Position numbers and translations under genes: made by a program | The notes under the pieces: generated by a model | Database searches by the model: none | Told to the model about the DNA's origin: nothing | Seen by the model: only the letters and a program-made list of their open reading frames with translations | From: an uncultured Trueperaceae bacterium | GTDB lineage: Bacteria > Deinococcota > Deinococci > Deinococcales > Trueperaceae | Length of the DNA: 64,000 nucleotides | Assembly (NCBI GenBank): GCA_963798895.1 | Contig: CAWCUY010000014.1 | Coordinates: 364,875 to 428,874, forward strand | Direction of reading: 5' to 3' | Shown here: in pieces, positions 1 through 64,000 of the stretch | Layout of the letters: each line of letters starts with the position of its first letter | How positions within the stretch are numbered: the first letter of the stretch is position 1

Positions 1-246
1 CTGGACTGCGACGAGGTGGACGTGTTGTACGAGATCCCCGTCGAACGTGCGATCGCGCTGGTGCGCGATGGGGACTACGTGGCGGCATCCGGTTGGGACT
101 GCATGCACCGCGTGAGCAACGCGCTCCTCGTCGAGGACGATCTCATCGCCCAGGGGCGTGCCCACACCGCCGCCCTGCTCGAGCGCCTGCGCGACTGGCT
201 GGCGGGAGCCGATCCGGAGGCGTGGGCGGGCACCGAGCTCGCGTAG
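1..246 (+). CDS. C-terminal fragment of a gene that begins upstream of the window (hypothetical protein)
   Basis: An open frame runs from nt 1 to the TAG at 244-246; no family was recognised by eye. Confidence 0.35.
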   Translation: MDCDEVDVLYEIPVERAIALVRDGDYVAASGWDCMHRVSNALLVEDDLIAQGRAHTAALLERLRDWLAGADPEAWAGTELA

Positions 247-327
247 CCGCGGAACGAGCCGCGGCCGGGAACGCGACGGCCCGAACCCCCGCCTGGGGTC
301 CGGGCCGTATCGCTGGCGGGCCGGGCC

Positions 328-1983
328 TCAGGACTCCAGCACGGTCGGCACGATCAGGGGGTTCCGCCCGGTCGCCTTGCGGATGTAGCGCCGCACCGGG
401 TAGAAGATGTCGTCGCGGATGTCGTTGAGGCGCCGCTTCTCGCGGATGCCGCGCTGCAACCCCTCGAGGGCCAGGCGCTCGATCTCCTTCACGAGCCCGT
501 TCTGCCCCTCGGCCACGCCGCGGGTGATGACCTCCACGGAGGGCTTCTTGCTGAGCAGCGCCATGATCACGATCACGCCCTCGGCCGACAGCATCTGCCG
601 GTCGCGGATGACGGGCTCGGTGATCTCGTCGCCCGCACGACCGACGCTGTCGATGAACACCACGCCGGCATCGACCTGGCCGTTGATGCGGATGTCGTCC
701 TTGCTCAGCTCGATGACGTCCCCGTTGTGGGGGATGAGGACCTTCCGCGGCGGGTGGCTCATCCGTTCTGCGAGGCGCTTGTGGTTGACCTGGTGCCGCA
801 TCTCGCCGTGCCAGGGCGTGAAGAACTTGGGACGCGTCAGGTCCAGGATGAGCTTCAGCTCCTCCTGGCTGGCGTGCCCGGAGGCGTGCACCTTGTACGT
901 CGGCGGGTAGAACACGTGCACGTCGCGCTCGTAGAGCTGATTGATGACGCGCCCGACCGCCTCCTCGTTGCCCGGGATCGGGTTCGACGACATGATGACC
1001 GTGTCGCCGGGCTTGAGGTTGATCTTGCGGTGGCTGCCGGACGCGAGGCGTGACAGGGCGGCCATGGGCTGCCCCTGCGAGCCGGTGCACAGGAACAGGA
1101 CCTTGTCGTCCTGCAGGTCACCGATGTTCTCCGTGTTGACGAACGGTTCCTTGGCCTCGAGGTAGCCGAGCTCCTGGGCGATGCCCGCGTTCTTGATCAT
1201 CGATCGCCCCTCCATCACCACGCGCCGGTCGTGGAGCTCGGCGATGCGGATGAAGTTCTGCAGCCGGTGCACGTGGCTCGAGAAGGTCGTGACGATCACG
1301 CGCCCGCGGGCCTTGGCGACGATCTCCTCGACGGCGATCATCACGTCGCGCTCGCTCGGCGTATAGCCGGGTCGCTCGGCGTTCGTCGAGTCGGAGATGA
1401 GCAGCAGCACGCCCTCCTCGCCTGCCTGCGCGAGCTTGTGGAGGTGGCTGGTCTTGCCGTCGGCGGGGTTGTAGTCCAGCTTGAAATCGCCCGAATGCAC
1501 CACCCGGCCGAGGGGCGTGTGGATGATCAGGCCGCTGTTGTCCGGGATCGAGTGGGTCATGCGGAAGAAGTCGACGGTGAAGTACTTGCTGATCTTCACG
1601 CGTTCGTCGGTCGTGATCTCGTGAAGATCGACGTCGCTCTCCTTCAGCTTGAACTCCTCGAACTTGCCGCGCAGCAGGCCCAGCGTGAGCCTGGCTCCGT
1701 ACATCGGGATCTTCGGCAGCAGCCGCAGCATGTACGGCAAGCCGCCGATGTGGTCCTCGTGCCCGTGCGTCAGCACCCACCCCTTGATCTTGTGGGCGTT
1801 CTCGACCACCCAGTCGATCCGGGGCACCAGGATGTCGACGCCCAGCATGTCGGCGTCGGGGAAGGCGAGCCCACCGTCGACGAGGAGGACCTCGCCGTCG
1901 TACTCGAAGGCGAACATGTTCTTGCCGATCTCGCCCATGCCACCCAACGGGATGATGTTCAGTTTCCTGTCGTTCCCGGCCAT
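328..1983 (-). CDS. rnj: Ribonuclease J (metallo-beta-lactamase / beta-CASP RNase)
   Basis: 551 aa with the HGHEDH zinc motif and RNase J architecture; a GAGGAG ribosome-binding site precedes the ATG at 1983. Confidence 0.9.
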   Translation of the reverse strand: MAGNDRKLNIIPLGGMGEIGKNMFAFEYDGEVLLVDGGLAFPDADMLGVDILVPRIDWVVENAHKIKGWVLTHGHEDHIGGLPYMLRLLPKIPMYGARLTLGLLRGKFEEFKLKESDVDLHEITTDERVKISKYFTVDFFRMTHSIPDNSGLIIHTPLGRVVHSGDFKLDYNPADGKTSHLHKLAQAGEEGVLLLISDSTNAERPGYTPSERDVMIAVEEIVAKARGRVIVTTFSSHVHRLQNFIRIAELHDRRVVMEGRSMIKNAGIAQELGYLEAKEPFVNTENIGDLQDDKVLFLCTGSQGQPMAALSRLASGSHRKINLKPGDTVIMSSNPIPGNEEAVGRVINQLYERDVHVFYPPTYKVHASGHASQEELKLILDLTRPKFFTPWHGEMRHQVNHKRLAERMSHPPRKVLIPHNGDVIELSKDDIRINGQVDAGVVFIDSVGRAGDEITEPVIRDRQMLSAEGVIVIMALLSKKPSVEVITRGVAEGQNGLVKEIERLALEGLQRGIREKRRLNDIRDDIFYPVRRYIRKATGRNPLIVPTVLES

Positions 1984-2306
1984 ACATCTCCTCTCGTGCC
2001 GGCCGCCGGGTACGGCGGCCGAACGTGGTGATCCACGTCCATCGCGGCACGCTTCTCATAAGGCTGTGCACCGGTCGGCCTCTGGCGGCCGCGCCGCGTG
2101 CGCGCAAGATAGGGTTGCGGGTCGAGGCGCCGGATCAGGCGCGGGAAGGCGTTCGAATAGGTCGCGCGGGTGCGCGTGGATCGCAGATATCGGGTGTCGC
2201 GCTCATGCGGCCGTGTGCGGGTGCGCGGGCGGATCCGGCGGCCGGGCGGCGGCTTCGGGGCGCGCCGTCGCGGAAGACGTGCGCGCTCCCTGGGTCGTGC
2301 GGGCGA

Positions 2307-2390
2307 CCGGTCGGCGGGCACCCGCCGCCGGTCGGCGGGCACCCGCTGCCGGCCAGCGGGCACCCGCCGCCGGTCGGCGGGCACCCGCCG
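2307..2390. repeat. Four tandem copies of a 21-bp unit (CCGGTCGGCGGGCACCCGCCG), each internally palindromic
   Basis: Direct reading of the sequence; copies at 2307, 2328, 2349 and 2370 carry 1-3 substitutions each. Confidence 0.85.
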
Positions 2391-2447
2391 CGCCCCGCCG
2401 CCGGACGGGCGAGACGACGGGCGGTCGGCCCGCCAAGCGGCCGGCGA

Positions 2448-4661
2448 TCAGTGCCTGTCGCGAGGGGGGCGCCGGTCGCCGCGGTCGCCGCCGCGTTCCC
2501 GACCGCGTCCGCCACGGCCGCCGCCGCCCCCACGCCCGGCGCGGGGCGCGATCTTCCCTTCGAGCTCGGGCCGGACGAGGTCGATCTTGCCGCGGTCGTC
2601 GATGGAGTTGACCTTGACGCGCACCCGGTCGCCCTCCTTGAGGTAGTCCTCGACGCGCTCGACGCGCTCCTCGGCGATCTGGGAGATGTGGAGCAGCCCG
2701 TCGGTACCGGGGAAGAGGGTGACGAAGGCACCGAAGTCGAGCGTCTTGGCAACGACGCCGTCGTACTCCTTGCCGAGCTCGGCGGTGGCGGTCATGGCCT
2801 CGATCTGGGCCTTGACCTTCTGGGCCACGGCCGAGTCTTCGCTGTAGATCTTCACCGTGCCGTCCTCGGCGACCTCGATCGTACAGCCTAGCGCCTCGAG
2901 CTCGCGGATCTGCTTCCCACCGGGTCCGATGACGGTACCGATCTTGTCGGTCGGGATCCTGACCTGGATGATGCGCGGCGCGCGCGGCGAGATCTCGGGG
3001 CGCGGCGCAGGGAGCGCCTCGGCCATCTTGCCGAGGATGTGGAGGCGGCCCGCTCGGGCCTGCGCGAGCGCCTCGCGCATGATCTCCGCCGTGATCCCCT
3101 TGATCTTGATGTCCATCTGCAGGGCCGTGACCCCGTCGGAGGTGCCGGTGACCTTGAAGTCCATGTCGCCCAGAGCGTCCTCGGACCCGAGGATGTCGCT
3201 GAGGACGCGGTAGGCGTCCCCCTCCTTGACCAGGCCCATGGCGATGCCGGCGACCGGCTTGCGCATCGGCACGCCGGCGTCCATCAGCGCCAGGGAGCCG
3301 GAGCACACCGTCGCCATGGAGCTCGAGCCGTTGGACTCCAGCGTCTCCGCCACGACGCGCAGCACGTACGGGAACTCGTCCTGGCCGGGCACCATCCGCA
3401 CGAGCGCGCGGCGCGCGAGGTTGCCGTGCCCGAGCTCACGCCGGGAGGCGCCGCGCAGGCGCTTCACCTCGCCGGTCGAGAAGGGCGCGAAGTTGTAGTG
3501 CAGCATGAACTCCTCGGTGTCCTCGAGACCGAGGTCGTCCACGAGCCGGTTGTCGCGCCCGGTACCGAGGGTCGCGACGGACAGGACCTGCGTCTCGCCG
3601 CGGGTGAACACCGCCGAGCCGTGCGCCATGGGCAGCACGCCCGTCTCCACCCAGATGGGGCGGATCTGGTCCGGCCGGCGCCCGTCGGTGCGGACGTTCT
3701 CCTCGAGCACGAGGCGACGCATCTCCGCCCCTTCGGCCTTGTCGAAGGCGGCCTTGAGCTGCCTGATCCGGACGCCGGCGCCCTCGGCGTCCGCGTCCGG
3801 CACCAGTCGCTCGATGATGCCGTCACGAACGGCCTTCACCGCATCGGCGCGCTCGTGCTTGCCTTCGGTCGTCAGCGCGGCGCGCAGGTCCGCCTGGGCC
3901 GCCTCGCGCTTCATCGTTTCGATGTCGGCGGGATCGAGCTCGATGGCCGGCTCGAAGCCCGCCTTCTCCTTGCCGACCTCGCTGCGCAGCCGCTCGATGA
4001 GCTCGACGACGGGGCGGAGCTGCTGCTGTGCGAACTCGATGGCGCCGACCATCACGTCCTCGGGCAGCTCGTCGGCGGCCGCCTCGACCATCAGGACCGC
4101 GTCCTTGCTGGCGGCGACGGTGAGCTCGAGCTGCGACGCGCCCTCGTGGAGCTGCTGCAGCGTCGGGTTGACCACGTAGGCACCGTCGACGTACCCGACC
4201 TGGCAGCACGCCGTCGGGCCGTCCCACGGGATGTTGCTCATCGCGATCGCGGCGGATGCGCCGATCGCGCCGAGCGGAGCGGGGTCGTTCACCTGATCGG
4301 CGCTGAGCACCGTGATGATGACCTGCACCTCGTTGCGCAGCTGCTTCGGGAACAGCGGGCGGATCTGCCGGTCGGTGATGCGGGCGTTCAGCGTGGCTTG
4401 CGTTCCGGGCCGGCTCTCCCGCCGCATGAACGAGCCTGGGATCTTGCCGATCGCGTAGTGCTTCTCCTCGTACTCGACGGTCAGCGGAAGGAACGGCAGC
4501 GGCGAGGCGTTGTCGTTCATGTGGGCCGTGACGAGGACCACGGTATCGCCGTAGCGAACGGTGACGCTGCCCGAAACCTGTTTGGCGTACTTGCCCGTCT
4601 CGATGACGAGCTCGCGGCCTCCTAGGTCGGTGCCATAGCGTCGATAGCTGGGTAGATTCAC
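2448..4661 (-). CDS. pnp: Polynucleotide phosphorylase with a C-terminal Gly/Arg-rich (RGG-like) tail
   Basis: 737 aa with two RNase PH domains plus KH and S1 domains; GTG start preceded by AAGGAGAG; the tail reads RAGRGGGGGRGGRGRERGG. Confidence 0.93.
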   Translation of the reverse strand: MNLPSYRRYGTDLGGRELVIETGKYAKQVSGSVTVRYGDTVVLVTAHMNDNASPLPFLPLTVEYEEKHYAIGKIPGSFMRRESRPGTQATLNARITDRQIRPLFPKQLRNEVQVIITVLSADQVNDPAPLGAIGASAAIAMSNIPWDGPTACCQVGYVDGAYVVNPTLQQLHEGASQLELTVAASKDAVLMVEAAADELPEDVMVGAIEFAQQQLRPVVELIERLRSEVGKEKAGFEPAIELDPADIETMKREAAQADLRAALTTEGKHERADAVKAVRDGIIERLVPDADAEGAGVRIRQLKAAFDKAEGAEMRRLVLEENVRTDGRRPDQIRPIWVETGVLPMAHGSAVFTRGETQVLSVATLGTGRDNRLVDDLGLEDTEEFMLHYNFAPFSTGEVKRLRGASRRELGHGNLARRALVRMVPGQDEFPYVLRVVAETLESNGSSSMATVCSGSLALMDAGVPMRKPVAGIAMGLVKEGDAYRVLSDILGSEDALGDMDFKVTGTSDGVTALQMDIKIKGITAEIMREALAQARAGRLHILGKMAEALPAPRPEISPRAPRIIQVRIPTDKIGTVIGPGGKQIRELEALGCTIEVAEDGTVKIYSEDSAVAQKVKAQIEAMTATAELGKEYDGVVAKTLDFGAFVTLFPGTDGLLHISQIAEERVERVEDYLKEGDRVRVKVNSIDDRGKIDLVRPELEGKIAPRAGRGGGGGRGGRGRERGGDRGDRRPPRDRH

Positions 4662-4750
4662 GCTCTCTCCTTCGTGGTGCCTACTTCTGCCGTGCTCTTG
4701 AGTGCGGCGCCTTCGGTCGGCGCGCGGCGCGCATCGCCGTTCGCCCGCCC

Positions 4751-4779
4751 CATGAACGCCGCCGGCGAGGCATGGAGGC
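4751..4779 (-). terminator. Stem-loop in the rpsO-pnp intergenic region (rpsO terminator / pnp leader hairpin)
   Basis: 10-bp perfect stem GCCGGCGAGG...CCTCGCCGGC with a 9-nt loop, between the rpsO stop and the pnp start. Confidence 0.5.
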
Positions 4780-4860
4780 CCTCGCCGGCACCGTGACGGA
4801 TGTTGGGAAGCTGGGGTCGAGGTCGAGGGGCGACAGGCACGATACGCGGTGGTGCAAGTC

Positions 4861-5130
4861 TCAGCGGCGCAGCCCGAGGCTGGCGATGAGCTCCTTGTAT
4901 CCTTCGTAGTTGGTGCGCTCGAGGTACCCGAGCAGCCGCTTGCGGTGGCCGACCATCTTGAGCAACCCGCGGCGGCCGTGGTGGTCCTGCTTGTGCGCCT
5001 GCAGGTGCTGGCTGAGCTCCTCGATGCGAGCCGTCAGCAGCGCGACCTGCACGGCCGTCGAGCCGGTGTCGCGCTCGTCCTTGCCGTACGTGCGGATGAT
5101 CTCGAGCTTCTTGTCGGCAACCATGGTCAT
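4861..5130 (-). CDS. rpsO: 30S ribosomal protein S15
   Basis: Conserved S15 sequence ([16 protein letters not shown]...); start moved to the internal ATG at 5130, which follows GAGAGG; the tool ORF has a spurious 30-aa extension. Confidence 0.93.
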
Positions 5131-5342
5131 AGATATCAACCTCTCACGTTGCAGTACGTGGTTCCCGCGCGGATCCGGGGGCATAGGCGTCGATACCGCG
5201 CCAGAACTCCAACGTGCCAATCTAGCACGTTCGCCGCCCCTTGTCCAAACGAGGGCCCCGCGGCGCGCCGTCGTCGCGGAGGGTCGCGCGCGGGGCGTGG
5301 CCCGCGAGACGTCGCGCGCGCGGCGCGACGCTATCCTCGCGC

Positions 5343-5759
5343 ATGAGCATGCGAAGCTTCACCGTCGAGCTGGGTTCCCGCGAGCGCGGCGTACACCTGG
5401 TGACCCGCGACGTGCTCCAGGCCGTGGACATCGGCGGCGTCGACACCGGCCTGCTCCACCTGTTCCTGCAGCACACGTCGGCCGCCCTGGCGCTGGGCGA
5501 GAACGCATCGCCGGACGTGCGCGCCGACCTGGAGCGCTGGCTCCGCCGCCTGGCGCCGGACGGCGCAGACTACTTCGAGCACACCCTCGAGGGCCCCGAC
5601 GACATGCCGGCGCACGCCAAGGCGGTCGCGGTGGGCGCGTCGCTCACGTTGCCGGTCCGGCGCGGTGAGCTCGCGCTGGGGCGCTGGCAGGGGATCTACC
5701 TGTGCGAGTTCCGTCGCCGCGGAGGACCGCGCCGCGTCCTGGCGACCCTCGCCGCCTGA
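5343..5759 (+). CDS. YjbQ/UPF0047 family protein (secondary thiamine-phosphate synthase-like)
   Basis: 138 aa with the typical YjbQ family length and motifs; start set at the internal ATG ([10 protein letters not shown]). Confidence 0.7.
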
Positions 5760-5777
5760 GGCCGGTCGCCGCGGGCC

Positions 5778-7727
5778 TCACGGGTGCCGCTGGAACCAGT
5801 CCACGATGGCCTCGAGCCGCGCGATGCGGCGGTCGGGCCGCCCCGAGCGGGACAGGTCGTGGCTCTCGCCCGGCACGCGCAGCATCTCCACCTCGGAGCG
5901 GCCGAGGCGCTTGAGGGCCGTGAACAGCTGCTCGGCCTGCTCGATCGGGCAGCGCAGGTCCTGTTCGGAGTGGACGATGAGCAGCGGCGTGCTCACGTCG
6001 GCGACGTAGCGCAGCGGGCTCTGCCGCCACAGCTCCTCCGTGTGCTCCCAGGGATTGCCGCCCTGCTCCCGCTCGGTGAAACGGGAGCCGATATCGGAGG
6101 TGCCGTAGAAGCTCAGCCAGTTGCAGATGCTGCGTTGGGTCACCGCGCTACGGAAACGGTCGCTGTGCGTGACCAGCCAGTTCGTCATGAAGCCGCCGTA
6201 GCTGCCGCCCGTGAGGTGGATCGGCGCCTGTGGATCGACGTGTGCGGCGAGCGCGTCCTCGGCGATGGCCAGCACGTCGCCCGCGTCGCCCCCGCCGTAA
6301 TCGCGCAGCACGGCCCGCACGAAGTCGCTGCCGTAGCCGGTGCCGCCGCGCGGGTTGCCGTAGACCACCGTATAGCCGTTGGCGGCCAGCAGCTGGAACT
6401 CGAACTCGAAGCCATATCCGTAGTTGGTGTGGGGCCCGCCGTGGACCTCGAGCACCAGCGCATGGTCGCGACGCGGGCGCGACGGTTGCAGGGTCCAGTA
6501 CTCGAGCTCGGTGCCGTCGGAGGCACGGGCCACGCGCGGGTCGGATGCCGGCCGCAGGCGCAGCTGGCCCAACAGCGCGCCGTTGGCGTCGCCGATCCGG
6601 CGCTCCGCGCCGTTCGCCTCGCGCAAGACGAGCTCACCGGGCTCGGTGGGGGACTCCACGGTCATCAACGCGCGGCCGCCAACCGCCGCGAAGGCGGTGA
6701 CGACGCGTCGGCCGTCCTGCAGGGGAACGAGCGTGCCGTCCAGGTCGAGGCGCGCGAGCCCAGCCGAGCCACGCCGATTGAGGTTGACGAGCACAGCGTC
6801 GTCGCCGTCCCACACGGGATCCTGCGGGTACGCGCCGGAGCGGCTGTCGCCTCCCACGCTGTGAGCGGCGTCCTCGCCTCCGCTCAGCAGGCGGGGCGTG
6901 CCGTCGGCGGCGTCGACCGCCCAGGCGCCCGTAGGGCTGCCGAGGTCGTCGGGGTCCGCCGGCGCCAGGAACGCCAGCCGCCGGCCGTCGGGCGAGGGCA
7001 CGGGCGTTCCCATCCCGAGCTGCGGGGCGCACACGCGCGACACCTCGCGGCTGCGCAGCTCCAGGGCCCACAGCGACGCCCGCATCGCCTCCTCCTCGGC
7101 CAGATCGGCGGGGGCCACGAAGTACAGGCGCTCCCCGTCGGGGGAGAACGCCAGGCCGCGCGGCGACAGGGGCAGGTTCGTGAGCTTCCGCGGAGCGCCG
7201 CCACGGAGGCCGACGAGGTAGATCTGCGCCTCGAGGTCGGGGAGGAAGCCGGCGCCATCGGCGCGGTAGTGCAGGCGGGAGATGCGGCGCGGCGTTCCGC
7301 GCTCGCCGGCCGCGTCGGTCCAGGTGCCGCGACTGACGAACGCGACACGGCGCTCGTCGGGGTGCCACACGAACTCCTGCACGCCGGCCGCGAGGTCGGT
7401 GAGCGCCTCGGACTCGCCACCCGCGAGGTCCATCACCTTCAGCTGGCGCTTGTCCTCCTCGCGCTCCTGGCCGAGGAAGGCGAGGCGGCGGCTGCGCGGC
7501 GAGAAACGCGGCCGCGCGTCGCCGAAAGGCGACGCCGTGAAGGCGCGCCCGGTGCCGCGCGCCAGGTCGTAGACGTGCACGCGCCCGCGGTAGCGGGGCG
7601 GGGCGTCGTCGCGGTCACGCACGATGCGGGTCACGACGGCGGCGCCCGAGCGGCCGTCGGGCGACAGCTGGGGGTCGGAGACGAAGGCGAGGTCGAGCAG
7701 GTCGGACGGGCGCGGTCGGCGGGGCAT
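5778..7727 (-). CDS. S9 family serine peptidase (prolyl oligopeptidase / acylaminoacyl-peptidase-like)
   Basis: 649 aa with an N-terminal beta-propeller region and a C-terminal alpha/beta hydrolase domain carrying the GGSYGG nucleophile motif; AGGAGG ribosome-binding site. Confidence 0.85.
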   Translation of the reverse strand: MPRRPRPSDLLDLAFVSDPQLSPDGRSGAAVVTRIVRDRDDAPPRYRGRVHVYDLARGTGRAFTASPFGDARPRFSPRSRRLAFLGQEREEDKRQLKVMDLAGGESEALTDLAAGVQEFVWHPDERRVAFVSRGTWTDAAGERGTPRRISRLHYRADGAGFLPDLEAQIYLVGLRGGAPRKLTNLPLSPRGLAFSPDGERLYFVAPADLAEEEAMRASLWALELRSREVSRVCAPQLGMGTPVPSPDGRRLAFLAPADPDDLGSPTGAWAVDAADGTPRLLSGGEDAAHSVGGDSRSGAYPQDPVWDGDDAVLVNLNRRGSAGLARLDLDGTLVPLQDGRRVVTAFAAVGGRALMTVESPTEPGELVLREANGAERRIGDANGALLGQLRLRPASDPRVARASDGTELEYWTLQPSRPRRDHALVLEVHGGPHTNYGYGFEFEFQLLAANGYTVVYGNPRGGTGYGSDFVRAVLRDYGGGDAGDVLAIAEDALAAHVDPQAPIHLTGGSYGGFMTNWLVTHSDRFRSAVTQRSICNWLSFYGTSDIGSRFTEREQGGNPWEHTEELWRQSPLRYVADVSTPLLIVHSEQDLRCPIEQAEQLFTALKRLGRSEVEMLRVPGESHDLSRSGRPDRRIARLEAIVDWFQRHP

Positions 7728-7759
7728 GCTACCTCCTAAGGTGGCGTCGGCGAAGGCGC

Positions 7760-8494
7760 TCAGGAGCGCAGCGCGTCGCGCGCCTGCTGGATGACGTAGA
7801 TCAGGATGCCGGCGGCGACGGACGCATTGAGCGACCCCACCCGCCCCCGCATGGCGATGGCGACGGTCTCGTCGCAGCGCTCCCGCACGAGGCGCCGCAG
7901 GCCGCTCCCCTCGGAGCCGATCACGAGCGCCGCGTCACGGTCCCAATCGACCGCCTCCGGCGCCACCGCCCCCTCGAGCTCGGCGCCGTAGACCCACACG
8001 TTGCGTTCCTTGAGCTCCTCGATGGTGCGAGGCAGGTTCGTGACCTGGACGATTGCGAGGTGGCTGGTGGCGCCCGCGGCGGCCTTCGCGACGAGCGGCG
8101 ACAGGCGCGCGCTGCGGCGTTCCTCGGTGACCACTCCGTGGGCTCCCAGCGCCTCGGCGCTGCGGATGATGGCGCCGACGTTGCGCGGGTCGGTGAGATG
8201 GTCGAGGAGCACCAGCAGGAGCCGCTCGCCCGCGGCCTCGGCCCGGGCGTAGCAGGCGTCGAGCGTGGCCAGCGGGACCTCCGGCAGCTCGGCGGCGACG
8301 CCCTGGTGGGAGGTGGTGCGAAGGGCCCGGTCGAGCTCGATGCGCGGCACCTCCTCGAGCGGAACGCCGGCGCGGCGCGCGAGGCGACGGAACTCCTCGA
8401 CGGTGGCGGGCCGTACGCCGCGCGCGATCAGGACGCGCCGCGCCTGCCCCTGCTTGAGGGCCTCCAGCACGACGTTGCGGCCGTAGACGAGCAT
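7760..8494 (-). CDS. rlmB: TrmH/SpoU family RNA 2'-O-methyltransferase, RlmB-like
   Basis: 244 aa with an N-terminal substrate-binding module and a SpoU methylase domain. Confidence 0.75.
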   Translation of the reverse strand: MLVYGRNVVLEALKQGQARRVLIARGVRPATVEEFRRLARRAGVPLEEVPRIELDRALRTTSHQGVAAELPEVPLATLDACYARAEAAGERLLLVLLDHLTDPRNVGAIIRSAEALGAHGVVTEERRSARLSPLVAKAAAGATSHLAIVQVTNLPRTIEELKERNVWVYGAELEGAVAPEAVDWDRDAALVIGSEGSGLRRLVRERCDETVAIAMRGRVGSLNASVAAGILIYVIQQARDALRS

Positions 8495-8533
8495 GGCGCG
8501 AGTATACGTGGAGCGGCGGCTCGGGCGCGCCGG

Positions 8534-9448
8534 TCAGGTCGGCAGGCCGAGGTCGGCGAGCGCGGCGCGCGCCGCGTCGCGGTCGCGCGCGAGCTGCGCC
8601 TTGAGGTCCTCGATCCCGTCGAAACGGCGTTGGAGGCGCAGCAGCGCGTGGAAGCGCGTGGTGACCTCCTTGCCGTAGAGCTCGTCGCCGTCCTCCGGGT
8701 AACCGAAGAGGTGCACCTCGAGGGAGGGCGGCGCGTCGGGGAACGTCGGGCGCGGTCCTACGTTGGCCATGCCGCCGAAGGTGCGGCCGTCGACGCGCGC
8801 CGTGACGGCCAGCACGCCCAGCGGGAGCGCCTTGCGGTCGTCGGTCATGACGTTCGCGGTGGGGAAGCCGAGGGTGCGGCCGCGCCGTTGCCCCTCGCTC
8901 ACGCGGCCGCGTGCCCGGTAGGGCGCGCCCAGGAGCTCGTTGGCGCGCGCCACGTCTCCGGATGCGAGGTGCTCGCGGATGCGCGACGACTTCACGGCCT
9001 CGCCTCGGAGCGTGCGCAGCCCGAAGGCCTCGAGGTTCTTTGCGACGGGGGAGAGGTCGTCGAGCCCCCCCACCCTGCCGTGACCGAAGCGGAAGTCCTC
9101 CCCGACGATGATCAAGTGGGGCGCGAGGCGTTCGAGCTGGGCGACGAACCGCTCCTTCGGGGTGAGGGCGTAGTCCCGGCTGAAGGGGATCGAGACGACG
9201 GCGCCCGGCTCGTAGGCGGCGAGCAGCTCGAGCTTCTCCTCGGCGCTGCTGAGGAAGGTGGCGCGGCCGAACACCACCTTCGCAGGCGGGAAGAACGTGA
9301 CGATGACCGACGGCAGGCCGAGCTCGCCGGAGACCTCGCGCATGCGTTCGAGCAGCATCCGGTGCCCGAGGTGGACGCCATCGAAGTTGCCGATCGACAG
9401 CACGACGCGGGAGAGCTCGAGCTCGTCCGGATCGTGAACGACGTTCAC
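8534..9448 (-). CDS. ribF: Bifunctional riboflavin kinase / FMN adenylyltransferase
   Basis: GNFDGVHLGH and GRTLGFPTAN motifs; GTG start at 9448 overlaps the upstream stop by 4 nt (GTGA). Confidence 0.85.
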   Translation of the reverse strand: MNVVHDPDELELSRVVLSIGNFDGVHLGHRMLLERMREVSGELGLPSVIVTFFPPAKVVFGRATFLSSAEEKLELLAAYEPGAVVSIPFSRDYALTPKERFVAQLERLAPHLIIVGEDFRFGHGRVGGLDDLSPVAKNLEAFGLRTLRGEAVKSSRIREHLASGDVARANELLGAPYRARGRVSEGQRRGRTLGFPTANVMTDDRKALPLGVLAVTARVDGRTFGGMANVGPRPTFPDAPPSLEVHLFGYPEDGDELYGKEVTTRFHALLRLQRRFDGIEDLKAQLARDRDAARAALADLGLPT

Positions 9449-9936
9449 GGCTCGAGCCCCAGCAGCGCCAGCGCGTGCCGCAGTCCCAGCAGGGTCACCC
9501 CGCTCGTCGCCAGCTCGCCGCGCGCCACGCGGCGCCAGGCGTCCTGGACGTCCAGCCATGCCACGCTGAGGTCTTCGTCCTCGTCGGGCTCGCCCTGCGC
9601 CGGCCGGAGGTCGGTCGCCTGGTACAGGTAGACGGCCTCGTCGCTGAACCCGGGCGACGCGTACAACCTCGTGACCGGCGTCATGGGGCCGTCGAGGCCG
9701 ACCTCCTCGGCGAGCTCCCTGTGGGCGGCCTGCTCGGGCGTCTCCCCGGGCTCGATGAGCCCTGCGGGGAGCTCCCAGGTCCGTCCGCCGATGGCGGGGC
9801 GCTCCTGGCGCACCCCCAGGGCCTCGCGGCCGCGGAGCGCGAGCACCGCCACGGCATCGGCGTGCTCGACCACCTCCCAGCGGTCGTCGAGCTTCGACAG
9901 CGTGAGGATCTTGCCGCGGTAGATCTCCTGACGCAT
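9445..9936 (-). CDS. NUDIX hydrolase (ADP-ribose pyrophosphatase-like)
   Basis: Nudix box GX5EX7REUXEEXGU is present (GLIEPGETPEQAAHRELAEEVGL); start set at the internal ATG (MRQEIYRGK). Confidence 0.75.
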   Translation of the reverse strand: MRQEIYRGKILTLSKLDDRWEVVEHADAVAVLALRGREALGVRQERPAIGGRTWELPAGLIEPGETPEQAAHRELAEEVGLDGPMTPVTRLYASPGFSDEAVYLYQATDLRPAQGEPDEDEDLSVAWLDVQDAWRRVARGELATSGVTLLGLRHALALLGLEP

Positions 9937-10080
9937 GCTCCTCCCGGGGCGCGCTCGGCGCCGCCGGTCAGCGTACCAGACGCGCGATGTTAGCGGTCGC
10001 GCCCGTCTTCGCGCGGGCCCCCGCGCGAGCGGCCGGGGCATTGGCCCCGGCCGCGGCTCGAGCACGAGGCAGGGGGCGGC

Positions 10081-11148
10081 TCAGTTCTCGCCGCTCTCGG
10101 GGTTGTAGCGCAGGAAGGCGGGGATGTCGTAGTTGCTCGGGTCGTAGCTGCGCCCGCCGGCGGCCGCGCGGAGGTGCGTCGGCCGCAGCACCTTCGTCTG
10201 CGGCGCGGAGTCGAAGCCCGCCGCGATGACGGTGACGCGCACCTCGTCGGCGGCATCCTCGTCGTAGGTGACGCCGAAGAGCACGTTGACGTCCTCGACC
10301 TCGGTCGCCTCGCTGATCTTCTCGACGATCTCGTGGGCGTCGAAGAGGGTGAGGTCCTCCGAGCCCGTGATGTTGATCAGCAGGTTGCGCGCCCCCTCCA
10401 CGCCCCGAGCGAGCAGCGGGCTGTGCGTGGCGGTGTTGGCCGCCTCGTCGGCGAGCTTCTCGCCGCGCCCGGCGCCGATCCCCATCAGGACGGTGCCGGC
10501 GCCCTGCAGCAGCGCCTTGACGTCGGCGAAGTCCACGTTGATCATGCCGGGCATGTTGATGACGTCGCTGATGCCGCGCACCCCGTGATACAGGACCCGG
10601 TCGGCGACACGGAAAGCGTCGGTGAGCTTGACCTTGCGATCGAGCGCGGAGAGCAGGCGCTGGTTCTCGACCACGATGAGGGCGTCGACCTTGTCCTCGA
10701 GCCGGCGCAGGCCGTCCTCGGCCTGGCGCATGCGCTTCGGACCCTCGAACAGGAACGGGCTGGTCACGACGGCGATGGTGAGCGCCCCGAGCTCGCGCGC
10801 CACCTCGGCCACCACCGGCGCGCTCCCCGTGCCCGTTCCGCCGCCCATGCCGGCGGTGATGAACACCAGGTCGCAGCCGCGCAGCGCCTCGCCGATGCGG
10901 TCACGGTCCTCCAGCGCGGCCTGCTCCCCGATCTCGGGGTTGGCGCCCGCGCCGAGTCCCTTGGTGATGTGGTCGCCCATCTGGATGCGGGTGTCGGCCA
11001 GGCTGGTGGCCAGGACCTGCGCGTCGGTGTTGGCGGCCACGAACTCCACGCCGCGCAGGCCGGTCTCGATCATGCGGTTGACGGCGTTGTTGCCACCACC
11101 GCCGAGTCCTATCACCCGTATGACCGCATTCTCGTTGCTCATGCTCAC
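10081..11148 (-). CDS. ftsZ: Cell division GTPase FtsZ
   Basis: GGGTGTG tubulin signature; 355 aa. Confidence 0.95.
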   Translation of the reverse strand: MSMSNENAVIRVIGLGGGGNNAVNRMIETGLRGVEFVAANTDAQVLATSLADTRIQMGDHITKGLGAGANPEIGEQAALEDRDRIGEALRGCDLVFITAGMGGGTGTGSAPVVAEVARELGALTIAVVTSPFLFEGPKRMRQAEDGLRRLEDKVDALIVVENQRLLSALDRKVKLTDAFRVADRVLYHGVRGISDVINMPGMINVDFADVKALLQGAGTVLMGIGAGRGEKLADEAANTATHSPLLARGVEGARNLLINITGSEDLTLFDAHEIVEKISEATEVEDVNVLFGVTYDEDAADEVRVTVIAAGFDSAPQTKVLRPTHLRAAAGGRSYDPSNYDIPAFLRYNPESGEN

Positions 11149-11181
11149 GTCCTCACCCTCCCCGTTGCCTGCCTGCTCGCC

Positions 11182-12420
11182 TCAGAAGAAGTCCTTCAAG
11201 ATATTGCGGATGCTGCCGAAGATCCCGCCCAGACGCCCCTCCTCCTTCACCGGTCGCGGCGCGGCGGGGACCGCGACCTGTTCCTGGGCCATGCCGAAGC
11301 GCACGAGGCCGACGGCGGTGGCGTGGGCTGGGCTGGCCACCACGTCCGCCAGGCCCGACACGCCTTCGGGCTTGCCGATGCGCACCGGCAAGCGGAAGCG
11401 GTCGGTCGCGACCTGCTCGATGCCGGGCATGAGCGACGCTCCGCCCGTGATGACGACGTTTCCCGCGAGGAGCTCGAGCGCCCCCATGCGTTGCTCGATG
11501 TTGCGCTTCACGAGGTCGAGGATCTCGACCACGCGCGGCTTGATGACCTGCGCCAGCTCGAACGTCGAGATCGACGCGGTGTACGAGGGGTTCGCGACCT
11601 CCAGCTCGACGTCGCGATCGGCCAGCTCGGGGAGGGCGACGCCGTAGCGCCGCTTGACGCGCTCGGCCTCGTCGGGCGGGATGCGCAGCAGCTGGCTGAT
11701 GTCCTGCGTGATGTGATCGCCGCCCAGCGGGATGACCGCCGAGTGCGCCAGCGTGCCGCGGCGGAAGACGCCCACGTCGGTGGTGCCGCCGCCGACGTCG
11801 ATGAGGAGCGTGGTCAGCTCCTGCTCCGCGGCCTGCAGCACGGCCAGGCCCGACGCGAGTGCCTGCACGACGAGCCCGTCGACCGCGACGTCGGCGTCGC
11901 TGGCGCAGCGCTTGAGGTTCTGCAGCGGCCCCTGCGCGCCGGCCACGATGTGCACGTCCACCTCGAGCCGCACGCCCGACATCCCCACCGGGTCCTTGAT
12001 GCCGTCGTTGCCGTCCACCACGTACTCCTGCGGGATGACGTGGATCATGTCCATGTTGGCCTCGAGCGGCACGGCCCGGGCGTTCTCGATGCAGCGCTCG
12101 ATGTCGGCCCGCGTGACCTGCTGGCCGCGACGGATGGCCGCCATGCCGTGGCTCGTGAGCGCCTTGAGGTGGCTCCCGGCCACGCCCACCCAGGCCGAGT
12201 GGACGGGCACGCCGGCGACCCGCTGGGCGGCCGCGATCGACTGGCGGACCGACGCGATGGTCCGCTCGAGATTGACCACGACGCCCTTTCGGAGCCCGTC
12301 GCTGGGGACCGTGCCCTCGCCGATGATGTCGAGAACGCCGTCGGCGGCGACCTCACCGATCACGGTGCAGATCTTGGTGGTCCCGATGTCGAGGCCGACG
12401 ATGATGCGTTCGTCACTCAT
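11182..12420 (-). CDS. ftsA: Cell division protein FtsA
   Basis: Actin-like ATPase beginning MSDERIIVGLDIGTTKI. Confidence 0.95.
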   Translation of the reverse strand: MSDERIIVGLDIGTTKICTVIGEVAADGVLDIIGEGTVPSDGLRKGVVVNLERTIASVRQSIAAAQRVAGVPVHSAWVGVAGSHLKALTSHGMAAIRRGQQVTRADIERCIENARAVPLEANMDMIHVIPQEYVVDGNDGIKDPVGMSGVRLEVDVHIVAGAQGPLQNLKRCASDADVAVDGLVVQALASGLAVLQAAEQELTTLLIDVGGGTTDVGVFRRGTLAHSAVIPLGGDHITQDISQLLRIPPDEAERVKRRYGVALPELADRDVELEVANPSYTASISTFELAQVIKPRVVEILDLVKRNIEQRMGALELLAGNVVITGGASLMPGIEQVATDRFRLPVRIGKPEGVSGLADVVASPAHATAVGLVRFGMAQEQVAVPAAPRPVKEEGRLGGIFGSIRNILKDFF

Positions 12421-13012
12421 GCGCCTTGCTCACTCCCCAGGGGTACACCGCGACGCGCCCCCCGCGGCGGCTCTCGAAGGCGGCCCATTGCTCCCGCAAG
12501 GCTTCCGCGCTAGGTGTAAAAAGCGACGTCCCCGTCAATTGAATCTCGAATCCCTCTGGCGAGTAGCTTATCACTTCGGGAGCATACGGTTGGAGGAGGG
12601 AGAGGAGCTCCAGCGCCTCGGACACCCGCGGCGAGCCCCACCCTTCGACACGCGGCAAGCCGTCCACCTCCTCGGGGCGTACGCCCGTAAGGACTGTACC
12701 ATCGGCCGCCCAGGTGGTGGCGCCGTCCGTCAGCGCCGGCTCGCGTTCCGCGACGGTGATCGACACCGTGTCGGGCCAGTGCTTGAACACCCGCACGCTG
12801 CGGATCCACGGGTCCCGGGTCAGGCCGCGGATGCGGCGGCTGGTGATCCACAGGAAGGGATCGCCGGGCGCGACGTCGGCCAGGCGCAGCACGTCCTCGC
12901 GGGCATAGTGGCGTTCTCCGCTCACCTCGATGCGCGCGACCTGCGGCACGAAGCGGCTGGCCACGAGGGCCCCGGCGCACACCACCAGCAGGACGAGCAG
13001 GACGATCCTCAC
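12413..13012 (-). CDS. ftsQ: Cell division protein FtsQ/DivIB (POTRA domain)
   Basis: A transmembrane helix followed by a POTRA region; GTG start at 13012 overlaps the murB stop in a GTGA arrangement; the tool ORF extends spuriously to 13801. Confidence 0.7.
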   Translation of the reverse strand: MRIVLLVLLVVCAGALVASRFVPQVARIEVSGERHYAREDVLRLADVAPGDPFLWITSRRIRGLTRDPWIRSVRVFKHWPDTVSITVAEREPALTDGATTWAADGTVLTGVRPEEVDGLPRVEGWGSPRVSEALELLSLLQPYAPEVISYSPEGFEIQLTGTSLFTPSAEALREQWAAFESRRGGRVAVYPWGVSKAHE

Positions 13013-13872
13013 GCGAACCCCCACAGCCGCCACTCGAGCTCGAGCGGTGCGCCGCCGCAGGCCGCGACCCGCTCCCGGACCCGACGCAGCAGCTCGCACA
13101 CGTCGCGGGAGCTGGCGTTGCCCAGGTTCACGATGAAGTTGCCGTGCTCGAGCGCCACCATCGCGTCGCCGACACGGAGGCCCTTGAGACCGGCCGCGTC
13201 GATGATGCGCCCGGCGCTGTCGCCCTCCGGGTTCTTGAACGCGCAGCCCGCCGATTTCACCTTCGGTTGCCCCTTGCGGGCGGCGTCGACGCCGTCCATG
13301 GCCGCCTGCACCCGCTCCGGGGTCGAGGGGCGGAGGCGCAGGCGGGCTCGCGTCACGACGGCGCCGACCGGGAGCTCGGCATGGCGGTAGGCGAGGTGGA
13401 GGTCGGCGGCGGGGAGGCGCTCGAGCCGTCCGCCCGCGTACAGCTCCACCTCCTGCAGGGTGTCGCTCAGCTCCCCGAAGCGCGTCCCGGCGTTCATCGC
13501 GACGGCGCCGCCGATCACGGCGGGCACGCCGAGGAGCCCCTCGAGCCCCGACAGGCCGAGGCGTTGCGCGCGCCGCACGACGCCGGGCAGCGGGGTGGCC
13601 GCCCCCAGCCACACGTCGGCGCCGCCGTCCGCTGCCCGGGCGGCCTCGCCCACGGCGCGCACGTCGTTGTACGTGCGCCCCAGCCGCACCACGCGTTCGC
13701 GCACGCCGGCGTCGGACACCAGCACGTTCGATCCGTTGCCCAGCACGAGGTAGGGCTCGGCCGTCGCCCGCTCGAGTCCGGCCTCGTCCTCGACGGTCCA
13801 CACCTCGGCGGGCCCGCCGACCCTCAGGGTGGTGAGGGAGCTCAGGGGAACGCGCACGACCTCAGCCTGCAC
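13009..13872 (-). CDS. murB: UDP-N-acetylenolpyruvoylglucosamine reductase
   Basis: 287 aa MurB with an FAD-binding N-terminus. Confidence 0.9.
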   Translation of the reverse strand: MQAEVVRVPLSSLTTLRVGGPAEVWTVEDEAGLERATAEPYLVLGNGSNVLVSDAGVRERVVRLGRTYNDVRAVGEAARAADGGADVWLGAATPLPGVVRRAQRLGLSGLEGLLGVPAVIGGAVAMNAGTRFGELSDTLQEVELYAGGRLERLPAADLHLAYRHAELPVGAVVTRARLRLRPSTPERVQAAMDGVDAARKGQPKVKSAGCAFKNPEGDSAGRIIDAAGLKGLRVGDAMVALEHGNFIVNLGNASSRDVCELLRRVRERVAACGGAPLELEWRLWGFA

Positions 13873-15280
13873 GGCTTCGCGCGCCCCCTTCCCCCGCGCC
13901 GGGCGCCGCCTCTCGGCCGGTGAGCGCCGCCGCGACCTTCCACACGTCCCCGGCGCCGAGCGTGACGATCAGGTCGGAGGGGGCCACGCTCTCGCGCAGG
14001 TAGCGCGTGGCCGACGCGAGATCGTGGCGGCAGGCGCTGACCCCGAGCTGACGCACGCGCTCGATGATGCGCTCGACCCAGGCGCCGGGGATGGCGTTCT
14101 CGCCGGCGGCGTAGATGTCGAGCACGATGACCTCGTCGGCCAGCGCGGCGGCCTCGGCGAGGGCGCGCCAGTGGCGCGCCGTTCGCACCCACCGGTGCGG
14201 TTGCAGCACGGCGCGCACGCGACGGCCCGTCGCGCGCGCGGCGCGCAGCGTGACGGCGACCTCGGTCGGGTGGTGGGCGTAGTCGTCGACCACCCACGCC
14301 CCGCCGACCTCGCCCCAGCGCTCCCAGCGGCGCCCCACCCCGCCGAAGGTCGCGAGGGCATCGAGGCCGCCGCCGGCGTCGTAACCGGCGAGCTCCACCG
14401 CGGCCAGTGCGGCGGCGGCGTTGAGGGCGTTGTGGCGCCCGGGGACCGCCAGCCGCACGGCGAGCGGGTCGCGCCCGGGCCGCTGCAGCGTGAACGCGCT
14501 CGAATCGGCCGCGAGGTCGAGGTCGCGCATGCGGTAGTCGGCATCGTCGGCCTCGCCGTACGCGTGAACGGCGCGGTGCGCGCCGACGAGCTGCCGGAGG
14601 CCGGGCCAGTCGGCGCAGACCAGCAACCGCTCGGAGGCGAGCGCGAAGCTGCGCGCGGCGGCCTCGAGGTCGGCGAGGGTGGCGTGGTAGTTGCGGCGCT
14701 CGCTGTACTCCTCGCCGGCGATGTGGTCGTCCTCGAGGTTGGTGATGACGCCGATCGCGGAGCGCAGGCGCGCGAAGCCGGGATCGGACTCGTCGACCTC
14801 CGCGACCATCCACGGTCCGCGCCCGAAGCGCACGTTGCCGTCGATGGCCGCCAGCCGCGCCCCGACGTGCACGGACGGGTCCTGGTCGAGCCCGAGCAGC
14901 AGCGTCGCCACCATGGCCGTCGTGGTGCTCTTGCCATGGGTCCCGGTGACGGCGATGGTGCGGCGCTGCTCGAAGAGCTCCCCGAGCAGCTCGATGCGCT
15001 TGATGACGCGCGCGCCGCGCTCGCGCGCCGCCAGGAGCTCCGGGTGGTCGTCGGGCACGGCCATGCTGCTCACGAGGACGTCCGCGTCGCGGGCGTGATC
15101 GGGGTCGTGGCCGACGTCCGCGCGGATGCCGGCGCGCCGCAGGCGCTCGAGCACCGGGCCGTCGACGGCGTCGCAGCCGCTCACGCGGTACCCCTCGCGG
15201 TGGAACCAGAGGGCGAGGCCGTGCATGCTCACGCCCCCGATGCCCATGAAGTGCAGGTGTTCGCTCAGGTCGGGGCTCAT
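13862..15280 (-). CDS. murC: UDP-N-acetylmuramate--L-alanine ligase
   Basis: Mur ligase motifs (GTHGKSTT); start at the internal ATG (MSPDLSEHLHF), which overlaps the murG stop as ATGA; the tool ORF is over-extended to 16363. Confidence 0.9.
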   Translation of the reverse strand: MSPDLSEHLHFMGIGGVSMHGLALWFHREGYRVSGCDAVDGPVLERLRRAGIRADVGHDPDHARDADVLVSSMAVPDDHPELLAARERGARVIKRIELLGELFEQRRTIAVTGTHGKSTTTAMVATLLLGLDQDPSVHVGARLAAIDGNVRFGRGPWMVAEVDESDPGFARLRSAIGVITNLEDDHIAGEEYSERRNYHATLADLEAAARSFALASERLLVCADWPGLRQLVGAHRAVHAYGEADDADYRMRDLDLAADSSAFTLQRPGRDPLAVRLAVPGRHNALNAAAALAAVELAGYDAGGGLDALATFGGVGRRWERWGEVGGAWVVDDYAHHPTEVAVTLRAARATGRRVRAVLQPHRWVRTARHWRALAEAAALADEVIVLDIYAAGENAIPGAWVERIIERVRQLGVSACRHDLASATRYLRESVAPSDLIVTLGAGDVWKVAAALTGREAAPGAGEGGARSRAG

Positions 15281-16557
15281 GCGTCGGCGCCTCGCGGGTC
15301 GCCGCCGGGCGCGTCGCCGGCGGGATGGGGTGTGGGGTCGGGGGTGGGTCTCGTGGCGGCCTTGCCGTCGCGCCGGTCGTCCGGCCGGTCGTCGTGCGGG
15401 TCTTCGTGCGGGCCGTCGTGCGGGTCGTCGTGCCGGTCGTGCCGGCGGGGCGGCGGCGGGGCGGACGTATGGCGATCCCCGAGGAAGCCGACGAGCACGT
15501 CGACGACGGCGTCGGCGGCCCCGCGCGGGCTGCGCTCCGCGGCCGCGGCGGCCGCGGAGCGCAGGGTGGAGGGCTCGAGCATCTCCGCCCACACGCGGGG
15601 CAGGTTCTCCAGGTCGCGTTCCTCGACCAGCCGACCCGCGCCCGCGGCCTCGACCGCCCGGGCGTTGTGCAGCTGGTGGTCCTCGGCGGAGCTCGGCAGC
15701 GGGACCATGAGGAGCGGCACCCCGTGGAAGGCGGCATCGCTCACCGTACTCACGCCGGCGCGGGTGATGGCGAGGTCGGCGGCGGCGAAGGCGCGCGCGG
15801 CGTCGACGTAGGGCACGACCCGGTAGCGTGGGAGGTCGGCCACGGCGCCGGCCGTGACCTCCGACCAGCGCTCGCCGCTCGCGTGCAGGACGTGCAGGTC
15901 GGCCTGCATGCCGGGGGGCAGCGCGCGGTACGCCGCCGGTACGGCGCGATTGAGCGCCATCGAGCCCTGGGAGCCGCCCATCACGAGCGTGACGGGCCCG
16001 CGCTGCGGCAGTCCCCAGCCCGCGCGCGCGTCGGCACGGTCCGCCAGCACCTCGCGCACCGGGAACGGCACGACCGTGGTCGCGCGCGCTCGCCGCAGCC
16101 AGCGCCGCGCCTCGGGCTGCGCCAGCACCACCGTGCGGGCGCTCGCCGCGAACCAGCGCGTCACGCGGCTGGGCAGCGCGTTGCCCTCGTGCAGCACCAG
16201 CGGGGTGCCGCTCACCGCCGCCCCGAGGCAGCCGGGGAAGGACGCGAAGCCCCCGAAGCCCACCACCAGACGCGGCCGTGAACGGAGCACGGCGCGCACG
16301 CCGCCGAACGTGCCGGCGGCCGCGCGCAGCGCCTGCCAGGGGTCGGGGCGCTGTCTGTCCCACTTGCCCGCCGGCACGCCTTCGAACGCGAAGCCGGCCT
16401 CGGGCACGAGGCGCGCCTCCATGCCGCCCGCCTGCCCCAGGAAGCCCACCTCGAGCCCGCGCTCGCGCGCCGCTCGCGCGACGGCGAGGGCGGGGTAGAT
16501 GTGTCCTCCCGTCCCGCCGGTGGCGAAGAGCAGGTCGAGGCCGCCGCCGCGCGTCAC
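15277..16557 (-). CDS. murG: UDP-GlcNAc:undecaprenyl-PP-MurNAc-pentapeptide GlcNAc transferase with a His/Asp/Pro-rich C-terminal tail
   Basis: MurG core (ATGGTGGHIYPALAV); GTG start overlaps the ftsW stop (GTGA); a C-terminal tail of about 65 aa is low-complexity. Confidence 0.85.
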   Translation of the reverse strand: MTRGGGLDLLFATGGTGGHIYPALAVARAARERGLEVGFLGQAGGMEARLVPEAGFAFEGVPAGKWDRQRPDPWQALRAAAGTFGGVRAVLRSRPRLVVGFGGFASFPGCLGAAVSGTPLVLHEGNALPSRVTRWFAASARTVVLAQPEARRWLRRARATTVVPFPVREVLADRADARAGWGLPQRGPVTLVMGGSQGSMALNRAVPAAYRALPPGMQADLHVLHASGERWSEVTAGAVADLPRYRVVPYVDAARAFAAADLAITRAGVSTVSDAAFHGVPLLMVPLPSSAEDHQLHNARAVEAAGAGRLVEERDLENLPRVWAEMLEPSTLRSAAAAAAERSPRGAADAVVDVLVGFLGDRHTSAPPPPRRHDRHDDPHDGPHEDPHDDRPDDRRDGKAATRPTPDPTPHPAGDAPGGDPRGADA

Positions 16558-17606
16558 GGTGCCACGCCCTCGGAGCGCGCCTGGCGGTACGCGCTGTGGA
16601 TGAATCCCGTCGCGATCGAGACCGACAGCAGGCTGTTCAGCCCGTAGCTGACGAACGGCAACGGGATGCCCGTGATCGGCAGGAGCCCGGAAGCGACGAG
16701 CAGGTTGAGCGCGGCCTGCCCGCCGATGTAGGTACATGCCCCCGCGGCCAGCAGGCTGCCGGGTCCCTTCACGGCGGCGGCGATGGCGAGGCCACGCCCG
16801 ACGAGCACGACGAACAGCACGACGATCGTGAGGATGCCGACGAGGCCGAGCGATTGACCGACGGAGACGGAGATCATGTCGGTGTCGGCCTCGGGCACGC
16901 GCACCGGACGACCCGGACCGATCCCCGTGAGGCCGGCCTTGGTGAGGGCGCGCCGGGCGGCGAACGCCTGGTAGCTCACGCTCGAGGTCTCCTGCTGCCC
17001 GCCCCACAGGTCGGCGAAGCCGGTGATGCGCTCCTGCAGGTAGTGGAACTGGCTGAGGTAGGGGCCGGCCACCAGCAGCGCGACGAGCGCCGCAGCCGTG
17101 CTGATGGACACGAGGCGGGCGATGGTGGTGCCCGCCGCCAGCATGATGGCGAAGGCCAGGGCGAAGAGGAACAGGGCGGTGCTCACGTCGGGCTCGGCCA
17201 CGATGAGGCCGGCGGCGAGCCCGATGACCAGCATCGGCCGCCAGATCTGCCAGTTGCCCAGGTGGTTGTGGAAGAAGGCCGTCAAGTACGCGACCACCAC
17301 GACCTTCATGAGCTCCGACGGCTGCAGCGACAGGGGGCCGATCACCAGCCAGCGGGTGCTGTCGCTGCCCGCCGGCGACACGCCCACCACCAGCACCGCG
17401 GCCAGCAGGACGAGCAGCGTGACGTACGCGAACGGCGACCAGCGCACGAGCGTCTTGGGGCGCAGGTGCGCGACGATCACGGTCACCGCGATCCCCACGA
17501 GGAACCGCACGGCGTGTTCGACGGCGCTTCCGGGGGCGGCCGCCGCGACCCCGAGGATCCCGAGGGCACCGAGGAGGAGCTGAACGGTCAGGATGAGGGG
17601 GTCCAT
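16554..17606 (-). CDS. ftsW: Peptidoglycan polymerase / cell division protein FtsW (SEDS family)
   Basis: Multi-TM SEDS core; start set at the internal ATG (MDPLILTV) preceded by GGAGGAGG; the 179-aa Arg-rich N-terminal extension in the tool ORF was rejected. Confidence 0.8.
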   Translation of the reverse strand: MDPLILTVQLLLGALGILGVAAAAPGSAVEHAVRFLVGIAVTVIVAHLRPKTLVRWSPFAYVTLLVLLAAVLVVGVSPAGSDSTRWLVIGPLSLQPSELMKVVVVAYLTAFFHNHLGNWQIWRPMLVIGLAAGLIVAEPDVSTALFLFALAFAIMLAAGTTIARLVSISTAAALVALLVAGPYLSQFHYLQERITGFADLWGGQQETSSVSYQAFAARRALTKAGLTGIGPGRPVRVPEADTDMISVSVGQSLGLVGILTIVVLFVVLVGRGLAIAAAVKGPGSLLAAGACTYIGGQAALNLLVASGLLPITGIPLPFVSYGLNSLLSVSIATGFIHSAYRQARSEGVAP

Positions 17607-18994
17607 CGCGCCTCCTCCGTGCGCCGCTGGTCGCGTGCCAGCGCCTCGACCGCGTCCCGGAAGGCGCGCGCTCGGTCGGTGTAGTCCTCGAACTGGTCGA
17701 ACGATGCGGCGAGCGGAGCGAGCAGGACGCACCCCGACCCGCCGTGGTGGCGCAGGAGGTAGGCGTGCGCCTCGCGCACGGCGCGCTCCATGGCCCGCCG
17801 TCCGTCGCGCTCGTCGACGACGCGCGTGTGCGTGTCGGGCGCGAACGCGTCGGCGAAGGCGGGACCGGCGTCGCCGACGCCGAGCAGCAGCGCCACGCGC
17901 TCGCCCACCAGTGCGTGGAGGCCGCTCACGTCCGCGCCCTTCGCCTGGCCGCCGGCGATCCACACGAGCGGTCCGGGCGTGGCGGCGAGCGCCGCCCGGA
18001 CCGCCAGGGGGCGGGTGGCGATGGAGTCCTCGATGAAGCTCACGTCGCCCACGCGTCCGGCGTGGGCGTAGCGCCCCGGGAGGCCGGTGAACGAGGCCAG
18101 GGCGGCCGCGAGCTGGAGCGTTCCGACGCCGAGCGCGCGGCATGCCAGGGCCACCGCCAACGCGTTGGCCACCTGGTGGTCGCCGATCACCTGGAGGGCG
18201 TCGACGCCCTGCAGCGGCTCGCCGTCGAGCAGCAGCAGGCCGCGCTCACGGTCGAGGGCGGCGTCGGCCGTGTGCTCGAGCGAGAAGCCGCGCGTGGTGG
18301 CCCGCGAGTCCGAGGCCCAGGCGCGCGCGACCGCGTCGTCGTCGTTGAACACGAACACGTCGCCGGGGCCGAGGTTCCGCACCAGGTTGTGCTTGGCGGC
18401 GTGGTACGCCGCCACGCTGCCGTGGCGGTCGATGTGATCCTCACCGAGGTTGAGCACCACCGCGACGGCCGGTCGGAAGGTCGGGCAGCGCTCGAGTTGG
18501 AACGAGGACATCTCCGTCACGAGCGTCGCCCCGGGTCGCGCGACCTCGGCCAGGGCCGGGTCGATGTTTCCGCCGGCCACCGCGTCGATGCCGGCCGACG
18601 CGAGGGTGTCGGCGATCCAGCGGGTGGTGGTCCCCTTGCCTGCCGTGCCGGTGACGCCCACGTAGGTCGCGTCGATGGTGCGCCACACCCACTCGACCTC
18701 CCCGATGACCTCGACGCCGCGCTCGCGCAAGACGGTGAGGTCGGGGTGGTCCCAGGCGACGCCGGGCGCCGCGATGCACACGCGCGCGCGACCGCGCAGG
18801 GGGTCGCCCAGGCGGCGCGCGCCAACGGCGAGCGCCGCCTCGACGTCGGCGCCGTCCTGGCGGCGCTCGAAGAACTCGATCGCGTGGCCCTGGCGCGCCG
18901 CGAGGCGCGCCGCGGCCAGACCGCTGCGGCCGAGGCCGTAGACGAGGACCGCGGCGTCGGCGCCGCCCGGGCCCGGTCGAGCCGTGGCGCTCAC
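17588..18994 (-). CDS. murD: UDP-N-acetylmuramoylalanine--D-glutamate ligase
   Basis: 468 aa MurD (GVTGTAGKGTT); GTG start overlaps the mraY stop; the 904-aa tool ORF is an upstream over-extension. Confidence 0.85.
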   Translation of the reverse strand: MSATARPGPGGADAAVLVYGLGRSGLAAARLAARQGHAIEFFERRQDGADVEAALAVGARRLGDPLRGRARVCIAAPGVAWDHPDLTVLRERGVEVIGEVEWVWRTIDATYVGVTGTAGKGTTTRWIADTLASAGIDAVAGGNIDPALAEVARPGATLVTEMSSFQLERCPTFRPAVAVVLNLGEDHIDRHGSVAAYHAAKHNLVRNLGPGDVFVFNDDDAVARAWASDSRATTRGFSLEHTADAALDRERGLLLLDGEPLQGVDALQVIGDHQVANALAVALACRALGVGTLQLAAALASFTGLPGRYAHAGRVGDVSFIEDSIATRPLAVRAALAATPGPLVWIAGGQAKGADVSGLHALVGERVALLLGVGDAGPAFADAFAPDTHTRVVDERDGRRAMERAVREAHAYLLRHHGGSGCVLLAPLAASFDQFEDYTDRARAFRDAVEALARDQRRTEEARWTPSS

Positions 18995-19898
18995 GACCGG
19001 CCCGTCAGCAGGGACACGGTCAGCGCGGTCGTCGCGGCGGTGACCAACCAGAAGCGCAGGACGACGCGGGTCTCGGGCCAGCCGGAGAGCTCGAAGTGGT
19101 GATGAAGGGGGCTCATGCGCAGCAGACGGCGCCCGCCGGTGGCGCGGAAGTAGCCGACCTGCACGATCACGGACAGCACCTCCAGCACCGGCACGAGCGC
19201 CAGCAGGGGAAGGTACCACACCGCCCCCTGGCGGATCGCGAGCCCGGCGAGGGCGGCGCCGAGCGCCTCCGAACCCACGCCCCCCATGAACACCCGGGCC
19301 GGGTGCGCGTTGTACCACAGGAATCCCAGCAGCGCGCCGAGCAGCGCCGTCGCCCACGGCGAAGCCAGGAACGGCACCAGCATGATCACGGACATCCCGC
19401 CTGCGAGGCCGTCGAGGCCGTCGCTGAAGTTCAGTGCGTTGACCGCGCTCACGACCACGATGCTGTACGCCAGCACGTCGAGCCATGGCACGCCCAGCAG
19501 GCTGTGCCCCGCGGCGACGGCCCAGCCGCCGTAGGCCAGGCCCACGGCCCCCTGCGCCAGCAGGCGGTAGCGTGCGAGCAGCCCGGTGGTGGCGTCCTCG
19601 CCGCGCGCGGCCCGGCGCTTGCGCCCGAGCGCCAGCAGGTCGTCGGCGAGCCCGATGCCCGCGCTGGCGACCACGAGCAGCACCGTGGGGAGCTCCGCGG
19701 CGGGGTCGGGCGAGCGCAGGAGCCACACCGCGATGGCGGCCACCAGCACCGCGATCCCGCCCATCGTCGGCGTGCCCTCCTTGCCGAGGTGGCTCCTCGG
19801 GCCCGCGCCGCGCACGGACTTGCCCCAACCGAGGCGGCGGGCGAGCTGGATGAAGATGCCGCTGAGGAGCAGCCCGAAGGCGGCGCCGAGCAGGGCGG

Positions 19899-19902
<4 letters not shown>
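18991..19902 (-). CDS. mraY: Phospho-N-acetylmuramoyl-pentapeptide transferase
   Basis: 303 aa polytopic membrane protein with MraY motifs (NALNFSDGLDGLA). Confidence 0.9.
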
Positions 19903-21260
<1,358 letters not shown>

Positions 21261-21330
21261 ACTCTGACCACTCTACACAACATGCACAACGTGAGCGACC
21301 TCCCCGAACGGCCGGCGTGCAGCCCGCCCC

Positions 21331-22740
21331 TCAGCGGCTCTCCGCGAACGCGACGCTCCCGGGCGCCAGCCCCCAGTGCGCGACGACCTCGCTGCCGATC
21401 GCCCTGAACAGCGGCGCCGCGACGTACGTGCTGGTCTTGTTGAGCTTCGGCTTCTGCACGGTCACGATCATCACGACGCGCGGATGCTCGGCCGGGAACA
21501 TGCCGGCGAAGGTGAGCGCGTAGTCGCCGTCGGTGTAGCGGCCCAGCTGCCGGTCGAAGATGTCGGCGGTGCCGGTCTTGCCCGCTACGCTCATGCCGGG
21601 GATCTTCGCGTCGCGCAGGCTGCTCGCCTCGACCACGTGGATGAGCATCGAGCGCACGCTCTGGGCGATCTCCGGCGCCAGGATGCGGTGCGGGGGCGGG
21701 ACCTCCTCCGTGTCCACGAGGCGCGGCGGCACGTAGACGCCGTCGTACGCCAGCACGGTGTAGGCGGCCGCGAGCTGGAGGGGTGTGGTGCTGACGTTCT
21801 GCCCGATGGTGTTGGAGGCCTGGTCCTGGGGCACCCACTTCTGCCAGGCGTTGAGCAGGCCGGAGCGGGTGAAGGTGCTGTGGAGGTCCATCGCCTGGCC
21901 GAAGCCGTAGCGGCGGAGCCAATCGTGCAGCTCCTGCGGCGTGAAGCGCCAGCTCAGGTTGATCATGCCGGAGTTGCTGGAGTAGCGCAGGATGTCCGGG
22001 ATGTCGAGCCGTGGGTCGTGGTACGCGACGTCATGGAACGTCTTGTCGCCTACGCGGATGCTGGGGGGCGTGTCGATGACCTCGTCCGGGCGGAGCTTGC
22101 CCGTCTGCAGCAGGGCGGCCACGACGAACGGCTTCATGACGGATCCGGGCTCGTACTCCTGCACGAACGCGCGGTCGAGCATCTGCGGACGCTGCGCCGA
22201 GCGCCACGCGTTCGGGTCGAAGGTGGGGAAGCTGGCGGCGGCGAGGACCCGCCCGGTGCCGACCTCGAGGATGACGGCCGCACCGTTCTCGGCCTCGTAC
22301 TGGCGGATGGTGTTGGCGAGCTGCGTCTCGGCGGCGGCCTGCATCGTCGGGTCGATCGTCAGGTGGACGTCCTCGCCCGCCTGCAGCCGCGCGTCCATGG
22401 TGTACTCGAGCCCCTCGAGGCCGTAGCGCCCGTCGGGTTGCACCGCCCCCGTGAAGCCGAGGAGGTTCGCCGCGAGCGTGCCCTGAGGGTAGTGGCGATC
22501 CTCCACCGCCCCGTCGGCCAGGATGGTCCCGTCCGCCGCGAGGATGCGTCCGCGCACCACCTTCTCGACGGGCGGGGCGGGGAACTCGGGCGCGCCGCGC
22601 TGCTGTGCCGCGAAGCCGAAGAGGGCGGCGAGCAGCGGCAGGATCAGGAGGACCACCAGCAGGCCGCGACGCGTGAGGTGGAGTTCCTGGGGTTGGCGCT
22701 CGCGGACGGGGGAGGTCGTGGTGGGGGTCGTCAGCGCCAT
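21331..22740 (-). CDS. ftsI: Penicillin-binding protein / peptidoglycan D,D-transpeptidase (FtsI-like)
   Basis: N-terminal TM segment plus SVMKP (SxxK), SSN and KTGT motifs. Confidence 0.85.
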   Translation of the reverse strand: MALTTPTTTSPVRERQPQELHLTRRGLLVVLLILPLLAALFGFAAQQRGAPEFPAPPVEKVVRGRILAADGTILADGAVEDRHYPQGTLAANLLGFTGAVQPDGRYGLEGLEYTMDARLQAGEDVHLTIDPTMQAAAETQLANTIRQYEAENGAAVILEVGTGRVLAAASFPTFDPNAWRSAQRPQMLDRAFVQEYEPGSVMKPFVVAALLQTGKLRPDEVIDTPPSIRVGDKTFHDVAYHDPRLDIPDILRYSSNSGMINLSWRFTPQELHDWLRRYGFGQAMDLHSTFTRSGLLNAWQKWVPQDQASNTIGQNVSTTPLQLAAAYTVLAYDGVYVPPRLVDTEEVPPPHRILAPEIAQSVRSMLIHVVEASSLRDAKIPGMSVAGKTGTADIFDRQLGRYTDGDYALTFAGMFPAEHPRVVMIVTVQKPKLNKTSTYVAAPLFRAIGSEVVAHWGLAPGSVAFAESR

Positions 22741-23048
22741 AGGGTACGGATCTCCAGACCGGTGTCGGGCGTCGGCGGCGTGGGCGCGGGGGCCGGGGCG
22801 ACGATGACCAGCGTCGGCGCCTCCGGAGCGGGCACCATGTCGTGGGCCTCGGCCCAGTTGGCGACGGCCAGCGGACCGTCGACCGCGGCCGCCCGCTCGC
22901 GCAGGTCCGCGACCTGCGTGAGGAGCGCCTGCTTGGCGTCGAGGAGGTGCAGCTGTCGTTGGTAGACGCGCTGGTTGACGACGCCGGCGGCGGCCAGCAC
23001 CAGCAGGAGCACGCCGTACAGCGGTAGCGCGGCGCGCAGGCGGCGCAT
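22731..23048 (-). CDS. ftsL: Cell division protein FtsL-like (single TM helix plus coiled coil)
   Basis: About 105 aa beginning MRRLRAALPLYGVLLLVLAAAG, in the syntenic position between rsmH and ftsI; the tool ORF's N-terminal extension was rejected. Confidence 0.55.
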   Translation of the reverse strand: MRRLRAALPLYGVLLLVLAAAGVVNQRVYQRQLHLLDAKQALLTQVADLRERAAAVDGPLAVANWAEAHDMVPAPEAPTLVIVAPAPAPTPPTPDTGLEIRTLWR

Positions 23049-23932
23049 CACGTCGCGGACCTCTCGCCCGCGCGCAGCTTCGCGGCGCGGGCGCGCGGGT
23101 TGTCGTTCGTCTCGTCCTCGTCGGCCTCGAGGGGCTTCTTGGTGAGCGGTGTCATGCGCGGCGAGTCCTTCAGGAAGCGCTTGACGATGCGGTCCTCGAG
23201 CGAGTGATAGCTGAGCACCACCAGGCGGCCCCCCGGCTCCAGCAACCGTGCCGCGGCCTCCAGCCCCTCCTGGAGCGCGCCCAGCTCGTCGTTGACGTGG
23301 ATGCGCAGCGCCTGGAAGGTGCGGCGCGCGGGGTGCTGGCGGCGCGGGCCCGGCGGGTAGGCGGACGCCACCACCTCGGCCAGGCGCTCGGTCGTCGTGA
23401 TGGCCTGTCGCTCGCGCGCCTCGACGATGCGCCGGGCCACGCGGCGGCTGTAGCGTTCCTCGCCGTAGCGCCACAGCAGCGCGGCGAGCTCCTCCATGGC
23501 GTAGCCGTTGACGACGTCCGACGCGCTCTCGCCCGAGGCTTGCATGCGCATGTCGAGCGGTCCTTCGTGCCTGAACGCGAAGCCCCGCTCCGACTCGTCG
23601 AGCTGCATCGAGGAGACCCCCAGATCGAGCAGGACGCCGGCGACGCGCGGCAGATCGTGCTCGTGCGCGAGCCGTTCCATGTCGCGGAAGTTGCCGGAGG
23701 CGAAGGCGAAGCCGGCGCGGTCCGAGAGCGGGCGGGCGTACTCCAGGGCCTGGGGGTCCTGATCGATGCCGAGAACCGACGCTCCGGCGTCCAGCAGCGC
23801 GCGGCTGTGCCCCCCCGCCCCGAAGGTCCCGTCGACGATCCAGCGCCCCGGTGCGGGGCGGAGGTACTCCAGGCAGGCCGCCTGGAGGACGGGCACATGC
23901 GGCGAGCGCGGGGACGTCGGGGCCGAGCTCAT
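23048..23932 (-). CDS. rsmH: 16S rRNA (cytosine1402-N4)-methyltransferase
   Basis: MraW family (GGHS, DLGVSS motifs); start at the internal ATG (MSSAPTSP) forms a 4-nt overlap with the mraZ stop. Confidence 0.88.
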   Translation of the reverse strand: MSSAPTSPRSPHVPVLQAACLEYLRPAPGRWIVDGTFGAGGHSRALLDAGASVLGIDQDPQALEYARPLSDRAGFAFASGNFRDMERLAHEHDLPRVAGVLLDLGVSSMQLDESERGFAFRHEGPLDMRMQASGESASDVVNGYAMEELAALLWRYGEERYSRRVARRIVEARERQAITTTERLAEVVASAYPPGPRRQHPARRTFQALRIHVNDELGALQEGLEAAARLLEPGGRLVVLSYHSLEDRIVKRFLKDSPRMTPLTKKPLEADEDETNDNPRARAAKLRAGERSAT

Positions 23933-24357
23933 CCCACCAGCTCCCGCAGCAGCTCGGGGGCGGGCGGTTGGGCCTGCACGGCGGAGAGGTTGTTCAGCCA
24001 GCGCGCCTCGTTCCACACCTCGAGGCGGTTCGGCGCGCCCGCCACCACCACGTTCCCTTCGATCTCCCCGAAGGTGCGCAGCGACGCCGGGATGGTGATG
24101 CGGCCCGCCGAGTCGAGGCGTGCCTTGGAGGCACCGGAGTAGAAGAAGCGCACGAAGTTGCGCGCCTCGGGATCGGTCAGCGGGAGGCTCGTCAGGCGCC
24201 CCTCGATGCGGCTCCATGCGCTCAGCGGGAAGACGTAGAGGCACCCCTCCATGCCGCGGGTGACGACCATGCCGTCGTCCACGAAGTCACGGAAGGCCGG
24301 CGGCACGATCACCCGCCCCTTGTCGTCCACCGCGTACTGGTACTCCCCGAACGGCAT
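23929..24357 (-). CDS. mraZ: Transcriptional regulator MraZ
   Basis: 142 aa with duplicated MraZ/SpoVT-AbrB-like halves (MPFGEYQYAVDDKGRVIVP...); the tool ORF's N-terminal extension to 24771 was rejected because it would run through rnpB. Confidence 0.85.
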   Translation of the reverse strand: MPFGEYQYAVDDKGRVIVPPAFRDFVDDGMVVTRGMEGCLYVFPLSAWSRIEGRLTSLPLTDPEARNFVRFFYSGASKARLDSAGRITIPASLRTFGEIEGNVVVAGAPNRLEVWNEARWLNNLSAVQAQPPAPELLRELVG

Positions 24358-24467
24358 TGCCTCGCGCGCTCCCTCTGGGTGGTCCCGCGGTTCCTCGCGG
24401 TCTCGCGACCCCGGCCTGGACCCCGGCCCGCTGGTCGGCCCCGGATGATCGGGTCGGCCCGAGTTTA

Positions 24468-24506
24468 CCACAGATCCCCACAATCCCCCACGCCAATTCC
24501 CCACAT
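24468..24506 (-). promoter_or_regulatory. Four direct GTGGG(G) repeats with about 10-bp periodicity upstream of mraZ (MraZ-box-like), next to a TAAACT -10-like hexamer
   Basis: On the minus strand the sequence reads GTGGGGaattggcGTGGGGGattGTGGGGatctGTGGTAAACT, which resembles the E. coli MraZ operator of spaced TGGGN repeats. Confidence 0.45.
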
Positions 24507-24705
24507 TCCCATCCTCATGACGCGGTCCCCACCGCAGCCCCACCATCGACACCGTTTCGGTCCGACACGCCCACCGCCTCCCCGGAGGCGCGCGGGCCGG
24601 GGAGGCGGGCCGGGGGCGCCGGCGCGAGGGGCTGGGGCCGCCGTGTTCGGCGGGCTCGGGGGCCGCACGACGGGGGTCCTCGACGCGCGCCCGAGGGGAG
24701 GGGGC

Positions 24706-24737
24706 ACGCAAGAAGATGGGCGGCCCTCGCGGGCCGC
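24706..24737 (-). terminator. Stem-loop immediately 3' of rnpB (GGGCGGCCC-GCGA-GGGCCGCCC, followed by AUCUUCUUG)
   Basis: Perfect 9-bp GC stem with a GCGA tetraloop, followed by a moderately U-rich tract. Confidence 0.5.
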
Positions 24738-25170
<433 letters not shown>

Positions 25171-25214
25171 CCGACTCTACCACGGCACCCCGTCTCGGGG
25201 GCGGGCGCGCCACG

Positions 25215-25251
25215 CGAACGGGGAGGGGCGCCGCGCGCCCCTCCCCGTTCG
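25215..25251. terminator. Perfect 17-bp inverted repeat between the BMP gene stop and the rnpB 5' end
   Basis: Sequence CGAACGGGGAGGGGCGC-CGC-GCGCCCCTCCCCGTTCG. Confidence 0.4.
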
Positions 25252-25296
25252 CCATCGGATCGGTCGCGGCCCGCGCCGCGCCCTCACCGGTTCTCG

Positions 25297-26424
25297 CTAC
25301 TGGGTCCGGTAGTCCGTGACCTGGATCTGCCCGTCGATGATCTGCTGCTTGATCTTGTCGACCTGATCGACGAGCGACTGCGGGATGAGCGGCTTGTTGT
25401 ACTCGTCCAGCGCGTAGTCAACGCCCCCCTCGGCCAGGCCGAGGTTCTGCGTGCCCGCGGTGAAGGTGCCGTTCACGACGTCCATCGCCGCGTTGTAGGA
25501 GGCCACGTCGACCCGCTTGAGCATGCTCGTGAGGCCGTGGTTGAGCGTCGAGGGGTCGCTGTCGGTGTCGCCGCGCGGGTTCTGGTTGCTGTCGACGCCG
25601 ATGAAGAACAGCGGCTGGTCGCCCGGCTTGCACTTCGCCTTGTCGGCGGAGCTGAGCGGCACGTCCTTGATCTGGTCGGCGAGCGGCGACGCACGCAGGC
25701 TGCCCGACGGCGTGTAGCACGCCTTCTCGTTCACGAAGTCGATCACGCCGTTACCCGACGCGCCGGCGGCCGCGTAGATGATGTCGGCGCCCTGAGCCTG
25801 CTGCGCCGTGGCGAGCTCCTTCGCCTTGGCCGGGTCGTTCCAGGCGTCGGGCGTCACGCCGACGTAGTTGCTGATGATGCGGCAGTCCGCGCAGGCCCCC
25901 TTGACGCCCTCCTGGTAGCCGAGGTCGAAGGCGTGGATGAGCGGGATGTCCATGCCGCCCACGAAACCGACGACGCCCGTCTGGGTGAGCGTGCCCGCGA
26001 TGTAGCCGACCAGGTAGCTGCCCTCGTGCTCCTTGAACAGCACGCTGCGCACGTTCGGACCCTCCACGGCCGCGTCGATGAGCACGAAGCTCGTGTCGGG
26101 GTACTCCTTCGAGACCGCCGCGATGGCGTCGGCCTGCGCGAAGCCCGGTGCCACGATGAGCTCGGCACCCTGCTGCGCGATCTGGCGCTGCCCTTCCGCC
26201 GCGGTGTCGGAGCTGCCCTCGAACTCGAGCAGGTCGACCTGGTACCCCTGGTCCTGGAGTTCCTTCGTGGCACGTTGCATGCCCTCGAACGTGCCCTGGT
26301 TGAACGAGCCGTCGAACTTGCCGCCGGCGTCGTAGGTGATGCCGAAGACGAAATCCTGCGCCAGCGCGCCGGTGAGCAGCGCGGCGAGCCCGAGCGTGGC
26401 GAGCGTGATGACGAGCTTTCGCAT
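25297..26424 (-). CDS. BMP family (PnrA/Med-like) ABC transporter substrate-binding lipoprotein, probably for nucleosides
   Basis: Signal peptide plus a basic-membrane-protein family fold; start at the internal ATG (MRKLVITLATLG) preceded by AGGGAGGA. Confidence 0.8.
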   Translation of the reverse strand: MRKLVITLATLGLAALLTGALAQDFVFGITYDAGGKFDGSFNQGTFEGMQRATKELQDQGYQVDLLEFEGSSDTAAEGQRQIAQQGAELIVAPGFAQADAIAAVSKEYPDTSFVLIDAAVEGPNVRSVLFKEHEGSYLVGYIAGTLTQTGVVGFVGGMDIPLIHAFDLGYQEGVKGACADCRIISNYVGVTPDAWNDPAKAKELATAQQAQGADIIYAAAGASGNGVIDFVNEKACYTPSGSLRASPLADQIKDVPLSSADKAKCKPGDQPLFFIGVDSNQNPRGDTDSDPSTLNHGLTSMLKRVDVASYNAAMDVVNGTFTAGTQNLGLAEGGVDYALDEYNKPLIPQSLVDQVDKIKQQIIDGQIQVTDYRTQ

Positions 26425-26770
26425 GCTGGGTGGTCCTCCCTTGGTGAGCCGAGCCGGAGCGGGCGCCCCGGCGGGTCCGGACGTCACTATACCACCCGCT
26501 TCGTGCCGTCCCAGCCTACCTCCCCGCCGCTTCCTTCACCTCCCGTTCACGCGTTCGCGCCGGCCCCGGCGGCGGCGCGGGAGCGGCCGCTCCCGCCCTC
26601 CCACGAGGGCGTCGAGGTCCGCCCGCGAAGGTCGGCGCCGCCCGGCGCGCCGCGTGGGACCGGCGGGTGACGCCGGTATACTCGCCCATGCCGAAAACGT
26701 CGCCCGTTGGTGGCAACGGCCCCCGGATGGCCGACCTCGTTCCCGCGGCCACGGCCGCCGAGAGGCGCCG

Positions 26771-27910
26771 GTGAGCGGCGCGTCGACGTTCTTCGCCGGC
26801 GTGTGGCATGAGTTCGCACGCAGCCTCGGCGAGGCCGTTGGGCTGTTCGGCCGCGGCGGCGTCGCGCAGGCCGGTGCGCTGCAGGTGCTCGTGACGCGGC
26901 TGCTCGTGTCGTTGCTGTTGCTGGCGCTGTTCGCGATCCTCCACGGCCTCGCGCGGCGGGCGTTGCGGGTCGTCGGGGCTCGCATGCGGGTCCCGCGCGA
27001 CGTGCTCGCCCTGTTGCGGCGCGCGCTGCTGTATGCCGCGCTGCTCCTCGGCGCCCTGGCCGTGCTGTCGCAGTTCGGCATGGACCGCACGGTGCTGCTG
27101 CGCGTGGCGGTCGCGGCCTTCTTCGCGCTGCTGTACTACGGGGGCTGGCTGATCGCCGCCCGCGTGCTGGCGAACGCCGCGCACCGCGCCGGCATCGACC
27201 GGTCGCTCGAGCAGCTGCTGCGCAACGTCCTCGCCGTGGTCCTCGGCGCCCTCGCCGTCATCACGGTCATGGATCAGTTCTCCGTCGACGTCCTCGGCGT
27301 CATCACCGCCCTCGGCGTGGTCGGGATCGCGGTGGGCTTCGCCGCCCAGGACACCCTCTCGAACTTCATCGCGGGGATCACCCTCCTCATCGAGCGCCCC
27401 TTCCGCATCGGCGATTGGGTCGAGATCTCCGGCAAGGTCGGCCGCGTCGAGCGGATCACGCTCCGGACGACCCGCGTGATCACCCGGGACAACGTCCACA
27501 GCTCCATCCCCAACAGCATGGTGGCCTCGTCGGAGATCGCCAACCTGTCGGCCGGCGGCCCGTTGCGGCTGGCGATCCCCGTCGGCATCGCCTACAAGGA
27601 ATCGGCGGCCCGGGCACGCGAGGCGCTGCTGCCGGTGCTGAGCGCCCACCGCCTCGTGCTGCAAGACCCCCTGCACGCCCCGCGCGTGCTGGTCGAGGAG
27701 CTGGCCGATTCTTCGGTGAACCTGGTGCTCCACGCGTGGATCGCCCCGGAGACCATCGCGGCGCAACCGACCGTCAGCGCGGAGCTGCTCGAGGGGGCCA
27801 AGGACGCCCTGGACGCCGCGGGCATCGAGATCCCCTTCCCGCACCTCCAGCTCTTCCTGGAGAACTCGGAGGGGCTGGCGCCGTTCGCTCGGCGGTGGGG
27901 GGCGGGGTAG
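26771..27910 (+). CDS. Mechanosensitive ion channel, MscS family
   Basis: TM helices followed by the MscS beta-domain signature (AAQDTLSNFIAGITLLIERPFRIGDWV); start set at an in-frame GTG to avoid overlap with the divergent BMP gene, so the start is uncertain. Confidence 0.75.
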   Translation: MSGASTFFAGVWHEFARSLGEAVGLFGRGGVAQAGALQVLVTRLLVSLLLLALFAILHGLARRALRVVGARMRVPRDVLALLRRALLYAALLLGALAVLSQFGMDRTVLLRVAVAAFFALLYYGGWLIAARVLANAAHRAGIDRSLEQLLRNVLAVVLGALAVITVMDQFSVDVLGVITALGVVGIAVGFAAQDTLSNFIAGITLLIERPFRIGDWVEISGKVGRVERITLRTTRVITRDNVHSSIPNSMVASSEIANLSAGGPLRLAIPVGIAYKESAARAREALLPVLSAHRLVLQDPLHAPRVLVEELADSSVNLVLHAWIAPETIAAQPTVSAELLEGAKDALDAAGIEIPFPHLQLFLENSEGLAPFARRWGAG

Positions 27911-27988
27911 CGGGGCCGGCGCCGCACGCGCCGGGCCGGGACCGCGTAAACCGAGACCTCGGTAGCCAGGACCTCGGAAGCGGGGCCC

Positions 27989-28603
27989 TCAGAACAGGAT
28001 GCGCGTCCAGTCGAGCTCGTCGAGCGGCTGGAAGATGTCGACGTACTCCAGCAGGATGCCGGCCGACTGGTTCTTGAACATGGCGCACTCGACGTGTTTG
28101 CCGACGCGCTTGATGCCCTCGACCAGCTCGACGTAGTCCCCGTCGCCCGATACCAGCAGGGCGGCGTCGTACGCGTCCTGGTACGCCAGGGACAGCGCCT
28201 CGACGGCGAGCGCGACGTCGATCCCCTTCTCGACCAGCGAGCCGTCGTTGCGCCGGTGAAGGCGGCCGAGCCTCACGGTCACGTAGGGGATGCGCCTCAA
28301 CGACTCGAAGAAGCGCTGCTGACCGTCGCGTAGCTCCTCGTCGTAGTCGTCGGTGAGGGACGCGTTGTAGTAGTAGGTGCGGAACAGCGGCCGGTCGCGC
28401 CGCAGCTGCGCGATGAACTCGGCCATGTTGACGCGGGTGTTCTGGAGGTTCTCCCGCATGCCGTTGTAGAGGTTGCTGCCGTCGATGAAGATCGCCACGC
28501 GTTCGGACACCGGATACCCCCGGGGCGTGCTGTCGGGGCGGCGGCCGAGGTCGCCCTCCCGTCGCTCCGCTCTGCTTCGTCCCCTGGAAAAACGTGAGCT
28601 CAT
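27989..28603 (-). CDS. NYN-domain (LabA-like, PIN-fold) putative ribonuclease
   Basis: 204 aa with VAIFIDGSNLY...YYYNASL...LVSGDGDY, characteristic of the NYN/DUF88 family; the 1169-aa tool ORF is an antisense artefact upstream. Confidence 0.75.
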   Translation of the reverse strand: MSSRFSRGRSRAERREGDLGRRPDSTPRGYPVSERVAIFIDGSNLYNGMRENLQNTRVNMAEFIAQLRRDRPLFRTYYYNASLTDDYDEELRDGQQRFFESLRRIPYVTVRLGRLHRRNDGSLVEKGIDVALAVEALSLAYQDAYDAALLVSGDGDYVELVEGIKRVGKHVECAMFKNQSAGILLEYVDIFQPLDELDWTRILF

Positions 28604-28723
28604 GTCGTGTCGGCCCGGGTTGCGCCCGCCCGGGCGCGTTGTCGGATAGCCGGCGTTCAGTGTAACCAACACGTCCCCCATTGCAAAGGGCGCGGCGCCG
28701 GGGATGCGTCCGTATACTGCGGG

Positions 28724-29212
28724 ATGCAACCCAAGACCCACGTCGAGAGCTTCGACCTCGACCACACGAAGGTGCGCGCGCCCTACGTCCGCCGCGCTTC
28801 GGGCTACACCGGCGCCCGCGGGGACGTCGTCACCAAGTACGACCTGCGGCTCGTACAGCCCAACGAGGCGGAGGTCCCGACGGCGGCCCTGCACACCATC
28901 GAGCACCTCCTCGCCGGTTACCTGCGCGATCACCTCGCGGGCACCACCATCGTCGATGCCAGCCCGATGGGGTGCCGCACCGGCTTCTACCTCACCGTGC
29001 TGGGTGAGCCGGCCGAGGAGGAGGTGCGGGCGGCCTTCGAGGCCGCCCTGAGGAGCGTGACCCTGCACGACGGCGATATCCCCGGCTGCAGCCCGGAGCG
29101 CTGCGGCAACTGGCGCGATCACTCGCTGCCCGGTGCGCGCGCCTGGGCGTCGGCCGTGCTCGACCGCGGCATCGTGGTGCAGGAGACGGTGGTGCTCGAG
29201 CCCTACGCCTGA
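28724..29212 (+). CDS. luxS: S-ribosylhomocysteine lyase
   Basis: HTIEHL metal-binding motif and DASPMGCRTG; 162 aa from the internal ATG. Confidence 0.9.
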   Translation: MQPKTHVESFDLDHTKVRAPYVRRASGYTGARGDVVTKYDLRLVQPNEAEVPTAALHTIEHLLAGYLRDHLAGTTIVDASPMGCRTGFYLTVLGEPAEEEVRAAFEAALRSVTLHDGDIPGCSPERCGNWRDHSLPGARAWASAVLDRGIVVQETVVLEPYA

Positions 29213-29260
29213 GCGCGGCTCATCAAGACTCTCATGAGAGCGGGGGGCATAATACCGGCC

Positions 29261-29938
29261 ATGGAGCGCAGACCCCTCATCCTGATCGTTGAAGACGAGA
29301 AGGAGATCGCCAAGTTCATCGACCTGGAGCTCCAGGCCGAGAGCTACGACACGGTCGTCACGTTCGACGGCGTCACCGGCCTCTCCAAGTTCCGCGAGCT
29401 CAACCCGGACCTCGTGGTGCTCGACCTCATGCTGCCCGTGCTGGACGGCCTCGAGGTCGCCCGGCGCATCCGCAAGACGAGCAACACCCCGATCATCATC
29501 CTGACCGCCAAGGACTCCGTCGACGACAAGGTCACGGGTCTGGACTCGGGCGCCGACGACTACCTCGTGAAGCCGTTCAGCATCGAGGAGCTGCTGGCCC
29601 GGGTTCGAGCCCACCTGCGAAGGGTCAACCCGGCCGTGACCGGTGAGGTCCGGGTCGCCGACCTGGTCATGAACCTCGACGGCCGCGAGGTCTTCCGCGA
29701 CGGGCGCCGGATCGAGCTCTCCGCCAAGGAGTTCGAGCTGCTCGAGCTGTTCGCCCGCAACCCCGGCAAGGTGTTCAATCGCTTCGAGATCGAGGAGAAG
29801 GTGTGGCCCGAGTACACCGGCGGCAGCAACGTCGTCGACGTCTACGTCGGCTACCTGCGCCGCAAGCTCGAGCAGGAGGGGGAGCGCCGTCTCATCCACA
29901 CCGTCCGCGGCGTGGGCTACGTGCTCCGCGAGGAGTGA
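29261..29938 (+). CDS. OmpR-family response regulator
   Basis: Receiver domain (LIVEDE...[10 protein letters not shown]...TAKD) plus a winged-helix output domain. Confidence 0.9.
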
Positions 29939-29959
29939 GCGGAGCGGGCTGACCCGAGC

Positions 29960-31453
29960 ATGTCCCTGAGGCTGCGGCTGACGCTGTTCTTCAGCTTGTT
30001 CATCGCCGTCATCCTGTCGGCGGTGGCGGTGTCGGTCTACATCCTGACCGAGAGGTCGCTGACGACGACCCTCGAGGATCGCGCCAACCAGGCGCTGTCG
30101 GACCTGACGCGCGGCCTCGTCACCGTCCCCGAGGGGCTCCAGAAGCTGCCGGGGGACGCGTATTATCAAATCGTGCTGTTGGGGCCCGCGGGCCGTGTGC
30201 CCCAGACGCCGGACGACGTGCGAAACGGCATCACGTACATCCCGTCGTCCTCGCCGCGCTCGAACCCCACGTCGGACTCCCTGGTCGACCTGCTGGGCGA
30301 TCCGGCGCTCCAGCAGCTCATCGATGCGGGCCACATGTCGTCGTCGCTGACGCTCAACAACGGCGAGCAGCTGCGCGTCCTCGGTGAGCTCGGGCGGCTC
30401 GACCGGCCGGTGCAGCAGGTCAGCCTCGAGGTCGGCATGTTCATCGGCATCCCCTCGACGACGGTCGAGCGCACCCTCGATCAGCTGGCGCGCGACCTGG
30501 TGCTGACGGTGCTCCTGGCGTTCCTGGCGTTCGCGATCGGCGTGTGGGTGTTGTCGGGACAGATCCTGGCGCCGATGAAACGCGTGACGGAGGCGGCCGC
30601 GACGGTGTCCGGGCGCGACCTGTCGCAACGCGTGCCCGTGCCGCGAAGCCGCGACGAGATCCGCGAGCTCGCCGTCACGATCAACCACATGCTCGACCGC
30701 TTGCAGGAGTCCTTCGAAACGCAGCGTCGCTTCACCGCCGACGCCAGCCACGAGCTGCGCACGCCGGTGACGGCCATCCAGGGGCACGCCAACTACCTGC
30801 TGCGGCGTACGTCCCCCAGCTCGGAGCAGACCGACTCGCTGACCGTCATCAGGCGCGAGGCCGAGCGCATGGCGAAGCTGGTCAACGACCTGCTCGAGCT
30901 CGCACGCGCCGACGCGGGCTTCTCGATCCAGCGCGAGCCGATGAACCTGGTCGAGGTGCTCGAGGCGGTCCACATGGAGATCGCCCCGGTCGCCGGCGAC
31001 GCCGTCATCGAGGTCAACGCGCCCACACCGGTGCTGGAGATCCTCGGGGACGCGGGTCGGGTCAAGCAGGTCGTGCTGAACCTCGTCCAGAACGCCCTGA
31101 ACGCGGGGGCGAAGCACGTTCGCGTCACCGCCGCCAAGGAGAAGGCCGAGGTCCGGCTCGAGATCCTCGACGACGGCCCCGGCATCCCACCCGAAGCCAT
31201 CCCGCACCTCTTCGACCGCTTCTACCGCGTGGACGGGGCGCGCTCCACCCGCGGCAACGGCTCCGGGCTGGGCCTCGCCATCGTTCGCTGGATCGTGCAG
31301 CAGCACGGCGGCCGCGTCAGCGTCGAGTCGCGCCTGACCGAAGGTTCCGTCTTCACGGTGTTCCTGCCCGCCCTGAACGCGCGCTCCAGCGAGTCCGGGC
31401 TCCGCGCGGGCCACGTCGACAGCCGCGGCGTCGTCGGCAAGACCCGCGACTAG
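29960..31453 (+). CDS. Sensor histidine kinase (TM, HAMP, HisKA, HATPase)
   Basis: H-box SHELRTP and N/G1/G2 boxes are present; located 22 nt downstream of the response regulator. Confidence 0.9.
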   Translation: MSLRLRLTLFFSLFIAVILSAVAVSVYILTERSLTTTLEDRANQALSDLTRGLVTVPEGLQKLPGDAYYQIVLLGPAGRVPQTPDDVRNGITYIPSSSPRSNPTSDSLVDLLGDPALQQLIDAGHMSSSLTLNNGEQLRVLGELGRLDRPVQQVSLEVGMFIGIPSTTVERTLDQLARDLVLTVLLAFLAFAIGVWVLSGQILAPMKRVTEAAATVSGRDLSQRVPVPRSRDEIRELAVTINHMLDRLQESFETQRRFTADASHELRTPVTAIQGHANYLLRRTSPSSEQTDSLTVIRREAERMAKLVNDLLELARADAGFSIQREPMNLVEVLEAVHMEIAPVAGDAVIEVNAPTPVLEILGDAGRVKQVVLNLVQNALNAGAKHVRVTAAKEKAEVRLEILDDGPGIPPEAIPHLFDRFYRVDGARSTRGNGSGLGLAIVRWIVQQHGGRVSVESRLTEGSVFTVFLPALNARSSESGLRAGHVDSRGVVGKTRD

Positions 31454-31525
31454 CGCGGCCTCGGCGGGACGCGCGACCGTGGGCGCGGTACGGCCCACCG
31501 TCTACACTGGGCGCCGGAGGTAGGT

Positions 31526-32476
31526 ATGACGGTGCTCTTGATCGGACTCGTGGTCGCGGTGGTGGGCCTGGTGCTGCTGGTGCAGGGCGTCCAGGCGAAG
31601 CAGGCGGCGCTTCGCTCGCTCGGCGTGGCCGTCGTCGTGCTCGGGCTCGCCGGCGCGTTCGCCTCGCGTACGTACGTGGTGGTGCCCGCTGGCCACGTCG
31701 GGGTGGTGTTCAACGTCTTCGGTGGCGTGCAGGAGGCCGAGCTGGGCGAGGGCTTCCACCTGATCCTGCCGTTCGTGCAGCAGGTGACGCTCTACGACGT
31801 GCGTCAGCAGGAGATCACGCTGGCGCGCGAGACGGGTGACGAGGTCACCGCTCGCTCGAGCGAGGGCCTCGAGATCACGGTCGACGTGACGATCCTGTAC
31901 CAGGTCGCGGCCGACCGGGCGGCGAAACTCCATCAGGACATCGGGCCGTCGTACGTCGATGTGCGCCTTCGCCCTCAGATCCGAAGCCAGGTGCGCGACA
32001 GCATCGCCGGGTTCGCGGCGGCGGAGCTGATCAGCACGCAACGCTCCGAGCTCGGCACGCTCATCGACGAACGGCTCGCCAACGAGCTCGGGAGCGACAA
32101 CATCAACGTCCTGACGGTGCTGTTGCGTGACGTGCGCATCCCCGAGACGATCACGCGCGCCATCGAGGAGAAGCAGGCGGCCGAGCAGCAGGTGCAGGTC
32201 GAGGAGAACCGCAAGCGCCAGGCCGAGATCGCGGCGCAGCGGCGCGTCGTGGAGGCGCAGGGCGAGCGCGACGCCGCCATCGCCGAGGCCGAGGGGGAGG
32301 CGCAGGCGCTCACCCTCCGCGGTCGAGCGATCCGCGAGAACCCCGAGATCATCCAGCTCGAGGTGGCCCAGAAGCTCGCGCCGGGCGTGCAGACCATCCT
32401 GCTGCCGTCCGACGGCAACTTCCTGCTGGATCTGCGTAACGTGGTCCGTCCGCCGGCGGAGGCAGCCGCTCCCTGA
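31526..32476 (+). CDS. SPFH/Band-7 (prohibitin/HflKC-like) membrane protein
   Basis: N-terminal TM segment, SPFH domain and a C-terminal coiled-coil region (EEKQAAEQQVQVEENRKRQAEIAAQRR). Confidence 0.8.
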   Translation: MTVLLIGLVVAVVGLVLLVQGVQAKQAALRSLGVAVVVLGLAGAFASRTYVVVPAGHVGVVFNVFGGVQEAELGEGFHLILPFVQQVTLYDVRQQEITLARETGDEVTARSSEGLEITVDVTILYQVAADRAAKLHQDIGPSYVDVRLRPQIRSQVRDSIAGFAAAELISTQRSELGTLIDERLANELGSDNINVLTVLLRDVRIPETITRAIEEKQAAEQQVQVEENRKRQAEIAAQRRVVEAQGERDAAIAEAEGEAQALTLRGRAIRENPEIIQLEVAQKLAPGVQTILLPSDGNFLLDLRNVVRPPAEAAAP

Positions 32477-32638
32477 CCGGCGCTCGCCGGCCGTACCCAC
32501 CGCCGACGGCCGTTCGCCGGCCGGCTCGCCTACCGGCCTACCGCCGGCGGGCGTTCGCCGGAGGGCGTTCCCGCGTCTGCCCATCGCCGGCGGGCGCTCG
32601 CGGCTCCGGGCGGCCCGGCCGGCGCTTCCGGGAGCGCC

Positions 32639-33724
32639 TCATCCCAGGCGGACGCCACCGCGGCGGACCACGCTGCCGATGCGGTGCAGTGGCTCGGGGC
32701 AATGCTCGCGCGCGCGCGCGACGTCATCCGGGCGCACGATCACGACGAAGCCGACCCCCAGGTTGAACACGCGCGCCATCTCCTCGTCCGTCACGCCGCC
32801 GCGGTCCTGGATGAGCCGGAAGACGCCCGGCACCGGCCAGCTTCCGCGGTCGACGTCGGCTCCCAAGCCCCGGGGCAGCGACCGCGGAAGGTTGCCCGGC
32901 AGCCCGCCGCCGGTCACGTGGCTCATGCCGCGAACCAGGCCGGCGTCGAGGAGCGGGCGCACCGCGCCGAGGAAGCTGCGGTGCGGCGTGAGCAATGCGT
33001 CGCCCACGGTGCCGTCCTCGAACGGCTCGCCGTAGCTTCCGCCCAGCACCGCGCGCGCGAGGCTGAACCCGTTCGTCTGCAGGCCGTGCGAGGGCAGCCC
33101 GAGCAGGGCGTCGCCTTCGCGCACCTCCGAGCCGTCCACCACCGCGCCGCGTTCGACGATGCCGACGATCGTGCCGACGACGTCGAGCTCGCCCGGGGCG
33201 TAGACGCCCGGCATCTCGGCGGTCTCGCCGCCGAGGAGGGCCACCCCCGCCTCGCGGCAGGCCGCGGCGGCGCCGCTCACCACCTCGGCGACCACCGTGG
33301 GATCGAGCCGCGAGCTCGCCACGTAGTCGAGGAAGAACAGCGGCGACGCGCCCTGCACGAGGATGTCGTTGATGCAGTGGCCTACGAGATCGAATCCGAT
33401 GCCCCGGTGGCGCCCGAGGGCGGCCGCGACCATGGTCTTCGTGCCGACACCGTCGGTCGATGCCACCAGGACGGGCTCCCGGTAACCGGCGGGGAGGGCG
33501 AAGAGGCCGCCGAAGGCGCCGAGCGCCCGTAGCACGTTGGGCGTGGCGGTGCTCGCGACCGCCTCGCGGATGCGCTCGAGGGTCCCGTCGGCGGCGTCGA
33601 GATCGACGCCGGCGCGGACGTAGGCGCCGGGGGCGGCCGCGCCGCGCGATGCGCTCCCGCGGGAACCGCCGCGGTCGCTGCGCTCGTCGTCGCCGTCGGG
33701 GTGGTGGCTGCGGTCGTCGCTCAT
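32639..33724 (-). CDS. purM: Phosphoribosylformylglycinamidine cyclo-ligase (AIR synthetase)
   Basis: PurM motifs (DGVGTK, GGETAEMPG); about 40-aa Asp/Arg-rich N-terminal extension; start at the ATG (MSDDRSHH). Confidence 0.88.
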   Translation of the reverse strand: MSDDRSHHPDGDDERSDRGGSRGSASRGAAAPGAYVRAGVDLDAADGTLERIREAVASTATPNVLRALGAFGGLFALPAGYREPVLVASTDGVGTKTMVAAALGRHRGIGFDLVGHCINDILVQGASPLFFLDYVASSRLDPTVVAEVVSGAAAACREAGVALLGGETAEMPGVYAPGELDVVGTIVGIVERGAVVDGSEVREGDALLGLPSHGLQTNGFSLARAVLGGSYGEPFEDGTVGDALLTPHRSFLGAVRPLLDAGLVRGMSHVTGGGLPGNLPRSLPRGLGADVDRGSWPVPGVFRLIQDRGGVTDEEMARVFNLGVGFVVIVRPDDVARAREHCPEPLHRIGSVVRRGGVRLG

Positions 33725-33869
33725 CGGGGCGATTGTATCGCCGGCGCGGCGCTCTCCCGACACGGCCCGGACCCGCGGCCCGCCGCCCGTCGCGATCCCC
33801 GTCGGGGGACGGCTCGGTCGGCGCCCCCCCGCCGCCGCGCACGGTCCGCACGGGTCGGTAGACTGATCC

Positions 33870-36125
33870 GTGCCGATCGCGCTCGACGTCCTCCTGCCGC
33901 TCCCGCTCGAGCCGCTCACGTTCCTCCCGCCGCTCGGGAGCGTCGAGGGCCCGGTCGGCGCCCGTGTGGTGGTGCCGTGGCAGTCGGGCGTACGCATCGG
34001 CCTGGTGGTGGGCACGCGCCGAGTCGATGCCGGCCGGGGGCTCGAGCTCAAGGAGGCGGTCGCCTGGCTGGACGCGCGCCCGTACCTGGGCGACGCCGCG
34101 CCGGCCGCGCTGAGGCGCATGGCGCGGCGCGCCGCGGCGCCGACCGGCCTGCTCCTGGCGACGTTCGCGCAAGCCGCGTTCCGCGAGGAGCTGCGCTACG
34201 AGGTGATGCCGGTGGAGGGCGCCCCCGACCTGGGGCACGGGCTCGCACAGGGGCGCTGGAGCGATGCCGCCGTGCTGCCGGCCGACCGGCTCGAGCTGCT
34301 GCGCCAGCAGGGAGCCCTGCACGAGCGCGCCCTGCCCGTGCGCGCAACCGTGCGCGTGCTGGCGCATGCGCGAGCGGCCGACGACGCCCTGGACGGCGCG
34401 CGCCGCGCCAATCAGCGCGAGGCCCTCGCGCTGCTCGAACGGCTCGAGCACGCCGACAGCGCGGCGGCGCTCGCGCGTGACGCCGGCGTGCCCGAGAGCG
34501 CGGTGCGCGCGTTGGTGGAGAAGGGCTACGCCGCGTACCGGGAGGTGGAGCGCGTGCCCCCGCCCCTCGCCGGACCCCCCGTCGACGCGCCGCGGCCGGA
34601 CCCGGCGCCGCCGGCCGCCGTCCCGCCCGAAGCCGATGGCGTCGTCACCGGTGGCCTCCGGCTGCAGCGCCTGGCCGCGCTGCTGCCGCGCCTGCGCTCC
34701 GATCTCGATGCCGGGCGCAGCGTCCTGGTGCTCGCCCCGGAGCAGGCCCAGCTCGAGGAGGCGGCCGGGGCGCTCGCGTCCCTGCCCCTGCACCTGCTGT
34801 CGGGCGACAGCAGCGACGCGCAGCGGCGCGCCCTGTTCGAGGCCCTGCCCGAGGGCGGTCCGTGCGTGGTGCTCGGCACCTACCTTGCGTTGCTGGCGCC
34901 GGCGCCGACGCTGGGGCGGGTGGTCGTGCTCGACGCCGGCAACGCCAGCTACAAGCTCCAGGGCGGCGCGCGGGTGGCGGTGCAGGCCGCGGCCGAGGAG
35001 CTCGCCCGCGCCTACGGCGCCGCCCTGACGCTGGCCGACGTGGTCGCGGGCCCCGAGATCGTGGCGCGCTTCGCCGCCGAGGAGCGCCGCAGCCTGCCGC
35101 TGCCGCCGCTTCGCCTGCATGCGGCCGACCTGCACACCAGCGCCAACTGGCCGTTGCACCCGGACCTGGTGCGGGTGCTGCGGCAGGTCGAGGAGCGGCG
35201 CCGGCAGGCGGTGGTCATCGCGCCGCGCCGCGGCTTCTCGGCGGCCCTGGGCTGCGAGGCGTGCGGTTGGCTGGCGAGCTGCCCGAACTGCGACCTGAGT
35301 CTCCGGTTCCACCGCCAGGACGGGCGCCTGCGCTGCCACCAGTGCGGTCACGAGGAGCGGCCCCCCGCGGCCTGCCCGAGCTGCGGCGGGACCGAGCTGG
35401 CGCCCCTGAAGGGAGCCGGCACGCAGTGGGTCGCCGCGCAGCTCGCCGGCATGCTCCCCGACACCCCGGTCTACCGTTGGGACCGCGACCGGCGCGACGA
35501 CCTCGGTGCCCTCGTCGGCGGCGAGCCGGGCGTGGTCGTGGGCACCACCGCGCTGCTGCGCCTGCCGCCCCTGCCCCTCGTGTCGCTCGTCGCCCTCACG
35601 CTGTTCGACACGCACCTGGCCCTGGCCGACTTCCGGGCCGAGGAGGAGGCCCTGCGCCTGCTGCTGCAACTCGCGGAGCTGGCGCCGGGACGCCGTCCGC
35701 TCACCGTGGTGCAGACCTACCAGCGCGAACACCCCGTGCTGCACGCGCTCGCTTCCGAGCACGCCGAGGTCGAGGTGGAGACGTTGATCGGGCGGTTGCT
35801 CGAGCGTCGCCGACGCTTCGGGTATCCGCCGTTCGCCGCCCTCGCGAAGCTGCAGCTCGGCGCGCGCGACCGCGCCAGCGCGTCCGCCGCGGCGGACGCG
35901 CTGGCGCTCGAGCTGCACCGGCGCGGCGCGGCCGAGGACGACATCCTCGGGCCCGCGCCCGCACCGGTCGCCAGGGTCAAGGGGCGCTACACCTACCAGC
36001 TCGTGCTGCGCGCCGCCGAGCCAGGCACGCTGGAAGACGTGCTCGCGGGCCTGCCGGCGCGTTTCGGCGGCGCCGCGCTGCGCGTGGACGTGGACCCGCG
36101 CGACGTGGGCGAGCTCCTCGAGTGA
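33870..36125 (+). CDS. priA: Primosomal protein N' (PriA) homolog with degenerate helicase motifs
   Basis: PriA N-terminal 3'-binding domain, Cys-rich zinc region (CEACGWLASCPNCD...CHQCG...CPSCGG) and C-terminal domain are present; Walker A (GKT) and DEEH are absent (LDAGNASYKLQGG replaces DEEHDSSYKQ). Confidence 0.85.
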   Translation: MPIALDVLLPLPLEPLTFLPPLGSVEGPVGARVVVPWQSGVRIGLVVGTRRVDAGRGLELKEAVAWLDARPYLGDAAPAALRRMARRAAAPTGLLLATFAQAAFREELRYEVMPVEGAPDLGHGLAQGRWSDAAVLPADRLELLRQQGALHERALPVRATVRVLAHARAADDALDGARRANQREALALLERLEHADSAAALARDAGVPESAVRALVEKGYAAYREVERVPPPLAGPPVDAPRPDPAPPAAVPPEADGVVTGGLRLQRLAALLPRLRSDLDAGRSVLVLAPEQAQLEEAAGALASLPLHLLSGDSSDAQRRALFEALPEGGPCVVLGTYLALLAPAPTLGRVVVLDAGNASYKLQGGARVAVQAAAEELARAYGAALTLADVVAGPEIVARFAAEERRSLPLPPLRLHAADLHTSANWPLHPDLVRVLRQVEERRRQAVVIAPRRGFSAALGCEACGWLASCPNCDLSLRFHRQDGRLRCHQCGHEERPPAACPSCGGTELAPLKGAGTQWVAAQLAGMLPDTPVYRWDRDRRDDLGALVGGEPGVVVGTTALLRLPPLPLVSLVALTLFDTHLALADFRAEEEALRLLLQLAELAPGRRPLTVVQTYQREHPVLHALASEHAEVEVETLIGRLLERRRRFGYPPFAALAKLQLGARDRASASAAADALALELHRRGAAEDDILGPAPAPVARVKGRYTYQLVLRAAEPGTLEDVLAGLPARFGGAALRVDVDPRDVGELLE

Positions 36126-36219
36126 TGTCGTGAACGCCATCACGAGGTTCTGATTTGTGAACTCGTGCCGGAAGGCGCGTGCCCGAGGCGCCGACCGGCT
36201 ATGATGGCGAAGGTGTGCC

Positions 36220-36663
36220 ATGCTGAGAAATCGCCGCGCTACACACGATTATGAGGTCCTCGACAGGTTCGAGGCCGGCCTGCAGTTGAGCGGAAGCGAG
36301 GTCAAGTCGCTGCGTGGCGGGGGTGGCTCCATCGCCGAGGCGTTCGCGCGCCTCGACGGGGGAGAGGTCTTCCTCGAGGGGATGACCATCCCGCCCTATA
36401 GCGAGGCCAGCTACAACAACCACGAGCCGCTGCGCCGGCGCAAGCTGTTGCTCAAGCGCCGGGAGATCGACGAGATCGCGCGGGGGCTCGAGCGCAAGGG
36501 CCTCACGCTCATCCCGCTGAAGCTCTACTTCAAGGACGGCTGGGCCAAGATCGAGGTCGCCCTCGCGCGCGGCAAGAAGCTCCACGACAAGCGCCGCGAC
36601 GCCGCCGCGAAGGACGCAAAGCGCGAGATGGAGCGAGCGCTCTCGCGCGGCGGCGACCGCTGA
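36220..36663 (+). CDS. smpB: SsrA-binding protein
   Basis: Full-length SmpB (about 147 aa) with a conserved basic C-terminal tail. Confidence 0.95.
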   Translation: MLRNRRATHDYEVLDRFEAGLQLSGSEVKSLRGGGGSIAEAFARLDGGEVFLEGMTIPPYSEASYNNHEPLRRRKLLLKRREIDEIARGLERKGLTLIPLKLYFKDGWAKIEVALARGKKLHDKRRDAAAKDAKREMERALSRGGDR

Positions 36664-38066
36664 TGCGGTCGCGCGGCCGCACGCCGGCCGCCGGCGGCCG
36701 GCCGATCGGCCTGTGGGCCCTGGTGTGCGCTGCGCTGCTCCTCGGCGCCGCGCGCGCACAACCGCCCCTCGTGGTCAACGGGGTGGCCGTCCCCGGCAAC
36801 ACCACGGCCCTCGTCTCCGGCACCTCGTACGCCCCGGCCGCCTCCCTGGCGCAGGCGCTGGGCGCGCAGTACTTCACCGACGCCCAACGCACCGTGGCCA
36901 CGCTGAAGCTCGGCGGGCGCCTGCTGCAGGCCGACGTCGTCGCCATCTCGGACGCGACGGCCGCCGGCGGCTTGCGGCTCGACGGCGCGCCCGTCGCCGG
37001 GTCCTCCGCCGTGCTGGACGGAAGCGAGGTGTTCCTCCCTGTCAAGCCGGTGGTCGAGGCCTTCGGAGGCACGGTCGCGTACCTGCAGGAGCAGGGCAGC
37101 GTGGTGGCGGTGCTGCCGCGCGCCCGGCTCTCCGGGCTCGCGGTCGAGAGCGGCGGCGGCGGCGAGAGCGTCGTGCTCCGCCTCAGCTCGCCCGTGCGCT
37201 ACTCGGTGTACTACAACGAGCCGGTCAACGTGCTCGAGCTCCACGTCGAACGCACCGATCTCCCGCGCGCGGTGACGCCCGTGAGCGGCGACCGGGTCGT
37301 CAGCGCGGCTGCCAGCGCCGCCGCCGGCAGCGTGGACGTGCGCGTGCAGCTCCAGCCCGACGTGACCTACCGGGTGTACGACGTGCCCGCCGGCCGCGGG
37401 TTCCAGGTGGTGGTGGGTCTGACGCGCGGCGGGGCGGCCACGGCCACGGCGCCCAGCGCGCGCGTCGTGCTCGACCCGGGGCACGGTGGCGAGGACGCCG
37501 GCCTCAGCTTCGCCGGTTTCGGTAGCGAAGCAGCGCTCACGCTGGCCTTCGTCGAGCGCCTTCGCGGCGCCCTGACGAGCCGTGGGCTCGACGTCAGCCT
37601 CACGCGCGATTCCGATCGCGAGGTGCCGCTGGAGACCCGGTCGCAGGACGGCGTGGGGGCGGACCTGTTCGTGTCGGTGCACGCCGCGGCCCTGCCCGCC
37701 GGGCAGTTCCACGCCTACTTCCTGGCGGACGCCGACTCCGTCGCATCGCTGGACATGGCGATCCGCCAGAACGCCGAGAGCGCCGCCCAGCGCGCCGAGA
37801 CAGACAGCCTCCGGCGCCGCATCCTTCTCGACCTGGTGCCGGATCTCGAGGCCGGTCGCGGCTTCGCCGATGCGATCTCCGCGGAGCTGTTCCAGGCGGG
37901 CGGGTACCGCTCCAGCGACACCGCCGGAGCGCCGCTGTACGTGCTGGGTGGGGCCGCGGGCCGCGGCGTGATGCTGGAGTTCAGCCCGCAGGACCTGGCC
38001 TCCTCGGCGCTTCCCGATGCCGTGGCGGCGGCGTTGGTCCGGGCGCTTGCCGGGCGCGCGCAGTGA
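36663..38066 (+). CDS. N-acetylmuramoyl-L-alanine amidase (Amidase_3, AmiC-like) with an N-terminal secreted domain
   Basis: Signal peptide; catalytic VLDPGHGGEDAG motif; ATG overlaps the smpB stop (TGATG). Confidence 0.8.
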   Translation: MRSRGRTPAAGGRPIGLWALVCAALLLGAARAQPPLVVNGVAVPGNTTALVSGTSYAPAASLAQALGAQYFTDAQRTVATLKLGGRLLQADVVAISDATAAGGLRLDGAPVAGSSAVLDGSEVFLPVKPVVEAFGGTVAYLQEQGSVVAVLPRARLSGLAVESGGGGESVVLRLSSPVRYSVYYNEPVNVLELHVERTDLPRAVTPVSGDRVVSAAASAAAGSVDVRVQLQPDVTYRVYDVPAGRGFQVVVGLTRGGAATATAPSARVVLDPGHGGEDAGLSFAGFGSEAALTLAFVERLRGALTSRGLDVSLTRDSDREVPLETRSQDGVGADLFVSVHAAALPAGQFHAYFLADADSVASLDMAIRQNAESAAQRAETDSLRRRILLDLVPDLEAGRGFADAISAELFQAGGYRSSDTAGAPLYVLGGAAGRGVMLEFSPQDLASSALPDAVAAALVRALAGRAQ

Positions 38067-38770
38067 GCCCGCGCCCACAGGCCGCCGGATCGCCCCCGCC
38101 GCGCGAAGGCGGGCGCCGCGCCGCCTCCGCGCAGGCGGACGCGCGCCGGCCCGGCGCGGCCGGCGACGGCCCGGAGGTGCGCGACGTGCCGCCGCCCGGG
38201 ACCACGGGGCCGTCCGCCGGCGATCCACCGCGCAACGGGCGGGCGAGGATGCTGGCGGCGCCGCACGTCATCTTGGCGGCGCTGCTGTTCGTCGCGGCGC
38301 TGGTCTTCTACCTCGCCGGCGGTGTCCCGGGGGTGCCGCGGCCGGAGCGGGTCGACATCGCGCGCCCGAAGCCGGCGGCGACGCGCACCCAGGACGTCCG
38401 CCTGGTGCTGGTCGACGCCGGCGGGCTCGAGCGCCCGCGGTTCGTGAAGCTGGCGCTCCCGGAGGCGCCGGCGGCCCGCTTCCAGGTGGTGCTGGACGCC
38501 CTTCGAAGCGCGTTGGAGGAGACGGGGGCGTGGCCCGCGGAGCTGGCCGCCCCGCGGGCGTTCGCCCAGGAGACGAACCGCAGCACCGTGGCGGTGGTGG
38601 ACATGCCGGCGGGCTCGAACGCCGCCGTGGACGTGGTGCAGGAGCTGCAACTGCTGCACTCCATCACGCGCACGTTGAGCGCCAACGGCGCCGACGAGGT
38701 GCGGTTCCTGCGCGGCGGCCGGCCCACCGACACGCTGCTCGGGCACGTGGCGGTGCCGTCGGGGCTGTAG
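38063..38770 (+). CDS. GerMN-domain membrane/lipoprotein
   Basis: TM anchor plus a GerMN-like fold; 4-nt overlap with the amidase stop; the start is uncertain and may lie at the internal M at MLAAPHV. Confidence 0.55.
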   Translation: MSPRPQAAGSPPPREGGRRAASAQADARRPGAAGDGPEVRDVPPPGTTGPSAGDPPRNGRARMLAAPHVILAALLFVAALVFYLAGGVPGVPRPERVDIARPKPAATRTQDVRLVLVDAGGLERPRFVKLALPEAPAARFQVVLDALRSALEETGAWPAELAAPRAFAQETNRSTVAVVDMPAGSNAAVDVVQELQLLHSITRTLSANGADEVRFLRGGRPTDTLLGHVAVPSGL

Positions 38771-38791
38771 CCCGCGCGCGTCGCGCCGGGC

Positions 38792-40090
<1,299 letters not shown>

Positions 40091-40307
40091 GGGGCCGAGT
40101 CTACCAGGGGCGGCCGTTCGGACGCGCGGGAGGGCCGTGAGGGACGCGTGGGCTCACGGGCGCGTGCATACCCGGCGCGGCGCGAGGCGCGGGCGCGCGG
40201 GGGGGCGGCGTAGGGCCCGTGGGTCCCCAGCGCGGTACGAGGCGCGGGCGCGCGCCATGCTCCGCGCGGGACGGCGGGCGCGGAGGCCGGCGAGGGGCGC
40301 GCGACGC

Positions 40308-41117
40308 TCAGACGGGCTCGAGCAGGGCCGCCTCCTCCAGCGCGGCGACCACCCCGCACGATTCCACGTCCCCGGCCACGTCGGAGAAGCGCTCGAGCAA
40401 CTCCGGCGCGCTGTTGCTCATGATGACGGGGTGCCCCACCGCCTCGAGCATGCCGATGTCGCCCAGGCTGTCGCCGACGGCCATCGTGTTCTCGAGCTTG
40501 ATCTTCAGCGAGGCCGCGAGGTCCCGCACGGCGCTGGCCTTGTCCACGCCGGCGCGGGTCACGCTCACGAACGCGGTTTCGCGGAGCGCCGGGCTGGTGG
40601 CGAGCGAGGTCTTCGCGCCTTCGATCTCCAGGGCCTGCATCTCCGGCGCCTGCCGCAGCGGTACCACCCACTGGGCGCGGATCACCGGCTCGTTGTCGAC
40701 CACGTCCCCGAGGTCCCGGACGATGGCGTTGACGCCGATCATCTTGGCGTGCGCCTCGCTGATGTCGGTCTTGCGCTCGACGAAGAGGTTGCTGGGCGTG
40801 TAGAGCTCGAGCACGAGGTTGCGCTTGCGCGCCTCCGCGATCAAGGCGCGGGCGGTCGCCTCCTTCAGGGCGGAGGCGCGGATCGTCTCGCCGTCCGGGT
40901 AGGCGATGTGGGCGCCGCTCTGGAAGATGTGCGGCGTCGCGGGTCCGAGCCGCTGCGCCACGCGCAGGGCGGTGCCGAACCCCGGACGGCCGGTGCACAC
41001 CGCCAGCTTCACGCCTTCCTCGCGCACGCGCTCGGCCGCCTCCCATACGCACCCCTGGACGAGCCCGTCGGAGCCGATGAGGGTGCCGTCGAGGTCGAGC
41101 ACGACGAGCGGGATCAC
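40308..41117 (-). CDS. HAD-superfamily hydrolase, Cof subfamily
   Basis: DLDGTL motif I and GDSLGDIGM motif IV; GTG start overlaps the aspS stop (GTGA). Confidence 0.8.
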   Translation of the reverse strand: MIPLVVLDLDGTLIGSDGLVQGCVWEAAERVREEGVKLAVCTGRPGFGTALRVAQRLGPATPHIFQSGAHIAYPDGETIRASALKEATARALIAEARKRNLVLELYTPSNLFVERKTDISEAHAKMIGVNAIVRDLGDVVDNEPVIRAQWVVPLRQAPEMQALEIEGAKTSLATSPALRETAFVSVTRAGVDKASAVRDLAASLKIKLENTMAVGDSLGDIGMLEAVGHPVIMSNSAPELLERFSDVAGDVESCGVVAALEEAALLEPV

Positions 41118-42913
41118 GCGGTCTCCGGCGCGCGCACGGCGATCGCCAGCTCGCGCAACTGCTGGTCGTCGACCGGCGCCGGCGCGCCCGTGAGCGGATC
41201 GGCGCCGCGTTGGTTCTTCGGGAAGGCGATGACCTCGCGCAGGCTCGACGCGCCGGCCAGAAGCATCACGAAGCGGTCGAGCCCCCAGGCGATGCCCCCG
41301 TGCGGCGGCGTGCCGTAGGCGAGCGCCTCGAGGAAGAATCCGAAGCGCCGCTCGGCGTCGGCGTCGGAGAACCCCAACGCGCGGAACATGCGCTGCTGCA
41401 CGTCGGAGCGGTGGATGCGCAGGCTTCCGCCGCCCACCTCGTTGCCGTTGAGCACGAGGTCGTAGGCGTAGGCGCGCACGCTCCCGGGATCGCTCTCGAG
41501 CTTGTCCAGGTCGGCGTCGTGCGGGCGCGTGAAGGGGTGGTGCATGTAGGTCCAGCCGCGCCCCTCGGACGCGTGCTCGTCGTCGCGTTCGAGCAGCGGG
41601 AAGTCGACGACCCACAGGAACGTCAGCGGGTCCCCGACGAGCGGGATGCCGAGCAGCTCGCGCACCCGCAGGCGCACCGCCCCCAGGGCGGTGCACGCCC
41701 TCGCCCAGGCGTCGGCGACCAGCAGGAGCACGTCGCCGGCGTCGGGTGCCAGACGTGCCAGCTCGGTGCGCTCCGTCGGCGACAGGAACTTCGCCACCGG
41801 GCCCGCGAAGGCGCCCTCGTCGGGCTCGCGCCGGAGCCACGCCATCCCCTTCGCGCCGTGACGCTTGGCGTGCTGCTCGAGCTCGTCGAGCGCCTTGCGC
41901 GACAGCCCGCCGGCGTGCTCGGCGGGCACGCGCAGCACCTTGAGCGCACCCCCCGCCGCCAACGTGGCCGCGAAGCCGCGGAACTCGGTGCCGCGCAACG
42001 CCTCCGACGCGTCGGCGAGCTCGAGGCCGAAGCGGATGTCGGGCTTGTCGCTGCCGTAGCGGTCCATGGCGTCGCGGTAGGCGAGGCGCGGGAAGGGGGT
42101 GCGGACCTCGCGCCCCACCGCGGCCCGCACCACCTCGCTCACGAGGCCCTCGTTGAGCTCGAGGATGTCGTCTTGCTCGACGAACGCCATCTCGATGTCG
42201 AGCTGCGTGAAGTCCGGCTGGCGATCGGCGCGCAAGTCCTCGTCGCGGAAGCAGCGGGCCACCTGGAAGTAGCGGTCGACGCCCCCCATCATGAGCATCT
42301 GCTTGAACAGCTGCGGCGATTGCGGCAAGGCGTAGAAGCTGCCGGGCTGAAGGCGCGACGGGACGATGTAGTCGCGCGCCCCCTCCGGGGTCGACAGCGT
42401 CAGCAGCGGCGTCTCGACCTGCACGAAACCGCGCGCGTCCAGGTGATCCCAGATCGCCTTGGTCACGCGGTGGCGCACCAGGAGCGGCTCGAGCGCGCCC
42501 GCCCGGCGCAGGTCGAGGTAGCGGTGGCGCAGCCGCAGGTCCTCGTTGACCTCGCCCGCGTCGACGCTGCCGTCGATCGGGAACGGGGGCGTGCGGGCGG
42601 GGGAGAGGACGTGAACGGTGCGGGCGACCACCTCGACGTCGCCGGTGGCCATGCGGGTGGTGCGCTGGTCCTCGGGGCGCGGTCGCACCTCGCCCGTCAC
42701 CTCGACCACGTACTCCATGCGCAGGCCCTCGGCGGCGCGGAAGGCGTCGTGGCGATCCGGCTCCACCACGATCTGCGTGATCCCGTAGCGGTCGCGCAGG
42801 TCGAGGAACACCAGCCCGCCCAGGTCGCGCCGGCGGTTGACCCAACCCTGCAGCGTGACCGTCTGGGAAGCGTGGGACACGCGAAGGTCGCCACACGTGT
42901 GGGTTCGTCTCAT
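41114..42913 (-). CDS. aspS: Aspartate--tRNA ligase
   Basis: About 599 aa bacterial-type AspRS with GAD insertion and class II motifs (FRDEDLRADR, GGGSLRIHR). Confidence 0.9.
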   Translation of the reverse strand: MRRTHTCGDLRVSHASQTVTLQGWVNRRRDLGGLVFLDLRDRYGITQIVVEPDRHDAFRAAEGLRMEYVVEVTGEVRPRPEDQRTTRMATGDVEVVARTVHVLSPARTPPFPIDGSVDAGEVNEDLRLRHRYLDLRRAGALEPLLVRHRVTKAIWDHLDARGFVQVETPLLTLSTPEGARDYIVPSRLQPGSFYALPQSPQLFKQMLMMGGVDRYFQVARCFRDEDLRADRQPDFTQLDIEMAFVEQDDILELNEGLVSEVVRAAVGREVRTPFPRLAYRDAMDRYGSDKPDIRFGLELADASEALRGTEFRGFAATLAAGGALKVLRVPAEHAGGLSRKALDELEQHAKRHGAKGMAWLRREPDEGAFAGPVAKFLSPTERTELARLAPDAGDVLLLVADAWARACTALGAVRLRVRELLGIPLVGDPLTFLWVVDFPLLERDDEHASEGRGWTYMHHPFTRPHDADLDKLESDPGSVRAYAYDLVLNGNEVGGGSLRIHRSDVQQRMFRALGFSDADAERRFGFFLEALAYGTPPHGGIAWGLDRFVMLLAGASSLREVIAFPKNQRGADPLTGAPAPVDDQQLRELAIAVRAPETA

Positions 42914-43009
42914 GCGGTCGAGCTTATCAGAGTGCGCCGCCCGCCCCTCGTCCGCCGCCCGCGCCGCCACCGCGTGCCGCCCGCGCTGCGTGGTCCGGGC
43001 GCGGCGGCC

Positions 43010-44266
43010 TCACACGCGCGTCAGGAAGCTCTCGAGCTCGGACGCCGGCACCACCTGCTGCTCGCCGCTCCCGAGGTGCTTGACCTGCACCGTGCCGGCC
43101 GCCCGTTCGGCGGAGCCACGCAGCCCCGCGTAGGTGGCGCCGGCGCGGTCCGCGTCGCGCAGGCCCTTGGCGGGATTGCGCCGCTGGTACGCGTGCTCGA
43201 CGTGGAAGCGCGCGCGCAGCTCGTAGGCGAGCCGGGCGACCTCCGGCACCGCCTCGTCGTCCATCGGGACCAGGAAGAGCACCGGGCGAGCGTCCGGCTC
43301 GAGCGCCACGTCCTCGTGCTCGAGGGCGTCGAGCACGCGCTCGATGCCGAAGGCCCAGCCGACGCCGGGCAGGGGCGGGCCGCCCATGCGCTCGAGCAGG
43401 CCGTCGTAGCGCCCGCCCCCGCCCAGCGCCGATTGCGCTCCGATCCCCTGGTAGTGCGCTTCGAACGCGGTGCGGCGGTAGTAGTCGAGGCCGCGCACGA
43501 TGCCCGGATCGATCTCGAACGGGACCCCCCACGCCCGCAGGTAGGCCTCCACCGCGCGCAGGTGCGCGCGCGCCTCGTCGCCGAGCAGGTCGAGCGGTCG
43601 CTTGAGGTGCGCGACGAGCTCCTGGTCGCCGGGCTCCTTGCTGTCGAGCACCCGCATGGGGTTGAGCCGGAGGCGTTCGCGGCTGGTCTCGGACAGCTCG
43701 CGCTCGTGCGGCTCGAGCGCGTCGCGCAGGTAGGCGTTGTACGCGGCCCGGTCGTCCGGGTCGCCGACCGAGCCGAGACGCATGTGGTGGTGCGTGAGCC
43801 CGACCGCCCCCAGGACGCGGTAGAGCAGCGCCACCGACTCCGCGTCTGCCAGGGCGTGCCGCACGCCCACGATCTCCAGGTTCACCTGGTGGAACTGGCG
43901 GTAACGGCCGCGCTGCACGTTCTCGGCCCGGAACAACGGCCCGGCGCTCCACAGCTTCACCGGGCTCGGCAGCGTGTGCATGCCGTGCTCGATGAAGGAC
44001 CGAAGCACGCCGGCCGTGAACTCCGGGCGCAGCGTCAGGGACCGCCCCCCGCGATCCTCGAAGGAGTACATCTCCTTCTGCACCACCAGGTCGGCCGATT
44101 CCCCGACGGACTTCTCGAACACCTCGCTGTACTCGAACACCGGCGTGGTGAGCTGGCGCGCCCCGGCGCGCGCCAGCACGACGCCGGTCGCCGCGAGCAG
44201 CCGCCGCCAGGCGGGCTGTTGATCGGGAAGGATGTCGTGCGCGCCCTTGACGGCCTGCGGCTTCAT
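43010..44266 (-). CDS. hisS: Histidine--tRNA ligase
   Basis: 418 aa class IIa aaRS with HisRS motifs (MYSFEDRGGR, GGGRYDGL). Confidence 0.9.
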   Translation of the reverse strand: MKPQAVKGAHDILPDQQPAWRRLLAATGVVLARAGARQLTTPVFEYSEVFEKSVGESADLVVQKEMYSFEDRGGRSLTLRPEFTAGVLRSFIEHGMHTLPSPVKLWSAGPLFRAENVQRGRYRQFHQVNLEIVGVRHALADAESVALLYRVLGAVGLTHHHMRLGSVGDPDDRAAYNAYLRDALEPHERELSETSRERLRLNPMRVLDSKEPGDQELVAHLKRPLDLLGDEARAHLRAVEAYLRAWGVPFEIDPGIVRGLDYYRRTAFEAHYQGIGAQSALGGGGRYDGLLERMGGPPLPGVGWAFGIERVLDALEHEDVALEPDARPVLFLVPMDDEAVPEVARLAYELRARFHVEHAYQRRNPAKGLRDADRAGATYAGLRGSAERAAGTVQVKHLGSGEQQVVPASELESFLTRV

Positions 44267-44414
44267 AGGCCGCGAGCATACCGCCGGTGCTCCGGCCCAG
44301 GCAAACGTGGGGACGAAGCGGCGGGGCCGCCATCGTGGCGGCCCCGCCGAGGTTCGGATCGTTGTGGGCCCGGTCGTGCGTGCGCGGCCCGAGGGGACAC
44401 GGGCCAGCCTGCGC

Positions 44415-44780
44415 TCAGGGCAGGTTGGCGGGGATGCCGTTGCTCTGTACGCCGTTCACCACGACGAACACGAAGCCGGCACCGGCTCCCTTGGGGGTGG
44501 GGAACTCGATGCGGTTCGCCGACCAGGTGGTGGCCTTGATGTGGGTGCCGCCGTCGCCGTTGATGTCGGCGCCGACGATCACGTAGCTGTCCTCGTCGCT
44601 GGGGCCGGCCATGCCGTTGCCGAAGTAGCGCCCCTGCAACACCACGGGGCCGCTGCCGGATTGTGGGACCGACACCGAGATGAGCGTCGGGACCACGTTG
44701 TTCTGGACGTCGGTGGTGGGTGCGCAGGATGCCAGCACCAAGGCGAGCAATCCAGTCAGGATCAGGGCAACACGCTTCAC
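44415..44780 (-). CDS. IPT/TIG-like small lipoprotein
   Basis: GTG start preceded by GAGGAGG; lipobox LASC; Ig-like beta sequence; 121 aa. Confidence 0.55.
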   Translation of the reverse strand: MKRVALILTGLLALVLASCAPTTDVQNNVVPTLISVSVPQSGSGPVVLQGRYFGNGMAGPSDEDSYVIVGADINGDGGTHIKATTWSANRIEFPTPKGAGAGFVFVVVNGVQSNGIPANLP

Positions 44781-44892
44781 GCTTTCCTCCTCGCAGGACA
44801 AGCCTAGGTTCGCGCGGCGTCGGCGTCAATGCGATGTTTCATACGCCTGGGCGGCGCCCCGGGTGTTCTGGACCCAGGGTACGATAGCCGGC

Positions 44893-45486
44893 GTGAGCGA
44901 CCGCGCGACCAGCCACTACTTCGCGTACCTGGCCCGCATGAAATTCATCACCCGTTGGGGCCTGATGCGCAACACGCGTGCCGAGAACACGCAGGAGCAC
45001 AGCCTGCAGGTCGCGACCATCGCGCACGCGCTGGCGGTGATCCGCAACCGCTTCTTCGCGGGCGACGTGGATCCCCAACGCACCGCCCTGCTGGCCGTCT
45101 ACCACGACGCCGAGGAGGTCATCACCGGCGACGTTCCGACCCCCATCAAGTACTTCAACCCGCAGATCGCCGAGGCGATGGACGGCATCGAGCTGGTGGC
45201 GAAGCGGCGCCTGCTGGCGATGCTTCCCGAGGCGTTGCGTCCGGACTACGACGCGCTGTTCTTCCATCGCGACGCGGACGAGGCGGCCTGGCGCCTGGTG
45301 AAGCTCGCCGACAAGATCTCGGCCTACCTCAAGTGCGTCGAGGAGGCCAAGGCCGGCAACGCCGAGTTCGCGCGGGCGGAGCAGGTCATCGCGCGCGACC
45401 TCGCGCGCGTCGACGAGCCCGAGGTGCGCTACTTCCTCGAGACCTTCGTGCCCAGCTTCCGCCTCACGATCGACGAGCTGAACTGA
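44893..45486 (+). CDS. yfbR: 5'-deoxynucleotidase YfbR (HD domain)
   Basis: Collinear with E. coli YfbR at roughly 50% identity, estimated by eye (HYFAYLARMKFITRWGLMRN...HSLQVA...YHDAEEV...LKCVEE...FVPSF); start is the in-frame GTG. Confidence 0.85.
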   Translation: MSDRATSHYFAYLARMKFITRWGLMRNTRAENTQEHSLQVATIAHALAVIRNRFFAGDVDPQRTALLAVYHDAEEVITGDVPTPIKYFNPQIAEAMDGIELVAKRRLLAMLPEALRPDYDALFFHRDADEAAWRLVKLADKISAYLKCVEEAKAGNAEFARAEQVIARDLARVDEPEVRYFLETFVPSFRLTIDELN

Positions 45487-45580
45487 GCTCCGGCGGACGT
45501 GCCACGATGGTGCCGTGAGGCCATCGGACGGCGCCTCGGGATCGCCATGGTGGGGACGCGGGCGGACCCCGCAGCGCGAC

Positions 45581-46117
45581 ATGGAAGCGGAGCGGGTGCT
45601 CGAGGTGCTCGACGTACTGGGGCGCGCCGGCGTGCCGCTGTGGCTCGACGGCGGATGGTGCGTCGACGCGTTGTTGCAGCGTCAGACACGGGCGCACGAC
45701 GACCTCGACCTGGTGGTGCCGCGCGCGCGACTCGAGCGCCTCGGCAGCGCGCTCGCGGCGCTCGGGTACGTCGTGGCCGCGCCCCTTGCGCCGCGTGCCG
45801 ACGATCCGGGGGCCTTCGAGTACCTGGTGGACGCGGCGGGGCACCAGGTCGACGTTCATCCGGTGCGCTTCACGGCCGCGGGCGACGGCCTCCACCGGAT
45901 GGAGAACGGCGACGACTGGGTCTACCCGGCCCGGGGTTTCGCGGGCAGGGGCAGCGTGCTCGCCAGGCCCGTGCCGTGCCTCAGCGCAGAGGTTCTGCTG
46001 CACGGCCATACCACCGGGTACGCGCTCGACGCCGCCCACCGCGCCGACGTCGCGGCCCTGGCCGCCCACTTCGGCTTGCCGCTGCCGCCCTACCGTTCGG
46101 CGGACGACGCGTCTTGA
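45581..46117 (+). CDS. Nucleotidyltransferase of the ANT(2'')/Lnu-like family
   Basis: Motif LWLDGGWCVDALLQRQTRAHDDLDLVV matches the GGWGVDALLG-QTR-HxDIDLxV signature of aminoglycoside-2''/lincosamide nucleotidyltransferases. Confidence 0.7.
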   Translation: MEAERVLEVLDVLGRAGVPLWLDGGWCVDALLQRQTRAHDDLDLVVPRARLERLGSALAALGYVVAAPLAPRADDPGAFEYLVDAAGHQVDVHPVRFTAAGDGLHRMENGDDWVYPARGFAGRGSVLARPVPCLSAEVLLHGHTTGYALDAAHRADVAALAAHFGLPLPPYRSADDAS

Positions 46118-46257
46118 CGGGATCGCCCGCGCGGGCGTAGATTCGGCGCGACTAATTATGCCGGGCGCCGGCCTCGGAGCGGGGAACGAGAGAACCCCTG
46201 GTACACTCCGACACGCGCCCGGCTTCGTCGGGCGCCGGTCGACGAAGCGGGGCGGAG

Positions 46258-47658
46258 GTGAGGCGGATGGTCCAGGCTCCCAACATGGAGACGCTGCGCA
46301 CGGAGCTCGAGGCCCTGGTCGCGGAGCGCCGCTTCGACGTGCTGCGCCGGCGCCTGCAGGACCTCGAGCCGCACGACCTTGCCGAGCTGATGGACGGCCT
46401 GCCCCACGAATCGGAGGCCGTGGTGTTCCGGGTCCTCCCGCGCGACCTGGCGGCGCAGACCTTCGAGTACCTCCCGCTCAACGCCCAGGAGAGGCTGCTG
46501 AAGGCGATGGGGGAGCGCGAGGTCGCGCGCATCCTCAACGAGATGTCGCCGGACGACCGCACCGCGCTGCTCGAGGAGCTCCCGGGGAAGGTCACCAAGC
46601 GGCTCCTCAACCTGCTGGACGTCGAGGAGCGCGGCGTGGCGACGAAGCTCCTCGGGTACCCCGAGGACTCGATCGGTCGCCTCATGACGCCGGACTACGT
46701 CCAGATCAAGCCGCACTGGACCGTCGCCGAGGCGCTGGCGCACGTGCGGGAGTACGGCCAGGACTCCGAGACGCTGAACGTGCTGTACGTGACGGCCAAG
46801 GGCGGCCGGCTCATCGACGACATCCGCATGCGCGAGCTGCTGCTGGTCGAGCCCGAGACGTACATCGAGGCGCTCATGGACCGCCAGTACGACGCGCTCA
46901 GCGCAACCGACGACCAGGAGACGGCGGTGGTGGCCTTCCGGCGCCTGGACCGCACCGTCTTGCCGGTGACCGACACCAGCGGCGTCCTCGTCGGCATCGT
47001 CACCGTCGATGACGTCCTCGACGTGGCCGAGGAGGAGGCCACCGAGGACATCCAGATGCTCGGCGGCGTCGAGGCGCTCGAGGAGCCTTACCTCCACGTG
47101 CGCCTGCCGGTCATGGTGCGCAAGCGTGCCGTGTGGCTGGTGCTGCTGCTGGTGGGGGAGATGCTGACCGCCACCGCGCTGGGCTTCTTCCAGGACGAGA
47201 TCTCCAGCGCCGTGGTGCTGGCGTTGTTCATCCCGCTCATCATCTCCAGCGGCGGCAACTCCGGCTCCCAGGCGGCGACCCTGGTGACGCGCGCCATGGC
47301 GCTCGGGGAGGTCACGCTCCGCGACTGGTGGCGGGTGACCCGCCGCGAGCTCGTCGCCGGGCTCGCGCTCGGCGCCATCCTCGGCTCCGTCGGATTCCTG
47401 CGGATCGTGGTGTGGGCGCTGGCCTTCAACGCCTACGGTCCCCACTGGCCCCTGATCGCGGCGACGGTGGCCCTGTCGCTGGTGGGCGTGGTGCTGTGGG
47501 GCTCCCTCACCGGCTCGCTGCTGCCGATCCTGCTCAAGCGCCTCGGGGCCGATCCCGCCGCCTCCTCCGCGCCCTTCGTGGCGACGATCGTGGACGTGAC
47601 CGGCATCATCATCTTCTTCACCGTGGCGGCGGTGTTGCTGTCGGGAACGCTCCTCTAG
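46258..47658 (+). CDS. mgtE: Magnesium transporter MgtE
   Basis: N-terminal domain, tandem CBS domains and a 5-TM MgtE pore domain; the start could instead be the ATG at 46285 (METLRTEL). Confidence 0.9.
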   Translation: MRRMVQAPNMETLRTELEALVAERRFDVLRRRLQDLEPHDLAELMDGLPHESEAVVFRVLPRDLAAQTFEYLPLNAQERLLKAMGEREVARILNEMSPDDRTALLEELPGKVTKRLLNLLDVEERGVATKLLGYPEDSIGRLMTPDYVQIKPHWTVAEALAHVREYGQDSETLNVLYVTAKGGRLIDDIRMRELLLVEPETYIEALMDRQYDALSATDDQETAVVAFRRLDRTVLPVTDTSGVLVGIVTVDDVLDVAEEEATEDIQMLGGVEALEEPYLHVRLPVMVRKRAVWLVLLLVGEMLTATALGFFQDEISSAVVLALFIPLIISSGGNSGSQAATLVTRAMALGEVTLRDWWRVTRRELVAGLALGAILGSVGFLRIVVWALAFNAYGPHWPLIAATVALSLVGVVLWGSLTGSLLPILLKRLGADPAASSAPFVATIVDVTGIIIFFTVAAVLLSGTLL

Positions 47659-48138
47659 CGCAGCCCCGGCGAGGTGGGGGCCGGGCGGCGCGACCCATCC
47701 GGGCAGTGGCGGCGAGGGCGAGCGGGGCCGCCCGCGCCGCGCCGCCGGCTCCGATCGTCCGGGCCGCTCCGGGCGCGCGCGTTCCTCTGAAACGCCGCGG
47801 CCGCCGGGCAAGCACATGGCTCCTGCACGCACGCTCGACGCGTTGGACAGGCCGCTCTGTACGGACGCCGGCGGGGGGGACAGAAGGGTCCGTCTGCCGC
47901 GCCGAGGGCGCGCGCCGCAGCGATCCGCGCGCGTGGGGAGCCCCGCCGCTCCGCGCGGTGTGCGTGGAACCACCCACCGCCGCGGCGCTCGCGTGGGTGG
48001 TCACCCCGATGCCGGGCCGCCGGTCGCTTCGCTAGCATGCCTCCCACGCAAGGACGCGCCGGCGGCCTCCCGCTAGACGGGCGGGACGCCATGGCGAGGC
48101 GTTCCGGTTGGAAGGGCCGTGAGGCACGGGAGGAGCCC

Positions 48139-48438
48139 ATGTATCTGATCCGCGAGGTGCTGACCTGCAAGCCCGGCAAGGTTCGTCCGATGCTGGAGAA
48201 GTTCAAGGCCCTCTCGCGCACGCTCGCCGGCACCGGGCGGCCGCCGCTGCGCCTTCTCACGGACGTCGCAAGCGAGCCGTTCTGGACGTTGATCATCGAG
48301 ATGCAGCTCGAGCGCCTCGACGACTTCGAGGCGGTCGAACGGGAGGCCATGAGCCACGACGAGCTTCGCGCCACCTTCGCCGACTATCACGACCTGGTGA
48401 CGAGCGGACGGCGGGAGATCTTCCGGATCGAGGGCTGA
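48139..48438 (+). CDS. Small alpha+beta barrel protein of about 100 aa (NIPSNAP/Dabb-like), hypothetical
   Basis: Start at the internal ATG (MYLIREVLTCKPGK); the family assignment is tentative. Confidence 0.45.
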   Translation: MYLIREVLTCKPGKVRPMLEKFKALSRTLAGTGRPPLRLLTDVASEPFWTLIIEMQLERLDDFEAVEREAMSHDELRATFADYHDLVTSGRREIFRIEG

Positions 48439-48494
48439 CGCCGGCGGAAGGGTCGGCGTCCCCGCGCGAGCGACGCCGGGTAGGGAGGGATCCC

Positions 48495-49655
48495 ATGCGA
48501 GCCGAGAGTGTCGAGACCGTCGTGATCGGCGGCGGGCAGGCCGGACTGGCGGTCGGATACCACCTGCAGCGCCGCCGCCGCCCGTTCGCCATCCTGGACG
48601 CGTACGAGCGGGTCGGCGATGCCTGGCGCAAGAGGTGGGACTCGCTGCGGCTGTTCACGCCCGGCCGCTACGACGGTCTACCGGGGATGCCGTTCCCCGG
48701 GCCGCCCTCCGTCTACCCGACGAAGGACGAGGTGGCCGACTACCTGGAGGCGTACGCCCGCGGGTTCGAGCTCCCCGTCCGGACCGGCGTCCGTGTCCAA
48801 CGCCTGACGAGGGTCGACGACGCGTTCGACGTCTCCTGGCCGGGAGGCTCGCTCGAGGCCGAGAACGTGGTCGTCGCGACCGGGCCCTACGACCGGCCGC
48901 GCGTCCCGCCCTACGCGGGTGCGCTCGACGACGCGATCGTCCAGCTCCACGCCAAGGAGTACCGCAACCCGACGCAGCTCCGCGAGGGCGGCGTGCTGGT
49001 GGTGGGCGCGGGCAACTCGGGCGCGGAGATCTCCCTCGAGGCCGCACGCCACCGCCACCGGACGTGGTTGTCCGGGCGCGACACCGGACAGGAGCCCACG
49101 CGGGCGGGAACCGCAGCGGATCGCCTGTTCACCCCCGTCATGTGGTTCCTGGCGACGCGCGTGCTCACCGTCAGGACGCCGCTCGGGAGGAGGGTGCGCG
49201 ATCACTTCCTCGAGCCCCCGCGGGGGATCCCCCTGGGCCGCATCCGGCGCGGCGACTTCGCAGCCGCCGGCGTCGAGCGCGTGCCGCGGGTGCGGGGCGT
49301 GAGGGGCGGCGCGCCCCAGTTGGAGGACGGGACCGTGCTCGACGTGGCGAACGTCGTGTGGTGCACGGGGTTCAGCGCGGACCACGCCTGGATCGACCTT
49401 CCCCTGGCGCGCCGTCACGGGCTTCCGGTGAACGACAGGGGCGTCGTGGCGGACTGCCCCGGCCTGTACTTCGTGGGTCTCCCGTTCCAGTACTCCCTGA
49501 GCTCGGTACTGCTGGGCGGCGTGGGGCGCGACGCCGAGCACCTCGTGGACCACCTCGTGGACCATCGCGTTGCCGCGCGCTCCGAGCCGGGCGCGGGGAC
49601 GGCAACGGACCCGGGTAGCGGGCCCGGGGGAGACCTAGCTGCCGTCGACGGGTAG
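48495..49655 (+). CDS. FAD/NAD(P)-binding flavin monooxygenase-like oxidoreductase
   Basis: Two dinucleotide-binding motifs (VVIGGGQAG and VVGAGNSGAEIS); the stop codon lies in the first bases of direct-repeat copy 1. Confidence 0.75.
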   Translation: MRAESVETVVIGGGQAGLAVGYHLQRRRRPFAILDAYERVGDAWRKRWDSLRLFTPGRYDGLPGMPFPGPPSVYPTKDEVADYLEAYARGFELPVRTGVRVQRLTRVDDAFDVSWPGGSLEAENVVVATGPYDRPRVPPYAGALDDAIVQLHAKEYRNPTQLREGGVLVVGAGNSGAEISLEAARHRHRTWLSGRDTGQEPTRAGTAADRLFTPVMWFLATRVLTVRTPLGRRVRDHFLEPPRGIPLGRIRRGDFAAAGVERVPRVRGVRGGAPQLEDGTVLDVANVVWCTGFSADHAWIDLPLARRHGLPVNDRGVVADCPGLYFVGLPFQYSLSSVLLGGVGRDAEHLVDHLVDHRVAARSEPGAGTATDPGSGPGGDLAAVDG

Positions 49656-49936
49656 AGCTGGAGGGTGTGGACGTCGACGCGCGAGCTGCCGGCGCTGGCG
49701 AGGTAGGCGCGGACGGCAACGAGGTCCTCACCGCGCAGCGGGCTTCTGAGGACGTGGTGCAGGTCGCGCTCGGGTGGCGAGCAGCACGGTATCCCAATCC
49801 ACGAGGTGGCGGCTGCCGTCGGCGGAGCTCAGGACGTTGCCGGGGGGGCTCCCCGTGCGTCACCACCCAGTGTGTGTCGTCGAGCGCCAGGGGGCGGGAG
49901 CGAGCGTCGTACGCGCGGAGGCGTCGCTCGAGGGCC
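49651..49936 (-). pseudogene. Direct-repeat copy 1: frameshifted fragment of the phosphotransferase (APH-family) gene
   Basis: 286 bp with about 95% identity to 58668-58957; it encodes ...RRLRAYDARSRPLALDDTHWVVTHGEP and then loses frame through two small indels; it is not a full gene. Confidence 0.8.
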
Positions 49937-49963
49937 TGCAACCGCGCGGCTCGCCCGGATCCG

Positions 49964-50797
49964 CTACCGCGGGGCGGCGCGCTCCTTGGCCTGGTGCGCT
50001 GCCGGGCCCGCCATCCGCCGAACGGCATCGATCGCGCTCAGGGCCGCCAGGAACGACGTGCGAGGGTTGTCGGGGTGCGGGTTCGAGAGTACCTCGACGC
50101 GGATCTCGGCCGCCTCGCCCAGAGCCACGATCTGGTGGCGCGTGCGCGTCGCCGACGGGTCCGACACGATGCGCACCGTGGTGCGGTCGGGGCCGACGCC
50201 CGCCAGGCTCAACGCCGCCGCCACGTTGACATTGGCGGGGAAGCCGCGGATCGCCTCGCGCGCCGTGCCCTCGAACACGGTGACGCTGCGGTCGGCGGGC
50301 AGCTCGATCGCGTTGTCCACCAGGTACGGCGCCCCGGCCAGGCCGCGCGGCGCCTTGGTGCTGGTGATCGACGCCTCCCGCAGCCCGCCCGTCGCCGCCA
50401 GCGCGCGCACCCCGTCCAGGCCGGCGATGCCGCCGCTCGGCAGCTCCACGCGGCCGCCCCGCCGCCGGCGCTCCTCGACCGCAGCCAGGAACGCGTCGTC
50501 CAGCAGCGCGCCGATGCTCATCAGGATCACGTCGATGCCCGCGTCGAGCAGCGGCAGCAGGTGGCTCCGCGCCGCCGGCACGCCGGCGGCCTCGAGCACC
50601 CAGTCGGGCTCGAGCTCCAGGATGCGCGACGGGTCGACGGCCGCGCTCCCGACGCGCGCGGCCACCGCCGCGGCGCGCTCCGAGTCCGCGCCGCGTCCGG
50701 CCACGCCCACCACGCGCACGCCCGGAAGGTGCCCGGCCGCCACCTCGGCGGCCACCTCGGCCCCGATGCCTCCGGCTCCCAGGATCGCCAGCTTCAT
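49964..50797 (-). CDS. Aspartate dehydrogenase-like NAD(P)-binding oxidoreductase (NadX/DUF108 family)
   Basis: MKLAILGAGGIG Rossmann N-terminus, 277 aa, AGGAGGAAGG ribosome-binding site. Confidence 0.65.
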   Translation of the reverse strand: MKLAILGAGGIGAEVAAEVAAGHLPGVRVVGVAGRGADSERAAAVAARVGSAAVDPSRILELEPDWVLEAAGVPAARSHLLPLLDAGIDVILMSIGALLDDAFLAAVEERRRRGGRVELPSGGIAGLDGVRALAATGGLREASITSTKAPRGLAGAPYLVDNAIELPADRSVTVFEGTAREAIRGFPANVNVAAALSLAGVGPDRTTVRIVSDPSATRTRHQIVALGEAAEIRVEVLSNPHPDNPRTSFLAALSAIDAVRRMAGPAAHQAKERAAPR

Positions 50798-50819
50798 ACC
50801 TTCCTCCTGACCATGTCGC

Positions 50820-51572
50820 CTACCTCCTGCCGCGCGTCCGTCGCGCCGCGCCCAGCCCGTGACTGATCCGGTCGGCGCATGCCCGCAGCGTCGGCACCAG
50901 GTCCCGCTGCCGCTCGGCCGTGATGAACTGCGTCGCGCCGCTCAGGCTCACCGCCGCGACCACCGCGTCGGCGGCGTCCACCACCGGGGCGGCCAGGCAA
51001 CGGATGCCGATCTCGTTCTCCTCCCGGTCGAAGGCGTACCCCTGCGCGCGAACGTCGTCCAGCTCCGCCAGGATCGCGTCGGGATCGGTGATCGAATAGT
51101 GTGTGCGCGGCTCGAGCCGCAGCAGCCGTCCGCGCGCCTCGCGGGGCGGCAGCGCCGCCAGCAGCACCTTCCCCATGGCGGTCGTCTGCGCCGGGGAGCG
51201 CAGCCCGACGTACGACGCCATCCGCAGGCCCCGCCCCCCGTCGACCTTCTCCAGGTACACCACGTGCGAGCCGTCCAGCTCGCCCAGGTGGACCGTCTCC
51301 GAGGTCTCCTCGGACAGCCGCATCATCGCGTCCCGCGCCACGTGCGGGAGCCTGAGCTCGCGCTTGACGCGCTCCCCCAGGTCCAGCAGCTTGTAGCCCA
51401 GCAGGTAGTCGTGGCCGTCGTGCCGCAGGTAGCCCCCTTCCAGCAGCGACTTCGCCAGCCTGTGCACGGTGCTCTTGGGCATGCTGCTGCGCTCCGCCAG
51501 GTCGTTCAGCGTGCGGGCACCGTCCGCCACCAGCTCCAGGATGGCGAGCGTCTTCTCGCTCGAACGGCTCAT
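50820..51572 (-). CDS. IclR-family transcriptional regulator
   Basis: N-terminal winged helix-turn-helix (TLNDLAERSSMPKSTVHRLAKSL) plus an IclR effector domain; divergent from the plus-strand catabolic operon. Confidence 0.85.
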   Translation of the reverse strand: MSRSSEKTLAILELVADGARTLNDLAERSSMPKSTVHRLAKSLLEGGYLRHDGHDYLLGYKLLDLGERVKRELRLPHVARDAMMRLSEETSETVHLGELDGSHVVYLEKVDGGRGLRMASYVGLRSPAQTTAMGKVLLAALPPREARGRLLRLEPRTHYSITDPDAILAELDDVRAQGYAFDREENEIGIRCLAAPVVDAADAVVAAVSLSGATQFITAERQRDLVPTLRACADRISHGLGAARRTRGRR

Positions 51573-51949
51573 CGTCCTCGCTCCCCGTCGCGTCGGATTC
51601 GCACGCGCGTCCTTCCCCCCCGTGGCCCGGCTCGTTCGCGTCGCTCGTGTCGACCGCGGCGTCGACGCAGGGTCGCCACCACCAACCGTTCCACATCTTG
51701 GAATCGTGTCCCGTATATTGACACGTTTTTCCGGCCGTGGCTATAGTGGCCCTACCGACAACCGATCATCGCATCCACCTGCGCCGGTTCGTGGCGCCCG
51801 TCGGTGCACCGACCCCAAGCCTCGGCACCCCGGCGGACGAACCGCGACCGGACGACGCCACGCGAACCCCAACGATCCCCGCTCCCACGCCCGCCGCGCC
51901 GTACCCCCCGCGCCCCCTGCGCGGACCGCCCCGCCCCCTGGGAGATCCC

Positions 51950-52999
51950 GTGAGCCACGCCACACCGACTCGCCCCCTCACGCGTCCGGACGTCCGCGCC
52001 CTGCTCGCCGCGCAGCCGCGCGTCAGCGTCGCCACCCTGCCCACCCCATTGCACGAGGCCGCGCGCCTGCGCGAGGAGCTCGGCGGCCCGCGCATCTTCC
52101 TCAAGCGCGAGGACATGACCGGCTACGCCTTCGGGGGCAACAAGACGCGCAACCTCGAGTTCCGCCTCGCGCACGCCGTGGCCGAGCGCGCCGACGTGCT
52201 GATCATGGCCCTCGAGATCACCTCGAACTCGGCGCGGCAGACGGTGGCGGCCGCCAACAAGCTGGGCATGCGAACGGTGCTGGTGCTGCGCGGCGAGAGG
52301 CCCGCCACCATCCAGGGCAACCTCCTCGTCAACTACCTGCTGGGCGCCGAGGTGAACTACGCCGCCGACGGTGACGAGCGCGAACGCATCATCGCCGAGG
52401 TCGCCGAGCGCGTACGCGCCTCGGGCCGCAAGCCGATGGTCCTCACCAGCGAGCCCATCTTCGACATCGGCTCGGCGCTCGCCTACCTCGAGTGCTCGGT
52501 CGAGCTGCTCGACCAGCTCGAGGCGCAGGGCGCCAGCCCCGACTTCCTGTACATGACCTCGGGCGGCAAGGGGCAGGCCGGCCTGGTGCTCGCCCAGAAG
52601 CTGCTCGACGCCCCCTACGCCGTCCACGGCGTGACCGTCAGCTACGAGTACGACGTCCCACCGCGCACCGCGCGTATTGCCACCGACGCCGCCCGCCACC
52701 TAGGCCTCGACCTTACGGTCGAGCCCTCCGACGTCGTCAACTTCGCCGACTTCGTCGGTCCCGGCTACGGTATCCCCACCGACGACGCCTACGCCGCCAT
52801 GGAGCTCATGGCGCGGACCGAGGGGGTGATCCTCGACCCGATCTACACCGGCAAGTGCTTCGCCCAGCTCGTCCACCACGTGCGGACGGGCGTCATCGCG
52901 GAGGACGCCACCGTCGTCTTCATCCACACCGGCGGCACGCCCGCCATCTTCTCCCACGCCGAGGCGATCCTCGCGCACCTCGACGCCGCCCGCCCGTAA
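51950..52999 (+). CDS. PLP-dependent ACC deaminase / D-cysteine desulfhydrase family enzyme
   Basis: Fold-type II PLP family (KREDMTGYAFGGNKTRNLEF...); start set at a GTG preceded by GGGAGA, discarding about 70 aa of Pro-rich upstream frame. Confidence 0.78.
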   Translation: MSHATPTRPLTRPDVRALLAAQPRVSVATLPTPLHEAARLREELGGPRIFLKREDMTGYAFGGNKTRNLEFRLAHAVAERADVLIMALEITSNSARQTVAAANKLGMRTVLVLRGERPATIQGNLLVNYLLGAEVNYAADGDERERIIAEVAERVRASGRKPMVLTSEPIFDIGSALAYLECSVELLDQLEAQGASPDFLYMTSGGKGQAGLVLAQKLLDAPYAVHGVTVSYEYDVPPRTARIATDAARHLGLDLTVEPSDVVNFADFVGPGYGIPTDDAYAAMELMARTEGVILDPIYTGKCFAQLVHHVRTGVIAEDATVVFIHTGGTPAIFSHAEAILAHLDAARP

Positions 53000-53025
53000 C
53001 GCCCCCACCCAAGGAGGAGGACCCC

Positions 53026-54639
53026 GTGACACGACCGCTCCACGCCGCCACCACCCTCGCCAGACGCCTGCTGCTCACGCTGCTGCTCATCGCCGGCGCG
53101 GCCACCGCGCTCGCCCAGGACGGAGGCAAGACCCTCACGTTCGCGCAAAGCGTGGCCGTGACCGACCTCGGGCCCGCCTACGGCGCGTTCCTCAACTACC
53201 CGGCAGGGTACGAGGTCGCCTTCGTGCTGTACGACCGCCTGGTCACCTTCGACCCCGAGCTGAACATCGTCCCGCAGCTCGCCACCTCGTGGGAGACCTC
53301 GGAGGACGGCCGCACCTGGACCTTCCACCTGCGTGAGGGCGTGACCTTCCACGACGGCACGCCGTTCAACGCCGACGCCGTCAAGTTCAACGTCGAGCGC
53401 ATGCTCGACCCCGAGCGCAACACCACCAACCGGCCCATCTGGAGCCCCATCTCGGGCGCGAACGTAGTCGACGACCTGACGGTCCAGATCACCACCACCG
53501 AGCCCTACGCCATGCTCCTGAACACCCTGGCGCACGGCTCGGGCGCGATGGTCAGCCCCACCGCGATCGAGAAGAACGGCGACGAGAGCATGACCACCAA
53601 CCCGGTGGGGGCGGGACCCTACATGCTCGAGTCGTTCAACCCCGGCCAGGAGGTCGTGCTCAAGGCCTACGACGGGTACTGGGGCGGCAAGCCGGCGCTC
53701 GACCGGATCGTATTCCAGTACGTGCCCGAGGCCTCGACCCGCGTCTCCGCCCTGCGCTCGGGCAAGGTCGACGTGATCGACTCCGTGTCGCCGCAGCTGG
53801 CGCAGTCGCTCGAGAGCGACCCCAACGTGACCGTCCTGTCCAAGCCCGGGCTGCGTCCCATGGGCTTCGCGATCATGATGAACCACCCGCCGCTGGACGA
53901 TCCGGCCGTGCGCCAGGCGCTCAACTACGCCACCCCGCGGGAGGCCATCGCAGACAAGATCTTCCGCGGCTACGCCCAGAACTCCGATTCCCCGCTGGCC
54001 TTCAACACCTTCGGCCACAAGAGCATCGGCGGCTACGAGTACGACCCCGAGAAGGCCAAGAGCATGCTGGCCGACGCCGGCTGGACCGACAGCAACGGCG
54101 ACGGCGTGCTCGACAAGGACGGCAAGGACCTGAAGCTGACGATGTACACGCCCGAGGGGCTGTTCCCCGCCGATGTCGACATCGCCGAGGTGACGGCCAA
54201 GTCGCTGCAGGACATCGGCATCGGCGTCGACATCGTCAAGATCGAGAAGGGCGGCTACTGGGACACGCTGCGCCTGCCGCGTGACGAGCTGAAGTGGGAC
54301 ATCGCCATGTTCGGCTTCAACCCGTCGAACGCTGGCGGCACCTACCACATGGACTCGCTCTTCAGCGCCAACCCCGACCCGGCCGCGACGCCGGTGGCGT
54401 GGAACATCACCCGCTACGACAACGCCGAGGTGACCGACCTCATCGACCAGGCCAAGGTCACGATCGACCCGACGAAGCGCGCCGACCTGCTGGGCCGCGC
54501 GCAGGAGATGGTGTGGAACGACGCGCCCTACATCTGGCTGCAGGTGAACGAGGTCGTCTCGGCCACGCGCAGCGACGTGTCGGGCGTCGAGGTGTGGCCC
54601 ATCATCTTCACGGTCGTGCGCAACGCCACCAAGCCGTAA
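53026..54639 (+). CDS. ABC transporter substrate-binding protein, family 5 (peptide/opine/nickel type)
   Basis: GTG start preceded by AAGGAGGAGG; signal peptide; SBP_bac_5 fold. Confidence 0.85.
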   Translation: MTRPLHAATTLARRLLLTLLLIAGAATALAQDGGKTLTFAQSVAVTDLGPAYGAFLNYPAGYEVAFVLYDRLVTFDPELNIVPQLATSWETSEDGRTWTFHLREGVTFHDGTPFNADAVKFNVERMLDPERNTTNRPIWSPISGANVVDDLTVQITTTEPYAMLLNTLAHGSGAMVSPTAIEKNGDESMTTNPVGAGPYMLESFNPGQEVVLKAYDGYWGGKPALDRIVFQYVPEASTRVSALRSGKVDVIDSVSPQLAQSLESDPNVTVLSKPGLRPMGFAIMMNHPPLDDPAVRQALNYATPREAIADKIFRGYAQNSDSPLAFNTFGHKSIGGYEYDPEKAKSMLADAGWTDSNGDGVLDKDGKDLKLTMYTPEGLFPADVDIAEVTAKSLQDIGIGVDIVKIEKGGYWDTLRLPRDELKWDIAMFGFNPSNAGGTYHMDSLFSANPDPAATPVAWNITRYDNAEVTDLIDQAKVTIDPTKRADLLGRAQEMVWNDAPYIWLQVNEVVSATRSDVSGVEVWPIIFTVVRNATKP

Positions 54640-54651
54640 CCTCTCGCCTTC

Positions 54652-54690
54652 ATGCTCCGGGCTCCCGCGCCACGCGGGAGCCCGGAGCAT
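54652..54690. promoter_or_regulatory. Perfect 18-bp-stem hairpin between the SBP and permease genes
   Basis: Sequence ATGCTCCGGGCTCCCGCG-CCA-CGCGGGAGCCCGGAGCAT. Confidence 0.6.
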
Positions 54691-54702
54691 GACGAAGGAC
54701 CC

Positions 54703-55623
54703 ATGCTGACCTACGCGCTCTGGCGCCTCGCCAGGATCCTCCCCGTGGCCCTCATCGTGGTCACGCTCATCTTCTTCCTGTTCCGCATGGTCCCCGGCGA
54801 TCCGGCGCGCGCCATCGCCGGGCCGCAGGCGTACGAGGACGCCATCGAGCAGATCCGCCACGAGCTCGGCCTGGACCGACCGCTGCTCGTGCAGTACGGC
54901 GAATACATCGCCGGTATCTTCCGCGGCGACCTCGGCTACTCCGGCATCTACCGCGGCAACACCGCCCCCGTCATCCTCCAGCACCTCCCGCCCACCCTGG
55001 CGCTGCTCGGCGCCGCCATGCTCCTCACCGTGCTGGTGGGGATCCCGTCTGGCGTGCTGGCGGCGGTCTTCCGCAACGGCCCCATCGACTACGCGATCAG
55101 CTTCTTCGTCGTGAGCATGCTCTCCGTCCCCAACTTCTGGCTCGGGATGATGCTCATCACGCTGTTCTCGGTCACGTACCGGGTGCTGCCGTCGTACGGT
55201 TTCGACAGCTGGACCGCCCTGGTGCTTCCCACCGTCGCGGTAAGCGCGAGGCTGGTCGCGGTGATCACGCGCATGATGCGTTCGAGCATGCTCGAGGTGC
55301 TGGGCCTCGACTACGTCCGCACCGCCCGCGCGAAGGGGCTGGCCGGGGGCGGCGTGGTCCTGAAGCACGCCATGCGCAACGCGCTCGTGCCCACCATCAC
55401 CACGCTGGGCTTGCAGGCGGGCTACCTGCTGGGCGGCTCCATCGTCATCGAGCGGCTGTTCGCCTGGCCCGGCGTCGGGCAGCTCATGATCAACTCGGTG
55501 GGCCTGCGCGACTTCAACATGGTGCAGGGCATCACCATCGTGTTCTCCGTCGGCTTCCTGCTCATCAACCTGCTCGTCGACCTCATCTACGCGTGGGCGA
55601 ACCCGCGCATCCAGTACGCATGA
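54703..55623 (+). CDS. ABC transporter permease (DppB/OppB-like)
   Basis: 6-TM BPD_transp_1 domain; GAAGGA ribosome-binding site. Confidence 0.85.
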   Translation: MLTYALWRLARILPVALIVVTLIFFLFRMVPGDPARAIAGPQAYEDAIEQIRHELGLDRPLLVQYGEYIAGIFRGDLGYSGIYRGNTAPVILQHLPPTLALLGAAMLLTVLVGIPSGVLAAVFRNGPIDYAISFFVVSMLSVPNFWLGMMLITLFSVTYRVLPSYGFDSWTALVLPTVAVSARLVAVITRMMRSSMLEVLGLDYVRTARAKGLAGGGVVLKHAMRNALVPTITTLGLQAGYLLGGSIVIERLFAWPGVGQLMINSVGLRDFNMVQGITIVFSVGFLLINLLVDLIYAWANPRIQYA

Positions 55624-56582
55624 CGCCCGACCCGAGCTTGCCCGGCGGCGGCTCCGCCGACCCCGCCGGGCCGGCCGGGGACGGTTCCGTGAACGCGGTC
55701 CCCCACGGCGCGGCGGCCGCCACCGTAGCGCCCGCCATCCGCGGCCCGCGGCCCCGCTGGCGACGCACGCTGCGACGCGCGCTGCGCAACCCCAACCTGA
55801 TGTTCGGGGCGGCGGTGCTGCTGCTCTACCTGGTGCTTGCGTTGCTCGGTCCCGCCCTCGCGCCCTACGGCGTCGACGACCAGGACCTGTTCAGCTCGCT
55901 CATCGGCCCCACCCGGGAGCACCTGCTGGGCACCGACTCGATCGGCCGCGACCTGCTCAGCCGCGTCATCGTGGGCACGCGCTACTCGCTCTCGATCGCG
56001 GTGCTGTCGGTGCTGTTCGGTTCGCTGCTGGGGATCCCGGTGGGGCTGCTGGCCGGCTTCTTCGGCGGCCGCACCGACTCGCTGCTGATGGGCTTCATCG
56101 ACATCCTCCTCACCATCCCGGTCATCGTGCTGGCCATCGCCATCGTCACGGTGATGGGACCCGGCATGGTCGGCCTCGTCACCGCCATCGCCATCAGCTT
56201 CGCGCCGCGCCTGGCGCGCCTGACACGCGGCAGGGTGTTCGAGGTGAAGGAGGAGGTGTTCGTCAGCGCCGCCACCGCCCTGGGCGGCAGCGTGATACGC
56301 ATCCTTGGCCGGCACGTGCTGCCGAACGCGTTCGCGCCGCTCATCATCGAGATCACCCTGCGCGCCGGCCAGGCGGTGCTGGTGGGCGCGGCCCTGGGCT
56401 TCCTCGGGCTGGGCGTGCAGCCCCCCACCCCCGAGTGGGGCACCATGCTCAGCCGCGGTCGCGAGTACCTCGAGATCGCGCCGCACGTGGTGGTGGCCCC
56501 CGGGCTCGCCATCTCGCTGCTGGTGCTCGGATTCAACCTGTTCGGCGACGGCCTGCGCGACGCGTGGGACCCGAGCCGCTGA
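55620..56582 (+). CDS. ABC transporter permease (DppC/OppC-like)
   Basis: ATG overlaps the upstream stop (ATGA); N-terminal extension followed by the permease core. Confidence 0.85.
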   Translation: MTPDPSLPGGGSADPAGPAGDGSVNAVPHGAAAATVAPAIRGPRPRWRRTLRRALRNPNLMFGAAVLLLYLVLALLGPALAPYGVDDQDLFSSLIGPTREHLLGTDSIGRDLLSRVIVGTRYSLSIAVLSVLFGSLLGIPVGLLAGFFGGRTDSLLMGFIDILLTIPVIVLAIAIVTVMGPGMVGLVTAIAISFAPRLARLTRGRVFEVKEEVFVSAATALGGSVIRILGRHVLPNAFAPLIIEITLRAGQAVLVGAALGFLGLGVQPPTPEWGTMLSRGREYLEIAPHVVVAPGLAISLLVLGFNLFGDGLRDAWDPSR

Positions 56583-56618
56583 CGCGCCCGGACGTCCCGG
56601 GGCCTGGAGGGCCACCCC

Positions 56619-57767
56619 ATGATCCACGTCTCCCGCTTCGAGCGCCCCTTCCGCGTGATCGACGCCCACGCGCACGTGCTGCCCTACTTCGGCAGCGCCG
56701 CCGGCTTCGCCTCGCCGGAGGAGCACCACCTCTACATGCAGCGCGCGATGCACACGCACGGCTCGCAACCGGTGCGGCGCGCGCGCGACCACGCGGTGGT
56801 GCGCGAGCCGACGCTGTGGGACCCCGACGACCCCACGCCGGGGGGCCGCTACGACGTCGACTTCCGGGTGGGCCGCAACGGCCGCTTCGAGTGGACGAAG
56901 GACGGCGAGGACTACTACCTGCAGTTCATGCCCGTCACGCTGCAGACGATGGAGGCGCCCGTCCAGTTCCATGTCGACCAGATGGACGCCGTCGGGGTGG
57001 ACGCGTCGGTGCTGCAGAACGACCACATCTACGGCAGCCTCAACGCGTTCTTCGCCGACGCCGTGGCGCAGCACCCGCAGCGCTTCCTCGGCTGCATCCA
57101 GGTGGAGGAGGCGCGCGCCTTCGAAGACGCGCAGATCGCGCGGCTGCGGCGCGGGGTGGAGGAGCAGGGCCTGCGCGGCCTGTACTTCACCACCAGCACG
57201 TTCTTCACGACCGGCTACCGGCCGTACTACGACGAGGCGGTCTTCGAGCCGTTCTGGCGCGAGGTCGAGGCGCTCGACCTGCCGGTCTTCTGGGTGTTCC
57301 CCACCTCGGGGCCGATCGGCGATTTCGCGGAGGAGATGCGCCGCTTCCGCGGTTGGTACGAGCGCCATCCCGCGCTGCGCTCCGTGCTCGTCCATGGGGT
57401 GCCCGACCCGCCCTTCCTGGACCCCGAAGGGCGATTGGCGCTGGCGCCGTGGATGGTGGAGCTGTTCGAGGCGTTCCCGCTGTACGCGGAGATCCTCTAC
57501 CCGCTGCGGTGGGGCGGCGTGTGGGACTACCCCTACCCCCAGGCGTTCGACCGGATCCGGATGTACCGCGACATGCTCGGGAGCGAGCGCCTGGTGTGGG
57601 GCTCGGACATGCCCAACGTGGAGCGCTACTGCAGCTATCGCCAGGCCCTCACCTACCTGACGGAGTACTGCGACTTCCTGTCCGAGGAGGAGCTGCGCCG
57701 CATCCTGTCGGAGAACGCGCTGTCGCTCTTCCGCGATCCGTTCCCGCGGGCGGGGGGCGCACCGTGA
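56619..57767 (+). CDS. Amidohydrolase-2 family (TIM-barrel metal-dependent hydrolase/decarboxylase)
   Basis: N-terminal IDAHAHV metal-binding motif; 382 aa. Confidence 0.72.
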   Translation: MIHVSRFERPFRVIDAHAHVLPYFGSAAGFASPEEHHLYMQRAMHTHGSQPVRRARDHAVVREPTLWDPDDPTPGGRYDVDFRVGRNGRFEWTKDGEDYYLQFMPVTLQTMEAPVQFHVDQMDAVGVDASVLQNDHIYGSLNAFFADAVAQHPQRFLGCIQVEEARAFEDAQIARLRRGVEEQGLRGLYFTTSTFFTTGYRPYYDEAVFEPFWREVEALDLPVFWVFPTSGPIGDFAEEMRRFRGWYERHPALRSVLVHGVPDPPFLDPEGRLALAPWMVELFEAFPLYAEILYPLRWGGVWDYPYPQAFDRIRMYRDMLGSERLVWGSDMPNVERYCSYRQALTYLTEYCDFLSEEELRRILSENALSLFRDPFPRAGGAP

Positions 57768-58228
57768 GTGCGCGCGAGCGCCTGGCGTCGATGGGGCTCA
57801 CGCTGCCACAACCCCCGAACCCGGTCGCGACGTACCTGCCCGTGGTCGTGGTCGACGGCCTGGCGTACGTCTCGGGCCAGGGCCCGACGCGCAACGGGGA
57901 GCCCGTGGTGCGCGGCAAGGTGGGGGCCGAGGTGAGCCTGGAGGAGGGCTACGAAGCCGCCAGGCTGTGCGCGCTGAACGCGCTGGCGGCGCTCGAGGAC
58001 GCGCTGGGCTCGCTGGAGCGCATCGAGCGCTTCGTGAAGCTGCTCGGGTTCGTGGCGAGCGCGCCCGGCTTCGGCGAGCAGCCGCGCGTGATCAACGGCG
58101 CGTCGGACCTGCTGGTCGAGATCTTCGGCGAGGCGGGCAGGCACGCGCGCAGCGCCTTGGGCACGAGCCAACTGCCCTTCGACATCCCCGTCGAGATCGA
58201 GCTCCTCGTGAGGGTACGCGGGCGTTGA
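57764..58228 (+). CDS. ridA: RidA/YjgF family reactive enamine/imine deaminase
   Basis: ATYLPVVVVDGLAYVSGQGP and C-terminal RSALGTSQLPFDIPVEIE signatures; GTG overlaps the upstream stop. Confidence 0.85.
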   Translation: MSARERLASMGLTLPQPPNPVATYLPVVVVDGLAYVSGQGPTRNGEPVVRGKVGAEVSLEEGYEAARLCALNALAALEDALGSLERIERFVKLLGFVASAPGFGEQPRVINGASDLLVEIFGEAGRHARSALGTSQLPFDIPVEIELLVRVRGR

Positions 58229-58389
58229 GCGTTCACCGCGGCGTCGGTCGCGTGTGGGTGCCGCTGGGCGCGCTCATCGGCCGCGTCCGCGGTCGGGCGT
58301 TCGCCGTGGCCGGCCGATAGGGAAGACGCGTACCGCCGACGCGCCGGCACGGCTTGCACGAGGTCACGAGAAAGATCCTCGTGAACATC

Positions 58390-58521
58390 CTGCCGTCGAC
58401 CCTGCCGTCGACCCTGCCGTCGAAGCTGGCGTCTATGCCGGCGTTCGCGCTGCCGTCGACGTTGCCGTCGACGCCCGCGTTGACGCCCGCGTTGACGCCC
58501 GAGTTGACGCTGGCGTTGCGG
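58390..58521. repeat. About eleven tandem copies of a 12-bp unit (CTGCCGTCGACC drifting to CCCGCGTTGACG)
   Basis: Direct reading of the sequence; the array lies between the ridA and APH gene ends. Confidence 0.7.
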
Positions 58522-58548
58522 GTGCCGGCGGGGTCTGCGGGCCCGGGG

Positions 58549-59574
58549 CTAGCCCGCGAGTCCGGAGCGGAGGGCGCCGAACGCGGTCCTGACGTCCGGC
58601 GTGCGTTCGTGCGGGGCCCGGATGTGGGTGATGGCGGTGGAAACGTCCGTGAGGGTCCATCGGTCGCGGTAGTGCTGGAGGGTGTGGACGTCGACGCGCG
58701 AGCTGCCGGCGCTGGCGAGGTAGGCGCGGACGGCAACGAGGTCCTCGCCGCGCAGTGGGCTTCTGAGGATGTGGTGCAGGTCGCGCTCGGGTGGGGCGAG
58801 TAGCACGGTATCCCAATCCACGAGGTGGCGGTTGCCGTCGGCGGAGCGCAGGACGTTGCCGGGGTGGGGCTCCCCGTGCGTCACGACCCAGCGTGTGTCG
58901 TCGAGCGCCAGGGGGCGGGAGCGAGCGTCGTACGCGCGGAGGCGTCGCTCGAGGGCCCCGCGGCGAGCGAGCAGCAGCGCGCGCGCCGGTTCCGCGAAGG
59001 GGCCGCTCGGCCAGGGATGGCCGAGGTCCGCCAGCGCCGCCTCGAGCGGCTCCCGCGCTTGGAGCGCGAAGTCCTCGCGCGCAGGGAGCGTCAGGCCGGC
59101 TCCCGCCAGCGCCGCCGTGGCCGCATGGAGCCGGCCGACCAGTTCGGCCAGGAGTCGCCGCTCCGATGCGTCGCGTGGGGCCCCGAAGGTGCCGGCCCTG
59201 CCGTCCACCCACGGCTGCAACGACACGGCGAAGCGCGGCCCGAGTCGACGCACGACGCTTCCGCCTGCGCCGCGCACGGGGGCCGTGACGAACGGCAACG
59301 CCGTCCCAACGGCGGGGTCGCGAAGCGCCACCGCGACGGCGAACGCCCGCTCGAGCGCCGCGAAGGCGCTGTCCGGATCCGGCGCCGCCTGGACCGGCGC
59401 GTCGAGATCGTGGACGGTGACGAAACGGGGCTGGCCGCGCTCGTCGAGGGCCCGCCAGTGGTGGCCCCCGAACCCGACGGGTAGGTAGTGCAGGTCGTGC
59501 ACCGCCAGGCCCCAGCCCGCCGCGAGCGCTGCGGCGAGGTCGGCGGGCGAGAGCTCCGGTGGCGGCGTGTTCAT
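58549..59574 (-). CDS. Phosphotransferase enzyme family protein (APH / aminoglycoside-kinase-like fold)
   Basis: 341 aa; the HGEPHPGNVL...VDWDT catalytic-loop region is typical of the APH/ChoK kinase family. Confidence 0.72.
   Translation of the reverse strand: MNTPPPELSPADLAAALAAGWGLAVHDLHYLPVGFGGHHWRALDERGQPRFVTVHDLDAPVQAAPDPDSAFAALERAFAVAVALRDPAVGTALPFVTAPVRGAGGSVVRRLGPRFAVSLQPWVDGRAGTFGAPRDASERRLLAELVGRLHAATAALAGAGLTLPAREDFALQAREPLEAALADLGHPWPSGPFAEPARALLLARRGALERRLRAYDARSRPLALDDTRWVVTHGEPHPGNVLRSADGNRHLVDWDTVLLAPPERDLHHILRSPLRGEDLVAVRAYLASAGSSRVDVHTLQHYRDRWTLTDVSTAITHIRAPHERTPDVRTAFGALRSGLAG
58668..58957. repeat. Direct-repeat copy 2, the intact copy lying inside the APH coding sequence
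   Basis: About 95% identical to 49651-49936. Confidence 0.85.
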
Positions 59575-59674
59575 GACGTGGTGTTCATGAAAGCGCTCCC
59601 GACGGCGTGTTCATCAGGGCGTGTTCATGACGTGGTTGCTCATGACAGTGCTCACGACGGCGTGCTCATGACGG
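59565..59674 (-). repeat. About seven reiterations of the APH start region (GYGYTCATGA on plus; ATGAACACGCC-like on minus), forming a chain of tiny uORFs
   Basis: Reading the minus strand gives ATGAGCACGCCGTCGTGA, ATGAGCAAC...TGA, ATGAACACGCCGTCG...TGA and ATGAACACCACGTCATGA, and then the real ATGAACACGCCGCCACCG of the APH gene. Confidence 0.55.
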
Positions 59675-60206
59675 CGCGCTCCCACCGTGGATCACGGGTC
59701 GTCCGCGACCTCGCGCCTGGGCCCGTCGGCCCGCCTTGCACCACCGCCGCCGCCCCACGACGGCCTCGGGATCTCGCACGCGAGCCGGCCTTGTGCATGA
59801 GCGCACGAGGAAAAACATTGTGCGCTCGTGCAGAGCGCTCGTGAGCGGCGCCGTCCGCAACCGGGCGAGCGCCGGTCCGGGCCCGGCGCCGGCACAGGTC
59901 GGGCGCCGGCGCGGGCTGGTGGTCGGTGCGGGCCGGGCGCCGGCGCGAGGGGCGGTTCGCGCCTCGAGGCGACGCCGCCATCGGTCGGTCCGGCCCACGC
60001 TGCCGGGCGCGAACCTCGCACGGGCCCGCACGTGCGAGGTTCGCGCGACCGGGCACCCGCCCGCGAGAGGTGCCCGCACGGGGCGGGCCCGGCCCGGCGC
60101 GCTCGCCACGGAGTGCGCTCGCGGCGCCGCCCGGGATCGGAGGGCGCGAGCGGGCATGCGCGGCAATCCATGCCGGATCCCGACGGGCTCTCGAGGGTGA
60201 AAAACC

Positions 60207-60224
60207 TGATAACTCGTCTTATCA
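60207..60224 (+). promoter_or_regulatory. Palindromic operator-like site TGATAA-N6-TTATCA in a locally AT-rich stretch just upstream of the integrase gene
   Basis: Sequence TGATAACTCGTCTTATCA, followed by GATATGCT, lies 22 nt before the ATG. Confidence 0.4.
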
Positions 60225-60245
60225 GAGATATGCTACCGTGCCTTC

Positions 60246-61250
60246 ATGGCCGCCACCGAACGCTTCCGGATCGAACGCTTCCAGGGCGACGCGCTCGCCC
60301 GCGCGGAGTCCTGGGCGACCCTCGCGCCCGACGACCTGAAGCGCCGCGCGGCCCGCGCCGCCAACGCGCGCGACGGCGATGACCTCTGGGCGCTCACCGA
60401 AGCGTACCTCTTCCTGCACGGCTCCAAGGGCGCCCGCGTCAGCAAGCACACGCTGCGCACCTACAAGCGCGGCCTCGAGGACCTGCTCGCCGCGTGGCCG
60501 CACGAGAACCTGTTGAGGCCCGGGCGGGATGCCGGGGTGCTGTACATCCGGCGACTCGAGGCGACGCCGGTGCCCGGGAGCGACGCCCCGCCGCAGGCCG
60601 CCACGCTGCAGGTCAAGCTGGCCGCCGCCCGCACGCTGTACCGGGCGCTGCGCTGGTCCGGCGCCACCGAGGCGCGTCCGTTCGAGAACGTGCGCGTCGC
60701 CAAGGACCCCACGCCGCCGTGGGAGAAACGCCGCCCGTACGGCGAGCGCGAGATCGAGGCGCTGCTCGAGCTGGGCGACGAGGCCGAGCGCGTCATCGCG
60801 CTGCTCGGCGCCCACGCCGGCCTTCGGATCGGCGAGATGGCCGCCCTGGAGTGGTCCGACGTCGACCTGCCGTCTGGGCGCCTGCACGTGCGCGACGGCA
60901 AGGGCGGCAAGAGCGGTTTCGTGCGGATGACGCGCCGCTTGCGCGACGCGTTGCGGGACCTGCGGGCCGCAGGGGCCGCCCCGCACCGTCAGCGCGACGC
61001 GGCGCTGGTGCTCCCATGGGGGGCGGACCACTGCCGCAAACGGTTCCGCGACCTGTGCAGCAGAGCCGGCGTCGACTACGACTCCGCGGGCGTCCACGGC
61101 CTCCGGCACGGCGCGGGCACGCGCTACTACCGTCAGACGCACGACCTCGGCCGCGTCGCAGCGCACCTGCGGCACGCCGACATCCAGACCACGCGCATCT
61201 ACGCAAAGATCGACGAAGCGGCCGTCGGCGAGGACATCGAGGACTGGTAG
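60246..61250 (+). CDS. Tyrosine-type site-specific recombinase / integrase
   Basis: N-terminal SAM-like domain (SKHTLRTYKRGLEDLL); catalytic R (GLRIGEMAALEW), HxxR (HGLRHGAGT) and Y (TTRIYAKI) motifs. Confidence 0.85.
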   Translation: MAATERFRIERFQGDALARAESWATLAPDDLKRRAARAANARDGDDLWALTEAYLFLHGSKGARVSKHTLRTYKRGLEDLLAAWPHENLLRPGRDAGVLYIRRLEATPVPGSDAPPQAATLQVKLAAARTLYRALRWSGATEARPFENVRVAKDPTPPWEKRRPYGEREIEALLELGDEAERVIALLGAHAGLRIGEMAALEWSDVDLPSGRLHVRDGKGGKSGFVRMTRRLRDALRDLRAAGAAPHRQRDAALVLPWGADHCRKRFRDLCSRAGVDYDSAGVHGLRHGAGTRYYRQTHDLGRVAAHLRHADIQTTRIYAKIDEAAVGEDIEDW

Positions 61251-61346
61251 CGGGCCGGCGGCTCCGGGCGCGCCGGTCGCGCCTCCGGCCCCGCGCGCAG
61301 GCGCCTCCGGCCCTGCACGCCCGTCTCGCGCGCCCGGGGCGCCCGG

Positions 61347-61490
61347 CCCTCGCGCCCTGCAAGCCCGTTCCTCGCGCCCTGCAAGCCCGTTCCTCGCGCC
61401 CCGCAAGCCCGTCCCTCGCGCCTTGCGCGCCCGTCCCTGGCGCCCTGTGCGCCGGCCCCTCGGCCGCTGCGCGCCGGCGCCTCGCGCTCT
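61347..61490. repeat. About six degenerating tandem copies of a 22-bp unit (CCTCGCGCCCTGCAAGCCCGTT)
   Basis: Direct reading of the sequence. Confidence 0.65.
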
Positions 61491-61528
61491 TCCCCGCCCC
61501 CGCCGCCGTCGGTGGCGAGCCTCGCGTC

Positions 61529-61596
61529 TCGTCGCGGCGCCCGCGCGCCGTCGTCGCGGCGCCCGCGCGCACGTCGTCGCGGCGCCCGCGCGCGTT
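61529..61596. repeat. Three tandem copies of a 22-bp unit (TCGTCGCGGCGCCCGCGCGCNN)
   Basis: Direct reading of the sequence. Confidence 0.7.
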
Positions 61597-61641
61597 CCAG
61601 GCGCCCAGGCCGGGCGCGCGCATCACGTAGCATGAGCGCTG

Positions 61642-63435
61642 ATGCTCGCAGCGCGCCGCCGTCTCTCCCGTCGCCATCTCCGCAGGTACCGCGAGATCGT
61701 GCAGGCGTTCATGCGCCACGGGTTCGGCGCCGTGGTGGGGCGCTTCGGCATCGCCGCGCGCCTGGGCCTGCGCGAGCCGCTGGAGCAGGCGACCGACCAG
61801 CGTGCGGCGGCCGAGCACCTGCGCCTCGCGCTCGAGGAGCTCGGGCCGACCTTCGTGAAGATCGGCCAGCTCCTCTCGACGCGGCCCGACCTGCTGCCCA
61901 AGCCCTTCATCGACCAGCTCCAGCTGCTGCAGGACAGCGCGCCGCCGCTGCCATGGTCGGTCGCGAGATCGGTGTTGGAGACGGAGCTCGGCGAGAGCCT
62001 CGACGAGCTGTTCGCCGAGGTCGAGACGGAGCCGGTGGCGAGCGCGTCGCTCGGTCAGGTCCACCGTGCCTGGCTGCCCGCTCCCGCGCCCGCGGCGGGA
62101 GGCGCGACGCCGCCCGGCGGCGCCGCGGGCGCGCCCGCCGGCTCGGCGGCCGCGCCCTCCGGCGCGGGGGCCGCGCACGCCGGCGGCGCGTCGACCGTCC
62201 GGGGCGACGCGGTCGTCATCAAGATCCAGCGTCCCGGGGTCCCACGCATGGTGCGCGTCGACCTCGACATCGTCTTCGACATCGCCCGCTGGCTGGGCCA
62301 GAGGCCGGACGTGATCGGCTTCCTCGATCCCGTGGCGATCGCCGAGGAGTTCTCCGACGCGCTCACCGGGGAGCTGGACTACGAGCTCGAGGCGCGCAAC
62401 CTGCAGCGCTTCCGCCGCGCCTTCGCCGGCGACGCCGAGATCCACGTCCCGGAGGTGGTGTGGGGCCTCACCACCCCCCGGGTGCTGGTGATGGAGCGCA
62501 TCGAGGGGATCAAGGTCAACGAGGTCGAGCTGCTCGACGCGGCCGGCGCCGACCGCCACGCCGCGGCGATCGCGATCGCGCGCATGTACCTCAAGAGCAT
62601 CTTCGAACACCACGTGTTCCACGCCGACCCTCACCCGGGCAACCTGTGGGTGCTGCCCGGCGATCGGATCGGCATCCTCGACTTCGGGCGCGTCCACGTC
62701 GTGGCGCCGAAGGACGAGGAGCGCCTCACCGACCTCGTGGGCGAGGTCCTCACCGGCGACGCCGAGCGCGCCACCGACCGGCTGCTGGCGCTCGACATCG
62801 CGCCGGGAGGCGTGCACCGCGCGGGCCTCGAGCGCGACATCGGCCGCATCCTCGCGAACTACCTCGACCGCCCCCTCGGTCAGATCCACCTCGCGGATCT
62901 GCTCGACGAGATCCTACGCATCGCGCTGCGCCACCGCCTGCGGCTGCCGTCCTCGTGGGTGGTGCTGCTGCACGCCACGGTCATGCTCGAAGGCGTGCTG
63001 CTCCGGCTCGATCCCGGGCTCAACCTCTTCGCCGTCGCGCGCCCGTACTTCGTGCGCCTGAAGTTGAGGCGCGTCCTGCCGACGCAGTGGGGACCGGGGC
63101 TCGCGCGTAGCGCGCAGGACTGGCTCGCGCTCGCCGAGCGCTTCCCGCGCTACGCCGAGCGCCTGCTGCAGCAGGCCGAGCGGGGCGGCCTCAGCATCGA
63201 GTTCCGTTCCCCCGAGATCGATCGGGCGGCGCGCAGCCTCGATCGCGCCGCCAACCGCGTGGCGATCGGTGTGATGGCGTCGTCGCTCATCATGGCGATC
63301 GCGCTCATCCTCCCGCTGCTCGACTTCACACCGCCATGGTCGATCGCGACCTGGCTCGGCGTGGTCGGCTTCAGCGCGGCGACCGTCCTGGCCGTGTGGT
63401 TGCTCGTGACCATCCTGCGCTCGGGGCGGATCTAG
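61642..63435 (+). CDS. ubiB: UbiB/ABC1-family atypical protein kinase
   Basis: ABC1 motifs (ASLGQVHRA, VIKIQRPGV, HADPHPGN); a Gly/Ala/Pro-rich insertion of about 40 aa; C-terminal TM helices. Confidence 0.85.
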   Translation: MLAARRRLSRRHLRRYREIVQAFMRHGFGAVVGRFGIAARLGLREPLEQATDQRAAAEHLRLALEELGPTFVKIGQLLSTRPDLLPKPFIDQLQLLQDSAPPLPWSVARSVLETELGESLDELFAEVETEPVASASLGQVHRAWLPAPAPAAGGATPPGGAAGAPAGSAAAPSGAGAAHAGGASTVRGDAVVIKIQRPGVPRMVRVDLDIVFDIARWLGQRPDVIGFLDPVAIAEEFSDALTGELDYELEARNLQRFRRAFAGDAEIHVPEVVWGLTTPRVLVMERIEGIKVNEVELLDAAGADRHAAAIAIARMYLKSIFEHHVFHADPHPGNLWVLPGDRIGILDFGRVHVVAPKDEERLTDLVGEVLTGDAERATDRLLALDIAPGGVHRAGLERDIGRILANYLDRPLGQIHLADLLDEILRIALRHRLRLPSSWVVLLHATVMLEGVLLRLDPGLNLFAVARPYFVRLKLRRVLPTQWGPGLARSAQDWLALAERFPRYAERLLQQAERGGLSIEFRSPEIDRAARSLDRAANRVAIGVMASSLIMAIALILPLLDFTPPWSIATWLGVVGFSAATVLAVWLLVTILRSGRI

Positions 63436-63488
63436 CGCTCCGCCGCGCCGGCCGCGCCCGGGAAGGCAGGCTCCGGCGACGCGCACGC

Positions 63489-64000
63489 TCACGGCGCGCG
63501 CGTGCGCCCGTCGATGGCCCGCACCGTGCCGCTGCAGCAGCGCGCGGTGGCGCCGGCGCCGGCCAGCAGCAGGCAGCCGCCGTCGTCGATGCCCCGCGCC
63601 ACGCCCGCATGCGTGACGTCGCCCGCACGAACCTCGACGTGGCGGCCCGCGAGCGCGTCGAGGGCCGCGAACCTGGGCGGTAGCGCCTGGCCGTCGACGA
63701 GCAGGTCCAGGCCGCGCTGCACGCCCGCGAGCACCGCCCCGTGAACGGCCGCGACGTCCCACCCCCGAAGCCCGATGCCGCCCTCGGGCGGGCGGTTCGC
63801 GACGTTCACCCCCACGCCGACGAGGAGGTGCTCACCGACGACCTCCACCAGCACGCCGGCCAGCTTCCGCTCGCGGTACAGCAGGTCGTTCGGCCACTTC
63901 ACGCGCGCGCGCGCGCCGTACTCGCCCAGCACCTCGGCCACGCCGACGGCGACCGCCACGGCGGCGGTGCCGGCGGCGAGCCGGGCGCGGGCCGGGGATC
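63489..64000 (-). CDS. birA: Biotin--[acetyl-CoA-carboxylase] ligase BirA, partial (N-terminus lies beyond the window end)
   Basis: KWPNDLL signature and the C-terminal SH3-like domain are present. Confidence 0.7.
   Translation of the reverse strand, partial: SPARARLAAGTAAVAVAVGVAEVLGEYGARARVKWPNDLLYRERKLAGVLVEVVGEHLLVGVGVNVANRPPEGGIGLRGWDVAAVHGAVLAGVQRGLDLLVDGQALPPRFAALDALAGRHVEVRAGDVTHAGVARGIDDGGCLLLAGAGATARCCSGTVRAIDGRTRAP

Follow-up and report, generated by a model that had tools for sequence, protein, structure and literature searches.

Several described systems leave direct repeats or partial gene copies. Integration of e14 or phage 21 into the icd gene of Escherichia coli duplicates part of the target gene, with the displaced 3' fragment located at the far end of the integrated segment. 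In the amplifiable units of DNA (AUDs) of Streptomyces, direct repeats drive RecA-dependent tandem amplification or deletion. Amplified units of 14.2 to 32.8 kb have been reported in Streptomyces, although the repeat flanks are not shown for them (PMC5869714). Break repair in Streptomyces ambofaciens has left scars containing 42- and 83-bp fragments of nearby DNA, and the repair insertions in this organism range from 30 bp to 18.8 kb (PMC5869714).

The locus described here is part of a 64-kb stretch of DNA, referred to below as the window. It consists of an operon bracketed by an intact phosphotransferase gene of the APH family on the right and an internal fragment of the same gene on the left. 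The features are as follows:

48495-49655, plus strand: flavin-dependent monooxygenase, 386 aa, the left neighbor
49638-49650, no strand assigned: the 13 nt GCTGCCGTCGACG, directly to the left of copy 1 and identical to one unit of a 12-nt array that lies beyond the 3' end of the intact APH gene
49651-49936, minus strand: copy 1, an APH-family pseudogene fragment of 286 bp, equivalent to codons 206 to 302 with two 2-bp deletions
49964-50797, minus strand: aspartate-dehydrogenase-like gene, 277 aa, the first of the block, with its stop 27 bp from copy 1
50820-51572, minus strand: IclR-family regulator (Pfam), 250 aa, divergent from the operon
51950-52999, plus strand: pyridoxal phosphate (PLP)-dependent enzyme of the D-cysteine desulfhydrase / ACC deaminase / CuyA family, 349 aa
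53026-56582, plus strand: parts of an ABC importer, three genes
53026-54639, plus strand: family-5 solute-binding protein of this importer
54703-55623, plus strand: OppB-like permease
55620-56582, plus strand: OppC-like permease
56619-57767, plus strand: Amidohydro_2 metal hydrolase
57764-58228, plus strand: RidA/YjgF deaminase, the end of the block
58549-59574, minus strand: intact APH-family (APH(9)-like) phosphotransferase, 341 aa (Pfam ID PF01636)
58668-58957, minus strand: copy 2, the parent stretch within the intact APH gene, codons 206 to 302
60246-61250, plus strand: tyrosine recombinase (PHROG 1 integrase), 334 aa, divergent from the APH gene and outside the bracket

The repeat pair and its decayed copy

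An earlier note on this DNA, made by reading the sequence, had described direct repeats of about 95% identity at positions 49651-49936 and 58668-58957. A repeat search, MAFFT alignment, and whole-window self-blastn all recover them, with 95.5% identity over 290 aligned columns. The self-blastn, which that note had proposed as a check, shows that this pair is the only significant non-self match within the 64 kb (E = 2e-129). The repeats are spaced ~9 kb apart and enclose a block of 8.7 kb. They differ in 13 columns, close to the "about 14" counted before, which represent 9 substitutions (3.1% divergence) and two 2-bp deletions in copy 1. Five of the substitutions are nonsynonymous and four are synonymous, numbers that are too small to prove neutrality. 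Perfect identity is most extended at the two ends, over 73 bp on the left and 65 bp on the right. In the MAFFT alignment of the two loci with their flanks, both repeat edges are sharp, with identity falling to the background level immediately outside. A gene-derived repeat of this length and identity is not a target site duplication, as had been argued before.

Copy 2 does lie inside an intact 341-aa open reading frame (ORF), as originally read, and this ORF scores 51.2 bits against the Pfam APH model, compared to the cutoff of 23.2 bits. The HGEPHPGN catalytic loop and the DWD motif are both within the copy 2 stretch. The NCBIfam APH(9)-Ib model gives 141 bits, far short of its cutoff of 675, so the gene is assigned to the broad Pfam APH family only. 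It has 1,574 homologs at E values of ≤1e-20, the best of which outside the lineage show 52 to 55% protein identity. The last 38 codons and the stop codon (positions 58549-58667) have no duplicate, and the repeat ends 116 bp before the end of the gene.

Copy 1 fills nearly all of the 308-bp spacer between the stop codons of the convergent monooxygenase and aspartate-dehydrogenase-like genes. The TAG stop codon of the monooxygenase (positions 49653-49655) falls within its first five bases, and its reading on the minus strand requires three frames, with two −2 frameshifts; the description of copy 1 as a frameshifted fragment that begins at the monooxygenase stop therefore holds. Both ends of the APH gene are missing from this internal piece. 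An ORF over copy 1 has no Pfam match, and no gene is called at this position in the assemblies L012 to L014. Copy 1 is accordingly classified as a pseudogene: its DNA is 95.5% identical to that of the resident APH gene, compared to 52 to 55% (at the protein level) for outside homologs, and its coding capacity has been lost through the missing gene ends, the two deletions, and the resulting split into three frames. Comparison with outgroup sequences shows that the state of copy 1 at residue 243 is derived. At residue 301, copy 1 carries the majority outgroup residue and the live gene differs, the underlying base being located at the junction. Residue 269 of copy 1 is also the majority outgroup residue, yet the closest outgroup matches copy 2, which makes this position ambiguous. 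Judged from these two residues, the sequences hint that the live APH gene might also have changed since the split.

Neither junction of copy 1 shows extended homology. The match of GCTGCCGTCGACG is to a 12-nt array ~200 bp from the source stretch and is not collinear; a suffix match of this length is seen at 5 of 51,600 other window positions. This 13-mer may represent templated filler or a junction remnant. In addition, the 12-mer GCGGGCCCGGGG plus CTAGC, spanning the APH stop codon, recurs 20 to 30 bp to the left of copy 1. Local alignment of sequences farther to the left is at chance level (66 of 281 real-sequence controls score as high), and a gapped global alignment of the left flank was disregarded as overfitted. 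Overall, the similarities of the junctions to the APH-downstream spacer are not collinear and, except for the 13-mer, do not exceed chance.

The bracketed operon and its distribution

All eight block genes encode proteins with metabolic, transport, or regulator domains, and the earlier view of the bracketed genes as catabolic is confirmed, in that their predicted functions are in catabolism or transport. The ABC importer parts do not include an ATPase gene. The core of the block is a conserved catabolic operon that has no APH neighbor elsewhere, and, as a self-contained, regulated operon, the bracketed genes also occur in unrelated genomes. A foreign composition of the block was considered and rejected: its GC3 values (0.89 to 0.97) and codon composition are the same as in the rest of the window. 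To the left, the conserved core of the monooxygenase ends near residue 355, and its last ~12 codons and stop consist of junction and copy 1 DNA. Truncation of this gene by the junction was likewise rejected, as the conserved core is complete and the tails of its homologs vary from 2 to 30 residues.

The block is found in the same arrangement in all four independent assemblies covering it, one of which (L015) covers just a part of copy 1. Each copy has exactly the same sequence in the window as in L012 and L013, two assemblies from other samples, whose contigs of 1.99 Mb and 101 kb show the same 13 differing columns. L015 contains the block and extends over the junction with the dehydrogenase gene into the right-hand part of copy 1, where its contig ends. 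This contig-end portion carries 2 variants in 136 bp, versus 2 in the other ~6.9 kb, and at one site it has the copy 2 base. Divergence between strains in this region is ~0.06 to 0.1%, and the density of single-nucleotide polymorphisms (SNPs) is continuous over both repeat edges, being the same in the block, in the left flank, and in the APH gene. With 3.1% divergence between the copies versus ~0.1% between strains, the duplication must be old and rarely homogenized. The earlier note held that an old fixed arrangement would be indicated if every relative had both copies and identical cargo; this is the pattern observed, among strains that are all at least 99.6% identical, and the databases searched contain no more distant relative with this locus.

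An ancestral, fragment-free arrangement was not found among the genomes and homolog contexts searched, and the order of events therefore cannot be reconstructed. A scan of genome contigs with the APH protein yielded relatives with at most 46% identity and no synteny. In homolog searches, the closest relatives show 52% identity for APH, 74% for the monooxygenase, and 72% for the amidohydrolase; in the collections searched, about 70% protein identity is as close as any relative of the lineage comes. The contexts of the best monooxygenase relatives have only a 99-aa ORF and the monooxygenase itself in common, and an exact look-up of the monooxygenase protein from the window returned no record.

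Origin of the fragment

The best explanation, with a probability of about 0.7, is that copy 1 is a nonfunctional inner part of the lineage's own APH gene, put ~9 kb away by an illegitimate, non-site-specific rearrangement. The nearest outside homolog is just 52 to 55% identical (at the protein level), so the 95% DNA match must derive from the resident gene, which supports the partial gene duplication that had been proposed as the likely origin. Recombination between APH paralogs, also proposed, is not supported, given the lack of a second APH gene in the window and the internal nature of copy 1.

Two routes to such a rearrangement are compatible with the data, so far equally. A segment of ~9 kb, comprising the operon and the 3' part of the APH gene, could have been duplicated in tandem, and a later deletion could have collapsed the duplication, leaving the 286-bp piece; the right edge of copy 1 would then be the duplication junction and the left edge the deletion junction. 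Alternatively, a double-strand break in the spacer might have been repaired with the capture of a locally copied fragment. The S. ambofaciens scars (PMC5869714) are a precedent for this second route. Either way, the fragment would have drifted afterwards, with no function of its own, acquiring its substitutions and the two frameshifts, and the direct repeat with the parent gene would be a by-product. In principle, RecA-mediated recombination within the perfect stretches (73 and 65 bp) could remove the operon or amplify it in tandem, a latent property rather than observed behavior.

A chimeric join or mis-polishing that created a false second copy might be suspected in metagenome assemblies, particularly as the short contig L015 stops within copy 1. 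However, the identical copies in assemblies from other samples rule out such an artifact, whose probability is negligible: both copies and the 13 differing columns are common to the window and two assemblies from different samples, and the junction of copy 1 with the dehydrogenase gene is seen in the fourth assembly as well. It is unlikely, too, that copy 1 results from erosion of another, originally complete APH gene (duplicated in full or acquired as a sister-strain allele) that once lay between the monooxygenase and dehydrogenase genes. This would explain why copy 1 has the same orientation as its parent and why it carries the outgroup-consensus residue at 301 and, less clearly, at 269, as expected of an older split; GCGGGCCCGGGG plus CTAGC might have remained from a copy that was once longer. 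However, two separate deletions would have had to remove the 5' 615 bp and the 3' 116 bp, bringing the total to at least three events versus one or two. Matches in the flanks are short, lack collinearity, and do not exceed chance overall, and neither MAFFT nor self-blastn found other traces of codons 1 to 205 or 304 to 341 near copy 1. A functional role of copy 1 as RNA has a very low probability. On the plus strand, it is antisense to APH and starts at the monooxygenase stop, and since a search between the convergent genes revealed no terminator-like site, read-through is plausible; the monooxygenase 3' untranslated region could then pair with 286 nt of the APH mRNA and couple the expression of the two genes, or copy 1 could itself be a terminator. 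However, neither strand folds better than shuffled sequences (z = +1.26 and +0.37), and no structured RNA, Rfam family, terminator, or promoter was found at copy 1. Its changes are drift-like, including the two variants in 136 bp in one strain, and the conservation data come from a single species. Only slightly more credible is an active fragment that either forms the 3' terminus of the monooxygenase mRNA, acting there as a 286-nt RNA antisense to the APH transcript, or belongs to a repeat pair kept for reversible tandem amplification of the operon under nutrient selection.

It is improbable, although less so, that the repeats delimit an excisable or insertable catabolic module, moved by homologous recombination or by the neighboring tyrosine recombinase with the copies as its attachment sites. 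The earlier claim that they can loop the module in or out describes a merely theoretical property of any direct repeat. At 286 bp with runs of 73 and 65 bp, the repeats are long enough for homologous recombination, as expected of an amplifiable or deletable unit; the bracketed genes are a self-contained operon, the copy 2 base in L015 could mark a small conversion tract, and the recombinase, of a mobile-element type, lies 1.3 kb from copy 2. This enzyme scores far below the XerC and XerD cutoffs and is 42 to 47% identical to Deinococcus plasmid integrases. However, it is the sole recombinase and lies outside the bracket, whereas the integrase of an att-bounded island would be inside, near one end. 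None of the eight block genes encodes a recombinase or transposase, no transposase domain was found in or beside the block, and tRNA genes are absent. An integrase-driven element was rejected: the copy 1 junctions and the recombinase flanks share only chance-level 11-mers, with no att-like links. The repeat covers codons 206 to 302 only, 116 bp short of the gene end, unlike those left by integrases that rebuild the 3' end of their target. It also lacks the short exact end duplication, with a transposase or insertion sequence (IS) copies, of a transposon. None of the 4 assemblies lacks the block, which has native composition, with strain-level divergence unchanged at the repeat edges, and no block-deleted or amplified allele was seen among the four assembled contigs. 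Exchange between the copies must be rare, since the 3.1% divergence and both indels have been retained, and the L015 variant is located at a contig end. In Actinobacteria, NucS-dependent mismatch repair further reduces recombination between nonidentical repeats (PMC8228993). Finally, a loop-out would truncate APH, deleting codons 304 to 341 (the last 38) along with the block, and the only way back in is homologous recombination of a circle that has no replication or transfer functions.

Comparison with known systems

The bracketed nutrient uptake operon is most likely an ordinary one, and the repeat an old rearrangement scar rather than the boundary of a mobile module. Copy 1 should be annotated as an APH pseudogene remnant, not as an ORF, and the repeats alone are no ground for annotating the operon as a genomic island or mobile module. 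The locus provides a small natural example of such a scar in a poorly sampled high-GC soil lineage, in which copy 1 may preserve an earlier state of a part of the APH gene; its importance beyond annotation is little. Should deletion or amplification alleles prove real, it would become a modest example of repeat-mediated copy number change in a catabolic operon.

As with e14 and phage 21, the segment has a partial gene copy at one end and the intact gene at the opposite end, the copies resemble each other without being identical, and a tyrosine recombinase is nearby. In contrast to those elements, the segment does not include the recombinase, the repeat occupies an inner part of the gene and falls short of its 3' end, and the segment has no phage or element genes, compositional signature, or presence/absence polymorphism. 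The locus resembles the AUDs in having an 8.7-kb block between direct repeats with perfect runs of 65 to 73 bp. However, the repeats are short and 4.5% different, an exchange between them would truncate or duplicate a part of the APH gene, and the four assemblies contain no amplification or deletion allele. Compared to gene remnants that arise by duplication and subsequent deletion or by fragment capture during break repair, such as the nonhomologous end-joining (NHEJ) scars of S. ambofaciens (PMC5869714), the event here is ancient and inferred rather than observed, and the 286 bp of copy 1 exceed the two local captures (42 to 83 bp) while falling within the overall range. Like those scars, copy 1 contains a short inner stretch of a resident gene from a few kilobases away, set with sharp nonhomologous junctions into an intergenic spacer of a high-GC genome, where it has since decayed.

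The repeat pair and its junctions

The earlier note described a direct repeat of an APH-like sequence on either side of a catabolic gene block, which is borne out, with the same coordinates, by the repeat search, the flank alignment, and self-BLASTN of the window. The sequences concerned are:

49651-49936, copy 1, a decayed fragment of the APH gene
58668-58957, copy 2, its counterpart within the APH gene
58549-59574 (-), the APH(9)-like phosphotransferase (APH) gene

The repeat search of the window returns three collinear segments with offsets of 9017, 9019, and 9021 bp, and the two loci, aligned with 150 bp of sequence on either side, form a single unbroken match with sharp edges at both ends. 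In self-BLASTN, no other non-self hit accompanies the pair, which aligns over 290 columns at 95.5% identity (E = 2e-129). The copies differ by 9 substitutions and two 2-bp deletions, both in copy 1. Uninterrupted identity is longest at the two ends of the repeat, with perfect runs of 73 bp (left) and 65 bp (right). As claimed, the ORF around copy 2 is intact (341 aa, with a Pfam APH match). Copy 2 spans its codons 206 to 302, a stretch with two motifs that do not vary among homologues, namely the catalytic loop HGEPHPGN and DWD. Copy 1 is indeed frameshifted, its minus-strand reading changing frame twice, and does start at the stop codon of the flavin-dependent monooxygenase gene on its left (TAG, 49653-49655, within its first five bases). 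The spacer between this gene and the convergent aspartate-dehydrogenase-like gene consists of copy 1 and 27 bases, and copy 1 carries no sign of a structured RNA, a known RNA family, a promoter, or a terminator.

There is no microhomology at the right junction of copy 1. At the left edge, the adjoining 13 bases (GCTGCCGTCGACG) match one unit of a 12-nt tandem array that lies downstream of the APH gene and about 200 bp away from copy 2; elsewhere in the window, suffix matches this long are limited to 5 of 51,600 positions. A 12-mer plus CTAGC spanning the APH stop codon has a second occurrence 20 to 30 bp to the left of copy 1. The patches do not follow the order of the parent locus, and over its full length the flank aligns no better than chance. 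They may be filler that was templated when an illegitimate junction formed, or what is left of a formerly longer copy. The last roughly 12 codons of the monooxygenase come from left-junction DNA; its core is complete, and the tails of its homologues vary from 2 to 30 residues.

The monooxygenase gene contains an exact 12-nt tandem duplication (49539-49564; CACCTCGTGGAC x2.2) that encodes HLVD-HLVD at the end of the conserved core, where homologues have a single copy of the motif. The 12-nt tandem array downstream of the APH gene (58378-58521; CTGCCGTCGACG / CGTTGACGCCCG), one unit of which recurs at the left junction of copy 1, has about 12 units and lies in the 320 bp, with no called gene, that separate the convergent RidA and APH genes.

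The bracketed operon and the APH upstream spacer

The block consists of the following genes:

aspartate-dehydrogenase-like gene
IclR regulator
PLP enzyme of the D-cysteine desulfhydrase/ACC-deaminase/CuyA family
family-5 solute-binding protein and two Opp-type permeases
Amidohydro_2 hydrolase
RidA/YjgF protein

A core comprising the IclR, PLP enzyme, binding protein, two permeases, amidohydrolase, and RidA genes is also found in unrelated metagenome contigs, often together with genes for a PfkB kinase and an aldolase, with amidohydrolases 61 to 72% identical to that of the block. Given this recurrence, "catabolic module" is a fair label. An APH gene is never found with the core in those contigs; the one here is thus a neighbour of the module, not a part of it. 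The Opp/Dpp-type ABC importer (53026-56582) comprises the binding protein and two permeases; ATPase genes are absent, as they are in the related clusters of three unrelated contigs (L018 to L020), so the ATPases must come from elsewhere. The divergent IclR/PLP-enzyme promoter spacer carries a 12-nt indel polymorphism (51645-51660; three alleles in four assemblies) that could alter operon regulation. Directly after the solute-binding-protein gene, ahead of the called start of the first permease (54703), there is a 43-bp near-perfect palindrome (54650-54692; 93% self-complementary). Its Rfam hits are sub-threshold and microRNA-like, and it probably forms an mRNA-stabilising or attenuating hairpin.

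The 670-bp spacer shared by the APH gene and the divergent tyrosine recombinase gene contains an array of about 6 to 9 copies of a roughly 14-nt unit (59563-59690; CGGCGTGYTCATGA; coding strand TCATGARCAC), which begins at the APH start codon and extends upstream, every unit repeating the start-codon context ATGAACAC. The array is unchanged in L012, a contig of another assembly with the same locus; L013, a second such contig, stops just beyond it, at window position 59705. The array may serve as an operator or be iteron-like. An AT-rich palindrome (60207-60226; CTGATAAC-TCGTC-TTATCAG), about 20 to 40 bp upstream of the recombinase start codon in a spacer that is otherwise 75% GC, is a candidate operator or recombinase-binding site. 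An ANT(2'')-like gene (about 45581-46117, +; Pfam Aminoglyc_resit) lies within 14 kb of the APH gene. Both carry aminoglycoside-modifying-enzyme-like domains; the APH gene scores far below the curated resistance-family cutoff.

Other assemblies and tests of mobility

The exact APH protein is also found on contigs of other samples. L012 (1.99 Mb) and L013 (101 kb), 99.6% and 99.8% identical to the window, respectively, contain both copies, each base-for-base identical to those of the window, which rules out an assembly artefact. L015 (9.5 kb, from a fourth sample) contains the block together with 136 bp from the right-hand side of copy 1; this piece has the diagnostic 2-bp deletion and is connected to the dehydrogenase gene. 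The contig's two variants in copy 1, one matching the copy 2 base, carry little weight owing to their contig-end position. The repeat arrangement is fixed in the sampled population. The collections searched contain no relatives at about 75% to 99% identity.

The earlier proposal that the repeats can loop the module in or out is unsupported, as the mobility tests are negative and the copies have diverged. There are no recombinase, transposase, replication, or transfer genes inside the bracket and no tRNA genes in the window. The tyrosine recombinase (60246-61250), which lies outside the bracket, is of the mobile-element type: it matches PHROG 1, shares 42 to 47% identity with integrases of Deinococcus plasmids, and falls far short of the XerC/XerD cutoffs. 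Its flanks have nothing in common with the copy 1 junctions except 11-mers at chance level. In GC3 (0.89 to 0.97), the block genes match the remaining window. Relative to the L012/L014 strain, the left flank has about 1 SNP per kb, the block about 0.6 per kb, and the APH gene none; this continuously low density indicates a common recent history for all three. From the recombinase gene rightward (60250-64000), the density is about 5.6 SNPs per kb versus L012, a step of about 5- to 10-fold over the APH gene, operon, and left flank, with a 22-bp indel at 61381-61402. This sole discontinuity does not coincide with any repeat edge and marks a boundary, in recombination or history, that runs between the APH gene and the recombinase gene.

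The repeat could still support RecA-dependent deletion or amplification; deletion would remove APH codons 304 to 341 along with the operon. Actinobacterial NucS-dependent mismatch repair reduces recombination of non-identical sequences, about 10-fold at 90% identity (PMC8228993); the total difference between the copies is 4.5%.

Age and origin of copy 1

Substitutions between the copies amount to 3.1%, compared with about 0.06 to 0.1% between strains in the same region. Thus, the duplication is much older than the split between the strains, and the copies have rarely undergone gene conversion. Of the nine substitutions, four are synonymous and five nonsynonymous (from copy 2 to copy 1, R228H, R243S, N248S, I269V, and H301L). 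Outgroup homologues identify S243 of copy 1 as derived, whereas its V269 and L301 are the residues of most outgroups, a weak hint that the live gene has changed too. At residue 269, the nearest outgroup agrees with copy 2, and residue 301 depends on a base just six positions from the junction that may be native monooxygenase sequence, weakening the inference at each site. Four of the nine differences have A in the live gene and G in the fragment, more easily read as G-to-A changes in the live gene, given the strong GC bias of third codon positions in this genome.

Copy 1 is an ordinary pseudogene scar, and the partial gene duplication suggested earlier is supported as its origin. Its derivation from a complete second APH gene by erosion is a weak alternative, requiring more events than an illegitimate rearrangement, which is the most economical explanation. 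Such a rearrangement might have proceeded through tandem duplication of a roughly 9-kb segment (the operon and the 3' part of the APH gene), followed by a deletion that collapsed the duplication and spared just the 286-bp piece. Alternatively, a locally copied fragment might have been captured during break repair. This second route has an experimental precedent in a high-GC actinobacterium, in which repair scars include 42- and 83-bp copies of nearby sequence and insertion sizes run from 30 bp to 18.8 kb (PMC5869714).

Follow-up and report, generated by a model that had tools for sequence, protein, structure and literature searches.

Does the block of genes at 49964-58228 of the stretch of DNA analysed here (64 kb in all, hereafter the window) form a catabolic pathway of its own, and on which compound would it act? 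The initial annotation had read it as a catabolic module that fitted no pathway it could name, allowing that the PLP enzyme and the amidohydrolase might be pseudogenes. Choosing the coding frame of each gene by GC3 and assigning families with Pfam and NCBIfam, we found both the gene content and the outer coordinates to be correct, and all eight genes intact, those two included; two lie on the minus strand and six diverge from them on the plus strand (Table 1). These gene calls agree with those of the identical contigs on record. A 300-aa ORF at 50794-51696, which overlaps the IclR gene, was rejected as spurious. The block is a real, intact operon and the idea of a single regulated catabolic module stands, but of its five gene junctions only permease 1/permease 2 and amidohydrolase/Rid show the tight 4-nt overlaps invoked for it, the other three being gaps of 26-63 nt. 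Neither does the PLP enzyme adjoin the Rid protein, as had been stated: their genes are the first and the last of the operon, 4.8 kb apart.

Table 1. Genes, repeats and regulatory elements of the locus (window coordinates)
Feature	Position	Strand	Remarks
Direct repeat, left copy	49651-49936		Degenerate piece from within an APH-like gene; left edge of the block
AspDH-like NAD(P) dehydrogenase	49964-50797	-	277 aa; Asp_DH_C (1e-31), NAD_binding_3 (Pfam)
IclR-family transcriptional regulator	50820-51572	-	250 aa; IclR_C (2e-48), HTH_IclR (Pfam)
Candidate IclR operator	51688-51704	+	Imperfect palindrome GTTCCA-N6-TGGAAT, just upstream of the -35 element
Predicted operon promoter	51718-51747	+	TTGACA-18-TATAGT; 11/12 consensus positions
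Fold-type II PLP enzyme	51950-52999	+	349 aa; PALP (1e-33, Pfam); ACC-deaminase/D-Cys-desulfhydrase family
Family-5 (Dpp/Opp/Nik-type) solute-binding protein	53026-54639	+	Signal peptide; SBP_bac_5 (2e-104, Pfam)
ABC permease 1 (DppB/GsiC-like)	54703-55623	+	BPD_transp_1, BPD_transp_1_N (Pfam); gene call in L001
ABC permease 2 (DppC/GsiD-like)	55620-56582	+	BPD_transp_1, OppC_N (Pfam); gene call in L001
Divergent Amidohydro_2 enzyme	56619-57767	+	382 aa; insertion of ~110 residues
Rid-family imine/enamine deaminase, Rid1-like	57764-58228	+	154 aa; PF14588 (3e-26), PF01042 (Pfam)
Direct repeat, right copy	58668-58957		Inside an intact APH-like gene, 58549-59574 (-); APH by Pfam

The divergent IclR protein probably controls the operon through the conserved palindrome next to its single TTGACA-N18-TATAGT promoter. 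Scanning 8.9 kb for promoters yielded two matches where 0.3 were expected by shuffling, namely this one and a weaker 9/12 site overlapping it at 51690-51719. Its -35 and -10 elements hardly vary, if at all, across an alignment of five related loci, and the candidate operator keeps its register in five Deinococcota-like loci, with the form GTyCCA-N6-yGrrAy. An IclR gene takes the equivalent position in L006, L007, L093, L096 and L010; in the window the AspDH-like gene follows it on the same strand after 22 nt. The block also looks laterally acquired, bracketed as it is by a direct repeat of ~290 bp: its copies (286-290 bp, ~95% identity; repeat search and pairwise alignment, families D1-D3) have sharp ends, and the left one carries two 2-bp deletions.

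The order PLP enzyme, binding protein, two permeases and Amidohydro_2 enzyme is kept in 58 of the 66 loci with enough flank to be informative, so that the arrangement is far from chance, and in 60 of them a PLP homologue (51-58% identity) occurs alongside the amidohydrolase. This core spans at least six phyla, with carriers among Alpha- and Betaproteobacteria, Rokubacteria, Methylomirabilota, Trueperaceae and Chloroflexota; Mesorhizobium sp. L-8-3, Nitratireductor arenosus and Devosia sediminis are examples in culture. Across phyla the enzymes are ~50% and the binding proteins 50-64% identical, which, together with the common order, argues for one shared substrate. The two enzymes are also found paired without a transporter (L013, L016, L086, L090, L166 and L174). 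As the initial annotation had supposed, no characterised pathway matches: there is no characterised orthologue, the PLP enzyme and the amidohydrolase fall below every NCBIfam equivalog cutoff, and the literature yielded no description of the module. The operon is widespread across phyla and has no characterised member.

The claim that ABC ATPases are missing, adjacent ones included, was borne out over the whole 64 kb window, since it contains no Walker-A/LSGGQ motif pair and gave no tblastn match to DppD/F from relatives. This is no special feature, however: of 62 homologous loci, 34 have DppD/F genes immediately behind the amidohydrolase gene and 28 (~45%) have none, and further ATPase-less SBP_bac_5 operons are present in Trueperaceae. 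The term "peptide-type" used for the importer is likewise a family label and no evidence for a peptide substrate. The nearest solved structures to the binding protein (5u4o, GsiB/YliB, DppA and AgaA) have glutathione, dipeptides, nickel complexes and agropinic acid as ligands.

Beta-elimination from D-amino acids is the chemistry of the ACC-deaminase/D-Cys-desulfhydrase family. Within it, the closest PDB D-Cys desulfhydrases to the PLP enzyme are 7ysk (2e-55) and 4d8t (1e-46), and its NCBIfam scores (bits, against the cutoff) are 267/450 for CuyA, 257/450 for XcbE, 194/429 for DcyD and 152/392 for ACC deaminase (TIGR01274). The PLP lysine is present, inside GGNKTR, while DPIYTGK and HTGG represent motifs of the desulfhydrase type. 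Its subfamily has the invariant motifs SNSARQ and SGGKGQAG, and an invariant Ser at the position of the desulfhydrase His80, a change that would enlarge the pocket. The amidohydrolase, by its model, is closest to L-fucono-1,5-lactonase; its proposed function is a hydrolytic unmasking step, for which precedent in the family makes the opening of a lactone most likely. Deacylation is a possible alternative role, although weakened in that, to our knowledge, no PF04909 member is an N-deacylase, peptidase or acylase. As to the last gene, a Rid-family protein is indeed encoded, but it is of the PF14588 type and not an archetypal RidA, its nearest solved relatives being PA0814 and ACIAD3089 (PDB matches 3d01 and 9bk9 (PA0814), 1e-36). 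These two proteins belong to the Rid1 subfamily, and PA0814 has 2-aminoacrylate/imine deaminase activity (PMC5619798). The operon of the relatives ends in either a PF14588-type Rid or a PF01042 RidA. The reasoning that joined a PLP enzyme to a Rid protein was sound, considering that genes for D-Cys desulfhydrase are documented to cluster with those for RidA or Rid1 (PMC4433059).

In relatives, the surroundings of the core point to a sugar-acid route that had not been considered when a catabolic module was first suggested. L006 has a Zn-ADH and a KdgK/IolC-like PfkB kinase embedded between its amidohydrolase and Rid genes and, beside IclR, an Eda aldolase that scores over the TIGR01182 cutoff. 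The genes after the amidohydrolase in L093/L102 encode a PfkB (275 bits; KDG/KDGal-kinase-like), an RraA-like protein, a DgaF-type KDGP aldolase (PF07071) and RidA; thus, two unrelated aldolase families occupy one pathway position. A PIG-L/CE14 deacetylase gene overlaps the start of the PLP gene in L095, with NamZ upstream, and L013 has a GFO/IDH/MocA dehydrogenase between the amidohydrolase and PLP genes. The regulators lend weak support to the same route, because their scores are below the cutoffs: the IclR protein has KdgR (170.7 bits), PcaR (164) and BhcR (151) as best NCBIfam matches, and the RpiR/SIS proteins of relatives are closest to the KDPG sensor HexR (218 bits), the KdgR and HexR similarities being barely above those to PcaR, BhcR and AlsR.

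On this basis we propose, with a probability of roughly 0.45, that the operon is self-contained and imports a carboxylate-bearing compound of the 2-amino-2-deoxy-aldonate type, unmasks it and beta-eliminates it with the assistance of Rid to a 2-keto-3-deoxy sugar acid and ammonia. The most likely substrate would be one such as D-glucosaminate, which is D-configured at C2 and carries a 3-OH group, and uptake could be in free, lactone or conjugated form; this substrate is deduced solely from the gene neighbourhoods of a few Deinococcota-like relatives. The binding protein and the two permeases would import it with DppD/F-type ATPases presumably encoded elsewhere in the genome, and the amidohydrolase would free the alpha-amino acid, by ring-opening of a lactone, for which there is family precedent, or by an OngB-like N-deacylation. 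The PLP enzyme, as an alpha,beta-eliminating ammonia-lyase on a D-configured alpha-amino-beta-hydroxy (sugar) acid, would then remove the C3 substituent, a chemistry established for the family, and leave an enamine/imine, and the Rid1-type protein, in line with the activity of its subfamily, would hydrolyse this to the 2-keto-3-deoxy sugar acid and ammonium. Finally, a PfkB kinase would phosphorylate the keto-deoxy acid and a KDPG-type aldolase split it; the window has neither a kinase nor an aldolase, and their genes, in the operon in close relatives, would here lie elsewhere in the genome. Against the amino-sugar-acid proposal count this lack of a kinase and an aldolase in the window, the top family score of the PLP enzyme, which is for the sulfo-lyase CuyA, and the fact that SBP_bac_5 proteins are untypical binders of monosaccharide acids. 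Moreover, a lactonase would leave the lactone-forming oxidation unaccounted for in the ~60 proteobacterial/Rokubacteria loci, where no linked kinase, aldolase or dehydrogenase was found, and a free lactone is unlikely as a nutrient.

Those same ~60 loci agree with a self-sufficient core, as would be expected if the Dpp-type system took up a D-amino-acid conjugate, dipeptide-like or an N-acyl-D-amino acid (D-Ser, D-Cys or beta-substituted D-Ala), for the amidohydrolase to cleave. Beta-elimination would then give pyruvate, ammonia and sometimes H2S, the Rid protein removing 2-aminoacrylate, and no further enzymes would be needed because pyruvate is a central metabolite. The peptide-family transporter, the motifs and structure-backed closeness of the PLP enzyme to true D-Cys desulfhydrases, the documented Rid clustering of these and a persulfide-dioxygenase/rhodanese cluster adjoining AspDH in L093 are all in favour. 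We nevertheless consider it rather unlikely, as it leaves unexplained PfkB in L006, PfkB plus KDGP aldolase in L093, PIG-L in L095 and the RpiR/SIS regulators, calls for a peptidase or acylase activity that we do not know in PF04909, and has to accommodate the missed DcyD equivalog cutoffs and the Ser in place of His80. The kinase and aldolase context also speaks against a CuyA-like sulfo-lyase that would release sulfite from cysteate, or from a beta-sulfo amino acid akin to it, once the amidohydrolase had freed this from an imported conjugate. This is improbable: CuyA and XcbE do outscore DcyD, and SGSH_C-domain sulfatases are encoded upstream in L008/L009 as well as in several loci of Gemmatimonadota, but the CuyA cutoff is far from reached, no locus examined has a sulfite exporter, a sulfite dehydrogenase or another sulfonate gene, and the Gemmatimonadota sulfatase loci are without the PLP gene, and their synteny may just mirror relatedness. 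An ACC conjugate such as malonyl-ACC, from which the amidohydrolase would free ACC for deamination by the PLP enzyme, would suit the family of this enzyme and, as an N-acyl amino acid, a Dpp-type importer. It is disfavoured by the active site to the point of being barely credible, since Thr takes the place of both residues that define ACC deaminases, Glu295 and Leu322 in the Pseudomonas enzyme (here within DPIYTGK and HTGG), as in desulfhydrases, and the TIGR01274 score is well short of its cutoff.

The AspDH-like gene raises a further alternative, restricted to the version of the block in this lineage. Dehydration of a 3-hydroxy-aspartate-type acid by the PLP enzyme would give iminosuccinate, to be reduced to L-aspartate by the AspDH-like protein, in the manner of BhcD, or hydrolysed to oxaloacetate by the Rid protein. 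AspDH chemistry, which interconverts iminoaspartate and aspartate, the similarity of IclR to BhcR and the RraA-like gene (oxaloacetate decarboxylase/aldolase family) of L093 would fit. It is very improbable, however, as AspDH was absent from all 160 loci fetched in genome and metagenome scans although these share the core and have binding proteins of 50-64% identity, BhcB belongs to a different PLP subfamily, and neither the amidohydrolase nor the PfkB and KDPG aldolases would be explained. The dehydrogenase (PDB match 2dc1, 3e-26) exceeds an NCBIfam subfamily cutoff (NF009828, 179.4 against 177) and misses all equivalog cutoffs. Its inclusion in the module was not sustained: present only in the window and in one relative, L093, where the AspDH-IclR pair adjoins the core, it is a lineage-specific accessory that accompanies the block in this lineage. 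It may either perform the oxidative step done by Zn-ADH or GFO-type enzymes in relatives or serve in aspartate/ammonia handling. The amino-sugar-acid proposal leaves this gene unaccounted for.

Among known systems, the closest in logic to the proposed route is the Ong pathway of Pseudoalteromonas prydzensis for N-acetyl-D-glucosaminate (GlcNAc1A) from oxidised chitin, in which deacylase, PLP deaminase, RidA and KDG kinase act in this order under an RpiR regulator; OngC is a water-independent deaminase yielding KDG and ammonia, and OngD is essential (PMC9537276). The accessory set is the same (importer, amidohydrolase-superfamily OngB, PLP deaminase OngC, RidA-family OngD, KDG kinase and a repressor, RpiR-type as in proteobacterial versions of the module), but there is no homology between the enzymes: OngC has fold-type III and the enzyme here fold-type II (ACC-deaminase family), OngB is a D-aminoacylase and not an Amidohydro_2 protein, and transport is by an SSS symporter with TonB receptors instead of a Dpp-type ABC system. 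The Salmonella dgaABCDEF route (DgaE ammonia-lyase, DgaF KDGP aldolase) also ends in the splitting of 2-keto-3-deoxy-(phospho)gluconate by an aldolase, and the L093 operon has a weak DgaF-family match; yet Dga relies on a PTS and has the 6-phosphate as its substrate, whereas the module has no PTS and its kinase apparently acts after deamination. DgaE has a PLP fold unrelated to that of our enzyme. The proposed route is, by these comparisons, analogous and not homologous to both glucosaminate routes. Its importer resembles Dpp/Gsi/Nik-type systems in its family-5 binding protein and DppB/C-like permeases and departs from them in a locus devoid of ATPase genes and, where DppD/F occur, in an enzyme gene set between those for permease and ATPase. 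The amidohydrolase has its closest known systems in the cog3618 sugar lactonases of the Amidohydro_2 family, LigI and the L-fucono-1,5-lactonase BmulJ_04915, which we take to be PDB 4dlf. Lastly, the PLP enzyme shares with DcyD, AcdS and CuyA (TIGR01275 superfamily) the fold, the PLP lysine and the desulfhydrase-type Tyr-Thr and His-Thr-Gly-Gly motifs, and differs from them in its sub-cutoff scores, in SNSARQ, with Ser for His80, and SGGKGQAG, and in its obligate linkage to a novel amidohydrolase.

The stretch has a G+C content of about 70-76%. Its coding frames were picked by third-position G+C (GC3) and its families assigned with Pfam and NCBIfam, and the resulting features of the operon block and its surroundings are collected in the table. 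Recorded gene calls in three other contigs with the same DNA were identical. All eight genes of the block are intact. In the PLP enzyme the lysine and the cofactor motifs are preserved, and the amidohydrolase has every residue invariant in 117 homologues. A 300-aa ORF overlapping the IclR gene (50794-51696) was discarded as being in the wrong frame by GC3 and Pfam.

Features of the operon block and its surroundings in the Trueperaceae stretch
Feature	Position	Strand	Remarks
RNase P RNA, class A	24739-25163	-	full-length match
Flavin monooxygenase	48495-49655	+	ArsO/MSMEG_0569-like
Left repeat copy	49651-49936		frameshifted internal fragment of an APH-like gene
AspDH-like dehydrogenase	49964-50797	-	GC3 frame, Pfam/NCBIfam
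IclR regulator	50820-51572	-	GC3 frame, Pfam/NCBIfam
Intergenic region, IclR to PALP			377 nt
Candidate IclR operator	51688-51704		imperfect palindrome
Sigma-70-type promoter	51718-51747		TTGACA-18-TATAGT
Leader, promoter to PLP start	51754-51949		about 195 nt
PALP enzyme	51950-52999	+	ACC-deaminase/D-cysteine-desulfhydrase family (PF00291, fold-type II)
SBP_bac_5 binding protein	53026-54639	+
Dpp-type permeases, two	54703-55623 and 55620-56582	+
Amidohydro_2 enzyme	56619-57767	+	PF04909
Rid-family protein	57764-58228	+
Right repeat copy	58668-58957		within an intact APH-like gene (58549-59574, -)
Tyrosine integrase	60246-61250

A Walker-A/LSGGQ motif scan and tblastn with DppD/F proteins (ABC importer ATPases) detected no ABC ATPase in the 64 kb, and together with the gene calls they confirm the ATPase-free gene set of the initial annotation. 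The importer is thus represented by the binding protein and permeases of a Dpp/Opp-type system, the two oligo_HPY ATPases being missing from the window. Other parts of that annotation had to be revised. The PLP and Rid genes, taken to be neighbours, occupy opposite ends of the operon, and the tight 4-nt overlaps exist at two junctions and at no others. The supposed RidA is closest to PA0814 (129 bits) and ACIAD3089, of the Rid1 subfamily (PMC5619798); read at the motif level, its sequence (...GRHARSALG...VEIELL) fits retention of the conserved Arg and Glu.

A word-indexed search found more than 1000 homologues of the amidohydrolase at E<=1e-10, and an exhaustive search among 1.84 billion representatives delimited a compact clade of 90 clusters at 50% identity (E<=1e-30). 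Scanning one genome per GTDB species yielded 389 relatives, the best 80 of which were examined, and synteny was counted from a tblastn table in the 66 of these 80 loci with at least 5 kb upstream. The PLP gene lay within 6 kb of the amidohydrolase gene in 60 of the 66, and 58 had the complete series PLP-SBP-permease-permease-amidohydrolase at almost uniform distances. The carriers were Alpha- and Betaproteobacteria, Rokubacteria, Methylomirabilota, Trueperaceae and Chloroflexota, and a metagenome scan gave the same picture. Across phyla the binding protein is 50-64% identical, a conservation equal to that of the enzymes which argues for one substrate common to all carriers. The transporter is missing in Gemmatimonadota, Latescibacterota and some Chloroflexota; amidohydrolase and PLP genes may be neighbours even without it, for instance in L013, L016, L086, L090, L166 and L174, and the survival of this pairing indicates that the two enzymes are the functional heart of the module. 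We consider it very probable that import, hydrolysis and PLP elimination form one functional unit.

Apart from the core genes, ATPases, Rid and regulators, clustering of all flanking ORFs revealed no further conserved enzymes; an amidase, an enolase-family gluconate/galactonate dehydratase and a 2-hydroxyacid dehydrogenase were minor recurrent neighbours restricted to certain clades. For the proteobacterial loci, a search for SDR and Rossmann signature motifs gave no consistent candidate for a linked dehydrogenase. In the PLSDB plasmids, the 8.3 kb DNA query produced only two trivial 90-bp matches and the amidohydrolase protein no match at 1e-40, so the family is absent from well-studied plasmids.

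The relatives also showed which features of the window are particular to it. DppD/F-type genes directly follow the amidohydrolase gene in 34 of 62 loci and are missing in 28, of which 23 have none within 10 kb, and AspDH is missing from all 160 loci of the genome and metagenome scans. Neither the missing ATPases nor the AspDH neighbour, both of which the initial annotation stressed, can therefore characterize the module, and these odd-looking features turn out to be incidental. Further ATPase-less SBP_bac_5 operons exist in Trueperaceae, and we infer, as a sensible reading, that the ATPases are shared with another Dpp/Opp system in the genome.

The AspDH-like protein passes only the subfamily model NF009828 (179.4 bits, cutoff 177) and fails all equivalogs (e.g. 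TIGR03855, 161.7 versus 206.6), and its gene context is catabolic, not that of NAD biosynthesis. Outside the window it joins the module only in L093 and L102, where it is again beside IclR in a different genomic setting; these loci encode a PLP enzyme 70% identical and an AspDH 53% identical to those of the window. Other AspDH homologues of Trueperaceae stand alone or come last in an amidase/M24-peptidase operon. Three loci of this family (L099-L101, approximately 2660-11773) carry another ATPase-less SBP_bac_5-permease-permease operon. Its further genes encode a 387-aa protein of unknown type, then an amidase, a peptidase of the M24/creatinase-like kind, an AspDH-like enzyme 57% identical to that of the window and GntR. 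In this lineage, catabolic operons that release nitrogen thus repeatedly end in an AspDH-like gene. Next to AspDH, L093 (254-3401) bears a persulfide-dioxygenase/rhodanese fusion, an MFS transporter and an ArsR-rhodanese regulator, which may be a coincidence or a hint of sulfide release.

The nearest solved structures of the PLP enzyme are D-cysteine desulfhydrases (7ysk, 2e-55; 4d8t, 1e-46), followed by ACC deaminases. Alignment to 1rqx placed Thr and Thr at the ACC-deaminase positions Glu295 and Leu322 (Pseudomonas numbering; Y-E-G-K and H-L-G-G), the corresponding motifs DPIYTGK and HTGG being of the desulfhydrase type. Together with GGNKTR, both motifs align with 4d8t and are invariant in 34 subfamily members, as in a DcyD active site; against the DcyD equivalogs, the best score was 194 bits for cutoffs of 429-610, and the enzyme likewise stayed below the cutoffs of all other NCBIfam equivalogs. 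The Q-S-N-H substrate loop of DcyD reads T-S-N-S, and the subfamily has invariant motifs of its own, SNSARQ (with an invariant Ser replacing the desulfhydrase His80) and SGGKGQAG. Enzymes of this family carry out alpha,beta-elimination on amino acids of D configuration and pass through an aminoacrylate-type enamine, which is precisely what Rid proteins hydrolyse. D-Cys desulfhydrase genes are documented to cluster with RidA or Rid1 (PMC4433059).

The amidohydrolase matched Pfam weakly (84 bits) and kept the metal/catalytic set H17, H19, H259 and D330. Its fold is that of PF04909/cog3618 (a TIM barrel with HxH on strand 1, His on strand 6 and Asp on strand 8), and the AlphaFold model built from 117 sequences reached a pLDDT of 94.6 and a pTM of 0.93. 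In the structure comparison 269 of 382 residues aligned, and an insertion of about 110 residues without counterpart is rich in invariant Arg, His and Trp. Decarboxylases and hydratases are almost as close in fold as lactonases. The characterised members of PF04909 are known as lactonases, decarboxylases, hydratases, a C-C hydrolase or oxygenases, and an amide hydrolase is not known among them.

Two other contexts of the amidohydrolase were observed. In L017, L018 and L026 (Gemmatimonadota), an orthologue (about 52% identity) has DUF4159, an MFS transporter and a D-2-hydroxyacid dehydrogenase as its flanking genes. The surroundings further include an SGSH_C sulfatase, an aldose epimerase and a UxuA-like gene but show no PLP gene, a context that suggests that the amidohydrolase may serve a second pathway. 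In a Gemmatimonas MAG (L013, 2572-7154) and a Latescibacterota MAG (L016, 4951-9353), both without the ABC transporter, a PF01663 alkaline-phosphatase-superfamily gene lies between the amidohydrolase and PLP genes, the latter being followed in L016 by a nitrilase-family gene; this arrangement may represent a variant whose precursor is phosphorylated or sulfated.

No member of the core has been characterised, so that its function has to be read mainly from the variable genes that accompany it. In L006, the genes for the amidohydrolase, a Zn-ADH, a PfkB kinase and Rid are separated by gaps of -4 to 20 nt, and beside IclR is an Eda aldolase with a score above the TIGR01182 cutoff. L093 and L102 carry the amidohydrolase, PfkB, an RraA-like gene, a DgaF-type KDGP aldolase (PF07071) and RidA, the best match of this PfkB being a haloarchaeal KDG/KDGal kinase (275 bits; KDG, a 2-keto-3-deoxy sugar acid). 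The core is followed by Zn-ADH and RidA in L096 and L007; in L095 the PLP start shares 4 nt with a PIG-L/CE14 deacetylase gene, and genes for a NamZ exo-muramidase and a sugar ABC system are located upstream. In L013, a GFO/IDH/MocA dehydrogenase accompanies the alkaline-phosphatase-superfamily enzyme in the space separating the amidohydrolase from the PLP gene. The presence of two unrelated aldolase families and two Rid types at equivalent positions points to a pathway requirement and not to chance.

A scan of 8.9 kb disclosed only one strong sigma-70-type promoter (11 of 12 positions), the sole other match being weaker (9/12) and overlapping, with 0.3 expected by shuffling; both hexamers are conserved in an alignment of five Deinococcota-like loci. 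Upstream of it, the palindrome GTTCCA-N6-TGGrAC, in register in five loci, is a plausible candidate for the IclR operator. It emerged only from the five-locus comparison, and an inverted-repeat finder run on the intergenic region returned nothing at its thresholds. An Rfam scan found no riboswitch in the leader, which is unusually long (75-85 nt, approximately, in relatives) and is open in frame with the PLP gene from a GTG at 51737, this extension being Pro/Ala-rich and not conserved in homologues. The regulators of the module are IclR, RpiR/SIS or TetR. The top matches were KdgR for the IclR of the window (171 bits) and the KDPG sensor HexR for RpiR/SIS (218 bits), scores below cutoff and marginally above those of other family members, and these similarities weakly favour a sugar-acid route.

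With regard to the origin of the block, a direct repeat of 286-290 bp with about 95% identity and sharp ends brackets exactly the eight genes. This bracket, the lower G+C of the block centre (0.67-0.71 versus 0.73-0.77), the persistently negative GC skew and the integrase gene 2 kb away suggest insertion as a unit. The block, including AspDH, was probably acquired in this way, which fits the patchy spread of the module across phyla. The flavin monooxygenase, whose scores are below cutoffs, ends where the left repeat copy begins. The RNase P RNA (233.6 bits) indicates that the window is chromosomal housekeeping territory.

We favour, with a probability of roughly 0.45, the reading that the module degrades amino-sugar acids. 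Gene content, conservation, motifs, fold and promoter are shown directly; the substrate, each catalytic step and the borrowing of ATPases are inferred. The PLP enzyme would act on a 2-amino-2-deoxy-aldonate such as D-glucosaminate, an alpha-amino, beta-hydroxy sugar acid of D configuration at C2. Loss of its 3-OH would yield an enamine/imine that Rid would hydrolyse to a 2-keto-3-deoxy-aldonate (KDG or KDGal) and ammonium, and a PfkB kinase and a KDPG-type aldolase would complete the breakdown. The amidohydrolase would supply the free amino acid, either by opening the lactone produced by a sugar 1-dehydrogenase or by stripping an acyl or other masking group. The lactone variant fits the amidohydrolase fold and the dehydrogenase genes of the Deinococcota-like loci. 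The masking-group variant would make the core self-sufficient, which suits the approximately 60 loci without a linked dehydrogenase, and it also fits a carboxylate-recognising Dpp-type binding protein. More tentatively, the module may be an unrecognised, phylum-spanning amino-sugar-acid route, in which the ACC-deaminase-fold enzyme would fill the long-sought place of a non-phosphorylative ammonia-lyase for 2-amino-2-deoxy-aldonates. Its substrate would be supplied by a new Amidohydro_2 clade that has a 110-residue lid, and a Dpp-type importer would have been recruited for a sugar acid, the substrates (D-glucosaminate, lactone or N-acyl precursors) coming from oxidised chitin, chitosan or glucosamine.

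Other explanations were weighed against the amino-sugar-acid reading. Catabolism of D-amino-acid conjugates to pyruvate would account for the bare proteobacterial core and the desulfhydrase motifs, but we regard it as unlikely because it leaves the embedded kinase, the aldolases, the CE14 deacetylase and the SIS regulators unexplained. It is less probable that the PLP enzyme is a CuyA-like sulfo-lyase, a role to which its top HMM match and a few sulfatases in the vicinity point: no locus examined has a sulfite-handling gene, and its scores with CuyA, the top match (267 bits), and XcbE (257 bits) are under the cutoff of 450. A hydroxyaspartate/iminosuccinate route, in which the AspDH-like enzyme would have a neat role, is still more doubtful, since a core that is almost always without AspDH cannot have this route as its function. 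Finally, ACC utilisation is very improbable, as the Thr residues at both distinguishing positions of the active site imply that the enzyme is not an ACC deaminase, and its score with the ACC deaminase equivalog TIGR01274 was 152.4 bits for a cutoff of 392.

The module is thus real, conserved and uncharacterised, with enzymes of known superfamilies and a logic that has precedents. The substrate assignment, if true, would provide a function for two sizeable unannotated enzyme subfamilies, for which the current labels ("D-cysteine desulfhydrase/ACC deaminase-like" and "amidohydrolase family protein") are misleading, and would reveal a trait for acquiring carbon and nitrogen that is widespread among MAGs of Alphaproteobacteria, Rokubacteria, Gemmatimonadota and Deinococcota from soil and water. 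As a practical matter, surveys of plant-growth promotion should leave homologues of this PLP enzyme out of their ACC deaminase counts. Even with another substrate, the module makes a clean, testable target, consisting of two enzymes, a binding protein and a regulator with its candidate operator.

In the literature we found no description of this cluster but only analogous pathways. The closest, the Ong pathway, degrades N-acetyl-D-glucosaminate that stems from LPMO-oxidised chitin; in it the deacetylase OngB, the PLP deaminase OngC that yields KDG, the essential RidA-family OngD and KdgK act under an RpiR repressor (PMC9537276). Its logic agrees step for step, but OngC has fold-type III, OngB belongs to the D-aminoacylases and uptake is by an SSS symporter, whereas the module has PF00291 of fold-type II, PF04909 and a Dpp-type importer. 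The families of OngC and OngB are therefore not those of the module; of the Ong accessory set, the Rid gene is in the window and the kinase only in the relatives L006 and L093, with none in the window. The likeness is convergence, not membership. A similar oxidative glucosamine route, with a CE14 deacetylase, a glucose dehydrogenase, IclR and a RutC/Rid-type protein, has been predicted in natronoarchaea (PMC12343721). The Salmonella Dga system shares the aldolase family only, and in one relative only. If the substrate assignment holds, the module would be a third non-homologous solution for glucosaminate-type catabolism, beside Ong and Dga.

Follow-up and report, generated by a model that had tools for sequence, protein, structure and literature searches.

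A candidate single-recombinase Xer/dif-type cassette at a predicted replication terminus in Trueperaceae

A gene for a tyrosine recombinase found beside accessory genes and tandem repeats is readily taken for the integrase of a mobile element, but does such a gene mark an island, or does it belong to the chromosome that carries it? The question is raised by a locus in an uncultured Trueperaceae bacterium, contained in the 64,000-nucleotide stretch of DNA analysed here (hereafter, the window), in which an intact open reading frame on the forward strand (60246..61250) encodes a Xer-like tyrosine recombinase of 334 amino acids. An initial annotation of this DNA had recognized both the recombinase and the palindrome TGATAA-N6-TTATCA just upstream of it, and both are confirmed here, the palindrome exactly at 60207-60224. 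The same annotation had interpreted the gene as the integrase of an island extending over 48.0-61.6 kb, in which two nearby repeat arrays would represent att regions, arm-type sites or iterons. Here, we examine the gene, its neighbourhood, the palindrome and the polarity of the surrounding DNA, and we discuss a different function for the locus.

A core recombinase gene in a variable neighbourhood

In the recombinase, Pfam recognizes a catalytic domain (Phage_integrase, 4.6e-21) and a SAM-like domain (Phage_int_SAM_1, 1.4e-07), and the catalytic set R-K-H-R-H/W-Y is complete (R194, K219/K222, H284, R287, H310 and Y319); in a comparison of 20 homologues these residues are invariant, with the exception of H310, which is either H or Q. 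Orthologues occur throughout the Trueperaceae at 53-80% identity, and the scan detected a single locus per metagenome-assembled genome (MAG), the sole exception being JBOFGY01 with five paralogues. In an ENA contig 99.8% identical to the window (L001), the gene differs by five substitutions, all five synonymous. No separate N-terminal arm-binding domain was found by Pfam, and in the structure model the N-terminus adds only helices before the core-binding domain, which leaves the idea of arm-type sites or iterons unsupported on the side of the protein.

The position of the gene is equally conserved. On the left, the anchor aspS-hisS-HD-mgtE, in conserved synteny, ends with mgtE (46258..47658, forward strand); on the right, the anchor BPL-SMC-MerR-DnaJ-DUF4384 begins with a BPL_LplA_LipB ligase (63489..63959, reverse strand). 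The recombinase and the palindromic site upstream of it form a cassette located between mgtE and BPL-SMC-MerR-DnaJ, and the DNA that flanks this cassette is variable on both sides. In two sister genomes (L007 and L016), mgtE is followed by a spacer of about 0.7 kb, the site, the recombinase and then directly by BPL. In the window, instead, additional DNA is present at about 49.6-60.2 kb to the left of the cassette, while repeats and ubiB are inserted to its right. A third genome, L011, shares with the window only the first two genes after mgtE, and the segment at 49.6-60.2 kb is considered extra because it is absent from all three of these genomes; the left flank of the window matches only one of about 35 other loci. 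Gene calls, Pfam and synteny define the strain-specific cargo that separates the ancestral left flank from the site (49600..59574). This cargo includes an aspartate dehydrogenase, an IclR regulator, a PLP-dependent enzyme, a peptide ABC transporter, an amidohydrolase, RidA and, at its right end, an APH gene (58549..59574, reverse strand). On the other side, a ubiB-like ABC1 kinase (61642..63435, forward strand; Pfam and NCBIfam) is cargo between the recombinase and the right anchor. APH, mgtE and ubiB had all been correctly named as neighbours.

The proposed island is therefore real in one part, the lineage-specific insert at about 49.6-60.2 kb, and an island reading can also call on the GC skew, which is reversed at 50-56 kb (three copies of the heptamer GGGGRAG, discussed below, point the wrong way at 51.2-51.6 kb). 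The recombinase, however, is not the integrase of this insert, as it is found with its site at the same mgtE...BPL locus in genomes that do not carry the insert. In addition, no tRNA gene is present in the window, no direct repeats or copies of the site flank the insert, and no mobility or replication genes were identified in the insert by gene calls and Pfam. The composition of the region at 48-60 kb, for which an atypicality profile had been suggested as a check, is not distinguishable from that of the core (GC z-scores from -1.8 to +1.1, tetranucleotide z-scores up to 2.0), and the comparison of gene order, suggested for the same purpose, placed the recombinase in the core gene set across the Trueperaceae, the outcome that the initial annotation itself had assigned to a chromosomal Xer-like recombinase. 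The recombinase belongs to the conserved core of Trueperaceae chromosomes and is not an island integrase, and the island reading as a whole, with the arrays as att, arm-type or iteron sites, is very improbable.

The arrays themselves lead to the same point. Downstream of the recombinase, a non-coding array of about 10 copies of a 22-bp unit occupies 61279..61487 (divided by TRF into 8.1 copies at 61310-61487 and 1.9 copies at 61279-61320), and 2.9 copies of a 23-bp unit lie at 61529..61593, about 50 bp upstream of ubiB. Both arrays had been seen before, but the first is longer than described and the unit of the second measures 23 rather than 22 bp. Neither unit occurs elsewhere in the window, to which the recommended search was applied. 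One copy of the 22-bp unit (61381-61402) is missing from L001, so that copy number is polymorphic between nearly identical sequences, and both arrays are absent downstream of the recombinase at all the orthologous loci compared. They are lineage-specific VNTRs, and not iterons or arm sites, in a genome that is unusually rich in repeats and in which they are two among many tandem arrays. On the left of the site, TRF and alignment delimit a stretch of unconserved intergenic DNA (59563..59947) with two further arrays that had escaped notice, one of a 14-nt unit that reiterates the context of the APH start codon (59563-59690) and one of a 17-nt unit (59869-59947). At 7 of 25 loci, the 400 bp to the left of the site also contain short tandem repeats, unrelated in sequence.

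The palindromic block and the promoter that it overlaps

Conservation and a position weight matrix (PWM) define a 33-bp block on the forward strand (60197..60229) that contains a dif-like core site. It begins with an A-tract extension, GTGAAAAAC (60197-60205), followed by a left inner arm CTGATAA (60206-60212), a central region of 6 bp, CTCGTC (60213-60218), and a right inner arm TTATCAG (60219-60225), after which AGAT completes the block; the palindrome in its longer form, CTGATAA-CTCGTC-TTATCAG, thus spans 60206-60225. It occurs once in the window, where 0.05 matches would be expected by chance at up to three mismatches. The 40 nt with the lowest GC content of the window start at 60197 (38%, against a window mean of 72.5%), but stretches of 42% GC are present at 51692 and 12537, so that the description of this region as the only AT-rich stretch was overstated.

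Together with the recombinase, a block of 29-33 bp, always oriented alike, recurs in the genomes of about 35 Trueperaceae and in about 42 contigs from metagenomes. In particular, the sequence GT(G/A)AAAA(A/G)(C/T)-CTGATAA-CTCGTC-TTATC(A/C)G is found exactly or nearly so, in a single orientation, at 31 genome loci and in the same number of contigs (about 42), and the central 6 bp, which are asymmetric, are themselves conserved in orientation. At the left edge of the block conservation ends abruptly, the DNA beyond it being unalignable between genomes; in an alignment of the intergenic DNA to the left of the site in eight genomes the block alone is conserved, which argues against accessory sequences and a small RNA. 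The PWM scores 57-70 bits at the site of each scanned locus and nothing else reaches 8-10 bits, with no second or degenerate copy in the window or at 18 other loci. For the genome of the window, this site alone scores 8 bits or more within 71 kb, and the absence of any further copy in about 1 Mb of related DNA indicates that the palindrome is not the operator of a regulon. A Fur-box-like reading was dropped, the half-site spacing being 6 and not the 7-1-7 of a Fur box, and an invertase or shufflon was discarded for want of an inverted second site.

The architecture of the site is maintained well beyond its sequence. In the window, AAACCTGATAA-CTCGTC-TTATCAGAGAT has arms of about 11 bp (dyad 8/11) and a 6-bp spacer. 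The sites of distant homologues keep inverted arms of 10-11 bp, the 6-bp spacer and the inner xTAA/TTAx, while the sequence of the arms differs: ATTTCCAATAA-GGTACA-TTATTGGAAAT at L047 and ACTTACCATAA-GCTGTG-TTATGGTAAGT at L052 (both with a dyad of 11/11), CCATAGATAA-GGTGTG-TTATCTATGG on the plasmid pDAETH-1 (10/10), and a dyad of 9/10 on pDEGR-3. The arms co-vary with the divergence of the recombinase, on chromosomes and plasmids alike. As a functional element, the palindrome is genuine and conserved.

The block also lies in the promoter of the gene. The palindrome is 19-21 nt from the start codon of the recombinase in 32 loci, most of which show a TAnnnT hexamer at about +7. In the window this corresponds to an extended -10 element, TGcTACCGT (60231..60239, forward strand), with the ATG only 6 nt further on, so that the mRNA is predicted to be leaderless, as are about 60% of the mRNAs of Deinococcus deserti (PMC4007540). 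No canonical -35 element is present upstream of the recombinase, which explains why a simple sigma-70 promoter scan gave no match. Among RNA families, Rfam at the gathering threshold detected only RNase P in the whole window, and an E-value search of 59.4-61.8 kb had no match.

Could the palindrome be an operator and nothing else? According to this explanation it would serve auto-repression or another regulator, the recombinase would have its substrate or role elsewhere, and the position of the locus at a terminus would be incidental. The site covers -39 to -20 of a leaderless promoter with no -35 element, where a bound protein would affect transcription; moreover, the block is asymmetric, with the 9-nt A-tract extension on the left side only and at the position of an UP element, and some distant homologues are fused to an HTH domain or preceded by a small HTH gene. 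Indeed, the asymmetry and the overlap with the promoter mean that part of the conservation could reflect a promoter or operator function. Nevertheless, arms of 10-11 bp around a 6-bp spacer with inner TAA/TTA reproduce the geometry of a tyrosine-recombinase core site, and the covariation of the arms with the recombinase on different replicons and the oriented conservation of an asymmetric centre also speak against an operator alone. Furthermore, no regulator gene is conserved beside the site in the main clade, and no alternative substrate site was seen at any scanned locus. We regard a purely regulatory palindrome as unlikely, bearing in mind that regulation and recombination are compatible and not mutually exclusive roles.

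A different explanation looks at the flanks, and sees in the site an integration platform, similar to attB or attI, at which the resident recombinase or IMEX-like hijackers would capture circular DNA and so build the adjoining islands; dif sites are in fact known targets of IMEX elements (PMC5357621, PMC9765430). The DNA directly to the left of the site differs between and within species. In metagenome contigs, one and the same right flank is joined to at least five left flanks that differ from each other and are low in GC. Among the genes of the variable left flanks are those for PIN, DUF4041-T5orf172, Schlafen, type I restriction-modification, TIR and reverse transcriptase; about 14 of the 42 contigs stop no further than 150 bp from the site. 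(Two metagenome contigs, L218 and L221, diverge inside the recombinase gene and look like chimeric assemblies.) Yet no insert is bounded by a second or degenerate site, either in the window or at the 18 other loci, and neither an attL/attR pair nor an IMEX signature was recognized. The insert of the window is devoid of genes for its own mobility or replication, and the variable DNA also extends to the right of the gene, a feature that recombination at the site would leave unexplained. An integron was likewise dropped, since the recombinase scores 55.9 bits with the NCBIfam integron-integrase model (cut-off 265) and the variable flank contains no attC-like or site-like repeats. As for viruses, a scan of viral contigs with the 14-nt palindrome was unspecific (at least 120 matches, at chance level), and the exact 18-mer gave two matches, again the chance level. 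One 18-mer match, adjacent to an unrelated tyrosine recombinase in a giant-virus-like contig with ankyrin, MYND and LRR genes, recurs in five marine contigs and was judged coincidental. Taken together, a platform of this kind is quite unlikely.

Polarity of the DNA around the cassette

A 7-nt motif, GGGG[GA]AG, is strongly polar around the locus. Counted over the window and the 7 kb by which L001 continues past it, it occurs to the left of 50.3 kb in 19 copies on the top strand, pointing to the site, and two on the bottom strand (1858..50243, the putative left replichore), and to the right of 51 kb in no top-strand and eight bottom-strand copies (Fisher exact p = 1e-5). In 26 pooled loci, including the window, the ratio is 72:12 to the left of the site and 13:69 to its right, with the best switch point between -100 and +1000 bp from the site. 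The right flanks of the other loci are not independent, because they are orthologous, while the bias persists in left flanks that are not syntenic (28:3). In the window and in most of the 16 closest loci, GC skew passes from positive values on the left to negative ones on the right. As the motif and the skew both reverse at the cassette, the replichores are predicted to converge there, which would place the locus at a replication terminus; this placement is based on local skew and motif counts, over about 70 kb for the genome of the window and +/-10 kb elsewhere. The coincidence of cassette and polarity switch to about 1 kb also speaks against the operator-only explanation, under which it would be accidental.

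The E. coli KOPS, GGGNAGGG, has only a slight polarity when the loci are pooled (41:19 left, 10:29 right) and none in the window itself (9 top, 12 bottom). At L044 and L052, two distant homologues on chromosomes, neither the skew nor the motif switches. On the D. radiodurans replicon MP1, the one complete replicon considered, the site of the homologue is at 124.3 kb and the maximum of cumulative GC skew at about 95-100 kb, and GGGGRAG has no polarity over the whole replicon.

A Xer/dif-type reading and its relatives

The locus looks like a Xer/dif-type system not yet identified in the Trueperaceae, with the palindrome as its crossover site. We consider it rather probable that it is an undescribed single-recombinase cassette for dimer resolution, whose site overlaps the promoter of its own recombinase gene. 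The conservation of the locus, the site architecture, the covariation of the arms, the position at the polarity switch and the spread of the family onto other replicons are observed; DNA binding by the recombinase, strand exchange, FtsK dependence and autoregulation are inferred. Two recombinase monomers would bind the inverted arms, AAACCTGATAA and TTATCAGnnnn; in a dimeric chromosome the two copies of the site would synapse, and strand exchange across the 6-bp CTCGTC would convert the dimer into two monomers as replication ends. GGGG[GA]AG points to the cassette from both sides as KOPS does to dif, and, given this convergence, an FtsK-like translocase could carry the sites to the septum and align them there. 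By occupying the site, the recombinase would probably repress transcription of its own gene. On both sides of the cassette, the DNA near the putative terminus is a plasticity zone, with the metabolic and APH insert on the left and the VNTRs and ubiB on the right in this genome.

That gene and site lie side by side is described as characteristic of XerS/difSL and XerH/difH, both systems with a single recombinase (PMC5357621), and is matched here by the nearly constant distance between the two. XerS/difSL of Streptococcus and Lactococcus is also a single module in which one recombinase lies beside its own chromosomal site, and it shares with the Trueperaceae locus an asymmetric site with one arm better conserved, and polar motifs unlike the KOPS of E. 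coli (PMC5357621). However, there is no specific sequence relationship (45.4 bits against the XerS model NF003462, cut-off 267), the central region is of 6 bp here and 11 bp in difSL, the arms differ in sequence, and it is here that the site overlaps a leaderless promoter. XerH/difH of Helicobacter and Campylobacter likewise combines a single recombinase near its site with inverted 10-11-bp arms and a short centre. The solved structures nearest to the recombinase, both by sequence and by structure model, are those of XerA, IntI4 and XerH, but the sequence similarity to XerH is weak (PDB 5jjv, E = 1.4e-5, in the C-terminal part only), XerH is longer (354-362 amino acids) and the arm sequences are unrelated. 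The best match is archaeal XerA (5hxy, 1.5e-13 by sequence and 2.1e-10 by fold), another enzyme that works alone, on a dyad site whose centre measures 6 bp. The recombinase nevertheless reaches only 73.5 bits with the XerA model NF040815 (cut-off 220), and archaeal dif is unlinked to xerA in a system reported as FtsK-independent (PMC5357621), whereas gene and site are linked here.

The two-recombinase system XerC/XerD-dif resembles the locus in its location at the terminus with converging polar motifs, for which the data here are local. The inner core of E. coli dif, ATAA-N6-TTAT, is the same as in the window site. The differences are one gene instead of two, its linkage to the site, unrelated outer arm sequences, and scores far below the cut-offs for XerC (73.4 bits, cut-off 335) and XerD (49.9 bits, cut-off 330). 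XerL of Legionellales, whose family is also found on plasmids, for example in Coxiella (PMC9765430), differs in having been shown experimentally and in its discovery through the integrating element LME-1, which carries a dif mimic and has no counterpart here.

The closest relatives outside the chromosomes are on plasmids. Homologues occur at 83 places in 68 plasmid records of 8-716 kb, 66 of them from Deinococcus and mostly with one homologue each; the Deinococcus plasmid homologues share 40-47% identity with the recombinase, and a homologue at 38% identity is present in the Thermus phages Lalka. Seven of nine plasmid loci examined have their own xTAA-N6-TTAx dyad just upstream, the remaining two (L244 and L245) having none. 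One member of this plasmid family is DR_B0104 of D. radiodurans, listed as an uncharacterised Xer candidate (PMC9764985). A recombinase beside its own resolution site is common on large plasmids (PMC5357621), and the Cre/loxP-type cassettes of plasmids and phages, like DR_B0104, share this arrangement of recombinase and dyad site. With respect to these uncharacterised homologues, the copy in the window is distinguished by being chromosomal, in conserved synteny and at a replichore junction.

Tentatively, and with somewhat less confidence than in the dimer-resolution cassette itself, the proposal may be extended: the locus would be the missing dif/Xer system of the Trueperaceae, GGGG[GA]AG its equivalent of KOPS, and the recombinase part of a phylum-wide family providing a resolvase cassette for each replicon. 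Its relatives would then include those of Deinococcus megaplasmids, small plasmids and Thermus phages as well as DR_B0104. The proposal bears on how dimers of chromosomes and megaplasmids are resolved in Deinococcota. A study of D. radiodurans in 2022 named six tyrosine recombinases as candidates and deferred the question of their roles (PMC9764985), and a survey of 2026 reported that neither a canonical dif nor polarised KOPS could be confidently identified in this organism (PMC13342612), a result that one resolvase cassette per replicon, if true, would explain.

For the annotation of genomes the lesson is that an integrase next to accessory genes belongs here to the core genome, within a plastic region at the predicted terminus, and is not evidence of a mobile element. 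In a sister family of the Deinococcus lineage, the locus supplies three items that can be tested, a recombinase, a 29-33-bp site and a 7-nt polar motif, and ties them to homologues on Deinococcus plasmids. If confirmed, the cassette would offer a landmark of the terminus for Trueperaceae MAGs and a compact pair of site and recombinase for marker excision in radiation-resistant bacteria that are hard to manipulate. The location of the site inside the leaderless promoter of the recombinase would, if the reading is true, couple the occupancy of the site to the supply of the enzyme, and the Trueperaceae would add a further lineage-specific single-recombinase Xer system to XerS, XerH, XerA and XerL.

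The recombinase and the palindrome in its promoter

The tyrosine recombinase proposed in the initial annotation is borne out by a plus-strand ORF of 334 aa (60246-61250) with a Pfam Phage_integrase match (4.6e-21) and a SAM-like N-terminal domain (1.4e-07). The residues R194, the lysines of the GKGGK hairpin, H284-x-x-R287 and Y319 are kept in 20 aligned homologues, position 310 being H or Q. More than 100 full-length homologues of 53-80% identity came out of a protein search, their source names, where given, being Trueperaceae or Deinococcales, and a scan with one genome per species gave 56 loci, one per MAG except for a single MAG with five. The best NCBIfam models are XerC and XerA, but the score of 73 bits (cut-offs 335 and 220) is far under every cut-off, and membership of the XerC, XerD, XerS, XerA and IntI sequence families was rejected for this reason. 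By sequence and by the fold of the AlphaFold model (pLDDT 83.7), the closest solved structures are archaeal XerA, IntI4 and XerH. In a subgroup of homologues of about 55% identity, a Sigma70_r4-type HTH is fused at the N-terminus, giving proteins of 430-468 aa; in others the HTH is encoded by a small ORF of its own just 5' of the recombinase (for the two arrangements together: P0113-P0120, L043-L045, L035, L036, L048).

The palindrome noticed upstream of the gene is indeed perfect and can be extended: CTGATAA-CTCGTC-TTATCAG (60206-60225) is unique in the window, where 0.05 matches are expected at up to three mismatches. It falls in the lowest-GC 40 nt of the window (from 60197; 38% against about 72.5% GC overall), although the claim that this is the only AT-rich stretch was too strong, as stretches of 42% GC occur elsewhere. 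The surrounding block, GT(G/A)AAAA(A/G)(C/T)-CTGATAA-CTCGTC-TTATC(A/C)G, recurs at 31 genome loci and on about 42 metagenome contigs, and its orientation with respect to the recombinase gene never changes. It has rare central variants (CTCGTG, CTCATC, CTAGTC, CTCGCC) and a sharp left edge, beyond which intergenic DNA is unalignable even among close relatives. Against a PWM made from the sites, the true site scores 57-70 bits, and no other sequence in the window, its 7-kb extension or 18 other loci attains 8-10 bits; hence it is not a regulon operator, nor does it belong to a pair of att sites.

In distant homologues, plasmids included, the architecture is kept and the arm sequences differ, as in the loci L033 (left AATACGATAA, centre GTGGCC, right TTATCAAACT; dyad 7/10), L047 (ATTTCCAATAA, GGTACA, TTATTGGAAAT; 11/11) and L052 (ACTTACCATAA, GCTGTG, TTATGGTAAGT; 11/11). 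Inverted arms of 10-11 bp, a constant 6-bp spacer, inner xTAA/TTAx and arms that covary with the protein together give the layout of a tyrosine-recombinase core site. The inner ATAA-N6-TTAT also occurs in E. coli dif.

The start codon lies 19-21 nt past the palindrome in all 32 loci examined, and in most of them a TAnnnT hexamer, often preceded by TGn, is present at +7 to +12, 6-7 nt 5' of the ATG. This spacing appears to be that of a leaderless mRNA, a class comprising about 60% of the mRNAs of Deinococcus deserti (PMC4007540). A promoter scan found no match to a -35 element, and the dyad covers positions -39 to -20; occupancy of the site may repress transcription of the recombinase itself. 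In the window and about 20 other genomes the recombinase starts at the leaderless ATG, whereas in 11 sister genomes (L002, L005-L011, L015, L016, L033) that ATG, 19 nt past the site, opens a non-conserved uORF of 12-51 codons, which ends at or overlaps the recombinase start (by GTGA in L002).

Two elements leftward of the site are not conserved in sister genomes: a hairpin whose 19-nt arms are 95% complementary (60007-60046, 160 bp away), and a terminator-like stem followed by a T-run (59822-59838, minus strand). The exact 18-mer CTGATAACTCGTCTTATC occurs just 5' of an unrelated tyrosine recombinase in L181 (5772-5789), a 164-kb giant-virus-like contig with ankyrin, MYND and LRR genes, and also on five contigs from marine metagenomes (L184, L193, L195, L238, L239); the number of matches is at chance level, yet the adjacency to a recombinase is odd.

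Polar motifs and GC skew around the site

An unbiased search for oligomers pointing toward the site from both sides yielded GGGG[GA]AG. In the window and the 7 kb added by the near-identical ENA contig, all 19 top-strand copies lie at or before 50,237 (copies span 1858-50243), together with two bottom-strand ones, and further right there are no top-strand and eight bottom-strand copies, three within the strain-specific DNA left of the site and five at 61.5-70.4 kb (Fisher exact p = 1e-5). The bias is not set by gene strand, as illustrated by the top-strand copy at 42,599 in the minus-strand aspS. Across 26 pooled loci, the window among them, the left side gives 72:12 and the right side 13:69, with the best switch point -100 to +1000 bp from the site, and the bias extends to non-syntenic left flanks (28:3). 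The GC skew of the window has a positive sign across 1-50 kb and a negative one from 60 kb on, and most of the 16 closest loci show the same sign change. Such a meeting of G-rich polar motifs and positive skew at one point is, over the local stretches covered, indicative of a replication terminus. In Trueperaceae the motif is a strongly polar, KOPS-like 7-mer, about 85% of its copies pointing at the site from either side (window, L002-L050). For the E. coli KOPS GGGNAGGG, polarity is only weak across the pooled loci and absent from the window.

A fixed module between plastic flanks

The window is 99.8% identical to ENA ERZ25039549:contig_18071 (L001), a 1.99-Mb contig of a Trueperaceae/Deinococcales MAG, from which it differs by a 12-bp indel (51649-51660), one 22-bp repeat copy (61381-61402, extra in the window), a 1-bp indel and about 25 substitutions, so that it represents a second assembly or strain; the two recombinase genes show five nucleotide differences, all synonymous.

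The ancestral order is aspS-hisS-x-HD-mgtE, variable DNA, site and recombinase, variable DNA, and BPL-SMC-MerR-DnaJ-DUF4384. The right anchor is common to about 26 of 35 loci and the left one to about 15, and some 10 loci have unique DNA beside the site. In L007 and L016, about 0.7 kb separates mgtE from the site and recombinase, and BPL comes directly next; the two genes that follow mgtE (48.06-49.57 kb) are all that L011 shares with the window. This comparison delimits a left insert at about 49.6-60.2 kb, with genes for an aspartate dehydrogenase, IclR, a PLP enzyme, a peptide ABC transporter, an amidohydrolase, RidA and APH. A right insert, 3' of the recombinase, holds tandem arrays and ubiB. 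The integrated island placed at 48.0-61.6 kb by the initial annotation, whose observations are confirmed, is therefore supported only in part: an insert exists to the left of the module, but the recombinase is present where the insert is missing and is a core gene rather than an island gene. Between 50 and 56 kb the GC skew of the insert is -0.09 to -0.14, opposite in sign to the skew of the 50 kb leftward (+0.01 to +0.05) and several times stronger, and three GGGGRAG motifs are wrongly oriented at 51168-51612. Both features fit a recent arrival, though GC content and tetranucleotide usage are ordinary.

Elsewhere the site is abutted by other DNA. The left flank of L003 (1-9860) forms a defence island of type I restriction-modification, TIR, reverse transcriptase, AbiEi and Fic genes, and defence DNA also adjoins the site in L211, L224 and L201 (further genes across the four loci: DUF3644, PIN toxins, DUF4041-T5orf172 and Schlafen/AlbA_2). 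In metagenomes, a single identical right flank adjoins five or more different left flanks of lower GC, which carry PIN, DUF4041-T5orf172 and Schlafen genes, and some 14 of the 42 contigs break off within 150 bp of the site. The module thus lies in a plasticity zone while being itself fixed. Far to the left, the window also encodes a class A bacterial RNase P RNA (24739-25163, minus strand; 233.6 bits).

The tandem arrays reported 3' of the recombinase were recovered by TRF as a 22-bp array of about 10 copies (61279-61487) and a 23-bp array of 2.9 copies (61529-61593), both non-coding, neither period being divisible by three; their units are found nowhere else in the window. Their proposed role as arm-type, iteron or att sites is not upheld: they are absent 3' of the recombinase in every other locus, the copy number of the 22-bp array differs from that in L001, and no separate lambda-type arm-binding domain was seen, Pfam giving only SAM-like and catalytic domains and the model adding only helices before the core-binding domain. 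The genome is unusually rich in tandem repeats (TRF lists 19 rows for 21 kb of it and 0-4 for sister loci), with similar arrays at 2307, 15364 and 38102 and further ones left of the palindrome (59563-59690, 59869-59947). Of 25 loci, 7 have short arrays of unrelated sequence no more than 400 bp to the left of the site, most simply explained by relaxed constraint on intergenic DNA. We treat the 22- and 23-bp arrays as VNTRs whose role is undemonstrated. The array at 59563-59690 overlaps the start of APH (59574, minus strand) with about eight copies of a 13-14-nt unit, GTG(T/C)TCATGAC, which holds the start codon and its context, so that the start region is reiterated 5' of the gene at a period not divisible by three. 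Inside ubiB, about four in-frame copies of a 21-bp repeat (62102-62190) encode an Ala/Gly/Pro-rich insertion in the ABC1-kinase protein.

Plasmid and phage homologues and relation to Xer systems

When PLSDB was searched by tblastn, 68 plasmid records (66 Deinococcus, one Meiothermus, one Oceanithermus; 8-716 kb) proved to hold full-length homologues of 40-47% identity, mostly at one place per record (83 places), D. radiodurans MP1 being among them. An xTAA-N6-TTAx dyad lies directly 5' of the gene in seven of the nine plasmid loci read, and none was seen upstream in L244 and L245. The sites, as left arm, centre and right arm, include those of pDAETH-1 (CCATAGATAA, GGTGTG, TTATCTATGG), QL22 (669 kb; CCAGAGTTAA, TGTATG, TTATCTATGG), p17k (CCCCCGCTAA, GTTTTG, TTATCGTGGG), pDEGR-3 (CCCCGGACAA, GTCTTG, TTATCCGGGG) and MP1 (GCCGTGATAA, TTCAAG, TTATACCGCT). 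A recombinase-plus-site cassette carried once on most replicons, even on an 8-kb plasmid with seven annotated genes, looks like a multimer-resolution system (PMC5357621). On MP1 the site lies at 124.3 kb, the skew maximum at about 95-100 kb, and GGGGRAG is not polar, an outcome that is neutral for plasmids. Three Thermus phages, Lalka8, Lalka27a and Lalka27b, carry a homologue of 38% identity, a 'recombinase'; in Lalka8 (L249, PQ109075.1) an annotated CRISPR array and a TnpB gene lie about 3 kb away.

Six candidate recombinases of D. radiodurans have been listed as uncharacterised (PMC9764985), among them DR_B0104, a homologue of the window recombinase; we found no later characterisation in the literature searched. 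The module would work like Xer systems with a single recombinase, whose stated hallmark is a gene adjoining its site (PMC5357621), and gene and site are adjacent in the window. XerL/dif illustrates that clade-specific replacements exist and can be common to plasmids (PMC9765430). The explanation that we favour, and hold to be somewhat probable, is that the module represents an undescribed Xer/dif-type cassette, which would resolve dimers at the chromosome terminus and whose site would be embedded in the leaderless promoter of its own recombinase.
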